This document shows positions 1-64,000 of a DNA stretch of 64,000 bases, piece after piece (the stretch's first letter is position 1; every line of letters starts with the position of its first letter). Both the position numbers and the translations under genes were made by a program. The notes under the pieces were generated by a model. That model did no database searches, was not told where the DNA came from, and worked only from the letters and a program-made list of their open reading frames with translations. Origin of the DNA: Nemertoderma westbladi (lineage: Eukaryota > Animalia > Xenacoelomorpha); assembly GCA_032718475.1 (NCBI GenBank), contig JAUCBJ010008725.1, forward strand, positions 1-64,000. Direction: 5' to 3'.

Positions 1-138
1 ATAAGCAACGCTAGTTAGCTTGAGATTGAAAGAAACAATAAAAATTCTTACTCAACTGTACCGCAGTGTTGTCTTATTTTTACGGTAATGTATTCCAGTT
101 TCTTCTTTAGTTTAATTGTTAATATAACCATGTATATT

Positions 139-820
139 GGTACTTTTTTACTTTACCCCCCTACCCGGATTTTTTGCATGTCCATTTTTTGCCGTTTTTT
201 CTATTGGATGTTGTTTCCCAACACTTCATGAATCCATTGGAAAAAAAATTTTGTTCTAGAGCAAGCTATTATTGCTATTTAGGCATAGTTCTGAAATATC
301 AATGTTCTCACATTTTGTTTTTATAATTTAAAAAATACTTAGCTAGTAAAAAAAACCACGAGCTACCTTAATAAATAATATCTTGTAAATGTATACAACA
401 CTTAATCAATAACAAAAATAGAAAAAATACCGTATTTTTTAAATTTCGAAAAATACTAGCTAGTAAAAAAAAACACTAGCTTCCATCAAAAAAATATATC
501 TACTAATGTTCTAGAGATATATGTTCTAAGAGATATTTAAATACAGTTTTCTAGAATATAGAATTCTATAGTAACAGCGCAAATAATGTCAAATTACCAA
601 ATAAACAAATATTATATTTGCTAAAGTCGGTAGCTATAAACATAGCTACAGTAGTAACAATAGATAGTGTTCTACTGTAGAACAAAATTTTTTTCAACAA
701 AAGCATGAAGTGTTGGTGAACAATATTCAATTGACAAAAATTCACAAAATAGTGAGTGGAGAAATATGTGGGGTGGGTGGGGGAGGGGGGGGGGGGGGGG
801 GGGTAAAGTAAAAACGTACC
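139..820. mobile_element. Non-autonomous TIR element (MITE), Merlin-like or hAT-like by its termini and TSD
   Basis: Imperfect inverted ends GGTACTTTTTTACTTTACCCCCC (139) and GGGGTAAAGTAAAAACGTACC (820), with internal inverted blocks CAACACTTCATG/CATGAAGTGTTG. 8-bp direct repeat TGTATATT at 131-138 and 821-828. Confidence 0.75.
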
Positions 821-888
821 TGTATATTTATTATATTGCCAATCAATTAATTTTTAATTAATTAACGGGAGTAAAATATAACAACAAT

Positions 889-2736
889 ATGGCTTCTACT
901 TCTACAAGTAGAAAGGTAACATTCGTCGTCCAAAATATGGGCCTTATGTGTCCAATTACCATCAAGAGGAATAGGACTATGGCTGAACTCCGAAAAATGA
1001 TTTTCAGGTATTTTGGAGTCCCCAGTGACTCGCAAGTGATACTGGGACTTCCAATAGACAGTTTAATCAGCAACTCCCCCATATCTACATTCGGATTCGC
1101 CAACACAGTTGATATAGAGTTGATCACCGGTGATGATTGGCCTTACCCGCTGGGAGGGGATTTCACAGTGAGTGGGGATTCATCAGTGAGTGGGGATTCT
1201 TCAGGAGGAGATCCATCAGCAGGGGATCCATCAGCAGGGGATTCATCAGCAGGGGATTCATCAGCAGGGGATTCATTCGTGAGAGGGGATTCATCAGTGA
1301 GTGGGGTTTCATCAGTGAGTGGGGATTCATCCGTGAGAGGGGATTCATCAGTGAGTGGGGTTTCATCAGTGAGTGGGGATTCATCAGTGAGTGGGGATTC
1401 ATCAGCAGGGGATTCATCCGTGAGAGGGGATTCATCAGTGAGTGGGGTTTCATCAGTGAGTGGGGATTCAACCGTGAGAGGGGAATCATCAGTGAGTGGG
1501 GTTTCATCAGTGAGTGGGGATTCTTCAGCAGGGGATTCATCAGTGAGTGGGGATTCATCAGTGAGTGGGAATTCTTCAGGAGGGGATCCATCAGCAGGGG
1601 ATTCATCCGTGAGTGGGGATTCATCAATGAGTCGGAATTCATTAGAGGGGATTCACTCGCCAGTGGGTGATGTGTCTTACGGTACCTCGCGTTACTTACA
1701 ACGAGACGTTCTTGCTGCCTTTGCGAGGACGTTAAATGCCAAATATGGGGCATATATCACAAAACATCTATCGGAAGCCGTTACTGCGGCCACTTCCTCC
1801 CCGACGCTCAATCAGAAAGGCATCGCTATTTACCTACACAATAACCAGAGTAAAGTATCCGAAGTATTCTGCGATCAGGTTCTTTGCGACGATGATGTCT
1901 TCTCCTTTTTAACCACCAAATTCGTTTTATGGTCCTGGGATGTTAGTTCCGGGTTGGATCACCTCTTATCGATACTCTATCAGGAATTTGTTGAAATTAA
2001 TGGTTTGGATTACTTGACTAACAACATTACGACAGATGAATTTCCATTGCTTTTCATTCTGTACGCTACACATAGTGGCGAAGCGGAAATAATCTCTGTA
2101 ATAAAGCCATCGCTTACAAGTAGGGAATACCTTAATGATCTAAAGATAGCAAATGCTGTTTATGTGGAGTTAAGGGAGGAAGCTAATATTCGAGCGACGG
2201 AACGACGCCGTCACGATGAATTGGCATTGAAGGTGAGAGAAAGACAAGCTAGAGCAGCTCTAATGGCTGAGCAGAAGAAAGAGTACAGTGAATCATTAGA
2301 GGTGGATAAAAAGAAATTGGAAAGACAAAGGAGGAAAATACAGGAGGAAGTTACTATGAGGCGATATAAAAAGAAGTTAATGGAGGAGGTAGAACAAACC
2401 AGAAAAAACCGGGAGTCTCGGGTGCAATCACTCGCACATATGCGGAAGGAGGAGCCCCCCTGGGGTGTACCCGGAGTCTATAAGCTGCGGATACGGACGC
2501 CGAAAGGGCAGCTGGTCCGGAGGTTCTACGCGTCCGACCCATTGCAGACGCTCCTAGACTACATCGGGAGTCGTGGCTTCCTGTCGGACGAGTTCCGTGT
2601 GCTCACGCTGTTCCCCAAACGAGACCTAACGGAGGATGTTGATGGATCAGTAACGTTGGAGTCCTTGGGGTTGAATCAGGTCACTCTGACTGTGGAACGC
2701 AAGTGGAGCGACGAACAGGGTCCGTATAGCCCGTAG
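889..2736 (+). CDS. FAF1: FAF1/Caspar-like p97 cofactor (ubiquitin-like domain, Ser/Gly/Asp repeat, UAS, coiled coil, UBX), single exon
   Basis: 615-aa ORF. UAS-like segment AIYLHNNQSKVSEVFCDQVLC...FVLWSWDV, a charged coiled coil, and a C-terminal UBX domain LRIRTPKGQLVRRF...LTLFPKRDLT resembling FAF1. No N-terminal UBA domain is evident. Confidence 0.8.
   Translation: MASTSTSRKVTFVVQNMGLMCPITIKRNRTMAELRKMIFRYFGVPSDSQVILGLPIDSLISNSPISTFGFANTVDIELITGDDWPYPLGGDFTVSGDSSVSGDSSGGDPSAGDPSAGDSSAGDSSAGDSFVRGDSSVSGVSSVSGDSSVRGDSSVSGVSSVSGDSSVSGDSSAGDSSVRGDSSVSGVSSVSGDSTVRGESSVSGVSSVSGDSSAGDSSVSGDSSVSGNSSGGDPSAGDSSVSGDSSMSRNSLEGIHSPVGDVSYGTSRYLQRDVLAAFARTLNAKYGAYITKHLSEAVTAATSSPTLNQKGIAIYLHNNQSKVSEVFCDQVLCDDDVFSFLTTKFVLWSWDVSSGLDHLLSILYQEFVEINGLDYLTNNITTDEFPLLFILYATHSGEAEIISVIKPSLTSREYLNDLKIANAVYVELREEANIRATERRRHDELALKVRERQARAALMAEQKKEYSESLEVDKKKLERQRRKIQEEVTMRRYKKKLMEEVEQTRKNRESRVQSLAHMRKEEPPWGVPGVYKLRIRTPKGQLVRRFYASDPLQTLLDYIGSRGFLSDEFRVLTLFPKRDLTEDVDGSVTLESLGLNQVTLTVERKWSDEQGPYSP
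1165..1630 (+). repeat. In-frame 15/18-bp minisatellite encoding (SGDSSV/AGDSS)n
   Basis: Tandem GTGAGTGGGGATTCATCA and GCAGGGGATTCATCA units inside the ORF. Confidence 0.95.
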
Positions 2737-3209
2737 TCTGTCTGGGTTATTGACAGCAGGGTTGCAAAGAATGTCTTGAGGTTGGGTGCAGTTGCTATAC
2801 CCAGTTGTAAAACCAGGTACTTTATATTTGTTTACCACTTGATGTATCAATATTAAGGGTGATAAAGTATCATTTCCCATAAATATCTTTCGTATCGCCG
2901 CGGGGCGGGAGGGTGGGGTGCTGTAGTCTTTCGTAGTTATACAGTAGAAAGGTTAGGTTAACAGATATGTTGATGTTGAACCAACTCATTCACGGTACAA
3001 TCAACCTCTTTTATGTCAATGGTAAAGCGTTGCACTAAGCGTATGCCTTTATTTATAATGTATTGTACTTTTGGGCTGCAATATCTGGACCAGGCTGCTT
3101 CAGAGCGGAATATTTGAGCACAGCTTCTTTATGAGAATGTGACTTCTTCAATGTGACTCCTTCAATGTGGCTTCTTCAATGTGGCTTCTTCAGTTTTAAC
3201 CTGAGGCCT

Positions 3210-5328
3210 ACTGCCGTCTTAAGGCAAAATACCCTATCTTCATAAATCGTGTTTTGAGTAATTTAACGAAACGCGTTTTCTTCTACAAGTATATTATACA
3301 GCTGCCTGGATACCAGAATTTGAACTGCAAGTCACCCAAATATACTAACTTAGAATTTCAAATGCGAGATACACAATTTTTGTAAATTGGGAGCTTAAAA
3401 AATGCTGAAAAGATTTTATAGGGTGTTTTGCCTCGAAAATGTTGGCGACAAATGAAACTGAAAGCTGATATATGTAGGGTGTTTTGTCTATCAAGAGTTC
3501 GAGTCAAATAGTTTAATATCTTCAAATAATAATAATGCAGGGTGGAAATTATACATGGAATTTTGTAGTTAAGGGTTGGGTTTTGGTAAATAATGCAAAT
3601 TATAATTCAAAAACATGAGATAAACAGCTGATAATTTCTGTATAATTGGTTGCCTGGTAACGTCGTCATGGTTACCATTCCATGAATATAAAGTACTCAA
3701 ACTAAACTCTGGGCAATCGATTATAGTTACATATTTGCCCGTAAAATTTTTAGAAATATTCTAGCTAGCTACTGTATAACCATGTGACCAGTTTTCCAAA
3801 ACCTAGTTCGCCAAAATCAAACTCAGTCTAATTTGCCTACTAGTGCAGTCCTTCATTATTATTTACATGTTCAGTTCACCATCACACTTTAACTAACGAA
3901 TTCCAAAAACCAATTATATTTCTTGGAATTATTTGCCAAAGTCGTTGAATCAATTCATTGACTCTGTCTATGGGAACTCATTTGGGTTGTGCCAGTGGAC
4001 GTGGGATGCCCATAGTGGCATTGCGCTTCAATAAGTTGACTCCACACAGCCACATATCCTTCCCACAGCCACATATCCTTCCCACAGCCACATATCCTCC
4101 CGACACAGCCACATATCCTCCCCACACAGCCACATATCCTCCCCACACAGCCACACATCTTCCCCACAATCACATATCCTCCCCACACAGCCACATATCT
4201 TCCCCAGTCACATATCCTCACCACACAGCCACATATCTTCCCCACACAGCCACATATCATCCCCACACAGCCACATATCTTCCCCACAGCCACATATCCT
4301 CCCCACACAGCCACATATCCTCCCCACACAGTCACATATCTTCCCCACAGTCACATATCCTCCCCACACAGCCACATATCTTCCCCACACAGCCACATAT
4401 CCTCCCCACACAGCCGCATATCTTCCCCACACAGCCATATATCCTCCCCACACAGCCACATATCTTCCCCACAGTCACATATCCTCCCCACACAGCCACA
4501 TATCTTCCCCACACAGCCACATATCCTTCCCACACAGCCACATATCCTCTCCACAGCCACATATCCTCCACACACAGCCACATATCCTCCCCACACAGCC
4601 ACATATCTTCACCACAGTCACATGTCCTCCCCACAGCCACATATCTTCGACACAGCCACATATCCCCCCACACAGCCACAAATCCTCCCCACACAGCCAC
4701 ATATCCTCCACACACAGCCACATTTCTTCCCCACAGCCACATATCCTCCCCACACAGCCACATATCCTCCGCACAGCCACATATCCTCCCCACAGTACAC
4801 TGTCACCTGAGCTAAAACACCACCTCCGATATTCTCATCCAAGTTGAAGCCGTAAAACGTGTCTTCCAGTTCCATTGGTTTTGAATATTCCTATTCGACT
4901 GAATTGAGATTCTATAGTCAGTAATAAGTAGAAAATCTTTCCTAGGGTATTTTGCCCACATGTATATGCGAACAAACTGAAATTTCCACCAATATCTACG
5001 CATACGTAATAGGAAAAAACACTATTACAGTATAAGTTTTTCTAAGGAAAAACACCCTACCTTTAAAATGCAAGGTAAACTGAATACAAGTGTTACTAAG
5101 GCAAAATACCTACCCTACAGTATGTACCAGATTTTAGACGTAGGGTGTTTTGCCTTTAAATGATAGGGCTGAGGATCAAGCATAGGGTGTTTTAAACTCG
5201 CAGATAATGACTTTCTTGCATATAAACCATGGTATTTCTTGGTTTCATTTGAAAGAGCGCCTTAAATTAGGCCGGTCTGTACAATAAAAAAAATTTCAGA
5301 TAGGGCATTCTGCCTTATGACGGCAGTG
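3210..5328. mobile_element. Non-autonomous TIR DNA transposon carrying an internal minisatellite
   Basis: Left ACTGCCGTCTTAAGGCAAAATACCCTATCT versus right AGATAGGGCATTCTGCCTTATGACGGCAGTG (about 30-bp imperfect inverted repeat). Internal TAGGGTGTTTTGCC motifs recur. TSD is unclear (TA at both ends). Confidence 0.65.
4042..4795. repeat. 19/21-bp minisatellite (CACAGCCACATATCCTCCCCA)n
   Basis: Directly visible tandem units; they explain the repetitive ORFs on both strands. Confidence 0.95.
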
Positions 5329-6861
5329 TAGGACAGTAATCCATTTGTATCGGTCGAATAAAGACGGCGGGCATGTTCTTCGTCTCTTCTTTTTACCTTC
5401 GCCACAAACTTGTACAGCTGATGTGCTGAGTTGTTACATCACAGGCACCACAGGAATGTAGACCTACTGTATGGTTGGTCTATGGCCTATAGACTGTATG
5501 GTTGGAGCAGTTAGGGGTTTTGATATAATCTTTCCAGTCATAAGTGTGGGGATTGTTACTTTGGGGACCGTTTTTGCATTGCAACGGTTTCTAATTGTTA
5601 TTCCACAGCTGCGTACCGGTACCTATTGCTTGACTTCCTTATTTTGTTATAGAGTGACTACTGACTGTCTGACCATATGGTTTCCCTCAATTGCTAAAGT
5701 GGTCGTTTATTGTTTTGTTTTGAAAAGCCTGCATACTGTATGTCTGTATGTAGTAACCTGCTCCTTTCTATCAATTAGTAAATTGGCCGTTTATTGTTTT
5801 GCTTAGAAAAGCCTGCCTATGTAACCTGCTCCTTTGCATCAATTTGTTTATGACGTGTGTTGCGTATTTATGAAAAAAAAAATGTTTATGAAAAAAATTG
5901 TAAAGTGTTTCATAAAATAAGCGGTACATATATAAAAGTGTTTCATACAACGGACCCGAATGTAATTAAACCCATTTAAGTGTTGAATTAACTTTATCCT
6001 TTGTAACAAACAGACTGAGATCCATCCTTAATTTACTTGTATCAGTTTGCTGTGAAACATTAGCTGAATCCCTTACAGATTTAACATCCACAGTGGCTGC
6101 GAAAAAATCCCCAATATTTGTTGATGTCATATTCAATGGCTCACCGCTACTTTTGGGCGTATTAGAATTAATACGTAGGGATCGCGAATTAATATAAATT
6201 AAGGAGTATATAGGAAAATTGTGTTTTTAGTGTAAAATTTAACAAATAAATCACAATTATAAAAGAAAAAGAAAGTTAGTCAATGGACCGGTATCAGGCA
6301 GCCGCCTAAGGCAGGAGAAAAATAACTCATTTTATTTTACAAAAATATGTTTCAGTTACTTTTAATTAAAATTAATTAACAAAGTAAAACATATCGAGTA
6401 GTAACTGGGTAGTTTATAGAAAAATACCTTTAAAATTGTCAAATATTTGGTTTTTTATTGTCCCCACTAATTAATAGGCGGTTAGCTAAAGCTTATGAAC
6501 CCCCCCCCCCCCCCCCCCACGTTACATATTTTGAATTTGCTAATGTCATAATGTAGAGGTAAACCCTCAGTTTTTTTTTTACAAATTTAAGTTTGTGAGA
6601 TAAAATGCAAAATTACCAACCGAAACTATAAAACTAGAATGTAACCAAAACCAATACATTTAGTAACTACAATTATAAGCCCCTATAAGGTATTTTAAAT
6701 TCGTAAATAATTTTTATTTACGATTATTTATAATTAAAGTAGCGTATTAACAAGTCAGTTACAATACTAGATACTACTGAGTGCCCATAATGCAAGCCAC
6801 GGAAAAATAATACTTTAGGCCTACAAAGGTTTAATATACTGTATTGTATCACCATTATTAG

Positions 6862-7335
6862 TGGAAGCCCTATTATACGCTCACTGGGATATCCCAGCCG
6901 TCTAGTCAGACATCCAATAGAATCAACTCACCGTCTATGTGTCTCCTTATGTCTGTGCCACTAATAAACTGCATACACCCCATGTTAAACAAATACATGT
7001 TCTGGAATGAATATCATCGACATTGGCTGCCGCTCCCGTTGACTACTAAGGGCCCTCCTATTTATTTTGTTTCACTGATATTGTTAACATTCTATACATA
7101 CACAGTTACAATACATGTTAGCATTCATTGGATGGAAGCCCTGTCCACTGGACAGCACACTCATGGGGCTTCCCCAACACGCAGTCGGTTTCTCCAGTGG
7201 CCAGACAACCAATAGAATCAAACCATGTTAACTTCACTACGGTATGTTTATCCTTGTTTCTGCCACTAAGCACTGACGGATTCACCCAATGTTAAATAAA
7301 TAGATGTTCTGGAATGAATATTTATAACATGGGCT
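6862..7335. repeat. Diverged local direct duplication (two copies about 270-300 bp apart)
   Basis: GGAAGCCCT...CCAATAGAATCAA...TGTTCTGGAATGAATAT occurs at about 6862-7015 and 7133-7322. Confidence 0.6.
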
Positions 7336-7610
7336 AGTTATATAAATAACGGTAGATACAGTAATACCATTGTTGTTCCAAGACATAGGTGATTTAATAA
7401 TAAAATAGTTTGTAAGTGGTTTATTCAGTTTATAATAAAATAATGTATTTTTTCATTTTTAATTATTATTTACAATAATTATTTTTTAATGTAGTCCTAT
7501 TTATTCTGATTTTTTTTTATAAGGGAGTGTGGCTAAAGCCCCTTAGAATAAACCATAAGCAATTGAGGATGAAGCTGTGTACAGCTGATCGATTATCAGA
7601 ATGGAGATGT

Positions 7611-8845
7611 TAGATAGATAGATTTATTTATACATTATGTAAAAACAATAACAAATACACCAAACAATGTACCGGTATAAAGGTATTGTCCAACATAAAC
7701 ATATAGGATTACCCCTAAAGCTTTGCAGCTTATTTCCAAGGGGGTCCTTTATGTTACTTGGTTACAAGTACAATATTACACTACGCTAACCTAAAACCAA
7801 TATAAACGTAATTACACTATGTACATGTACAACTTTACCGAGAGCGTGACAATGTCCGACTCAACGATAAAGATGTAATGTACAGAACAATTTAATATAA
7901 AACGTAATTACAGTATAAATAGTAAATAATTAATAAACTAATAACTTACTGTAGGACTATTGTACCTATTTTTACATTGCACGCGGAGGTGAGATTTAAC
8001 TGCAGATTTAAAAGAATGTTGATTATATAGGTTTTTAATTTCATTTGGCAGAGCGTTCCAATTTTTAATGCCGTTAAAAAAGAAAGTATCAAATTCAAAG
8101 GATTTACAATTCGGGAGGTAGAAGTTTGAAGCACTAGCTCTGGTACTGTAAGAGTGTGTATCGCGCACTCTGTTGAATTTTTGTTTTAGGTAATTGGGAC
8201 ATTTACCATTATACACTTTATACACATGGTTAAGGCGTAGCTGCTTAACTCTACTATCTAAGTTAAGTAGTCCAGATTCAGAAAAGTCATCTGGAGTTAG
8301 GTGGTGTCTAGGTTTGTAGTCTTTAATAAATCGTACTACTTTATTCTGAGCTACTTGTAATTTACATTTAAGCTGTTTGGTTAAGCCTTCATACCAAGAA
8401 GAGCACGCATAGTCCATGTGACACTGTATTAAAGAAGAGCAAAGTAACTTGCGGGAGTCGGTATTTAAACTATTTTTATTTCTGTATAGAAACCTAAGCC
8501 TACTGTTAACTTTCGAGAAAATATTTTTCACTGTGCTTTCTCCTGATAAGCAGTTATCCAATGTGGCGCCTAAATATTTAACTTCCTTTTTATTTTCAAT
8601 CTTATGTCCATTACTAGTGACTTCAAACTTAGTTACCTTCTTTAACTTTCTTTTGGAACCAAACAAAATACTTTCAGTCTTACCGTAGTGAATGGATAGC
8701 TTATTATCAACCAACCACTCATTACAGGATTCTAGAACTGCACTTAACTTTTGGGAAATATGGATAGGATCTTTATGAGAGAAAATAAGAGCACTGTCGT
8801 CGGCATATAAAATGAGTTTAAAATCGGTATTGGATGTTGGTATGT
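7611..8845 (-). mobile_element. 5'-truncated CR1/L2-type LINE (RT C-terminal half and 3' UTR)
   Basis: The minus strand reads FKLILYADDS at about 8795-8825 and continues into the 258-aa ORF (NKLSIHYGKTE, VKYLG, DYACSSW, QNKVVRF). The 3' end is AATAAA followed by (TCTA)n at 7611-7630. Confidence 0.85.
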
Positions 8846-8849
8846 AGAT

Positions 8850-9237
8850 TCTAAATTCCCGTGCGTGCGAGTATGAGTCTAAATTCCTGTGCGAGTATGA
8901 GTCTAAATCCCCGTGTGAGTATGAGTCTAAATTCCCGTGCGTGCGAGTATGAGTCTAAATTCCCGTGTGAGTATGAGTCTAAATTCCCGTGCGTGCGAGT
9001 ATGAGTCTAAATTCCCGTGTGAGTATGAGTCTAATTACCGTGTAAGCATTAGTCTAAATTCCCGTGTGAGTATGAGTTTGAGTCTAAATTCCCGTATGAG
9101 CATGAGTCTAAATTCCCGTGCGAGTATGAGTCTAAATTCCCGTGTGAGTATGAGTCTAAATTCCCGTATGAGTGTGAGTCTAAATTCCCGTGTGAGTATT
9201 AGTCTAAATTCCCGTGTTAGTGAGAATGAGTCTAAAC
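8850..9237. repeat. About 21-27-bp minisatellite (GAGTATGAGTCTAAATTCCCGT) fused to the LINE truncation point
   Basis: Tandem units begin within a few bases of where LINE homology ends. Confidence 0.9.
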
Positions 9238-10085
9238 TGTACAGCTGTAGGTCTAGATCCCTAGATGTAGTGCTGTAATACAGTAATACGGAATACTGGT
9301 CAGTTTGCTGATTTGAATTTGAACTTCTGAACTTGAGAGTGTAGTTCTGACTGTGGACTCTACACTGTCAGTCTGTCATCTGTAGGCTGGTAGGTGGTAG
9401 GCCTACCGACTGTCGACCGCACGACCGGTATGACTGACTGACTGATCGGTAGCCTTTTTAAAGCAAGCCTACATACCTACCGAAACCGAATACCGGTACC
9501 GAATATTTAAAGATTTGACACTAAAGCTGTAAAGTGCCAAAGTCATAACATTCAATTTTAATTTTAAATGTCAGTCGGTCTGTCGGTGATATTCTGATAT
9601 AGGCGATTTTGGACTTGATCCAATTTTCTGATTTTGGAACTTGCTAAGTCAAAATTGGACTTCCATTCCAATATCGGAATTAAATTTGATATGAATTACA
9701 ACTGTACCGGTACAGTGAATTTTCCACGGCCTACAATTTTTTCAGATGGGATCTGAAATTTAACCTACATAATCTTTACTACAAAATAAGAGTTTTAACC
9801 GTGCACGAAACAATTCCACGGTGCACCACAAAGACAACCGACATTTAAAGTTTTGCTCATCCAACAGTCCAATTTTGGACTTTAAGGTCTAATTTTGTCT
9901 TTCCACCTGTCCACTGTTAGTTAGGATTTAGGAAGGCAGGAAGGGATCTAGGGCTGTGCACTGTTCAGCTGTAGGGGTCTTAACCTCTACAGCTCTAATG
10001 ATAAGTTTATTTTACCGAAAATAACTTATCCTTTATTGGCGCAATTGTAGAACTAATCCCATCACATTACGTTTTGCGTAGGCCT

Positions 10086-10359
10086 ACTTTTTAACCGGGC
10101 AGCTGTACTGCTGTGTATTGCTGTATTGTACAAATTTAGCAATCGCGTAATTTTTCTTGAAATAAATATCTCATATCTCTCCAAACCACGTACCGGTACG
10201 CGTTTTGACCTTACTGCAGTACTGGGTCTCATCAGCCAGTCGGCGTGGTGTCGGATTCGAACCTGGCAGCCTGGGACCTCGAGGTGGAAGCCGAGACTAC
10301 AACCACTAGGGCCTACTGCACTACAGCACTATGCTTAGGCCAATACCCGGTTAAAAAGT
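10086..10359. mobile_element. Small TIR element in the left foldback arm, containing a tRNA-like segment
   Basis: ACTTTTTAACCGGG...CCCGGTTAAAAAGT inverted ends; absent from the right arm. The minus strand at about 10243-10318 has an A-box-like TAGGCCCTAGTGG and a B-box GGTTCGAATCC. Confidence 0.5.
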
Positions 10360-11089
10360 CAATAGTATCTACATCATTGTCCAGAATAGGGTGTTTCCCT
10401 TCACTTCTATGGGGCTTTCTATTATTCCTACCTGTCCCAAATACGTTGTCTAATGATTTCCAACCTGTCCAATATAGGGGCATCCAATCAAATCATCATA
10501 TGAGCCAACTCCTCTTCATCTGACCAATATCAACATTCCTAAAGTTAGGCATCCTCCTTATTGGCTATATAATGTAAAGGTTAATGGAAAATTCCACTGA
10601 TATATAATCCAAGTGTCAACTACGAATCCAGGGCTCATTATAACAACCTATACTGGACAGAGCAACGTATATGGGACAAGAGCTGGTTGAGGTATATGTA
10701 CAGTGGAAATTCCCATTCTAAATAAGGGCATTTGGAATACTTGTTCCCTAGTTATGGTTAAAGATATACTGTGGGTGCCTTGCAAATGGCCTGTAAGACT
10801 GTGATGCATTATAGGCTATGGTGTCATCATAGTCACGTTATTTAATTTCATGTTGTACAATTTATTCATATTGTGCAATTTATCATGTTGTGCAATTTAT
10901 TCATTGTGCAATTTATTCATTGTGCAATTTATTCATTGTGCAATTTATTCATGTGGTGCAATTTATTCACTTATAATAAATCTAAATACATTCGTATATT
11001 AATAATTAAATGACAATCAAATTAGTGATATCGCAACCTCCTCCCCCGGACTCAACTTCATCCCATATAGTCCTTAATAAGTCTTAAAT

Positions 11090-14000
11090 TTGACTCAAAT
11101 AGGTTGTTAGTGTCCCATATAGGGTGTTTGTGTCCCATATAGGTTGATTTTGTCCAAAATAGCCTGTAGCTTTATCAAAATTATTTCAAATAGTTTATAA
11201 ATGTAAAGGAATACTGAAAAGAATATTGACTTCATAATCATAGCTTTAATTCCAATTTGTCCCAAATAGGTTGTTTATGTACCATATAGGGTGTTTGTGT
11301 CCCACACAGGGTGTTTTTATACCAAATAGCATGTAACTTTCTCAAAATGATTTTACATAGTTTATAAAAATGATGGAAATACTCAAAAGAAAATAGAATC
11401 CACTATCATAGCTTTAATTTAAATTTGTCACAAATAGGTTGTTTATGTCCCATATAGGGTGTTTGTGTCCTGTATAGGGTGTTTTGTCCTGAATAGGGGA
11501 ATACAGCTTGCCAACACATTGTTGCTGAATAGGGTGTACATTTCTTATAATGATTTTAAATTGTTTCTAAATGTAATGGAATACTCAAAAGAAAATATAA
11601 TTCACTATCATAGCTTTAATTTAAATTTGTCACAAATAGGTTGTTTATGTCCCATATAGGGTGTTTGTATCTCATATAGGGTGTTTGTGTCCCAAATAGC
11701 GTGTGACTTTCTCAAAATGATTTTACATAGTTTATAAATATAATGGAATACTTAAATTCAATACTTCGTTTGAGTATTCCATTATATTTATAAACTATGT
11801 AAAATCATTTTGAGAAAGTCACACGCTATTTGGGACACAAACACCCTATATGAGATACAAACACCCTATATGGGACATAAACAACCTATTTGGGACAAAT
11901 TTAAATTAAAGCTATGATAGTGGATTCTGTTTTCTTTTGAGTATTTCCATTATATTTATAAACTATGCAAAATAATTTTGAGAAAGTCATACTTTATTTG
12001 GCACACAAACACCCTATATGGGACAAAAACAACCTATTTGGGACAAATTTAAATTAAAGCTATGATAATGAATTCTATATTCTTTTGAGTATTCCATTAC
12101 ATTTCGAAACTATTTGAAATCTATTATAAGCACTTCACACCCTTTACAGGACACAAACACCCTATATGGGACAAAAACAACCTATTTGGGACAAATTGAA
12201 ATTAAAGCTATGGTAGTGAATTCTATATTCTTTTGAGTATTCCATGAGATTTAGAAACTAATTAAAATCACTTTGAGAAAGTAACATGCTATTTGGGATA
12301 CAAACACCCTATATGGGACACAAACAACCTATTTGGGACAAATTTAAATGAAAGCTATGATAGTGAATTCTATTTTCTTTTAAGTATTCCATTACATTTC
12401 GAAACTATTTGGAATCATTATAAGCACTTCATACCCTATACCGGACACAAACACCCTATATGGGACACAAACAACCTATTTGGGACAAATATAAATTAAA
12501 GCTATGATAGTGGATTCTATTTTCTTTTGAGTATTTCCATTATATTTATAAACTATGTAAAATAATTTTGAGAAAGTCATACGCTATTTGGCACACAAAC
12601 ACCCTATATGGGACAAAAACAACCTATTTGGGATAAATTTAAATTAAAGCTATGATACTGAATTATATTTTCGTTTGAGTATTCCATTATATTTATAAAC
12701 TAAGTAAAATCATTTTGAGAAAGTCACACGCTATTTGGGACACAAACACCCTATATGAGACACAAACACCCTATATGGGACATAAACAACCTATTTGGGA
12801 CAAATTTAAATTAAAGCTATGATAGTGGATTCTATTTTCTTTTGAGTATTTCCATTATATTTATAAACTATGTAAAATAACTTTGAGAAAGTCATACTTT
12901 ATTTGGCACACAAACACCCTATATGGGACAAAAACAACCTATTTGGGACAAATTTAAATTAAAGCTACGATAATGAATTCTATATTCTTTTGAGTATTCC
13001 ATTACATTTCGAAACTATTTGAAATCTATTATAAGCACTTCACACCCTTTACAGGACACAAACACCCTATATGGGACAAAAACAACCTATTTGGGACAAA
13101 TTGAAATTAAAGCTATGATAGTGGATTCTATTTTCTTTTGAGTATTTCCATTATATTTATAAACTATGTAAAATAATTTTGAGAAAGTCATACTTTATTT
13201 GGCACACAAACACCCTATATGGGACAAAAACAACCTATTTGGGACAAATTTAAATTAAAGCTATTATAATGAATTCTATATTCTTTTGAGTATTCCATTA
13301 CATTTCGAAACTATTTGAAATCTATTATAAGCACTTCACACCCTTTACGGGACACAAACACCCTATATGGGACAAAAACAACCTATTTGGGACAAATTGA
13401 AATTAAAGCTATGGTAGTGAATTCTATATTCTTTTGAGTATTCCATGAGATTTAGAAACTAATTAAAATCACTTTGAGAAAGTAACACGCTATTTGGGAC
13501 ACAAACACCCTATATGGGACACAAACAACCTATTTGGGACAAATTTAAATGAAAGCTATGATAGTGAATTCTATTTTCTTTTAAGTATTCCATTACATTT
13601 CGAAACTATTTGGAATCATTATAAGCACTTCACACCCTATACCGGACACAAACACCCTATATGGGACACAAACAACCTATTTGGGACAAATTTAAATTAA
13701 AGCTATGATAGTGGATTCTATTTTCTTTTGAGTATTTCCATTATATTTATAAACTATGTAAAATAATTTTGAGAAAGTCATACGCTATTTGGCACACAAA
13801 CACCCTATATGGGACAAAAACAACCTATTTGGGACAAATTTAAATTAAAGCTATGATACTGAATTATATTTTCGTTTGAGTATTCCATTATATTTATAAA
13901 CTACCGTATATAAAATCATTTTGAGAAAGTCACACGCTATTTGGGACACAAACACCCTATATGAGACACAAACACCCCATATGGGACATAAACAACCTAT

Positions 14001-17000
14001 TTGGGACAAATTTAAATTCAAGCTATGATAGTGGATTCTATTTTCTTTTGAGTATTTCCATTATATTTATAAACTATGTAAAATAACTTTGAGAAAGTCA
14101 TACTTTATTTGGCACACAAACACCCTATATGGGACAAAAACAACCTATTTGGGACAAATTTAAATTAAAGCTACGATAATGAATTCTATATTCTTTTGAG
14201 TATTCCATTACATTTCGAAACTATTTGAAATCTATTATAAGCACTTCACACCCTTTACAGGACACAAACACCCTATATGGGACAAAAACAACCTATTTGG
14301 GACAAATTGAAATTAAAGCTATGATAGTGGATTCTATTTTCTTTTGAGTATTTCCATTATATTTATAAACTATGTAAAATAATTTTGAGAAAGTCATACT
14401 TTATTTGGCACACAAACACCCTATATGGGACAAAAACAACCTATTTGGGACAAATTTAAATTAAAGCTATTATAATGAATTCTATATTCTTTTGAGTATT
14501 CCATTACATTTCGAAACTATTTGAAATCTATTATAAGCACTTCACACCCTTTACGGGACACAAACACCCTATATGGGACAAAAACAACCTATTTGGGACA
14601 AATTGAAATTAAAGCTATGGTAGTGAATTCTATATTCTTTTGAGTATTCCATGAGATTTAGAAACTAATTAAAATCACTTTGAGAAAGTAACACGCTATT
14701 TGGGACACAAACACCCTATATGGGACACAAACAACCTATTTGGGACAAATTTAAATGAAAGCTATGATAGTGAATTCTATTTTCTTTTAAGTATTCCATT
14801 ACATTTCGAAACTATTTGGAATCATTATAAGCACTTCACACCCTATACCGGACACAAACACCCTATATGGGACACAAACAACCTATTTGGGACAAATTTA
14901 AATTAAAGCTATGATAGTGGATTCTATTTTCTTTTGAGTATTTCCATTATATTTATAAACTATGTAAAATAATTTTGAGAAAGTCATACGCTATTTGGCA
15001 CACAAACACCCTATATGGGACAAAAACAACCTATTTGGGACAAATTTAAATTAAAGCTATGATACTGAATTATATTTTCGTTTGAGTATTCCATTATATT
15101 TATAAACTACCGTATATAAAATCATTTTGAGAAAGTCACACGCTATTTGGGACACAAACACCCTATATGAGACACAAACACCCCATATGGGACATAAACA
15201 ACCTATTTGGGACAAATTTAAATTCAAGCTATGATAGTGGATTCTATTTTCTTTTGAGTATTTCCATTATATTTATAAACTATGTAAAATAATTTTGAGA
15301 AAGTCATACTTTATTTGGCACACAAACACCCTATATGGGACAAAAACAACCTATTTGGGACAAATTTAAATTAAAGCTATGATAATGAATTCTATATTCT
15401 TTTGAGTATTCCATTACATTTCGAAACTATTTGAAATCTATTATAAGCACTTCACACCCTTTACGGGACACAAACACCCTATATGGGACAAAAACAACCT
15501 ATTTGGGACAAATATAAATTAAAGCTATGATAGTGGATTCTATTTTCTTTTGAGTATTTCCATTATATTTATAAACTATGTAAAATAATTTTGAGAAAGT
15601 CATACGCTATTTGGCACACAAACACCCTATATGGGACAAAAACAACCTATTTGGGATAAATTTAAATTAAAGCTATGATACTGAATTATATTTTCGTTTG
15701 AGTATTCCATTATATTTATAAACTAAATAAAATCATTTTGAGAAAGTCACACGCTATTTGGGACACAAACACCCTATATGAGACACAAACACCCTATATG
15801 GGACATAAACAACCTATTTGGGACAAATTTAAATTAAAGCTATGATAGTGGATTCTATTTTCTTTTGAGTATTTCCATTATATTTATAAACTATGTAAAA
15901 TAACTTTGAGAAAGTCATACTTTATTTGGCACACAAACAAACACCCTATATGGGACAAAAACAACCTATTTGGGACAAATTTAAATTAAAGCTACGATAA
16001 TGAATTCTATATTCTTTTGAGTATTCCATTACATTTCGAAACTATTTGAAATCTATTATAAGCACTTCACACCCTTTACAGGACACAAACACCCTATATG
16101 GGACAAAAACAACCTATTTGGGACAAATTGAAATTAAAGCTATGATAGTGGATTCTATTTTCTTTTGAGTATTTCCATTATATTTATAAACTATTGTAAA
16201 ATAATTTTGAGAAAGTCATACTTTATTTGGCACACAAACACCCTATATGGGACAAAAACAACCTATTTGGGACAAATTTAAATTAAAGCTATTATAATGA
16301 ATTCTATATTCTTTTGAGTATTCCATTACATTTCGAAACTATTTGAAATCTATTATAAGCACTTCACACCCTTTACGGGACACAAACACCCTATATGGGA
16401 CAAAAACAACCTATTTGGGACAAATTGAAATTAAAGCTATGGTAGTGAATTCTATATTCTTTTGAGTATTCCATGAGATTTAGAAACTAATTAAAATCAC
16501 TTTGAGAAAGTAACACGCTATTTGGGACACAAACACCCTATATGGGACACAAACAACCTATTTGGGACAAATTTAAATGAAAGCTATGATAGTGAATTCT
16601 ATTTTCTTTTAAGTATTCCATTACATTTCGAAACTATTTGGAATCATTATAAGCACTTCACACCCTATACCGGACACAAACACCCTATATGGGACACAAA
16701 CAACCTATTTGGGACAAATTTAAATTAAAGCTATGATAGTGGATTCTATTTTCTTTTGAGTATTTCCATTATATTTATAAACTATGTAAAATAATTTTGA
16801 GAAAGTCATACGCTATTTGGCACACAAACACCCTATATGGGACAAAAACAACCTATTTGGGACAAATTTAAATTAAAGCTATGATACTGAATTATATTTT
16901 CGTTTGAGTATTCCATTATATTTATAAACTACCGTATATAAAATCATTTTTAGAAAGTCACACGCTATTTGGGACACAAACACCCTATATGAGACACAAA

Positions 17001-18850
17001 CACCCCATATGGGACATAAACAACCTATTTGGGACAAATTTAAATTCAAGCTATGATAGTGGATTCTATTTTCTTTTGAGTATTTCCATTATATTTATAA
17101 ACTATGTAAAATAATTTTGAGAAAGTCATACTTTATTTGGCACACAAACACCCTATATGGGACAAAAACAACCTATTTGGGACAAATTTAAATTAAAGCT
17201 ATGATACTGAATTATATTTTCGTTTGAGTATTCCATTATATTTATAAACTACCGTATATAAAATCATTTTTAGAAAGTCACACGCTATTTGGGACACAAA
17301 CACCCTATATGAGACACAAACACCCCATATGGGACATAAACAACCTATTTGGGACAAATTTAAATTCAAGCTATGATAGTGGATTCTATTTTCTTTTGAG
17401 TATTTCCATTATATTTATAAACTATGTAAAATAATTTTGAGAAAGTCATACTTTATTTGGCACACAAACACCCTATATGGGACAAAAACAACCTATTTGG
17501 GACAAATTTAAATTAAAGCTATGATAATGAATTCTATATTCTTTTGAGTATTCCATTACATTTCGAAACTATTTGAAATCTATTATAAGCACTTCACACC
17601 CTTTACGGGACACAAACACCCTATATGGGACAAAAACAACCTATTTGGGACAAATTGAAATTAAAGCTATGATAGTGGATTCTATTTTCTTTTGAGTATT
17701 TCCATTATATTTATAAACTATGTAAAATAATTTTGAGAAAGTCATACTTTATTTGGCACACAAACACCCTATATGGGACAAAAACAACCTATTTGGGACA
17801 AATTTAAATTAAAGCTATTATAATGAATTCTATATTCTTTTGAGTATTTACATTATATTTCGAAACTATTTGAAATCTATTATAAGCACTTCACACCCTT
17901 TACAGGACACAAACACCCTATATGGGACAAAAACAACCTATTTGGGACAAATTGAAATTAAAGCTATGGTAGTGAATTCTATATTCTTTTGAGTATTCCA
18001 TGAGATTTAGAAACTAATTAAAATCACTTTGAGAAAGTAACACGCTATTTGGGACACAAACACCCTATATGGGACTCAAACAACCTATTTGGGACAAATT
18101 TAAATGAAAGCTATGATAGTGAATTCTATTTTCTTTTAAGTATTCCATTACATTTCGAAACTATTTGGAATCATTATAAGCACTTCACACCCTATACCGG
18201 ACACAAACACCCTATATGGGACACAAACAACCTATTTGGGATAAATTTAAATTAAAGCTATGATAGTGGATTCTATTTTCTTTTGAGTATTTCCATTATA
18301 TTTATAAACTATTTAAAATAATTTTGAGTAAGTCATACGCTATTTGGCACATAAACACCCTATATGGGACAAAAACAACCTATTTGGGACAAATTTAAAT
18401 TAAAGCTATGATACTGAATTCTATATTCTTTTGAGTATTCCATTACATTTCGAAACTATTTGAAATCTATTATAAGCACTTCACACCCTTTACGGGACAC
18501 AAACACCCTATATGGGACAAAAACAACCTATTTGGGACAAATTTAAATTAAAGCTATGATACTGAATTATATTTTCGTTTGATATTCCATTATATTTATA
18601 AACTATGTAAAATCATTTTGAGAAAGTGACACGCTATTTGGGACACAAACACCCTATATGGGACACAAACACCCTATATGGGACACAAACAACCTATTTG
18701 GGACAAATTTAAATGAAAGCTATGATAGTGAATTCTATATTCTTTTGGGTATTCCATTACATTTCGAAACTATTTGAAATCATTATAAGCACTTCACACC
18801 CTATACCGGACACAAACACCCTATATGGGACACAAACAACCTATTTGAGT
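11090..18850. repeat. About 148-bp satellite with 20-21-bp subrepeats and ~1.2-kb higher-order structure
   Basis: The anchor CTATTTGGGACAAA recurs at 11886, 12034, 12182 and 12329. A variant monomer recurs at 12293, 13494, 14700, 16522 and 18049. Confidence 0.95.
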
Positions 18851-20363
18851 CAAATTTAAGACTTATTAAGGACTATTTGGGATGAAGTTGAGTCTGGGGG
18901 AGGAGGTTGCGATATCACTAATTTGATTGTCATTTAATTATTATTATACGAATGTATTTAGATTTATTATATGTGAATAAATTGCACCACATGAATAAAT
19001 TGCACTATGAATAAATTGCACAACATGAATAAATTGCACAATATGAATAAATTGCACAACATGAAATGAAATAACGTGACTATGGTGACACTATAGCCTA
19101 TAATGCATCAGTCTTACAGGCCATTTGCAAGGCACCCACAGTATATCTTTAACCATAACTAGGGAACATGTATTCCAAATGCCCTTATTTAGAATGGGAA
19201 TTTCCACTGTACATATACCTCAACCAGCTCTTGTCCCAAATACGTTGCTCTGTCCAGTATAGGTTGTTATAATGAGCCCCGGATTCGTAGCTGACACTTG
19301 GATTATATATCAGTGGAATTTCCCATTAACCTTTACATTATATACCGGTAGCCAATAAGGGAGATGCCTAACTTTAGGAATGTTGGTATTGGTTCGATGA
19401 CGAGGAGTTGGCTCATATGATGATTTCATTGGATGCCCCTATATTGGACAGGTTGGAAATCATTACACAACGTATTTGGGACAGGTAGGAATAATAGAAA
19501 GCCCCATAGAAGTGAAGGGAAACACCCTATTCTGGACAATGATGTAGACACTACTCTAAAAAGTATGCATGTGATGGGATTAGTCCTACAATTGCGCCAA
19601 TAAAAGATAAGTTATTTTCGGTAAAATAAACTTATCATTAGAGGTTAAGACCTCTAGATCCCTTCCTATAATATAATAAATGTATAATACAAATATATAC
19701 CTGGAAAAATACAGCTTGCCAACACATTGTTACTATCAATAACTGTTAGTTAGGGTAGGTTTCTTAAATATGAAGTTTTTTTCTTCCTATATAGGAAATC
19801 GTGCTTCCTACATGTCCTATATTGCTATAATTAGGCAATTTTTGCGATTTTTCTGAACATTTTCTTCGTCATCTTTTGAAATAAATTTTAGCGAACGTTA
19901 ACGTTAGCGAATCATAACGAAAATTCCAAAAACCCGGTCCGAATAATTCCTAAAACCCGGTCCATAAACTCACGGTCCCAAAAATGAAATGACTAAAATC
20001 TGGTCTCGATCTTAAAGTTAAAATGTCTAAAACCCGGTCCCAAAATCCCGGTCCAATTTTTTTTCTTTATTTTACCGTAGGTCTAGAGTATAGTTTATAG
20101 ATATACATGTTAATTAAAAGCGATCCTAGGCGTACTTATACAGTATCGTGGCTGGGAAATTAGAACCGGGATCTTCCGGTGAATTTAGATCCAAGGCACA
20201 CATGCACTAGATCCTAGACGAACTTATGGCAAACTTAGATACAAGGCAAACTTAGATCCTACAGTAAATGAACTTCTAGTAAATTTAGACGTTGGCGAAC
20301 ATTAGATCCTGGATGAACGTAGCTTAGATCCAAAGCGAACCTAAATAAAGGCAAATTCCATCT

Positions 20364-20552
20364 GGGTGAGTACAAAACAAAGACCAAAGGACACAAGACC
20401 TGTAAAGTCGTGTTATGTCCCAAAGAGCGTTAGGTTCCATTGCCATTTAAAGGAGCAGGTTACAGAGGTGTGTTAGGGGAACTAAACAATTAACGAATGT
20501 TAACACATAGGTGTTTGTACAGGTCTTTTTGGTCTTTGTTTTGTACTCACCC
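20364..20552. mobile_element. Mutator-like MITE (internally deleted copy)
   Basis: TIR GGGTGAGTACAAAACAAAGACC; 9-bp TSD ATTCCATCT at 20355-20363 and 20553-20561. Confidence 0.85.
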
Positions 20553-21408
20553 ATTCCATCTCGGCGAATTAATATCTCGCCTCAAAGTTAAATTATCAAT
20601 GAAGGGAAACTTATAATGACACCGTATTCAAACTAACCCACTAACTTAATCTGTAAAACTGCTTGTAGCTTTGCTAATACTCTTTGTATGTACAGTAGCC
20701 CAATACCATAGTGGAGGAGTTACATTCCCATCATAGTTAGCAATGAAGCTAATAATAGCTGAATACAATAGGTGACAGACAACACTTCACCTTGTGAAAT
20801 GGGACAAATCTGGAATGCGGGGTCATGTTCCCACGGAAGTATCTTGCAGTTTATCACTCAATAGACCGTTGGTACAGTAGCAAAGCTTTTACAAATTGCA
20901 AATCAGGGTCGAGGGTTAAAAAACTGCTGTTGATATTAATAATGGAGACATTACAAACTTATGTAAATTGATACAATATAATAATGCTAGCTTGATCAAT
21001 AACTTCAGTAATGGGGGCCCTACAAGTAAAATAAAGTTATCCTTGAAACACCGGCATGAATAAGATGATGAATAATAAGATGATTAATGTTTGCGCCTCT
21101 ATTAATATTTTCGTTATACTGATTTAAATATTTGAGGCCCTTAATATCTGCGTGCATCAATGTTTATTTCCCTCACTGAATATGTTTGTGCACTGCATTG
21201 AGGCGCACACCACACCACCACTCCCTTTACTGCCTTAAGGAAATATGCATATTATTCATAACATATTAAATCGAAGTTCATTTAACCATCTGAATGGTAC
21301 ACATAAAATGCTGCGTCACGCATGTTCTGTACTCCACTGTACTTACTATATCTTTTGAATGACTATATTGACTACCATGTAAATAATAGAGCGTTAAACA
21401 TGATAAAA

Positions 21409-21769
21409 AGGGTGAGTACAAAACAAAGACCCCATTAAGTAACATGCATAATCTTGTAACATGTATTAAATTTCGTTTATTGTTTTGGTTGCCCCAACAC
21501 GCTGACATGACTCTGTAACATGCTCCTTTACTAAACTGCACCTTTAAATGGCAATGGGACCTAACGCACTTTGGGACCTGTACAAAACAAAGAGGTAAAA
21601 GTCGCGTTAGGTCCCAAAGAGCGTTCGGTCTCAAAGAGCGTTGGATCCCATTGCCATTTAAAGGATCAGGTTACATATGCGTTTTAGGGGAACCAAAACA
21701 ATAAACGAAAGTTAACACATGTGTTTTGTACATGTCTTTGGGTCCTTGGTTTTTGTTTTGTACTCACCC
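21409..21769. mobile_element. Mutator-like palindromic MITE (longer copy of the same family)
   Basis: Same TIR GGGTGAGTACAAAACAAA; 9-bp TSD TGATAAAAA/TCATAAAAA with one mismatch. Confidence 0.8.
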
Positions 21770-22189
21770 TCATAAAAACAGTATACCGGTAACATAAAAT
21801 ATCATGGAAATGTAAGAAAAAATTAGACCGTCTGACCGTGACCGGGTTTTAGACATTTTAACTTTAAGACCGAGACCGGGTTTTAGTCATTAAATTTTAT
21901 GGACCGCGAGTTTATGGACTGGGTTTTAGGAATTATAGGGACCGGGTTTTAGGAATTTTCACGTGGACCATGCTAAAATTGGACCGGCCGGGTTTTAGGT
22001 TCAGTAGACCGAGACCGGGACTGGACCGGGTTTTAGACAGTCCAATTTTAAAAACGTTACTTTTTCCGAGAATTTCTTATATAGGAAATATTTTTTGGAT
22101 TTCCTATTTAGGAGTTTAATTTATTTCCTATTTTAAAAATTTTATGTATATATTTTTCTTAAATAAGAAAATATATTTCCAGCAGTTCA

Positions 22190-22640
22190 TTCCAGATACC
22201 ATGTGCCATGGATACTGGAAACGTTTGAGACCTTCGCGCAGCACTTGGTGTACTGTATCATTGTGTAACAAACAAGCTGTTGAAACTAAAAGACCTTCGC
22301 GCAGCACATGGCGCACTGTAATATTGTATAACAAGCTGTTTGTTGTAACGTTTAATAGACCTCCGCGCAGCATGTGGCTGCGTGGGGCTGTGCCTGTGGG
22401 GTACTGTAACATTGTCTGATTGTGTAACAAACTGTTGAAACGTTTAAGAGACCTTCACGCAGCACGTACATGACGTGGCGCACTGTACCATTGTGTAACC
22501 ATCTGTTGAAACGTTTAAGATACCTTCACGCAGCACTGGGCGCGGGCCCCCCTTAACATTGTGTAGGCCTAACTATCTGTTGAAACGGTTCAAAGGTCTT
22601 CGCGCAGCACATGCACATGAGATACTGAAACAATATATTG
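22190..22640 (-). repeat. About 60-bp tandem repeat, internal to CAGTCGGTG copy B
   Basis: TGTTGAAACGTTTAAGAGACCTTCGCGCAGCAC units; reverse complement of the array at 33710-34760. Confidence 0.85.
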
Positions 22641-23840
22641 ACACGATTAAGACAGTATATTTACCATCATAGCTAACACCCCAATTCATGATATTCACTG
22701 ATTCAATGGGAGTATTCTTTTTAGGCTCGTTAAGCCAAGGAATGCCTGTTCACCACCACCGACTGACCGCTGATATTCCATAGTAAACCTTCCATTATCT
22801 GATTATGTTTTCCCAAGTTGCCTTGGTTCTCATTTATCTGTTTATCGACCACGGAAGAATGAAAGCCAGGGTTGGCCTAGGCTGCAACATTTAACACACT
22901 GTACAGTTGTGCTCAAACTAACAGTGCTGCCCCCGTGCCCCATCTAGGGATCGAAGCAGGGCTTCCAATTGGAAGCCCAGGAATGTCACCAATAGACCAA
23001 GCCTGCAGCGCTGCAAGCTGCTGCTTGTTCTAGGGTCTAGCTGTGCTTCTACCGTAACCGTACAACTGTGGACAGTAGGGCTCGATCGGAGTTGGGATTT
23101 GGCCGGAGCCGGAGCAGGAGCCGGAGTTGGACAATTTGGCCGGAGCCGGAGCAGGAGCCGGAGTTTTTCAAAATTTAAAAAATTTTATTATTTATTTAAA
23201 AAAAAATAAAGTATGGTTATCGTTCGCCAATCGCTCATAATCAATCCTACTGTCAGACTGTAGGTCTAATTAATTTCATAATTTATAGATTTACGAATTT
23301 TCAATTTAAAATTTAAGTAATTAATTTATCACGGACAGACTGCAGACGGCCTGACGCTGACGGCGACGGCCTGACGCTGACGGCAACGGCCTGACGCTGA
23401 CGGCTAAAAATTACCTACAGCTGTACAGTACCTATCTCACTAACTGTCTAACTGTGGTAGAGGTGTGTACCGGTACTGTAGGTAGCCTACCGTAAGTGTA
23501 CCAGTACTGCAGTACAGTATGCTGGCATGACAGCAGTAAATGGCTGCAGTGGTACAGCTGTACAGTCTGACAGTGTACAATCATAGCATTTACAATTTTT
23601 TACAGTAGGGCCTATCTGTCATCTGTAATAGTCTGCTAGTCCGAGTGCTGCGAGTAGGGCTCAACAGAAGCTTCGGCTTCGGTTCGGTTCGGGCCGAAGT
23701 TTGGCAATTTCGGTTCGGTTCGGCTTCTGCAATTGATACTGCAGAAGCCCGGAGCAAACTTTGCTAAATATTCCAAGTAGTACATTGACTGATTGAGCTA
23801 AGCCTAAGACCAGAAGACAGTAAGACTACCGGTAATCAAT

Positions 23841-25369
23841 GGTTCCGCGTCGTTGGGTCCTTTGGTCGTTAGGTCCTGCGTCGTTAGGTCCTGCGTCGTT
23901 AGGTCCTGAGGCATTAGGTCCTGCGACATTAGGTCCTGCGTCATTAGGTCCTGTTGTGTCATATCGTGCGACGTTAGGTCCTGTGGAGCGTCGTTAGGTC
24001 CTGCCTGCCTGCGTCGTTAGGTCCTGTATTGCACTACTGTACAGTGAACAGGCTGACAGCAGGACAGGTACCGGGCAATGTCTTCGAGCAATTAAAGACA
24101 GATGTACCAGTTGTAGGACCACCCGGCGATATACAATTACGTGTTTTCATTGACTACTTTGTGTGGTGGCTGCGCCCTGATATGTTAGAAATATGGAACC
24201 ATTACGACAATAATGGACCACGAACGACCAACCATGCGGAAGGTTATCATAGTGCTCTGCGAACGCATTTCCATCACAAACATCCTGATTTAGGGGAGCT
24301 CCTGTTTGTTGTTCAACAACTTATTCACAACTGCGCAATTCGGGGACGTAAATTATTGGTTGACACAGCTGTAGCCCAACCAAAGCGACCAAGTTATCTA
24401 CGAATTGATCGCGAAATAAAGTTGGCGAGGGATGATCTTGCTTCTAAATTGGACCACATGGCAGACAACATTATTCCAATCCTAATACCCCAGCTACTGT
24501 ATCCATACCTTGATCGAATGGAAAAGTTAGTCGCAGGGAAATCATTGCTGTAAGGATCCAGTTCTTATTGTTGGATTACTACTTAACCGTGAACTTGAAA
24601 GAACTACTTAACTGAGATATTTTTGTATACCGGTACCATTCAAAATCGTTCTAATTTTTACTTTAATCAGTTATTCATTCTTTATAGTGTTGTGTTTGTG
24701 TTATCATATTTTAATGTTGTTGAACATATGTGAAAATATGTGTTAGTAATGTTGAAGATAAAAGTAGTGCGGCTATTTGAATCAAGTTTTGAGTGGGCGT
24801 TTATTTGGGAGCGGGAGGGAGGGGGAACTTTTTTCTATTTATGTGAACTATTTTTGTAGGTCGTATGAGCAGTGCTCATGGGAACTGTGCTAGTCAATTG
24901 GTTTAGGAGAATGGTTTAGGGACGCAGTACTCGTCACCATAGAACATTACAAGCCTCGTTGCGCTCGTCCTGTTTTATCCGAAAATATATTTCATAACGT
25001 AGACTGACGATGAACTGAAGATGACACTGTCGTCACCATAGAACATTACAAGCCTCGTTGCGCTCGACCTGTTTTAGTCGAAAATATTTCTCATAACGTT
25101 AACTTTATAACTATGAAAAATGACAAAATTAAAAATTAAAAAAACTGAAAAATCTGGAAACCCCCCAATCGCCAAAGCCGCAGAGGACCTAATGACGCAG
25201 GACCTAACGACCAAAGGACCTAATGACGCTATTATAGAAGACCTAATGTCGCAGGACCTAATGACGCAGGACTTAACGCCGCAGGACCTAATGCCGCAGG
25301 ACCTAACGACCACTCACAGGACCTAATGACGCGGGACCTAACGACCAAAGGACCTAATGACGCGTTACC
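23841..25369 (+). mobile_element. Mutator/Phantom-like element with 15-bp subterminal tandem repeats
   Basis: Inverted ends GGTTCCGCGTCGTT...AATGACGCGTTACC with (GCGTCGTTAGGTCCT)n arrays; TSD TAATCAAT at 23833-23840 and 25370-25377. Confidence 0.85.
24029..24553 (+). pseudogene. C-terminal fragment of a MULE transposase
   Basis: FIDYF..WW...IWNHY....RTTNHAEGYHSAL...HP matches the RTNNxxExxH motif around the MULE catalytic Glu. The upstream DD residues are missing. Confidence 0.75.
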
Positions 25370-25413
25370 TAATCAATCTGTCCATCGTTGTACTAATTAC
25401 AGAATTAATTTTG

Positions 25414-26577
25414 GGGTGTAAACGTTAAGCAGACACTGGTGCAGAGCTGACAGTGGTGCAGGCAGTGGTGCAGACAGTGATGCAGGCAGTGGTGCAGACA
25501 CCTGGTGCAGACAGTGGTGCAGTCGTGTAGACACTGGTGCAGACAGTGGTGCAGTCAGTGGTGCAGACAGTTGTGCAGACATTGGTGCAGACAGTGGTGC
25601 AGACACTGGTGCAGACAGTGGTGCAGACACTGGTGCAGACACCTGGTGCAGACAGTGGTGCAGACAGTGGTGCAGACAGTCTGACAGTGGGGCAGACACT
25701 GGTGCAGGCAGTGGTGCAAACAGTGGTGCAGGCAGTGGTGCAGACACTGGTGCAGACAGTGGTGCAGACACTGGTGCAGACAGTGGTGCAGACTGTGGTG
25801 CAGACAGTGGTGCAGACACTGGTACAGACAGTGGTGCAGTGGTGCAGACACCTGGTACAGACAGTGGTGCAGACACCTGGTACAGACAGTAGTGCAGACA
25901 CTGGTGCAGGCAGTGGTGTATACAGTGGTGCAGATACTGGTGCAGACAGTGGTGCAGACACTGGTGCAGACACTGGTGCAGACAGTGGTGCAGGCAGTGG
26001 TGCAGACACTGGTGCAGACAGAAAAGGGTCGAGCAGGTTAGTAAAGGAGCAGTTTAGTAATGGAGCAGGTTTCAGGGGAGTATTGGGGGTACCAAAACAA
26101 TAAACGTTATTGTTTTGCGGGCTAAGAATACCCAAGGGCCAAGAATACCCAAGGGGTGAAATGTTTTCTGGTTTTTTGCTTTATGTTCAAGAAAGACCCA
26201 ACTTTTACATTGTGAAATAAAATTATGCGGTATTTTTTTCCTGAAACAAGTTATTGCATATTATATCGAAAAAATATCCAAAAAAGGCCCAAAAACCCCT
26301 AAATAAGAGCCATTTCCTTAAATAAGAACCCACTTTTGGAGCTTATTTAAGGGTATGTTCCCTACTGTATAGTGCCTGGTGGTATTGTGTTTTGTGGTAC
26401 TCTGGTATTTCAGTATTTTCACCAGGGTTTGCACCACTTTCTACACCACTATCTGCACCAGTCTGCCAGTGTCTGCACCAGTGTCTGCACCACTGTCTGC
26501 ACACTGCACCACTGTCTGCACCACTGTCTGCACGCCGCACCACTGTCTGCACCACTGTCTGCTTAACGTTTACACCC
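25414..26577. mobile_element. Mutator/Foldback-like non-autonomous element with 12-bp repeat arms
   Basis: TIR GGGTGTAAACGTTAAGCAGACA; 9-bp TSD TTAATTTTG at 25405-25413 and 26578-26586. (GGTGCAGACAGT)n on the left, inverted on the right. Confidence 0.9.
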
Positions 26578-27357
26578 TTAATTTTGGACTGAACTTCCAT
26601 TTAAATGGCATTATTTTTTTAATTGTTTCCAGTTTACTTGGGTAGTTTCAAAATTAGCTTAATTATACAGTAGTTTAGGTTAGGCTAAATATTGCTAAAT
26701 ATTATTTACTTTGTAGTACCTACTGTATTTTTTAATTAATCATAACTTTGATACATAATACCAAATATACCTACTGCTACTACCTCATATAAATAGTGTT
26801 ACAAAGACTACCGGTACGGCGGTACCTGTACTTTTAGTGAGGTTTTCTAAATTTGATGTCACTACTGTACGGCTTACTACGGGTGAAAATGTGGTGCATA
26901 CAGTAAGTATACAGTAGTTTAGGTTAGTAATGTACAGTAATGTAAATATTGCCATTTTATTTTGTAGTACTTATTTTTTTAATTAATCATAGCTTTCTTG
27001 CTAAGTCCGCAGACCAAATAGGTCCCAGTCTGCCTCTGCCACTGCCAGTCAGCCAGTATAGTCTGATAGTGACGTAAATACGAATTTATGACCATAACTT
27101 GCTAACTTTTTGAACTTCGGTTCGGATTCGGTTCGGTTCGGCCCGAAGTTGGCCCTGCTTCGGTTCGGTTCGGTTCGGCCCCATAAAGTGCCTTCTGTTG
27201 AACCCTAGCTGCGAGTCGTCTACGTAATCAAGTCGATGCACTCCAACGCAAGTGCATCAGGTTCTGCCTGGGACTTGACTCTCGAGCGCATATTGGTGCT
27301 GCCCATTTTGTAGATATAAACTGGCTTCCAATTACCGAACGTACCCACCAGATAATA

Positions 27358-27658
27358 TATTGGGATCGGAAATAAATGAATACCAGCTGCATCAGTTTAT
27401 TAATGGTCGACATACAGAACAGCATATCAAACAATAATAAGAACCAACAGACCAACGAACACACCCACCACCTTACAGCACATCAGTACAGCAGTACAGT
27501 AGGTACGGGTAACGGTTACTGTACCTACAGACCTAGAAGATAGGAAAGACTGAATACCGGAATACCAGAAGAGGACCGGTAGGTAAAAGACCAGTAGGTT
27601 GGATCTAACCACCACCAAGCCAGGGTCTACTAGAACCCTAACAATACATAATCTAACA
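27358..27658 (-). repeat. 3' LTR
   Basis: Direct repeat of 31903-32203 with one substitution seen by eye (GTACGGGTA vs GTACCGGTA). Reads TGTTAG...CCAATA on the minus strand. Confidence 0.95.
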
Positions 27659-27667
27659 TCTCCCCCA
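27659..27667 (-). other. Polypurine tract
   Basis: Minus-strand GGGGGAGA immediately before the TGT start of the 3' LTR. Confidence 0.75.
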
Positions 27668-27727
27668 AGAACAATGTAGGATACATTTGTACTGAAAACA
27701 AAATCCAACCACCACCAATAGGTCAGT

Positions 27728-30700
27728 TCATTGAACTCCGAATCTTGCTGGTTGCTTGTGAGTTCTCGAACTGCGCCTGGGAAGATCATCAGCGAACTGT
27801 ACATGTTTTTGAGGCGTTATATCACGAAGAGAAGAGTCATCTGGGATGGAACGTAGATAACGACGATTTCTCCAATACACCCGACCATTGTCTAGTTCTA
27901 TCCGGTAATCTCGCCTAGTACCACGGGAAAGGACGATACCAGATTTGTTCCATAGTTTGGAATGTGCACTCTGGATGCAAACTCGGGATCCAATAGGAAT
28001 CGGGGTTAAGTCGTGAGCATGATCATTATAATATGATTCAGTTGCTGAAGACGTTGAAGGACCAGGGATAGGGAATGAATCACCTGCCAGTGTGGATGAA
28101 TGAGCTGGTATAGTAGAACGGAGGGATCTACCGAACAACAGTTGAGCTGGAGACATACCATGTTCTTTAGGAGTATTTCTCCATTCCAGCAAACCACGAA
28201 CAAAGCAAGTAGAGTTTAGATCTCCTTTGACATCTAACTTTTTTATCAATGATTTCATGGCCTTTACAGCCCCCTCTGCATGGCCATTAGACTGAGGATA
28301 CTCAGGAGTAGAATACTCAGGGATGATATTCCATTCGGATAAGAAATCATGATAACGTGCTGAATTAAATTGTGTACCACCATCAGAACGAAGGCGTTTT
28401 GGAATACCGAAATCTTTGAACCATCCTCGAAGAGCTGAAATAACTTGAGAGCTGGAAGGATCGGCACGCCAAGAATGAACGCATGGCCACCCAGAATATC
28501 TATCGACATAAACCAGGTATGACCAGGTGCTGAAGTAGAAAAGATCAGCAGAGCAATCCTCCATTGGAAGACATGGATGAGGGTCGCTTTGGAGAGACTC
28601 TTTAGGTAAACTTGGTTGATAAAGTTGACACTGGGGACAAGAATTGACCATGTTTGTAATATCGCTATTGATACCAGGCCAGAATACAGTTTGCCTAGCT
28701 CTCCTCTTAGAACGTTCAATGCCCTGATGAGCATCATGAAGGTGCTTCAGGACATTCTTGCGGAGGGAAGATGGAATTACAATCCGGGAACCTAATAAAA
28801 GAAGATTATCTTCACAAGATAACTGATGTCGCACATTCCAGAATGGGCGTATGTGCACAGAACATTGTGTGGATGTTGAGGGAAATCCAGAAATAACAGC
28901 ATCCACCAAAGCCATGTAAGAAATATCATCCTTTGCAGATGATCGGATAGACTCAATATATGAATCCTTGAGATGACTTGGAGCATCAGAGACAACAATT
29001 GAGGTAGACACGTGACGAATGACTGCAGAAACATGGTCATTGACATCTGTATCACAAAGAATATCCTCTGGAGTAGTATCCGAAACAGGGGCACGGGAAA
29101 GTGTGTCTGGAATCGAATCGATATCGGAAGTGATATCGGAAGTGATATCGGAAGTGATATCGGAAGTGATATCGGAAGTGATATCAGAAGTGATATTGGA
29201 AGTGATATCGGAAGTGATATTGGAAGTGATATCGGAAGTGATATCGGAAGTGATATCGGAAATGATATCAGAAGTGATATCAGAAGTGATATCGGAAGTG
29301 ATATCGGAAATGATATCGGAAGTGATATCAGAAGTGATATCGGAAGTGATATCGGAAATGATATCGGAAGTGATATCAGAAGTGATATCGGAAGTGATAT
29401 CGGAAGTGATATCGGAAATGATATCGGAAGTGATATCAGAAGTGATATCGGAAGTGATATCAGAAGTGATATTGGAAGTGATATCGGAAGTGATATCGGA
29501 AATGATATCAGAAGTGATATCAGAAGTGATATCGGAAGTGATATCGGAAGGATGGACCCAATCAGTTGGTTCGTTATCCAGAACTGGACAAATAATACCT
29601 TGTTCAACCATTTTCTCTAAGCGAGCTTTAGCCCAGTCTCTAATGGCTAAAGGAAGTTGCCTGGCTGTATGAATAGCATATGGTTGGGCATCATCTTTTA
29701 ATGAAATGGTCATGGGTGGGCCATTCATTGGACGAAGTTTGTCATCTTGGTCAAAAACATCAGAATAAGCCTTTATGAGTTTCTGCTTAACAATATCCCA
29801 TTCTGAAGGCGAAGGTTCATCAGAAAGATGGAAGTCAACCTTGAATGATGTTGTTGGAATTGAGTTTTTAATACCAATAGGTGACATATTAGAAGAATTA
29901 GAAGAAGCAACAGACTGAATTTCTGCCACTGGTTCTGGATATGAACTTGAAATAATTCCTAGGTTTTGACAAGTATACCATGCCAAAAGAATTCCATCGA
30001 CTTCTTCACAAATGCAGATAAGCTCATCAGTTGAATATTCGCCATAGGAAATTGAGGTGTGGAGGAGACCAATGCATGAAAGAAGACTACCATTAGCAGC
30101 AGAAAGATCATCATCGTCTGGTGGAAGTAAATTTTCTTTGTCAATAGAAAGGGCCTGAAGAAAATCTAAGCCGGCAACAGTGGCCTCAGCACCAGTATCT
30201 GGAGTTGCTTTGAGAGAACCGAATAAATGTCCTGTTGCGATATGACAGAAGTTCAGAAATACTTTCGGAGCTTGTCGATTATGGCTTCCAACCAAATTGA
30301 GGGTGATGCGGCTAATGGGTTTTGTCTTAGGTTTTGAAGATGAATTCGAATTATTTTGTTTAGACCGACAAACATTGGCAAAGTGGCCTTCCTTGCCACA
30401 ATAAGAACAATCTTTGTTCCTTGCTGGACAGTCAGCGCGTTTATGGTCTGTTTTACCACAACCATAACAAACTATAGGGCCAGTAGTTGAAGAATTGTTT
30501 CTGGAATTTGATTTAGAAGAATTGTTGCGCCTGGAATTATAAGGCTTTTTGTTGTGAAAACGAGATTGTCGAGAAGCTTGGTTGATTGAAGGGTTTTTTA
30601 AATCCTGAACTCCAGCTTGGGCTGATTCCTCAGACCTACAAAGATTTACAGCATCTTCAAGCGAAGGAAATGGAGTCAATGCAAGAAGTTTAGATCTGGT

Positions 30701-31372
30701 GTCCTCGCAAGAAATACCAGACATAATTCGAGTAGTCAACCGCCGATCGAAACAATGACGACATAGATCAGCATCTCGAGCAAGATCTTTAATAGCAACC
30801 AGGTAGCTATCAAAATTTTCACTTTGACGTTGTTTCCTATTATCAAACTGAACACAATCAAGGGCTATATTCCGTTTACCACGAAAATAACTTTGAATAC
30901 AATCTATTAACACCTGAACTGTTAAAGGATTATCATGTGTGTCAGGAGGAATGTCAATAACTTGTTCCAGTGTAGAGCGCATACCTATAGAAAGGTAACT
31001 CCTGAAAATACAGATTTGCCTATCCCTAGCCATTCTATCCATCTGAAATGCAGAATAATAATCTGCCCAAACCGACTTCCAAGTTTCAAATTTTGCTAAA
31101 CTGAAATCCGGTTCTAAAGCAATTGGTGCTTTAATTTGAAGATTACGAGGGGTTGAGTCAGCCTGATGAACTACAGGTTGATGTGGTTGACCAAGTAATT
31201 GTTGAAATTGATGGGCATTTTGGGCTTGGGATTGTGCTAAGGAATCAGCCAAATCGCGTTGTGATTTAACTAAAGCATGTAGAAGAGCTGAGGTGGGATC
31301 AGGATTACCACGACCAGCCAACTGTTCTCTTAAAACCTCCAGTTCGGTTTCGAGTTCAGCTTTAGTAGGCAT
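27728..31372 (-). CDS. Gag-protease-(SDIT)n-integrase polyprotein
   Basis: 1214-aa ORF. Two CCHC knuckles (CYGCGKTDHKRADC, CSYCGKEGHFANVC), protease DTGA, RT start up to DWVHP, about 36 SDIT repeats, RNase H tail IPDTLSR, then integrase HHCC and D(ADLF)-D(SDGG)-E(NGHAEGAVK). Confidence 0.92.
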   Translation of the reverse strand: MPTKAELETELEVLREQLAGRGNPDPTSALLHALVKSQRDLADSLAQSQAQNAHQFQQLLGQPHQPVVHQADSTPRNLQIKAPIALEPDFSLAKFETWKSVWADYYSAFQMDRMARDRQICIFRSYLSIGMRSTLEQVIDIPPDTHDNPLTVQVLIDCIQSYFRGKRNIALDCVQFDNRKQRQSENFDSYLVAIKDLARDADLCRHCFDRRLTTRIMSGISCEDTRSKLLALTPFPSLEDAVNLCRSEESAQAGVQDLKNPSINQASRQSRFHNKKPYNSRRNNSSKSNSRNNSSTTGPIVCYGCGKTDHKRADCPARNKDCSYCGKEGHFANVCRSKQNNSNSSSKPKTKPISRITLNLVGSHNRQAPKVFLNFCHIATGHLFGSLKATPDTGAEATVAGLDFLQALSIDKENLLPPDDDDLSAANGSLLSCIGLLHTSISYGEYSTDELICICEEVDGILLAWYTCQNLGIISSSYPEPVAEIQSVASSNSSNMSPIGIKNSIPTTSFKVDFHLSDEPSPSEWDIVKQKLIKAYSDVFDQDDKLRPMNGPPMTISLKDDAQPYAIHTARQLPLAIRDWAKARLEKMVEQGIICPVLDNEPTDWVHPSDITSDITSDITSDIISDITSDITSNITSDITSDITSDITSDIISDITSDITSDITSDITSDIISDITSDITSDITSDIISDITSDITSDITSDIISDITSDITSDITSNITSDITSNITSDITSDITSDITSDITSDITSDIDSIPDTLSRAPVSDTTPEDILCDTDVNDHVSAVIRHVSTSIVVSDAPSHLKDSYIESIRSSAKDDISYMALVDAVISGFPSTSTQCSVHIRPFWNVRHQLSCEDNLLLLGSRIVIPSSLRKNVLKHLHDAHQGIERSKRRARQTVFWPGINSDITNMVNSCPQCQLYQPSLPKESLQSDPHPCLPMEDCSADLFYFSTWSYLVYVDRYSGWPCVHSWRADPSSSQVISALRGWFKDFGIPKRLRSDGGTQFNSARYHDFLSEWNIIPEYSTPEYPQSNGHAEGAVKAMKSLIKKLDVKGDLNSTCFVRGLLEWRNTPKEHGMSPAQLLFGRSLRSTIPAHSSTLAGDSFPIPGPSTSSATESYYNDHAHDLTPIPIGSRVCIQSAHSKLWNKSGIVLSRGTRRDYRIELDNGRVYWRNRRYLRSIPDDSSLRDITPQKHVQFADDLPRRSSRTHKQPARFGVQ
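29120..29550 (-). repeat. 12-bp tandem repeat replacing RT/RNase H
   Basis: (GATATCGGAAGT)n on the plus strand, about 36 units, in frame with the polyprotein. Confidence 0.97.
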
Positions 31373-31889
31373 ATCTGACTGTTGAATATTAGAGAAATTT
31401 CAGGAAATTAAATATCCGAAAAAATTTGCAAAATCCGAAAAGAAAAAATTTTGCAAAAATGTGCAAAACTTTTGCATGCAAATCAGCCAAAATCTGTAGT
31501 TATCGAATACTGGCAGACTGGAATACCGCCTGACTGCTGAATGTGAATAGGTACCGGTAGTTTCTAATTAGGCTAGCGGGCGTCGCTGCCTACCCCTCAC
31601 GGCCCCCGGACAGTGCAAGGTCCTCAGCGCCGATGTACCGTCGTCGCTGTGTTTTTCGCCAACGATGTAGCTACACAACGACAACGATAACCGCGAGCCA
31701 CTCCACTGTCCGTCCCAAGGGCTTAGTTTAGAAGAGTACTGGAGTAGGTACACCACCGGAAGTATAGGTAGGTAGCTAGGCCTAGATCAGAATCAGTAGA
31801 GGCGACCGGTAGAATAATATTGAATTATCTGACCTGCTGAATGCGCTGGAATGTCCACCATTTGAATAGGGTTGTAGGAACATCAAGTA

Positions 31890-31902
31890 CATCACTGCGC
31901 CA
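31890..31902 (-). other. Primer-binding site
   Basis: Minus-strand TGGCGCAGTGATG directly after the 5' LTR; TGG pairs with tRNA CCA. The primer may be tRNA-Ser, unverified. Confidence 0.75.
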
Positions 31903-32203
31903 TATTGGGATCGGAAATAAATGAATACCAGCTGCATCAGTTTATTAATGGTCGACATACAGAACAGCATATCAAACAATAATAAGAACCAACAGACCAA
32001 CGAACACACCCACCACCTTACAGCACATCAGTACAGCAGTACAGTAGGTACCGGTAACGGTTACTGTACCTACAGACCTAGAAGATAGGAAAGACTGAAT
32101 ACCGGAATACCAGAAGAGGACCGGTAGGTAAAAGACCAGTAGGTTGGATCTAACCACCACCAAGCCAGGGTCTACTAGAACCCTAACAATACATAATCTA
32201 ACA
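31903..32203 (-). repeat. 5' LTR
   Basis: Direct repeat of 27358-27658, followed by the PBS on the minus strand. Confidence 0.95.
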
Positions 32204-33324
32204 TAATATTAACCCACATGTTTAATATCCACGCAAAGACAGCCCCGGCTTATATGCGCGACATGGTTATCTTTACTGAACCTTCTCACCTCCTACGCAA
32301 CGGAGCCACACACGCTTTACTACCCCAGAAACACACGGTAGCAGCCACACAGTCGTTCTCCTACCTTGGCCCATATCTGTGGAATAAACTCCCCAATGCG
32401 ATCAAAGAAATTAGGAGTGTGGAAAGTTTTAAGCATAAGTTAAAGGATCACTTTTTAGAACTTTTATCCACCAATGAATTGTCGTCATATAAGTAACTTA
32501 TAACTTTTTACCATCTATATTTTATATTTTATATCATTTGACTTTCCACATTAACTCAAACAAAAGATTGAAGATCCATTTTTAGAATTTTTATTTAATA
32601 GTAAATGTTTTATATTTTTGATTTATACATTATTTTAGAATTTTTATCCTGCACGAGAGCACGACCTTATACCTTTTATTCTAAACCCCAATCTACAGGA
32701 CCCCTGTGGAAATGAGACTATGTCGGACTTATATGTCGGTATGTCTATACTTTACTTCGTTTGTCAAATAAATAATTCCAATTCCAGCCAGCTGGCCAGT
32801 ACCAGTACTGCAGTACAGTCAGTCAGTCATTGACTTTAAGTAAATACTGCAGTATTATCAGATATTGAAGCTGTACTACAGTACTTATAGTGTTAAATAA
32901 TTGTTCAGATTAGAATATCAGTCGGTGATATAGGCGATTTTGGACTTATTCCAATTTTGGAACTTTGTGCGAGGGTAGATTTCGAAATCGGAATACACTC
33001 CAAAATTGGACTTTTCTAAATTAAAAAAAAATATTTTAAAGTCCTGCAAGTATATTTCCATCATAAATTCTATCATTTTTCAATAAATATATGTTTTTTG
33101 TACCAAATTCATTATTCCTACCATGCTTTTGCAGAAATGTATTCATACATTCCAAAATTGGACTTTGTTTGCAGAGATGCTATGGAGGATGACTGCTGTA
33201 ACACTAACAAGTAACAAGGTACAGGGGTCCGATCATAAGGCTATATGGGCATGACTAGAGCTGTACCCTGTACAGCACAGTTCTACGCTAGAAGCACAGC
33301 TGCAGCTAGACCCTAGACCAAGCT

Positions 33325-33545
33325 GCAGCTTGGTCTATTGGTGACATTCCTGGGCTTCCAATTAGGAAGCCCTGTTTCGATCCCTAGATGGGGCACGCCA
33401 GCCTGGGCACGGTATGGTGCACAGGGGCAGCACTGTTTCAGCACAGCTGCACAGTCTGACAGTGCTTTAAATGCTTCAGCCTAGACCATCCCTAGCTTTC
33501 ATCCTTGTGAGTGGTCGATAAATGGGAACCAAGGTAACTTTGGAA
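33325..33545 (+). mobile_element. tRNA-derived SINE-like segment carried inside the CAGTCGGTG element
   Basis: A-box-like TGGTCTATTGG and B-box-like GTTTCGATCCC, followed by CTTTCATCCTT...GGTCGATAAATG, which resembles central domains of invertebrate SINEs. An inverted copy lies at about 22810-23000. Confidence 0.5.
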
Positions 33546-33709
33546 AAGAAAATGGAAGAGGTTTACTATAGAATATCATCCATGATCAGGCATTCCTTGG
33601 CTTAATTAGCCTAAAAAGATTATCCCATTCAATCAGTCAATATCATGAATTGGGGTGTTAGCGATGATGGAAAATATATAGACCTCTTAATCGTTTCAAT
33701 ATATTGTTT

Positions 33710-34765
33710 TAGTGAAGGCCTTTGAACCGTTTCAACAGATTGTTTCAGTATCTCACATACTGCGCGAACGCGGAGGTATCTTAAACGTTTCAACAGTTTG
33801 TTACACAATGTTGGAGTACGCCACGTGCTGCGCGAAGGTCTCTCAAACGTTTCAACATATTGTTACACAATGTTACAGTAAGCCACGTGCTGCGCGAAGG
33901 TATCTTAAACATTTGAACAGCTTGTTATACAATGTTACAGTGCGCCACGTGCTGCGCGAAGGTATCTTAAACGTTTCAACAGCTTGTTACACAATACAAT
34001 GTTACAGTTCGCCACAAGCTGCGCAAAGGTCTCAAACGTTTCAACAGCTTGTTACACAATGTTACAGTTCGCCACAAGCTGCGCAAAGGTCTCAAACGTT
34101 TCAACAGATTGTTTCAGTACCCCATGTGCTGCACGAAGGTCTATTAAACTGTTAAACGTTTCAACAGCTTGTTATACAATGTTACAGTGCGCCATGTGCG
34201 GCGCGAAGGTCTCTTAAACATTTGAACAGCTTGTTACACAATGTTACAGTGCGCCACGTGCTGCGCGAAGGTCTCTCAAACATTTGAACAGCTTGTTACA
34301 CAATGTTACAGTGCGCCACGTGCTGCGCGAAGGTCTCTCAAACGTTTCAACAGCTTGTTACAATGTTACAGCAAGCCACGTGCTCCGTGAAGGTTCTTTA
34401 AACGTTTCAACAGCTTGTTAAACAATGTTACAGTTCTCCACATGCTGCGCGAAGGTCTCAAAAGTTTTAACAGATTGTTTCAGTATTTCACATACTGCGC
34501 GAAGGTCTCTCAAACGTTTCATAAGATTGTTACACAATGTTACAGTATCGCATGTGCTGCACGAAGGTCTCTTAAACGTTTCAACAGATTGTTTCAGTAT
34601 CCAACGTGCTGCACGAAGGTCTCTTAAACGTTTCAATAGATTGTTACAGTGCCCCACATGCTGCACGGCGGTCTCTTAAACGTTTCAATGGATTTGTTTC
34701 AGTATCTCACATACTGTGTGAAGGACATGGAAGGTATCTTAATCATTTCAACAGATTGTTACAGT
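33710..34765 (+). repeat. About 60-bp tandem repeat inside copy A
   Basis: Repeated AAACGTTTCAACAGCTTGTTACACAATGTTACAGTGCGCCACGTGCTGCGCGAAGGTCTCT. Confidence 0.9.
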
Positions 34766-37008
34766 TCTAGTTTTTAAAATCTATTTACGTATGTCAGTAT
34801 GTACATTGACAAAGTGAAACAAAATAGAGTAAATAAGATAAATTTCATTCAGAAAGACAACTGTAGACTTAAAGTGCTAAGTGCTGTTATGTGCTGTTCA
34901 ATAGAAACAATACGCTACCCATTCTGCCATTGTCCTGCAGTGTACTGTACGTACAGTAGTATAGCAGTATAGTGCTGATGGAAAGACAAAATTGGACCTA
35001 AAGTCCAAAATTGGACGTGCAAAACTTTAAATGTCGGTTATCTTTGTGGTGCACCGTGAAATTTTCTCGTGCACGGTTAAAACTCTTATTTTGTAGTAAA
35101 GAACATGTAGGTTAAATTTCAGATCCCGTCTGAAAAAATTGTAGGCCGTGGAAAATTCACTGTAATTCATATCAAAATTAAATCCGATATTGGAATGGAA
35201 GTCCAATTTTGACTTAGCAAGTTCCAAAATTGGATCAAGTCCAAAATCGCCTATATCACCGACTGAATATGCACGAAATATAATACTTTATTAAAAAATT
35301 AACTCCGGCAATATTTTTACCGGAGCCGGAGCAGGAGCCGGAGGTGCCAAAATGGCCGGAGCCGGAGCTCCGATCGAGCCCTAGTGGACAGCTGTCAGGC
35401 TGTAGTCATGCGGCATGCTGCGCTGCAGGCCCATATAGCCTTACTGCCTTATGGATGGACGGACCCCTGCACCTTTATAGTGTTACAGCTGTCATCCTAC
35501 ATAGCATCTCAGCAAACAAGGTCCAATTTTGGAATGTATGAATAAATTTCTGCAAAAGCATGGTAGGAATAATGAATTACCGGTAGGCACAAAAAACATA
35601 TATTTATTGAGAAATGATAGAATTTATGATGGAAATATCCTACGGTAGTTTGAAATATATTTTTTTTTCATTTAGAAACGTCCAATTTTGGAGTGTTTTC
35701 CAGTCAGCCAGTATTCCGATTTTGGAATCTACCCTCGCACAAAGTTCCAAAATTGGAATAAATCCAAAATCGCCTATATCATTAGCCCACCACCGACTGA
35801 ATGTAAAAATTTGACAAAAAATCAGTTTTTAGGTAGGGCCTACCGTACTAAAAGGAAGGGGGAATATCGGCTAAGGTACTTGTATTTGTGGGTCCATCTA
35901 ACATTGTTTCGTAATCCTTTATTATTGTAATAGGCCTACCGGCAGACGGCTACTAGTACATGTATTACATAGGCTGATAGGCCTGACAGACAGACAGAGT
36001 GACAGTCCACTATGCAAATGCAAATTACCGGTCACCGGTACCGGTACCAATCTGCCAATATTACTGAGTGTAATAATTATTTATTACATGAGAAAAAATT
36101 CGAACTTTTTTTCACTCTTCTCGAGGCATTTTCATGATTTTATTTACCGTGCGTCACCGAGGTTAATAAAGGGTAGAGATAATATTTTAAAAAATGTTCT
36201 ACACGTTTTTTTCCCATGTATACGTATTTTTATTCTTAAATTATTGGTACTTTTGTGTTGATGAATTCTTTAATAAAAAATTGAGCGATATAGCAGTTAG
36301 CAGTATAGTGCAGTTGCACTAGTATTGCAAAATTAATTGAAATGTAGTATTTTACTATATTGCTTCCATATAGTAGTTACTCTGTTACTGCAATTCAAAT
36401 TACTGCACTCTTCAACTCCCTGAATCCTGACTACCTGACAGCCTGATCGCTGATGGTTCCTTATCCTTACTCAATGTTAAATCAGTAAATTATTTAGAAC
36501 TAAAGATATAAGAACTAAAGAACGTAACTAAGGATATCACTAAAGATAAACCAACTGACCAATATCGGATTGAGTCCTACTAACAGCCTAACCATATGTC
36601 ATTATCTAACAAATTTAGCGGTATTTCCGGCATTATTGCTATGAGCTAGATAGGGCGTTATTGGCCAATAAATTTTGTTTAAATATTTAATTGCGTCGGT
36701 GCTACAAAGATTTATTTAATTAATCTTATACCTGTTATATACCGGTAGTAGGTCTTCTATTGGTAATCTGCTATTTTGCTGTTTTGATTGGAAGTCGGAA
36801 CTAATTTGTACGATTGTGTCACCACGGTCTGAAGGTACGTTGATACTCCACAACCACACCCGATAATATACCGTTCGGTTTTGCTTATGCCATTCAGCCA
36901 TTAGACTATCAGCTACCGATATATACTGATATACCGATACTTCAGCAATAATATCACAATTTTATAGATTCTGTTAATTAGCGCACTATTTAACTTTCTG
37001 CGATTTCC

Positions 37009-39622
37009 ATGGCTGATGATGGTATGGACGATATTCGGGTTGATTCGCAGAAATTAGCTCTACTAGAAGCCCGTATGAATCGCACCCCCTATCCCGTCTC
37101 TTCCGTTATTACTCAACATCAGCAACAATTCCTACAATTAGGCGTATCTACTACACCACTGGCTGTGGCATCATCACTCATTGGTGAGTCATCAGGTGTT
37201 GCAAATGTGAACCAGTTCTACGCCGCCTCGCTGTCGTCGGTAACTTCGGAATGTTCTATCCGTGTGGCACCGACGGCCCAGGTGCCACCCATCTACACGG
37301 TCGCGCCACCAGCGGTGGCTCACGTGCCGCTGGGGAGCTCTGCTCCAGAGCTCCAGCACACCCCGTTAGCCGCAGCCTGCCAGTCTGGGGAAAGTGTCTC
37401 GGCAGTGGTACCTCTAGCCCCACATCAAGTATCCTCTGCGCCACCGGTGGCTCTCCTTCCGGTTGCGTTGGCTCCCTCGCAGCCCCATTCTGCCGCCCTT
37501 GTAGACGACGCCAGTCGAGATAGCCGAGCGAGTCAGGGTTCAACCAACTCAGAGTCCAAGGAAGAACTCCCAACCCCGGATAAAACCAAGGGAACATCCT
37601 CGTTAGAACGGCGACGGAAGCGTAAGTTGGATTCCTCGTTCACTGGACTCAGTGGTGACGCGGCTAAAAAGGAGGGATCCAAGAAAATACACGATTATTT
37701 TAAGACGACGCCGCCTTACGGAGTCGGTTTGGTGGCTGGCCAGGACGATTTGTACCCGGCAGCGCCCCTTCCGCTGCCTGTTAACGGTTCTTCCGAAACC
37801 GGGGCTGTCGATGTCAGGCCACTCCTCCATTGTGCGATGGTTCCTCCCATAGACTCCTCCCCTGTTGCAGGAGGCTCCTCTCTACTCCACGGAGGCGCCC
37901 CTATCCTCCCTGGAGGCGCCCCTATCCTCTCTGGAGGCGCTCCTGTCCTCCCCGGAGTCGTCCTCTACTCCCGGAGGCGCCACTCTCCTCCCTGCGGGGA
38001 TTGTCTCCTCAGTTGCGACGCAAACCGACGTGGAATGGGAGGCTCTTCAGCAAGCGTCCCGCTCCGAGGACGAGGAGAAGAACAAGGCGATGGCCCAGCT
38101 GTACCGGGACAACGAACTCTATAAGCTAAACACCCTGACTCTGGAAACGAAACTAGACAAACTCGAGGGGGTCTTCAGCCGTTCCAAGGAGGTCATTAAA
38201 CAGTTGCTTGTGGACAAATCTGAGGCAGAAAGTCGGCTAGCGCGGCAGAAACTCATGGAGAACAATCTGCGATACGGGCAGATGGTAACGCAACGACAGG
38301 GAACCCGGTTCGATGAAGTGTTCCAGGAGGGGTACCTGTTCAAGGAGATCGCCTTGAAACGGGATCGCCTCATACAGGATCGGGAGGAGGTGGACAAGCA
38401 TCGGAAGATACTCGCACGGAGGAAACCCGGCTCCGCCCCCGGGAAGGCCGCCAACGACGTGAAGATTTTAACCGCGGAGGAATTCCACGAACAAGACGAG
38501 ATCCTCAAGTTGCGTCAGGTTATCCTTAAGAAGGAGTTGGAGGAGGCCGTCCAGGAGTACGATAAGTTGGAGCGGGAGCGGAATCTACATCTTAGGGAGT
38601 CGAAGCGCATTCATCATGAAAACGTTTCTCGGTTCCACAACCATCCGGTCCTCAACTCCCGCTACCTTCTCCTCCACCTTCTAGGGAAGGGCGGATTCTC
38701 CGAGGTTCATAAGGCCTTCGATCTTTTGGAACAACGGAATGTCGCCTGTAAGATACATCAGATAAACCGCGAGTGGAAAGAAGATAAGAAATCCAACTTT
38801 ATTAAACACGCAGTTCGGGAGTATAAGATACATAAAGGGTTGGATCATCCTCGAATCGTTAAACTCCACGATGTGTTTGAGATTGATAACGATTCGTTCT
38901 GCACAGTGCTCGAATACCTGGATGGTAACGACCTGGAGTTTTACCTGAAGCAGCACAAGTTTATGAGCGAGAAAGAGGCTCGTTGTATCCTGGTGCAGGT
39001 GGTCAACTCATTGAGGTACTTGAACCAGAGTTGTCCCGAGGGATCCATCATCCATTACGATTTGAAGCCGGGAAACATATTATTGGGTTCAGCGAGTCGA
39101 TGCGGCGAGATAAAGATAACCGACTTCGGTTTGTCTAAGATCATGGCGAATTCTGACTGCGACGGGACCGAGTTGACCTCGCAGGGCGCCGGTACCTACT
39201 GGTACTTACCGCCCGAGTGCTTCGAGGTGACGCCCCCCGGGCACCCCCCGCCCAGGATATCCTCCAAGGTCGATGTTTGGAGCGTCGGGGTTATATTCTA
39301 TCAGTGTCTCTACGGTCGCAAGCCCTTCGGCCATAACCTCCCGCAAAGTGTAATTCTAGAACAGCAAGTAATACTGAACAATGCTAAGGAACTGACTTTC
39401 CCCACAAAGCCGTCCGTTTCTCAGGAAGCTAAGAACTTTATGAGACGTTGTTTGATTTACGATAAAGTCTTACGGCCTGATGTGCTAACCATTGCCGAGG
39501 ACGATTATCTTAAGAGCTTTAAAAAGTCTTCAACAGAGAAAAATAAAGAAGGTCTCTATACATCGGTAAATAATGCCACTCCCCCTACCCCCAGTACGTT
39601 GTCCAACCCAACCAATCTATGA
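37009..39622 (+). CDS. TLK: Tousled-like Ser/Thr kinase; reading frame broken at about 37954-37973
   Basis: ORF 37009-38124 has the TLK N-terminal motifs (LLEAR, RRRKRK, KKIHDYF). ORF 37865-39622 has the coiled coils and kinase domain (LLGKGGFSEV, VACKIH, HYDLKPGNIL, ITDFGLSK, SQGAGTYWYLPPECF). Confidence 0.9.
37870..37993 (+). repeat. 21-bp coding minisatellite (GGAPILP-like) with one 19-bp unit
   Basis: Units start at 37870, 37891, 37912, 37933, 37954 and 37973; the fifth unit is 19 bp. Confidence 0.85.
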
Positions 39623-40753
39623 CCATACGCTGAGAAACGACCTGACCAGTAAATATTAGTGTCAATTTTTGTCTATTATATTGACTACAACTTATAACCA
39701 AAAAGAAATAGTGAAATACAATCAGATTATCTTTGATTTATTTTTTATTCTATTGCAGTTCTCTTTTGTCTATTTTTTAGACATAAAGAAAAACATAGCG
39801 GTACACGAAGTTTTTGTCACTGTTTATGCTGTATGTGCGTTCAGACAGGTTTAGGGGCATCTCAATATCTCAAAATTATAAACTTTTTGTTACCGATTCG
39901 GTTATCGCCAGATCGGGAGTTGTTGTTACAATCCGACCCGATAGGGTTAAGGTGTATGTCGGATGGGGTTGTTTCGGTCCTCAATTATTGACAGTAATTT
40001 ATTTTTACTTAATTTAAAATAAGACATTTTCCGTTATCTTTAATTCAAATTCAGATCTGGATTTCATTCCTAACATTTTATAACATGTGTTACAGCTGAC
40101 GCACACAAATACTATATTTATTGCTCCCCTTACCGGTACATGTCAATAAATATACAATTTAAACTAAAATCAAAATATAAATTTGCAATACCTCTTTCTC
40201 ATCTTATCTTTTTGGTTTTGGACTTCTCATTGTTATGTGCTCACCGATATACTAAGTATCGTATTCGTACACGATATTCTAACTAGTAGCTATATATATA
40301 TTATGTAATAATACCGAATAGACAACGTTAGGACAACGACAAAAGGTTGCTATTGTATATAATATCTCACGTATATAATAATTGCAGATACAACAAAAAT
40401 ATTATAATAAAAAATATCCTGACCGGTTATTAATCGGTCTAAAATATAATCTTTATAGATGGGGGGGGGGGGGGGGTGGGGGGGCATTTGTGACGCGGAC
40501 TTTTGTCCAGAATCTCACCTGTGGAAAATCCACGCCATCAACAGCTGTGTGCTACACCCGAAAACTGACCCCGTTAATTATTAAATTATTGTGCTATTTG
40601 CGTCTATAGCTACCCCCACCCCCCTCTCCATCTGTCACAATAATTGTTCATTTAATTTTAATACCGTGTAGTTTATTGATGTTTAACTAAATATAACTTA
40701 TTTTATAAGTACCATCACATGGCCCATGAGTGAAAGTGACCTATATATATATA

Positions 40754-41548
40754 CACCATGTCCTGGCATATAGAGTCGTTATTCAGGTACTACATGCCCC
40801 CCCCCCCCCCCCCCCCCCCTCCCTCCCTCCAAAAAAATTCTCCAAATCTTAATGAGATTGCTTGGAAATTGTAACTTCGATAGTTTCGATAGATCCATAG
40901 CTTCATTTCCGCCGATATTGCACCAGTTACGCCGCAGTTATTCTTCAACCTTATATTGATTTGTTGGTACTGTTTAGAAAGCTGGCCGGCCATGCATGGA
41001 TTCAAAATATGTTACACAATCTGAATTTCATCGTAAAATAAATGAGATATGGATGTTCAAAAGTTGCTAGCCTTTGCACCTGTGCGAGTCTATTTTATTC
41101 TATTAAATAAATATACCATTTTCTAGAACATTTTGTTTATTCCATACGTAGCTGGGCAACAATGCAATACCTCTTTAATCATACTATTACGTAGCTACTC
41201 ATACATTAACAAAATGTTCCAGAATACGATGTATTTATAGGAATTTCAGATTCAGAAATTCAGATTGTGTTACATATTTCGAATCCTTGCGCGGTCAGCT
41301 TTCTAATAGTACAAACTAATTACTATACGGTTGAAGAATAACTTCGGTGGAACAGATGCAATATCGAAGGAGCACTTTTTCCAAACGCTTGTAGCTAAAT
41401 ATTGAAAGCGTAAATAAAAATTCTGGCTCACCCACTAAGGAGGAGGGAAATGAAACGAACTCTGTTTCAAATTTCATGAAATCTCATTAAGATTTGTAGA
41501 AAAATTGGGGGGGGGGGGGGGGGGGTGTGGGGATTTCAGGACATTGTG
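40754..41548. mobile_element. Diverged palindromic MITE
   Basis: Arms are inverted copies: CACCATGTCCTG/CAGGACATTGTG, poly-C/poly-G, AAATCTTAATGAGATT/AATCTCATTAAGATTT and GTTATTCTTCAACC/GGTTGAAGAATAAC. TA at both flanks. Confidence 0.65.
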
Positions 41549-41896
41549 TATGTCGATGTTAGTCCGTACGAGCTCAAGAAACCCGATAAAATAACATTTA
41601 CAAAAAGTGTTGCAATAAAGATGCTCTTTTGGTGTTTACCTGCAATTATTATAATATTTGGATGTAGCGTTATAGTTTGGGTATATGTTGTTAATTGCTG
41701 ATATTCAGTAAGTAAGTAGTTAAGTAGATAACTGTTAAATATAAGAAGCTGCAAGTCGATTAAGCGAATATATAAATTGCAATTATTATTAAAAGTACTA
41801 ATTTTATGCATCATTGTCTTTTACTTCAATTTTCCTTCCATTGGCTAGTAATAGGTTATCGGTTCTAACAGCTGATTACGAGTAATAATTTAACTC

Positions 41897-43245
41897 TTAC
41901 CTGTGCTATTGGTCCCGTTACCTGTGCTATTGGTCCCGTTACCTGTGCTATTGGTCCCGTTACCTGTGCTATTGGTCCCGTTACCTGTGCTATTGGTCCC
42001 GTTACCTTTGCTATTGGTCCCGTTACCTGTGCTATTGGTCCCGTAACCTGTGCTATTGGTCCCGTTACCTGTGCTATTGGTCCCGTTACCTGTGCTATTG
42101 GTTCCGTTACCTGTGCTATTGGTCCCGTTACCTGTGCTATTGGTCCCGTTACCTGTGCTATTGGTCCCGTTACCTGTGCTATTGGTCCCGTTACCTGTGC
42201 TATTGGTCCCGTTACCTGTGCTATTGGTCCCGTTATTGGCCCGTTACCTGTGCTATTGGTCCCGTTACCTGTGCTATTGGTCCCGTTACCTGTGCTATTG
42301 GTCCCGTTACCTGTGTTATTGGTCCCGTTACCTGTGCTATTGGTCCCGTTACCTGTGCTATTGGTCCTGTTACCTGTGCTATTGGTCCCGTTACCTGTGC
42401 TATTGGTCCCGTTACCTGTGCTATTGGTCCCGTTACCTGTGCTATTGGTCCCGTTACCTGTGCTATTGGTCCCGTTACCTGTGCTATTGGTCCCGTTACC
42501 TGTGCTATTGGTCCCGTTACCTGTGCTATTGGTCCTGTTACCTGTGCTATTGGTCCCGTCACCTGTGCTATTGGTCCCGTTACCTGTGCTATTGGTCCCG
42601 TTACCTGTGCTATTGGTCCCGTTACCTGTGCTATTGGTCCCGTTACCTGTGCTATTGGTCCCGTTACCTGTGCTATTGGTCCCGTTACCTGTGCTATTGG
42701 TCCCGTTACCTATGCTATTGGTCCCGTTACCTTTGCTATTGGTCCCGTTACCTGTGCTATTGGTCCCGTTACCTGTGCTATTGGTCCCGTTACCTGTGCT
42801 ATTGGTCCCGTTACCTGTGCTATTGGTCCCGTTATTGGCCCGTTACCTGTGCTATTGGTCCCGTTACCTGTGCTATTGGTCCCGTTACCTGTGCTATTGG
42901 TCCCGTTACCTGTGCTATTGGTCCCGTTACCTGTGCTATTGGTCCCGTTACCTGTGCTATTGGTCCCGTTACCTGTACTATTGGTCCCGTTACCTGTGCT
43001 ATTGGTCCCGTTACCTGTGCTATTTGTCCCGTTACCTGTGCTATTGGTCCCGTTACCTGTGCTATTGGTCCCGTTACCTGTGCTATTGGTCCCGTTACCT
43101 GTGCTATTGGTCCCGTTACCTGTGCTATTGGTCCCGTTATTGGCCCGTTACCTGTGCTATTGGTCCCGTTACCTGTGCTATTGGTCCCGTTACCTGTGCT
43201 ATTGGTCCCGTTACCTGTGCTATTGGTCCCGTTACCTGTGCTATT
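41897..43245. repeat. Highly homogeneous 21-bp minisatellite (TTACCTGTGCTATTGGTCCCG)n
   Basis: About 63 units, with a truncated unit TTATTGGCCCG at about 42233, 42832 and 43137. Confidence 0.98.
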
Positions 43246-43924
43246 AATTGCCGATTGTTGTTTCAGTCAATATTGAGTGAGGCCAGCCCACTTAAAATCG
43301 CAGTCTTATTGAGTTAGATCGTCTTATTGAATGGAGTAGTCTATCCTATTTTTCGACTTGGGGTATGAAATATTTTTCGAAAATGGAAATATTATACAAA
43401 ATAAAAGAGATTTTTAAAGGCTATTAATTCCAAAAAATTAAAGGTTAAACAATCGATTTTATCATTCTTATGCTATAGTTGCTCGATAATTAATTGTTAT
43501 CTACTGCAAACGGCTAATGTATCGATAACTCAGCTGTATATCGTTAAGTAATCATAACACATTGCGCTGGTGCTGTATACAGATGCTCTGGTAGAGTAAG
43601 TTGAAGAAAGTAATGGTGGTCGCCTACCTGTGCCCGGTGAACAACAGACATTGAGCCCTACTCTGTTATATCCTATAGAGCTCGATGCTCACAAGCATTA
43701 TAAAGTATTCTCAAGCGCCGCATAAAGTGACACGACTTATAAAGTTTAACATTATATACCACATATCCATATTGAGTTTATATTTTCGAATAAAGAATAT
43801 TTTTGATCATCCTAATCAATAGTACAATCAATCAATCAGTAGCTACAATGAACGCACTCTTAAAGCCCATACATAGCAAACAGGGTTTCATGGTAGCTCT
43901 GGCAATGGAATATAACATAGACAA

Positions 43925-44370
43925 GGTATCATCTGTATCCAAGAACTTCGGATTTGTCATTAAGTAAGTAAAATGACATTATAAATGGATGGAAGTTTGT
44001 AACAGCAGAAAGAAATTCAGCCAATGCATCAATTAGTGGAGTAAGAATTATGCTAAGCCCATTTGCACTTCAGACCCTAAACCATCTCGAATCTATAAAT
44101 TCCAGGGTTATGATTGCAACATTTGATGGGAATCCCTAGACAACAGTAATAATAATTATGTTGCTACAGTCCAACCAATACATCAGAGCCAAAACAATCA
44201 GTCAAGTTTTATAAAGGTCTGACTGGACTTTTAAAGGTAATTCCGAAAAACAATGTCAAAGTCATTGCTGGTGACCTGAATACGCAAATTGGCCCAGAAG
44301 TCACCAATGGTTACACACCTATATTACCAGATCGAACAGAAATAGGTGCTTACTTTTAGACCTAATAATG
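43925..44370 (+). pseudogene. Degenerate LINE APE endonuclease fragment (RTE-like)
   Basis: Broken frames read ICIQELR, MLSPFA...SRVMIATFDGNP*TTV, CYSPTN and FY...IPKNNVKVIAGDLNTQIG. Confidence 0.7.
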
Positions 44371-45098
44371 GAAGAATGTGATAATAGAAAATGTATTATA
44401 ACTATTTCATGACGAATAATCTTGCACTTACCAGCTTCTTCTTTTGGGGTTACCTAAAATAATATATTATATTCATGAAATTTGTGAGCTGTAACATAGG
44501 GTAAGCCTGCTAATTTATTTTGTGTTTTATTCATCAGATAATACAAGCTGTTGGGGCCTTCGCGCAGCACGTGACGCATCACAGAGCAGAATCCCTTAAC
44601 AATTAGTCACACCACCAATGACGCGCTTTAGCGGATAGTATGAATAACGAAATGGGACATATTCACAAATGTCGCCCTCTGGCGGCAGACAGGAAATTTG
44701 CGATGGCTCGGTCTCGGTGTCATGTTATCATAAAAGACTCAGTCTATGGAGTAGTCATATATTTTTGTGATGACCAACTTCTATTACTCCTGTTGACTGA
44801 CGTTACTCTCATTAATGCTAATATGGTTTATTGAATGTCACATTAGTTACAAAAATATTCCACTTATTATTGTTATACTGTAGGTAGCTTCGATATACAT
44901 TCACTAAAACTAATTCGTATATTCTTATTGATCGCAATGAAAACATATTTAATTTACAGTAGCTTCATTTCGTAGATTAGATGTAGCCCCATTTCAATCT
45001 CAATGATCAATTTATTCGGTATTACTAGTAAACTAAATTTGATATGATGTAATATTTTCTACAATAAGAAAATTGGATTTCATTTCGTAACTGTCATT

Positions 45099-46774
45099 GG
45101 GAATCTTACACTTTACCGTGCCATTATAGCCATATTTTGATATAATAAAATTATCTTAAAATATTTGTTCTAAAACAAAAAATATTTATTCTAGAACAAC
45201 ATTTGAATATTAAATGTATAGATAATATGTTCTAGAACATTAAAAAAAGAAACAAGTGATCATGGTCAAATAAGATTGGACATTTGAGAAGTACCAAAAA
45301 ATCCACTTTTTTCTTTAAACCTCTATAGAAAGAACAATTTTGCATTTTATGATCTGCAATTTTCACGGTTTACTAAGAAAATTGAATTTTACCAATTTCC
45401 AAAAGAAATTTTTGAAAAATGTGGTATAGAAGTGGCTCAATAGGTAAAGTTAGCTCGAACCACTTAATCTTCTCCCAGGCTGTGTCACACTCTGGGAGTG
45501 AAATAAAACTCCTGCATTTGGGCACATTAAAAGCCGTTCATTCTCGTGGCATATAAATGTGATCAACTTTTAAATGAAAATGGGACGTATTTGTGGCTTC
45601 TTTTTGATATAAAAAAATATATAAAACCAAATTGGTATTCTTTATAAAGAATAAAAAATAATAATAATACGTCTAAATGCGCCAAAACATTGTCAAAATT
45701 GTTTTTTAACATATTACAAAAGATAAAAAAAGTATTTTTTCATTAATTGTGACGATTTGGTGGTTTCAATATGAACTTATACTTTCGAAACTTTAGACTA
45801 TAAATTGCAAAAAAACTCGTGGGTAAACAAGAATTATAGAAAAATAGTTCTTTCAACATTTTCCAAAAGATAAAAAACGAATTTTTAAATTAAATGTGAT
45901 GATTTGGTGGTTCAATAGGCAGGTAAGTTTTTGAAGTTTTATATGAAAAATTGAAACGATTTTAATGGGTGCGCTCAAAAGGTTGCAAAATTGTTCTTGT
46001 GTTTATTTTGAAAAAAATAAACAATCTTTTTAATTAAAAGTGACGATCAGGCGGCTTCGATATGTATTTAAACTTTGAAATTTTAGTCTATAAAAAAAAA
46101 TCTCATAAAATGATTTATAAAATGATTTATAAAGAAGTTTAATTAAATTATACGCACACTTACAAATAGAAATGAAAATAACAATATTTTTAATTACGTG
46201 ACCATTGGGCGGTTTTGATAGTATGCAATTATGAAATGTTTATACTGTAGGTTTGAATTCCCCACTTTTGTGAATATTGATTATAAGGATGGCAAATTGA
46301 TGGGTCCATCGCCAAAAGTTTTGTTTTTTTGGGATAAATCACCAATTTCATTGAAATTTAACAAGAATATGAAGGAAGGAGAGCCACAAAGAAGTCACTG
46401 TCCGAGGGAATGAGTCATACAGTAGTTAAACATATACTGTAGTTCAACAAATTATTATTGAGCGCCCAGTTAAATTGTACTGTATAATGTTTGTAAACTT
46501 TGAAAAAAGGAAGAAAATTATAAATTATTATGTAAGAAAATGAAGTAGGGCCTAACGTCGAAACAAAGTAACTGTATGTTGCATGTTATACATATGTTGC
46601 ATATATTATGGTATCACTTGCGTAAATATATATTATATAATTATAACAATTATATTTTTTTGAAATATATTGAATATATAGGTGGCTCGGCAAACTGTAA
46701 GAGAGCTCCTCAGTCCTATTACACTTTACCGTGCCATTATAGCAATAGGTGGCACGGCAAACTGTAAGAGAGCC
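45099..46774. mobile_element. Non-autonomous TIR element with duplicated termini at the right end
   Basis: Left GGGAATCTTACACTTTACCGTGCCA versus right TGGCACGGCAAACTGTAAGAGAGCCC; 8-bp TSD CTGTCATT at 45091-45098 and 46775-46782. Confidence 0.8.
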
Positions 46775-47860
46775 CTGTCATTTATTATATTTATTTTACA
46801 TTTATAGTGCTTCTTGTAGTCTAGAACGTCAAAAACACATTTCATAGATAAGTCCAGAAAAAGAGAAAGAATTGGGTCGAGGTGTCCGAATGATACGAAG
46901 GTCTGGGGTGCTTCGTTTCGTCAGAAATGTAAGAATTTAACTGTTACCTGAGCAATTGACTCTCGTTTATTACTTTAGTTAGAATAACGTGCCAACCTCC
47001 TCATTTTCTTTAATCTACCTATTCGGACCTTCATCCCATTTGGCGGCATTTGGGGACTGGAACCCTCCTGAACCGAAAGGATTATGGCTATTTCTTCTGT
47101 ATTATATTTTAGGAAGTGAAGAAATCCATCCATCCAATAACGCGGGAAATTCAAAACGTAGTTAGGGCAAACCTGATTGCAATAATTATTGTACGGTAGG
47201 CCTAAACTGTACGTATAAAATCACAAACAGACAAAGCAAAACCCTGAAACCACAGTTCAGAAATATTATGTTCCGGTTGGCTGCGTACTTACTAACGTGT
47301 GAATGTTCCTGAAATCTATTGCCATACTTAAACGCGATTATGACAGTACGAGTGCAGTTTAGTGACTAGCTCCTGACTGAGAGTGGCTACCGGAACTGCA
47401 AGTGGCCTATCTGACTGTCTGAATACTGGAATATGTCTCTATAATGCTTTATGTCTGTATGTACCGCTTTATCTACAGTCCTACCGTATTCAGTACGGTA
47501 TACTGGTATATGCAGATGTACCAGTACGCACCGCACCGCACATGTACGCATTGTTGTGTGAATGGCAATAATTACATCTCATTATTGCATTATTATGAAT
47601 GTATTCCGAAAGGTATACATTGGTAAGGTACACGTATAAACATTTGGTCGTAATTCAGTAATTATAAGAGTATAATAAGTCTATATCTGTATGTGACCCG
47701 GTTTGTCTACTGTCTGGCGGTTGGTATCTGTTCGTTTTATGTTTTCGTAATAAGCCAATGTCTACCTGTTTTTGTATAGATTTCCTTAAATTTTCCATTG
47801 TTGTGTGTGTCTCTTCTGTTTAGCCAACTTTATTGTCAGTCAATTAAATCCCATCCCAAC

Positions 47861-48721
47861 ATGTTGTTGCGTTTATTAAATAGACCGGCTGCCGTTAATA
47901 ACAACGTATTGTTTCGGTTCCGGAATCAACTACATTGCTACCCGTCTTCGGTAACTTTACTCGTGTCGCCTTCTATTAAAACTGTAGCGAATTGTTATTC
48001 CTGCCGACCTATTATATCCCAACCGTTGACTTCACTTCATCGTCATATAAACTTCAACTATTTTGCTATTAACAGGTATTTATCCCAAAAACACAATGGT
48101 AAAGCTGAAGAAAATTTTCAGCCAGTTGATGTAAATTCCTCCTTAACTATTTTAGATAAATGCAAAATTATAGCGAAGCAGTATGGGATTGTGTTCATCC
48201 CATTACACACTGCAATGTGCGTAGTTTGGTTTGCAGTAATATACTACGCGATTAAGTACGGCATAAATCTTGGTGCTGTGTTGGAGTACATCCCTCTACC
48301 AAGTAATCTACGCAGTTTACTCAACGAGCACCAGACAGCCGGAGTCTGGGTTACGGCACTCGCGGTATTTAAGGTCTCAGGTATGTTGCGATATCCTTTG
48401 GATATCGGTCTCACCTTATTTGTTGTCCAGCAATTCCGAAAGTTCGGATATTTTAATCAACCGCCTCCTAATTTACGGAGCGATATTATCGGAAATGTAA
48501 AAAACCGACGAAAAAACGCCGGAAATAATCTTAAGAAACAGAGAGACAACGTAACTCTTAGACTAGCGACAGGGAGGATTCGTTTGAGACAATCGTTGTG
48601 GAGAAAACGAGATAGTATAAAGAAAAGTTTTAGAAATAAACAGCAGAAGTATGGGAGATTGCGAACCAGATCGATTCGTTCTAATGGTTCTGGTTTTAGT
48701 GGTAAAAATAATACCAGATAA
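47861..48721 (+). CDS. FAM210A: FAM210A-like (DUF1279) mitochondrial membrane protein, single coding exon
   Basis: ATG at 47861 starts an Arg-rich, acid-poor presequence-like N terminus. KQYGIVFIPLHTAMCVVWFAVIYYAIKYGINL...TALAVFK....RY resembles the FAM210A core; very basic C-terminal tail. Confidence 0.8.
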   Translation: MLLRLLNRPAAVNNNVLFRFRNQLHCYPSSVTLLVSPSIKTVANCYSCRPIISQPLTSLHRHINFNYFAINRYLSQKHNGKAEENFQPVDVNSSLTILDKCKIIAKQYGIVFIPLHTAMCVVWFAVIYYAIKYGINLGAVLEYIPLPSNLRSLLNEHQTAGVWVTALAVFKVSGMLRYPLDIGLTLFVVQQFRKFGYFNQPPPNLRSDIIGNVKNRRKNAGNNLKKQRDNVTLRLATGRIRLRQSLWRKRDSIKKSFRNKQQKYGRLRTRSIRSNGSGFSGKNNTR

Positions 48722-49138
48722 TTGTTGGAATGTGGTAAATATTGTTCTCTTAGGAAGATAATAATAATGTGGTCTCGGGTTTATATTTGGTATTTAAACA
48801 AGTTCTGGCTGAGAGACAAATTATGTGATGACAATTGCTTTATAAGATAAAATTAAGGATACTTTCAAATATTTCAATTCATTTGAATTTGGGTTCCGAT
48901 CTTGTAAATTTGTTTATGAATCTGATAGATTACTTATTATTTTTATAATCTCATTTAGTGAGGTAATTACTCTATGTGTGGCATTGTGTATTTTTGAATT
49001 GAGGAATTATTGGACGAGTTTGATAATTGTGCTGGAATTGAGTCCCTAAATTTAAAATTATCATCGAATCCGTGAGTGTATTCTATATATTGGGTTCACT
49101 ATTACTATATATCAGTTATAATCAAATCGAATATCTTA

Positions 49139-52100
49139 GGTCAAAGTCAAAATAAATGTTACAAAAGCGAAACTTTGGGATGAAATTTCATATCTGACTA
49201 AATATAGGAACATCATATGCCGTTGGAAAGATATTGACGAGCTGAATCCGAATTTGACAAAAAAAAATAAAGATAACTAAAATGCAAGACGTTATTGTCA
49301 AAAAACTGATTTAAATGATTCACGTCTACAGTTTTACTTGTAGCACATGATACAGATTATTCACCTCTACATTTTAACGTATACCATGAGCAATAACTCC
49401 TTCAGTAGTTGAATAAGTGGTTGCTCACGGTATACATTTTATGTGTTTCTTTGTGAATGATGTGGTTAGTGTAGAGTAGACCATGAATTGAATCAAGTCC
49501 TGCAAGTCTGTGATAACTCTGGAGCATTTAGAATACAAATATTAGTGCGAATTTCTATTTCACAGACGTATGATAGGGCTTACATGAATAAAATTATGCA
49601 AATTTCGACTGATTTACATTATTTAAGTATATGACTGCACTGGTGCATTAGCATTATTACTCATTTAACATTAACATTAAACAATTACAGTAATTTAAAA
49701 AACTTCTCATCGAAGAAGATCAGTTTTCTCATCAGTCTCTTCACTATAACTATTATTTATTGTTCAATATTTTCGAATCCTAAAAACTTCTGATCGAAGA
49801 TGCGTTGTTTCGTAGGAAACTTGTCGCAGAAGTAGCCTTTAATACACAAACTGCAGTAACACGAAAGCTCGCGGAAATGAAACTCGGATTGCTTAGCAAT
49901 TATATGGTGTAATTTAAGTGTCCCTTCGACAGGAGTGGGACATTTATATGAAGGAGGCAGTACTGACCACTCTTCATCGATCTCATCCTTTGAAATAAAA
50001 ATAAACTTGCAACTTTTCAGTTGTTTACTGCCTTTGCAGTATAAATAAACATCTTCAGCCGTGTTCATTACCACACCCTTCAAGCATGCATCGCGAGCAT
50101 GTCGTTTGACTAAACTACCAATGCCATCGGGCGCGCCTTTACCGTGACCAGTTTCGAAATAGTCGAATGTTAATTTAACGGAAAGGATTTCAGGAAGATC
50201 GCGCAAAGAATGAAACGCGAATCTGCTCTTGTATTGAGCTCCAGATCCATCTGAAAATCGATACACAATCTCAACTTGTTCACCTTTATCACGTAAATAC
50301 TTGACCAGTTTCTGTGTTGCGAGTCGCACAAAGACGTGGTCATGGTCTAATGAGTTTGATATGAAAACGAGATTTATACAACCTCCACCAACTAAATAAA
50401 CTCGAACAGGATGAACTGTCACATGTTTCTTACCCCAGTGAGCCTGCTGGATCTCATCATCAACCTCAATCGTAAAGTTTTCGGCAAAATCCATCCAGAT
50501 CAAAATTTCTCCAGGAACGAGACTTTCAGCCAATGTCCGTCTTGCTAAATACTGGTTTTCAGCTCTGTAGAGATGACATATAATTGAATGAATATCACCC
50601 TTAACGTCTTTAATCACATCTGTCGTTTTTGACTTTTTTTCCTCTAATACCCATTTGGTTTTCTTACTATCATCAGCAATCTTCACCTTTTTCCACTCTT
50701 TTACAACAACATTTGAATCCATTATAGTTCCATAAAGATGATCGACTTTACTATCACAGCAGCCATCATGAGATTTTACACATTCAACCTTGTCCGGACA
50801 TGCCAATCGTTTCGTTATGCTATACTCATTTGTGGGTAAATTTCGTATTCCCTGGTTTCGTCCAGCCACAACAAGAGCTTCTAGTTTGAATTTAAAATTA
50901 GTACACTGGGTACACTGGCAGACTCTCCTATCAGATGGTTTAATCCGTCGAACATTCACTGGTCGAAGTTTCTTGAAGGTAGTGAATCCCAGTTTGAAAT
51001 CACGATAGATTGATTTAAACTGTGCGAATGCCTCATCCATTGTAATTAATAAAGCTCTTCTGTTTGCTTTCATACATGGTAAAACGCGAGAAACCTCATC
51101 CCTGTTGAAGAATTCAAATGCCTTATCCTTCCAAATATCTGCAGCTTTAACACGAACTTTCGACTTGTTGTTGATAACTCTCCACACAAATTGCCTATTG
51201 CAACCAACCCTCGAAGCTATTTTGGTAATTGATTCGTTTTGTTTTCTCTTTAATTGTATAAGATTCTTTTTAGATTTTTTGGGCAACTCTCCATAATTCT
51301 CCTTCATAGAATTGTCAACAGCTGTTGCTGCTGCAGTACGCGCTAAAACTCGTTGTAAAACTCTGTCCTTAAATTTTGCAGTTTTAGGCAGTTTATTTAA
51401 AATTCTGTTACTCAATGTTCGGACAACATCCTTGCTCGGTGATTTTCCGTCCACTATAACATCTATTTCCACATCCATTACCTCAGCCCCTCCCTCCTCA
51501 ACAGCTACTGAATTATCTTCCCCACAGCACTCCATTCTAGCACTATCACTTCTACCACTCCCCCCTTTAGCATTCTTCCCTCTAGCACTCCCCCCTCTAG
51601 AACTACTGGTGCTCTCATCAGCCAGCTGCTTAATCTGTTCCTTTAGTGCAAAATTCTCATTTATCAACTCCATGATTTGAACATCCTTTTCACGTTTGCG
51701 ACGCTCTTGTTGACTCAATTGACGGGAAGTAGAAGGTGGTGTAATATCAACTCCAACTGTCTCATTCGAGTTGATTGGCGTTCGTTTTGAATGTTTTCCA
51801 TTTTCAACTTCTTTCTTCTTTTTTAAACGCCACTTTCTTTGTTTGATATTGTTCAATAATCGCTGCTGTTTACAGAATGCAGGATCACTTTTCATTTTCT
51901 CCTGTTTCTCCTTCGATTTCTCCTTGTCACGTATCCTTCGTCGTTCTTTTTCGCGTTCATAATATTCTTTGTGTTTTTTTCTATATCTAGTCGCTCGACT
52001 CATCACTTTGCCCACAACTTCCGCTGTTGATGCCGCCATGTTGGTTTTGGTTGATGACTTCGTCCGTTGGATGACTCTATTACTTCGTTTTGTCCCTGTG

Positions 52101-53447
52101 CTTGGTTGGCTTACACTCTTCATTTTATCCAACGTTGATGGTTTATCCAACGTTTTATCCGATGTTCCGGTAACATTCAACGCAATACGTTTATTATTTT
52201 TCGGTTGTTTACGGTTTGGATTATTGTCGCTAATTTCTAAACCCTCCTTATCGCGTGCCACTTCTTTACCGTTTCGCTTCGTTTTCTTACTGCTACGTTT
52301 TTTAAACAGTCGCTTCCCTCCTCCTCCTGTGGTACGCATCCGTTGCAACGACTCTATCTTATTCGATTTCTTAACAGTACTTCTAGCATTTAGATCACCA
52401 CTAATTTGACTAACTGTACGCGCCATAATTTAAACAGAAAATTCGAATTATAGGATTAGGATATATAGAATTAGGCTGTAGTGTAGTGACTAATTATTAA
52501 GTACCAGTGGCACTTTAAATTTGCCTCTCATGGTTTATACTGCTGACTGTACATAATTTCAAATTGCATACTGTAGACGATTAGTTTTGTAGACCGTGAA
52601 CACGATAAACAAGTACCATGAACCATTATTTATGATAAGTGTTCATGGTATTCAGTTTCACAGTCTACAACGTTTGTTTCATGATTACATACTTTAAGGC
52701 GTAGAGACAATATAATGCAATGGTCATAAATGAATGATAATAAAAATAAAACCTATGATGAGCAGCTCCCATTTACACCATGAACCAACATATCCACGAT
52801 CACACAGTTTCTGAAATGTGGAATTGAAATTTGATTCACGGTCTACAATGTTTATCTAAAATAGTGATTCACGGTGTTTAGAGCAATGGAAAATTAATAT
52901 TGCGGTAGAGGGAGTTGCCGTGTAATTAATTTAATAATTATCGATATATGAACTTTCAGAGAAAATATAACATTAAGGGCTTTGCTCTGGGAATTTCGGA
53001 ATTATCTCACTTCCAATTTCCCCAAATATTTGATAATATTAGTCAACTTCCCTAGCGAATATTCAGGCATGTGAAACAATGCCAAAATTGTATATTTTGG
53101 GCCCATCATATATTTAAAGGAATGTCAACATCTTAACATTCTAATGAACCCCTACTTTGCATGTCACACAACTCCAATCAAGAGTGACAGGGCGTTCATA
53201 TTGAAATAGTCAAAAAGTTTCGTTCATGGTCTACAGGTCTGGTCTACATAAGTGGACTCCAAAGTGGTTGGATAAAGGTATATTTTTGTGTAAGTGGTGC
53301 TGGATTTTATCTATGTTGTAGTGTTTATCAAGAGCTTTAAAATGAGCTATTGGTTATCAAATTTGGTCCAGTGGTTCAAAAGTTACAGACTTTTAAAAAA
53401 ATCAGCCATTGTGAAACACTGATGTAACATTTATTTTGACTTTGACC
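49139..53447 (-). mobile_element. Apparently intact DNA transposon, Sola2-like
   Basis: Perfect 25-bp TIR GGTCAAAGTCAAAATAAATGTTACA; 4-bp direct repeat CTTA at 49135-49138 and 53448-53451; single long ORF. Confidence 0.85.
49757..52426 (-). CDS. DDD transposase (Sola2-like), 889 aa
   Basis: Motifs MDFAENF..EIQQAHW..VTVHP, FSDGSGAQYKS and FETGHGKGAPDGIG; CQCTQC and C-terminal CYCSLC; basic N terminus. The superfamily is assigned from recalled motifs. Confidence 0.75.
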   Translation of the reverse strand: MARTVSQISGDLNARSTVKKSNKIESLQRMRTTGGGGKRLFKKRSSKKTKRNGKEVARDKEGLEISDNNPNRKQPKNNKRIALNVTGTSDKTLDKPSTLDKMKSVSQPSTGTKRSNRVIQRTKSSTKTNMAASTAEVVGKVMSRATRYRKKHKEYYEREKERRRIRDKEKSKEKQEKMKSDPAFCKQQRLLNNIKQRKWRLKKKKEVENGKHSKRTPINSNETVGVDITPPSTSRQLSQQERRKREKDVQIMELINENFALKEQIKQLADESTSSSRGGSARGKNAKGGSGRSDSARMECCGEDNSVAVEEGGAEVMDVEIDVIVDGKSPSKDVVRTLSNRILNKLPKTAKFKDRVLQRVLARTAAATAVDNSMKENYGELPKKSKKNLIQLKRKQNESITKIASRVGCNRQFVWRVINNKSKVRVKAADIWKDKAFEFFNRDEVSRVLPCMKANRRALLITMDEAFAQFKSIYRDFKLGFTTFKKLRPVNVRRIKPSDRRVCQCTQCTNFKFKLEALVVAGRNQGIRNLPTNEYSITKRLACPDKVECVKSHDGCCDSKVDHLYGTIMDSNVVVKEWKKVKIADDSKKTKWVLEEKKSKTTDVIKDVKGDIHSIICHLYRAENQYLARRTLAESLVPGEILIWMDFAENFTIEVDDEIQQAHWGKKHVTVHPVRVYLVGGGCINLVFISNSLDHDHVFVRLATQKLVKYLRDKGEQVEIVYRFSDGSGAQYKSRFAFHSLRDLPEILSVKLTFDYFETGHGKGAPDGIGSLVKRHARDACLKGVVMNTAEDVYLYCKGSKQLKSCKFIFISKDEIDEEWSVLPPSYKCPTPVEGTLKLHHIIAKQSEFHFRELSCYCSLCIKGYFCDKFPTKQRIFDQKFLGFENIEQ

Positions 53448-55179
53448 CTTATTATTAATTATTTAAACAATACAGAGATGGAGCCCTATTTGTAGAACTA
53501 ATTTCTTAACACAAAGAATCTCTTTGCATTTTCATTTCATTATATTGTATATATAATTTGTTTACTCTGTTAAATCGGGTCTCTTTCAATCTGGAACCCG
53601 CAGCCAGAACATTGCAATTCGTATTGGTATTGCATGTAATGTGTATATGCATGCATTAATGCTGTGCAGAATTCGTTTAAATTTCAGAAAATCCGCCGTA
53701 CCAAGTTGGCTTCAGTCGATTATTGATGATAACAATATCGACCTACTGAAATCACCCCAAAACATTTACTATATACTCCATCACCCGCCCGAAATACAAA
53801 TTATTTTCTGAATAAGAGTCTGACCAGTTACATATTTTACATACAATATATTTAACGTGTTGCTTAAAATATTAATCACAACTAGTTCAGCTCACCGTCG
53901 ATATCCAGTGGTTTATAATTTTTTAAAAATTTTAGTCATCGCAGGGGGGGGGGGGGGGGGGGATAGGAATAGAGAGAATAAATGGAGAGAATAATAATAG
54001 AAGAGAAGAGTAAATAAGATGAGAAAGAGAGCGGATGACAAATCGAAGAGAAAATACGACACGATGAAGAGAAGAAGAGCGACTTAAAGAGACGCTATTT
54101 TTACACATACGATGACGTTTAAGTCTTGACTTTAAAAAAATATGAAGATAAGATAGAGATTTGGGTAAAGTCTCGAATTAAATCTCAGTATAAGTAGATG
54201 TATGTATATATTTAATTAATTATCGCTTAACTCGAATTATTAATTATTATATACAATGATCCAATAGAACCTTTGAATACCGCGAGTTATAAAACAAAGA
54301 TGTTTTTTTGTTCTTACTGATACCCACCCGCCCCCCCGCAATTTTTCGAGGAGGGAAAAGCGCTATGAGCCGGTATTTTAGATTTTGCCTTTATAATTTT
54401 ATAAGCTATTTAAAAAAAGTGTATTTTGCGAAATTGCACCCTTTGTATCGCCGCCATTATTCACATTAGTCGTGATTTATTTATATCATTAGAAAGCTTG
54501 CGTTGCAAGGATTCCAAATATGTAACAGTGTCCGAATTTAGTTGAGAAGCAGCGGAGATATGGGCGTTCAAACTTTGCAAGTACTCAATTAGGATATTTT
54601 CTGTTACCGTTGTTGCCGTTCTATAATAATGCTTTCAAGAATATTGTGTATAAAATATGGAAAATGGTCACGATGCGAAGGAAGCGATTTCGCAAAAGTT
54701 TCTTATTAAAAAAAGCTAATTAAAAAATTTAAATTCAAAATCTAAAATATGCGGTATGAACGCATCTAAAAAACTTTCCTGCGATTGTTAATATACCAAA
54801 ACAATAAATTAATCTAGAAAAATATAGGGACTAACCTAAAACTAATTCGAAATTCATCCCAACCAAAATTGTTTGATTCTACATCTACAATATTTTACAC
54901 ATGCCAAAAAATTATTAAATTATTCTGGAACATTATATATTAGTTTGCTACTCACAAATTTTCAATGGTTCTGTTGATGATGATTCAGGCAGGGAGGAAT
55001 CACTGGTCAATCAGTCCTCATCCACATGCTCAGGCAAGCCATCCCTGGAGCTTATGCACTTACGATCAGACATTTCCTGCGGATGTCGAAGTTAACTGAC
55101 AATATTGTGGTTTTCTTGGCGTTAAAAAATAGACCAACACTAGAAGCAGCCTGTTCCAAAGAGCTGAAATTGAAGAGCC

Positions 55180-55815
55180 GTTGGGCTCCCTCAAGTGATT
55201 CTGAGAGTACTCCTAAAGTCAACATGCAAAGCAAAGTCTAGATCAGTTAGGTACTTGTCGGGATTTTCTCGACTTCTGGTGCCAGTGTAGGTGGAGTTAT
55301 CATCACCCCTTCATCATTATGATGATCTAAGGACATGCGTAGAACATAGTCAACCACAATAATGAACAAGAATGGTGCAAGTGTGTCTCTTTGGAGGACA
55401 CCCCATAACACTTCAAATGGTTCTGTGTCACCATCAACCCTAGAGACAAATGTCGTCGAACCATCATTATACTGATCTGATTGCTGCAATAATTTCATCA
55501 GGAATCCCATATAATGAAAGTATGCTGAACATACGTGAGTGAGAGACTGAATCAAAGGCCTTGAAGAAGTCAACAAAGATAACAGGGAGATGTCTGTCTT
55601 TCTGTCCTTCTTCAATTATCCTTCTAAGTGCCAAAATGGGCTCCATGGTCCCACGACCTTTACGGAACCCATTCTGATTTCCACGGAGCAGTCTCTCAAT
55701 GGGATCCCTGATGCGATTTAATAGAATTCTATTGTATAGCTTTGCAGCAATCTAGATCAACAAGATTCCACTAAAATATGCATAGTGTTAGGTTGCCCTC
55801 CTTGGGAATAGTGAC
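55180..55815 (-). pseudogene. Degenerate RTE-like LINE reverse transcriptase fragment
   Basis: Frameshifted minus-strand reading IAAKLYNRILLNRIR...NQNGFRKGRGT...FVDFFKAFDSV and GVLQRDTLAPFLFIIVVDYVL. Confidence 0.8.
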
Positions 55816-55828
55816 CAACGAGTCCGTA

Positions 55829-58800
55829 GTTCTGTTGATGGGGCACTCAGATAGCGAGGAGTCAATGGTTCTTTTGATGGGGGTCCTCAGATATGGATGA
55901 GTCAATGGTTCTGTTGATTGGGCCCTCAGATAGGGAGGAGACAATGGTTCTGTTGATGGAGGGGGGGCTCAGATAGGGAGGAGTCAATGGTTCTGTTGGT
56001 GGGGGGGGGCTCAGATAGGGAGAAGTCAATGGTTCTGTTGAAGGGGGGGGGGGGGGGGGGGCTCAAATATAGATGAGTCAATGGTTCTGTTGATGGGGGC
56101 CCTCAGATAGTGAGGAGTCAATGGTTCTGTTGATGGGAGCCCTTAGATAGGGAGGAGTCAATGGTTCTGTTGATGGGAGCCCTTAGATAGTGAGGAGTCA
56201 ATGGTTCTGTTGATTGGGCCCTCAGATAGGGAGGAGTCAATGGTTCTGTTGATGGGGGGCTCAGATAGGGAGGGGTCAATGGTTCTGTTGATGGGGCCCT
56301 CACATAGGGAGGAGTCAATGGTTCTGTTGATGGGGGTCCTCAGATTGGGAGAAGTCAATGGTTCTGTTGATGGGGGGGGGGGGAGGCTCAGATAAGGAGG
56401 AGTCAATGGTTCTGTTGATGGGGGAGGGGGGCTCAGATAGGGAGGAGTCAATGGTTCTGTTGATGGGGTCCTCAGATAGGGAGGAGTCAATGGTTCTGTT
56501 GATGGGGGCCTCAGATAGGGAGAAGTCAATGGTTCTGTTGATGGAGTCCTCAGATAGGGAGAAGTCAATGGTTCTGTAGATGGGAGCCCTTAGATAGTGA
56601 GGAGTCAATGGTTCTGTTGATGGGGTCCTCAGATAGGGAGGAGTCAATGGTTCTGTTGATGGGGTCCTCAGATAAGGAGGAGCCAATGGTTCTGTTGATG
56701 GGGTCCTCAGATAGGGAGGAGTCGATGGTTCTGTTGATGGGGTCCTCAGATAGGGAGGAGTCAATGGTTATGTTGATGGGGTTCTCAGATAGGGAGGAGT
56801 CAATGGTTATGTTGATGGGGTCCTCAGACAGGGAGGAGTCAATGGTTCTGTTGATGGGGCCCTCATATAGGGAGGATTCAATGGTTCTGTTGATGGGGTC
56901 CTCAGATAGGGAGGAGTCAATGGTTCTGTTGATGGGGCCCTCAGATAGGGAGGAGTCAATGGTTCTGTTGATGGGGTCCTCAGATGGAGAGGAGTCGATG
57001 GTTCTGTTGATGGGGTCCTCAGATAGGGAGTAGTCAATGGTTCTGTAGATGGGAGCCCTTAGATAGTGAGGAGTCAATGGTTCTGTTGATGGGGTCCTCA
57101 GATAGGGAGGAGTCAATGGTTCTGTTGATGGGGTCCTCAGATAAGGAGGAGCCAATGGTTCTGTTGATGGGGTCCTCAGATAGGGAGGAGTCGATGGTTC
57201 TGTTGATGGGGTCCTCAGATAGGGAGGAGTCAATGGTTATGTTGATGGGGTTCTCAGATAGGGAGGAGTCAATGGTTATGTTGATGGGGTCCTCAGACAG
57301 GGAGGAGTCAATGGTTCTGTTGATGGGGTCCTCAGATAGGGAGGAGTCAATGGTTCTGTTGATGGGTTCCACAGATAGGGAGGAGTCAATGGTTCTGTTG
57401 ATGGGGTCCTCAGATAGGGAGGAGTCAATGGTTCTGTTGATGGGGCCCTCAGATAGGGAGGTGTCGATGGTTCTGTTGATGGGGTTCTCAGATAGGGAGG
57501 AGTCGATGGTTCTGTTGATGGGGTCCTCAGATAGGGAGGAGTCAATGGTTCTGTTGATGGGGTCCTCAGATAGGGATGAGTCAATAGTTCTGTTGATGGG
57601 GTCCTCAGATAGGGAGGAGTCAATGGTTCTGTTGATGGGGGCCTCGGATAGGGAGAAGTCAATGGTTCTGTTGATGGGGACCCAGATAGGAATGGGTCAA
57701 TGGTTATGTTGATGGGGTCCTCAGATAGGGATGAGTCAATGGTTCTGTTGATGGGGTCCTCAGATATGGAGGAGTCAATGGTTCTGTTGATGGGGGCCTC
57801 AGATAGGGAGAAGTCAATGGTTCTTTTCATGGGGTCTTCAGATATGGAGGAGTCAATGGTTCTGTTGATGGGGTCCTCAGATAGGGAGGAGTCAATGGTT
57901 CTGTTGATGGGGTCCTCATATAGGGAGGAGTCAATGGTTCTGTTGATGGGGTCCTCAGATAGGGAGGAGTCAATGGTTCTGTTGATGGGGTCTTCATATA
58001 GGGAGGAGTCAATGGTTCTGTTGATGGGGTCCTCAGATAGGGAGGAGTCAATGGTTCTGTTGATGGGGTCCTCAGATAGGGAGGAGTCAATGGTTCTGTT
58101 GATGGGGTCCTCAGATAGGGATGAGTCAATGGTTCTGTTGATGGGGTCCTCAGATAGGGAGGAGTCAATGGTTCTGTTGATGGGGGACTCAGATAGGGAG
58201 AAGTCAATGGTTCTGTTCATGGGGTCCTCAGATAGGGAGGAGTCAATTTTTCTGTTGATGGGGTCCTCAGATATGGAGGAGTCAATGGTTCTGTTGATGG
58301 GGGCCTCAGATAGGGAGAAGTCAATGGTTCTGTTCATGGGGTCTTCAGATATGGAGGAGTCAATGGTTCTGTTGATGGGTTCCTCAGATAGGGAGGAGTC
58401 AATGGTTCTGTTGATGGGGTCCTCATATAGGGAGGAGTCAATGGTTCTGTTGATGGGGTCCTCAGATAGGGAGGAGTCAATGGTTCTGTTGATGGGGTCG
58501 TCATATAGGGAGGAGTCAATGGTTCTGTTGATGGGGTCCTCAGATAGGGAGGAGTCAATGGTTCTGTTGATGGGGTCCTCAGATAGGGAGGAGTCAATGG
58601 TTCTGTTGATGGGGTCCTCATATAGGGAGGAGTCAATGGTTCTGTTGATGGGGTCCTCAGATAGGGAGGAGTCAATGGTTCTGTTGATGGAGTCCTCAGA
58701 TAGGGAGGAGTCAATGGTTCTGTTGATGGGGGCCCTCAGATAGGGAGGAGTCAATGGTTCTGTTGATGGGGTCCTCAGATAGGGATGAGTCAATGGTACT

Positions 58801-61800
58801 GTTGATGGGGGCCCTCAGATAGGGAGGAGTCAATGGTTCTGTTGATGGGGTCCTCAGATAGGGATGAGTCAATGGTTCTGTTGATGGGGTCCTCAGATAG
58901 AGAGGAGTCAATGGTTCTGTTGATGGGGGACTCAGATAGGGAGAAGTCAATGGTTCTGTTCATGGGGTCCTCAGATAGGGAGGAGTCAATGGTTCTGTTG
59001 ATGGGGTCCTCAGATAGGGAGGAGTCAATGGTTCTGTTGATGGGGGCCTCAGATAGGGAGAAGTCAATGGTTCTGTTCATGGGGTCTTCAGATATGGAGG
59101 AGTCAATGGTTCTGTTGATGGGGTCCTCAGATAGGGATGAGTCAATGGTTCTGTTGATGGGGTCCTCAGATAGGGAGGAGTCAATGGTTCTGTTGATGGG
59201 GGACTCAGATAGGGAGAAGTCAATGGTTCTGTTCATGGGGTCCTCAGATAGGGAGGAGTCAATGGTTCTGTTGATGGGGTCCTCAGATATGGAGGAGTCA
59301 ATGGTTCTGTTGATGGGGGCCTCAGATAGGGAGAAGTCAATGGTTCTGTTCATGGGGTCTTCAGATATGGAGGAGTCAATGGTTCTGTTGATGGGGTCCT
59401 CAGATAGGGAGGAGTCAATGGTTCTGTTGATGGGGTCCTCATATAGGGAGGAGTCAATGGTTCTGTTGATGGGGGCACTCAGATAGGGAGGAGTCAATGG
59501 TTCTGTTGATGGGGTCCTCATATAGGGAGGAGTCAATGGTTCTGTTGATGGGGTCCTCATATAGGGAGGAGTCAATGGTTCTGTTGATGGGGTCCTCAGA
59601 TAGGGAGGAGTCAATGGTTCTGTTGATGGGGTCCTCAGATAGGGAGGAGTCAATGGTTCTGTTGATGGGGTCCTCAGATAGGGAGGAGTCAATGGTTCTG
59701 TTGAAGGGGTCCTCAGATATGGAGGAGTCAATGGTTCTGTTGATGGGGGCCTCAGATAGGGAGAAGTCAATGGTTCTGTTCATGGGGTCTTCAGATATGG
59801 AGGAGTCAATGGTTCTGTTCATGGGGTCTTCAGATATGGAGGAGTCAATGGTTCTGTTGATGGGGTCCTCAGATAGGGAGGAGTCAATGGTTCTGTTGAT
59901 GGGGTCCTCATATAGGGAGGAGTCAATGGTTCTGTTGATGGGGGCACTCAGATAGGGAGGAGTCAATGGTTCTGTTGATGGGGTCCTCATATAGGGAGGA
60001 GTCAATGGTTCTGTTGATGGGGTCCTCATATAGGGAGGAGTCAATGGTTCTGTTGATGGGGTCCTCAGATAGGGAGGAGTCAATGGTTCTGTTGATGGGG
60101 TCCTCAGATAGGGAGGAGTCAATGGTTCTGTTGATGGGGTCCTCAGATAGGGAGGAGTCAATGGTTCTGTTGATGGGGCCCTCATATAGGGAGGAGTCAA
60201 TGGTTCTGTTGATGGGGGCCCTCAGATAGGGAGGAGTCAATGGTTCTGTTGATGGGGTCCTCAGATAGGGAGGAGTCAATGGTTCTGTTGATGGGGGACT
60301 CAGATAGGGAGAAGGCAATGGTTCTGTTCATGGGGTCTTCAGATATGGAGGAGTCAATGGTTCTGTTGATGGGGTCCTCAGATAGGGAGGAGTCAATGGT
60401 TCTGTTGATGGGGGACTCAGATAGGGAGAAGTCAATGGTTCTGTTCATGGGGTCCTCAGATAGGGAGGAGTCAATGGTTCTGTTGATGGGGTCCTCAGAT
60501 ATGGAGGAGTCAATGGTTCTGTTGATGGGGGCCTCAGATAGGGAGAAGTCAATGGTTCTGTTCACGGGGTCTTCAGATATGGAGGAGTCAATGGTTCTGT
60601 TGATGGGGTCCTCAGATAGGGAGGAGTCAATGGTTCTGTTGATGGGGTCCTCATATAGGGAGGAGTCAATGGTTCTGTTGATGGGGTCCTCAGATAGGGA
60701 GGAGTCAATGGTTCTGTTGATGGGGGACTCAGATAGGGAGAAGTCAATGGTTCTGTTCATGGGGTCCTCATATAGGGAGGAGTCAATGGTTCTGTTGATG
60801 GGATCCTCAGATATGGAGGAGTCAATGGTTCTGTTGATGGGGGCCTCAGATAGGGAGAAGTCAATGGTTCTGTTCATGGGGTCTTCAGATATGGAGGAGT
60901 CAATGGTTCTGTTGATGGGGTCCTCAGATAGGGAGGAGTCAATGGTTCTGTTGATGGGGTCCTCATATAGGGAGGAGTCAATGGTTCTGTTGATGGGGTC
61001 CTCAGATAGGGAGGAGTCAATGGTTCTGTTGATGGGGTCCTCATATAGGGAGGAGTCAATGGTTCTGTTGATAAGGTCCTCATATAGGGAGGAGTCAATG
61101 GTTCTGTTGATGGGGTCCTCAGATAGGGAGGAGTCAATGGTTCTGTTGATGGGGTCCTCAGATAGTGAGGAGTCAATGGTTCTGTTGATGGGGTCCTCAG
61201 ATAGGGAGGAGTCAATGGTTCTGTTGATGGGGCCCTCATATAGGGAGGAGTCAATGGTTCTGTTGATGGGGGCCCTCAGATAGGGAGGAGTCAATGGTTC
61301 TGTTGATGGGGTCCTCAGATAGGGATGAGTCAATGGTTCTGTTGATGGGGTCCTCAGATAGGGAGGAGTCAATGGTTCTGTTGATGGGGGACTCAGATAG
61401 GGAGAAGTCAATGGTTCTGTTCATGGGGTCTTCAGATATGGAGGAGTCAATGTTTCTGTTGATGGGGTCCTCAGATAGGGAGGAGTCAATGGTTCTGTTG
61501 ATGGGGTCCTCATATAGGGAGGAGTCAATGGTTCTGTTGATGGGGTCCTCAGATAGGGATGAGTCAATGGTTCTGTTGATGGGGTCCTCAGATAGGGAGG
61601 AGTCAATGGTTTTGTTGATGGCGTCCTCAGACAGGGAGGAGTCAATGGTTCTGTTGATGGGGGCCTCAGATAGGGAGAAATCAATGGTTCTGTACATGGG
61701 GTCTTCAGATATGGAGGAGTCAATGGTTCTGTTGATGGGGTCCTCAGATAGGGAGGAGTCAATGGTTCTGTTGATGGGGTCCTCATATAGGGAGGAGTCA

Positions 61801-64000
61801 ATGGTTCTGTTGATGGGGTCCTCAGATAGGGATGAGTCAATGGTTCTGTTGATGGGTCCTCAGATAGGGAGGAGTCAATGGTTCTGTTGATGGGGGCCTC
61901 GGATAGGGAGAAGTCAATGGTTCTGTTGATGGGGTCCCCAGATAGGAATGGGTCAATGGTTCTGTTGATGGGGTCCTCAGATAGGGAGGATCCAATGGTT
62001 CTGTTGATGGGGTCCTCAGATAGGGAAGAGTCAATGGTTCTGTTGATGGGTCCTCAGATAGGGAGGAGTCAATGGTTCTGTTGATGGGGTCCTCAGATAG
62101 GGAGGAGTCAATGGTTCTGTTGATGGGGCCCTCAGATAGGGAGGAGTCAATGGTTCTGTTGATGGGGTCCTCAGATGGAGAGGAGTCGATGGTTCTGTTG
62201 ATGGGGTCCTCAGATAGGGAGTAGTCAATGGTTCTGTTGATGGGAGCCCTTAGATAGTGAGGAGTCAATGGTTCTGTTGATGGGGTCCTCAGATAGGGAG
62301 GAGTCAATGGTTCTGTTGATGGGGTCCTCAGATAAGGAGGAGCCAATGGTTCTGTTGATGGGGTCCTCAGATAGGGAGGAGTCGATGGTTCTGTTGATGG
62401 GGTCCTCAGATAGGGAGGAGTCAATGGTTATGTTGATGGGGTTCTCAGATAGGGAGGAGTCAATGGTTATGTTGATGGGGTCCTCAGACAGGGAGGAGTC
62501 AATGGTTCTGTTGATGGGGTCCTCAGATAGGGAGGAGTCAATGGTTCTGTTGATGGGTTCCTCAGATAGGGAGGAGTCAATGGTTCTGTTGATGGGGTCC
62601 TCAGATAGGGAGGAGTCAATGGTTCTGTTGATGGGGCCCTCAGATAGGGAGGTGTCGATGGTTCTGTTGATGGGGTCCTCAGATAGGGAGGACTCAATGG
62701 TTCTGTTGATGGGGTCCTCAGATAGGGAGGATCCAATGGTTCTGTTGATGGGGTCCTCAGATAGGGATGAGTCAATGGTTCTGTTGATGGGTCCTCAGAT
62801 AGGGAGGAGTCAATGGTTCTGTTGATGGGGTCCTCAGATAGGGAGGAGTCAATGGTTCTGTTGATGGGGGCCTCAGATAGGGAGGAGTCAATGGTTCTGT
62901 TGATGGGGTCCTCAGATAGGGAGGAGTCAATGGTTCTGTTGATGGGGTCCTCAGATAGGGAGGAGTCAATGGTTCTGTTGATGGGGGCCTCGGATAGGGA
63001 GAAGTCAATGGTTCTGTTGATGGGGTCCTCAGATGTGGAGGAGTCAATGGTTCTGTTGATGGGGTCCCCAGATAGGAATGGGTCAATGGTTCTGTTGATG
63101 GAGTCCTCAGATAGGGAGAAGTCAATGGTTCTGTTGATGGGGTCCTCAGATAGGGAGGACTCAATGGTTCTGTTGATGGGGTCCTCAGATAGGGAGGATC
63201 CAATGGTTCTGTTGATGGGGTCCTCAGATAGGGAAGAGTCAATGGTTCTGTTGATGGGTCCTCAGATAGGGAGGAGTCAATGGTTCTGTTGATGGGGTCC
63301 TCAGATAGGGAGGAGTCAATGGTTCTGTTGATGGGGGCCTCAGATAGGGAGGAGTCAATGGTTCTGTTGATGGGGTCCTCAGATAGGGAGGAGTCAATGG
63401 TTCTGTTGATGGGGTCCTCAGATAGGGTGGAGTCCATGGTTCTGTTGATGGGGTCCTCAGATAGGGAGGAGTCAATGGTTCTGTTGATGGGGCCCTCAGA
63501 TAGGGAGGTGTCGATGGTTCTGTTGATGGGGTCCTCAGATAGGGAGGAGTCGATGGTTCTGTTGATGGGGTCCTCAGATAGGGAGGAGTCAATGGTTCTG
63601 TTGATGGGGCCCTCAGATAGGGATGAGTCAATGGTTCTGTTGATGGGGTCCTCAGATAGGGAGGAGTCAATGGTTCTGTTGATGGGGCCCTCATATAGGG
63701 AGGATTCAATGGTTCTGTTGATGGGGTCCTCAGATAGGGAGGAGTCAATGGTTCTGTTGATGGGGCCCTCAGATAGGGAGGAGTCAATGGTTCTGTTGAT
63801 GGGGTCCTCAGATGGAGAGGAGTCGATGGTTCTGTTGATGGGGTCCTCAGATAGGGAGTAGTCAATGGTTCTGTTGATGGGAGCCCTTAGATAGTGAGGA
63901 GTCAATGGTTCTGTTGATGGGGTCCTCAGATAGGGAGGAGTCAATGGTTCTGTTGATGGGGTCCTCAGATAAGGAGGAGCCAATGGTTCTGTTGATGGGG
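55829..64000. repeat. 39-bp satellite (ATGGTTCTGTTGATGGGGTCCTCAGATAGGGAGGAGTCA)n, continuing beyond the window
   Basis: About 200 tandem units. Edge units are diverged and carry poly-G expansions; multi-unit blocks are duplicated (e.g. starting near 56565, 57034, 62225 and 63862). Confidence 0.98.

Follow-up and report, generated by a model that had tools for sequence, protein, structure and literature searches.

A Gypsy-type retrotransposon of Nemertoderma westbladi with an in-frame minisatellite in place of most of its reverse transcriptase and RNase H

How can an LTR retrotransposon be young if it has no reverse transcriptase (RT) of its own? This question is raised by a 4.85-kb Gypsy (Mag-like) element that lies on the minus strand, at 27358..32203, of a 64,000-nucleotide stretch of Nemertoderma westbladi DNA (the window), and whose single open reading frame (ORF) runs from Gag to integrase through a 12-bp tandem repeat. 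The element might be one damaged copy, repaired by chance, or it might belong to a lineage that is still being copied by the enzymes of another. We put a probability of roughly 0.75 on the reading that it is a young RT-less Gypsy copy and likely a member of a non-autonomous subfamily, present in multiple copies, for which near-identical sisters that have RT carry out reverse transcription in trans.

Anatomy of the element

The features of the element are as follows (PR, protease; IN, integrase; RH, RNase H; TSD, target site duplication; PBS, primer binding site).

27353..27357, no strand: left copy of the TSD, TAATA
27358..27658, minus strand: 3' LTR, 301 bp, TG...TA, with 1 difference from the 5' LTR
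27659..27666, minus strand: polypurine tract (PPT), adjoining the 3' LTR
27728..31372, minus strand: single ORF, 1214 aa from the first Met, with the order Gag-PR-(RT stub)-(SDIT)n-(RH tail)-IN
28295..28555, minus strand: integrase core, Pfam rve at aa 940-1026, with DLF, SDGG and NGHAE motifs
28613..28777, minus strand: integrase HHCC zinc-binding domain, aa 866-920
29093..29119, minus strand: RNase H remnant, the last ~9 residues, aa 752-760
29120..29548, minus strand: 12-bp minisatellite, 35.75 units, 429 nt, in frame (SDIT/SDII/SNIT), replacing 1113 nt
29549..29845, minus strand: RT N-terminal stub ending in WVHP; its upstream boundary is approximate, inferred from the Ty3 RT alignment
30188..30199, minus strand: protease active-site motif DTGA
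30368..30469, minus strand: two Gag CCHC zinc knuckles
31559..31718, no strand: very high-copy short repeat in the 5' leader, at a depth ~100-fold that of the interior
31892..31902, minus strand: PBS, which starts with TGG and directly follows the 5' LTR
31903..32203, minus strand: 5' LTR, 301 bp
32204..32208, no strand: right copy of the TSD, TAATA

A preliminary description of this locus had reported LTRs with one difference and an intact TSD, PBS and PPT, and each of these was confirmed. The sole mismatch between the LTRs over 301 bp is G at 27507 against C at 32052, and TAATA is present on both sides. The LTR termini are TG...TA and not TG...CA, so that their 3' end is atypical. The TSD, together with LTRs that differ at one position in 301, show that this was a recent integrase-type insertion. 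We take the PBS to be a candidate tRNA-Ser-like site; a tRNA search of the window itself gave no hit. The DNA to the right of the element resembles the 3' end of an old LINE, although Pfam lends this likeness no support.

Pfam and motif searches also bore out the earlier reading of the 1214-aa ORF as one with CCHC knuckles, a DTGA protease and a complete HHCC domain and integrase core. Pfam matched Integrase_H2C2 with an E of 2e-18 and rve with an E of 2e-12; the CCHC knuckles are found at aa 302 and 322, DTGA at aa 392 and WVHP at aa 608, and the PDB matches of the ORF were integrases and Gag/nucleocapsid chains. No Pfam match to RT or RNase H was found on the ORF, and scanning it for [YF]xDD returned a single match, the FADD in the C-terminal tail. 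The lack of YxDD noted earlier is thus real, but in most relatives the RT motif of this family is VVDD and not YxDD. Paired LTRs, a TSD, a PBS and a PPT, with integrase last and stubs of RT and RNase H between protease and integrase, identify a Ty3/Gypsy element. An autonomous Gypsy element has its own RT and RNase H, and from this one 371 codons are missing; it also falls outside the TRIM, LARD and TR-GAG class, whose members code for nothing or for GAG/PROT only, as it retains a full integrase in the same ORF.

The array and the enzymes it replaced

The unit of the array is the 12-mer TCCGATATCACT, and the array encodes 143 aa between WVHP and DSIPDTLSR. An in-frame repeat of about 36 units and 144 aa had been described after DWVHP; the repeat and its frame were upheld, and the figures become 35.75 units and 143 aa. 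Of 420 bases in the array, 17 are variant; they represent three types of transition, two of which affect a CpG, and are arranged in repeated higher-order blocks. Tandem arrays abound in the window as a whole, and a host-type ORF contains some that are in frame.

To place the breakpoints, we compared the ORF with its relatives and with Ty3. Among the 120 listed relatives, the RT-RNase H gap was measured in the 103 whose alignment took in the sequence to either side of the array; the other 17 had no usable N-terminal side. The gap had a median of 371 aa and lay within 357-381 aa in 101 of them, with two shorter (47 and 221 aa). The relatives carry RT-RNase H exactly where the element has its array: 371 codons of RT-RNase H are out and 143 codons of 12-bp array are in. 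In an alignment with chain 4ol8 (Ty3 RT/RNase H), the 5' break corresponds to residue 102, and at the 3' break ~9 residues of the matched chain are still to come. The proposal that the whole RT-RNase H unit had been cleanly swapped does not survive this alignment, which places the breaks inside RT and inside RNase H; judged by sequence, the catalytic body of both enzymes is gone and stubs of both are retained. In the RNase H tail, the element has Thr at a position that is Ala in 117 of 118 relatives, and contigs that bear the array fall into two types at nucleotide 29104.

The position of the breaks bears on what the array could do. The processing sites between protease and RT and between RNase H and integrase would be outside the swap. 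Because both breaks fall within the enzymes, these sites are predicted to persist, and integrase would be cut free and mature normally, with no spacer needed. The repeat had been proposed as a spacer that holds integrase to Gag-protease, an idea supported neither by the predicted processing nor by relatives that manage with short, ordinary joins. We screened 266 relatives, of which 194 had Gag/PR and integrase, and RT was present in 184 of these 194. The remaining 10 comprised four without RT and RNase H, four that keep RNase H and two concatenated oddities. The four lacking both enzymes have in-frame joins of 4-67 aa made of ordinary, non-repetitive sequence, and low-complexity filler was found in none of the 10. 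When the linker region was searched against proteins, covering the best 7988 candidates by shared words, no second element with such a linker was found; the 6 matching proteins are without retrotransposon Pfam domains. In-frame loss of RT-RNase H therefore recurs in the clade, but the array does not.

Short-read contigs revealed a close sister that lacks the array. Three of six sequencing runs, from two samples, contain 0.69-0.75 of the words, and contigs of four of the six were compared: X1 and X2 (sample S1), X3 (sample S2) and X5 (sample S3), with X4 and X6 left out. One X3 contig (1879 nt, depth 552.4) matches the window, apart from a single difference, between 29868 and 29549, and regains its match at 29118 (base 1435 of the contig), having 1113 nt where the window has 429. 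Since 1113 nt is 371 codons, the median gap of the relatives, an RT-length sister exists. Its interior is a putative RT-RNase H, called by length only. A non-array loose end at 29118 was seen in X1, X2 and X3 (three of the four compared runs), and the RT-length sister is found in S1 and S2. It is ~99.7% identical to the RT-less element; between the window element and the majority contigs there are ~5-6 differences in 2.35 kb.

Abundance of the RT-less form

We used contig depth to ask how much of the family has the array; depth is not equal to copy number, and all of the share estimates given here are by depth. On the integrase side in X2, the array contig had a depth of 811 and the non-array contig a depth of 522, with 1541 for their shared trunk. 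In X1, the array-junction contigs had depths of 107 and 250 (alleles at 29104), or 381 beyond that site, versus 678 for the main contig. The integrase/array junction thus makes up 53-61% of family depth in these two runs, both of sample S1, and its depth is 1.5-2.2 times that of the right flank of the window locus. A difference near 29114 splits array from non-array contigs (positions read from contig ends). Because the junction is deeper than the flank, the array form must exist elsewhere, even with a single-copy flank. S1, the source of all direct junction contigs, may be the assembly's own source.

These depths decide largely against a one-off repair after insertion, in which the array would occupy the window locus alone and all sisters would have RT. 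Such an event would accord with the presence of RT-length sisters, with a window full of tandem arrays, some in frame in a host-type ORF, and with the lack of a listed junction contig in X3; it is made quite improbable by a junction that represents over half the family, exceeds its flank and occurs as two unequal alleles. The preliminary description had favored a non-autonomous lineage with an RT-bearing partner, and the depths together with the RT-length sister support it. Neither an array restricted to the window locus nor a misassembled junction, the two outcomes that it had held against such a lineage, was what we found, as the junction contigs are deep in both X1 and X2.

The other contigs give a less direct view. 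At the junction, two X3 contigs were compared, the RT-length one, which is unbroken through both breaks, and an array-only one with a depth of 3293; no array-junction contig was among the X3 contigs listed, and the RT-less share of 61-65% in S2 is arithmetic on the contig mean only. No array-junction contig for the 5' side was among the pieces listed, where an X2 contig of high depth ends exactly at 29549. The X5 contigs match only the LTR and the leader repeat, with none at the junction, which is not evidence of absence. The ratio of array-only depth to RT-less depth was 6-8 in X2 and 5.5-6.1 in X3, and the multiplicity of 31-mers within the window's own array is 5; the values are close, and the arrays of other copies are thus likely to be similar. 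Were each of the shallow, divergent contigs (depths of ~10-49) to represent a single locus, we would guess that RT-less copies number in the tens. By contig depth, the defective form is probably multi-copy, as seen directly in sample S1 only.

Could the array form have become multi-copy without retrotransposition, by segmental or tandem duplication or by gene conversion? The contigs do not link the array to insertion sites and the surroundings are repeat-rich, as such DNA-level spread would allow. However, duplication of the locus would lift flank depth and join LTR to flank, whereas the flank is shallower than the junction, and none of the right-flank contigs among those listed runs on into the LTR. 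Conversion of more than half of the copies also seems unlikely, and we regard DNA-level spread as improbable.

Short-read contigs do not span the array, and its length in the window comes from the assembly. This would leave room for an assembly artefact at the repeat, but two runs have deep contigs that enter the array from the sequence next to it on the integrase side, with 0-1 differences, and the array units vary in structured higher-order blocks. An artefact is extremely improbable and, for the 3' junction, is already largely refuted.

Origin of the array and relation to known elements

The unit is absent elsewhere in the element, and the window has no exact copies of it outside the array. 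A separate genomic minisatellite is not needed as its source, as the window holds no exact copy and the array-only depth fits the element's own arrays. We also considered whether the unit is a remnant of an RT x-N-I-T motif, since x[DN]IT is found in 51 of 104 relatives having that motif. This candidate failed against its null: 17% of 5000 shuffled units did equally well with single transitions allowed, and 84% did with the main unit alone. Eight nucleotides of the unit recur in inverted orientation at the 3' break, immediately within the part that was deleted; this word was found by eye, and its chance of ~0.8% per 30-nt stretch is post hoc. Fillers templated by fold-back are described for end-joining repair in the accessible parts of two reports (PMC5728401, PMC11724301). 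The inverted word suggests that the unit may have begun as such a filler and was later expanded by slippage in a minisatellite-rich genome.

The mechanism that we propose would begin with an ancestral copy from which 1113 nt were lost, starting within RT and ending within RNase H. The join would have been sealed by a short filler, for which the break itself may have been the template, and slippage would have expanded it into the 12-bp array. With the open frame retained, the RNA would still encode Gag, protease and integrase, and the protease is predicted to free the RT stub and the repeat as waste. The LTRs, PBS and PPT were kept, and the RNA could be transcribed from the LTR, co-packaged with helper RT and retrotransposed repeatedly, until the RT-less form equalled or outnumbered the helper.

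Whether the array contributes to this success is a separate matter. Between the window and the majority contigs, gag-PR differs at five sites, 3 synonymous and 2 non-synonymous (P 0.09-0.16 under neutrality). None of the 36 possible single changes of the unit gives an in-frame stop, and 12 of the window's 17 distinct arrays (picked by eye) have a period divisible by 3. The open frame is therefore weak evidence of selection, and we rejected the absence of stops and the 12-bp period as proof of it. Each unit contains the palindrome GATATC, and the array RNA folds as hairpins with a fold z of -12; we discounted this value, which follows from a repeated palindrome and from a shuffle control unsuited to tandem repeats.

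Selection on the array itself, or on the open frame, is possible, though doubtful, with a cis advantage coming from the frame that stays open to integrase or from palindrome-rich RNA. An in-frame join with a unit divisible by 3 would be expected ~1 in 9 times naively, the RT-less form is the majority of its family, the fusion protein of the mouse IAP IΔ1 element acts in cis according to the part of that account available (PMC6466679), and the hairpin-forming palindromes would be in keeping with a role for the RNA. Against selection stand the same stop and period counts, the unfit fold control, and the four relatives whose joins of 4-67 aa are not repetitive. Such selection is compatible with mobilization in trans and differs from it on selection only. 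The array is most likely tolerated filler, not a working part. In a more speculative extension, which we think unlikely, the element would be a defective-interfering-like partnership caught at its birth: supplying its own Gag, protease and integrase, kept translatable by selection through a frame-safe coding minisatellite, it would have overtaken a 99.7%-identical helper by a cis advantage, and it may alter how much capsid is made relative to RT in a Gypsy family with a single ORF.

Non-autonomous LTR elements are common; those we compared, as far as the consulted parts of their descriptions go, keep no ORF, Gag-PR only, or decayed pieces of POL. The wheat elements RLG_Sabrina_SA, RLG_WHAM and RLG_Quinta have an intact Gag or Gag-protease ORF and no RT, and are mobilized by a partner with which they share LTR ends, PBS and PPT (PMC9744471, PMC11302176, in part). 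These semi-autonomous families are also without integrase and have old, diverged partners, whereas the N. westbladi element keeps its integrase and is nearly identical to its putative helper. In sugar beet, 15 of 115 non-autonomous families keep a POL domain (RT, RH, INT or CHD), 8 of them with GAG/PROT; in the portion of that report available, these remnants are described as partly decayed and no in-frame repeat is mentioned, and its supplement may list families with GAG/PROT and INT (PMC13570524). Non-autonomous LTR elements of Culex quinquefasciatus have young LTRs, PBS, PPT, TSD and an internal tandem array, but they are described, in the sections accessible, as non-coding and with no known master copy, and the repeats of three Mag elements are in the 5' UTR (PMC3286476); the N. 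westbladi array is part of a polyprotein reading frame that stays open.

Mag-lineage Ty3/Gypsy elements are, from the excerpts available, ~5 kb long with short LTRs, a mostly 5-bp TSD, two CCHC knuckles, often one ORF, and a Ser/Leu PBS (PMC3286476, PMC2577118). The N. westbladi element has two CCHC arrays, a 5-bp TSD and short LTRs, and no env or chromodomain, traits that are not exclusive to Mag. Unlike Mag, its LTRs end in TA and its RT-RNase H is missing, so it is Mag-like by traits and not by an RT tree. The full-text literature searched, a scope with most subscription papers and Repbase outside it, yielded no element with intact Gag-PR-IN and an in-frame minisatellite replacing RT-RNase H, and the parts consulted of three further sources (10.1101/710657, PMC6097303, PMC5753468) contain no precedent for an RT-less element that keeps integrase.

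In N. westbladi, the defective form has kept one frame that encodes capsid, protease and integrase; it is set apart from its helper by little more than the RT-RNase H swap and seems to be the commoner of the two. Annotation based on RT would overlook over half of this family or assign it to the wrong class. The best reading of the defective form, by analogy with mouse IAP IΔ1, is mobilization in trans by its own parent. IAP IΔ1 arose by an internal deletion that left one in-frame fusion ORF; it is non-autonomous and, in the available part of the account, is the source of most new IAP insertions (PMC6466679). It is, from the same text, an endogenous retrovirus that simply lacks 1.9 kb of gag-pol, and needs both gag and pol in trans, whereas the N. 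westbladi element has an apparently whole Gag, PR and IN, has lost RT-RNase H alone and has a minisatellite in the gap. The family thus offers a clean natural experiment, to be set beside IAP IΔ1, on a possible cis action of translation or of integrase in LTR retrotransposons, and it bears on the origin of transposon parasites.

ORFs with matches to protein domains, and their arrays

ORFs in the window with domain matches included the following.

862-2736, plus strand: intronless FAF1/UBX-domain ORF (Pfam FAF1, E 6e-24; UBX, E 2e-8)
36994-39622, plus strand: protein-kinase ORF, long and without interruption (Pkinase at E 9e-56)
47780-48721, plus strand: intronless FAM210-domain ORF (domain search of ORFs)

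The FAF1/UBX-domain ORF carries an 18-bp array at 1156-1642, which is in frame and encodes GDSSVS; in-frame minisatellites in the window are also found within a host-type ORF. The kinase, which we take to be Tousled-like, overlaps an upstream ORF at a 21-bp array (37870-37992), where the two are in different reading frames. The kinase ORF is possibly a retrocopy, or there may be a frameshift at this array.

Other putative mobile-element sequences and tandem repeats

7938-8954, minus strand: LINE RT fragment (domain search of ORFs)
49757-52429, minus strand: 890-aa ORF, transposase-like by eye and with no Pfam match at a threshold of E 0.01
41897-43245: 21-bp array with internal inversions (tandem-repeat listing)
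55829-64000: 39-bp satellite of more than 200 copies, extending past the window end (tandem-repeat listing)

At 10363-19553, a 148-bp satellite lies between long inverted arms, pieces of which are 96-98% complementary, and the structure is foldback-like.

Leader, LTR and protein relatives of the Gypsy element

A short stretch of the 5' leader (31559-31718) had a contig depth ∼100-fold that of the element interior; it is a very high-copy repeat common to other elements. In X5, a short-read run of sample S3, a 2281-nt contig matched the entire LTR (31903-32204) with 3 differences, and past the LTR it matched neither the PBS side nor the flank of the element. This contig is likely a solo LTR at a different site.

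Among related proteins of Gypsy elements from other sources, P0093, P0113, P0176 and P0189, as assembled, have integrase fused in frame to Gag-PR without RT or RNase H, and P0099 and P0104 retain RNase H and lack RT.
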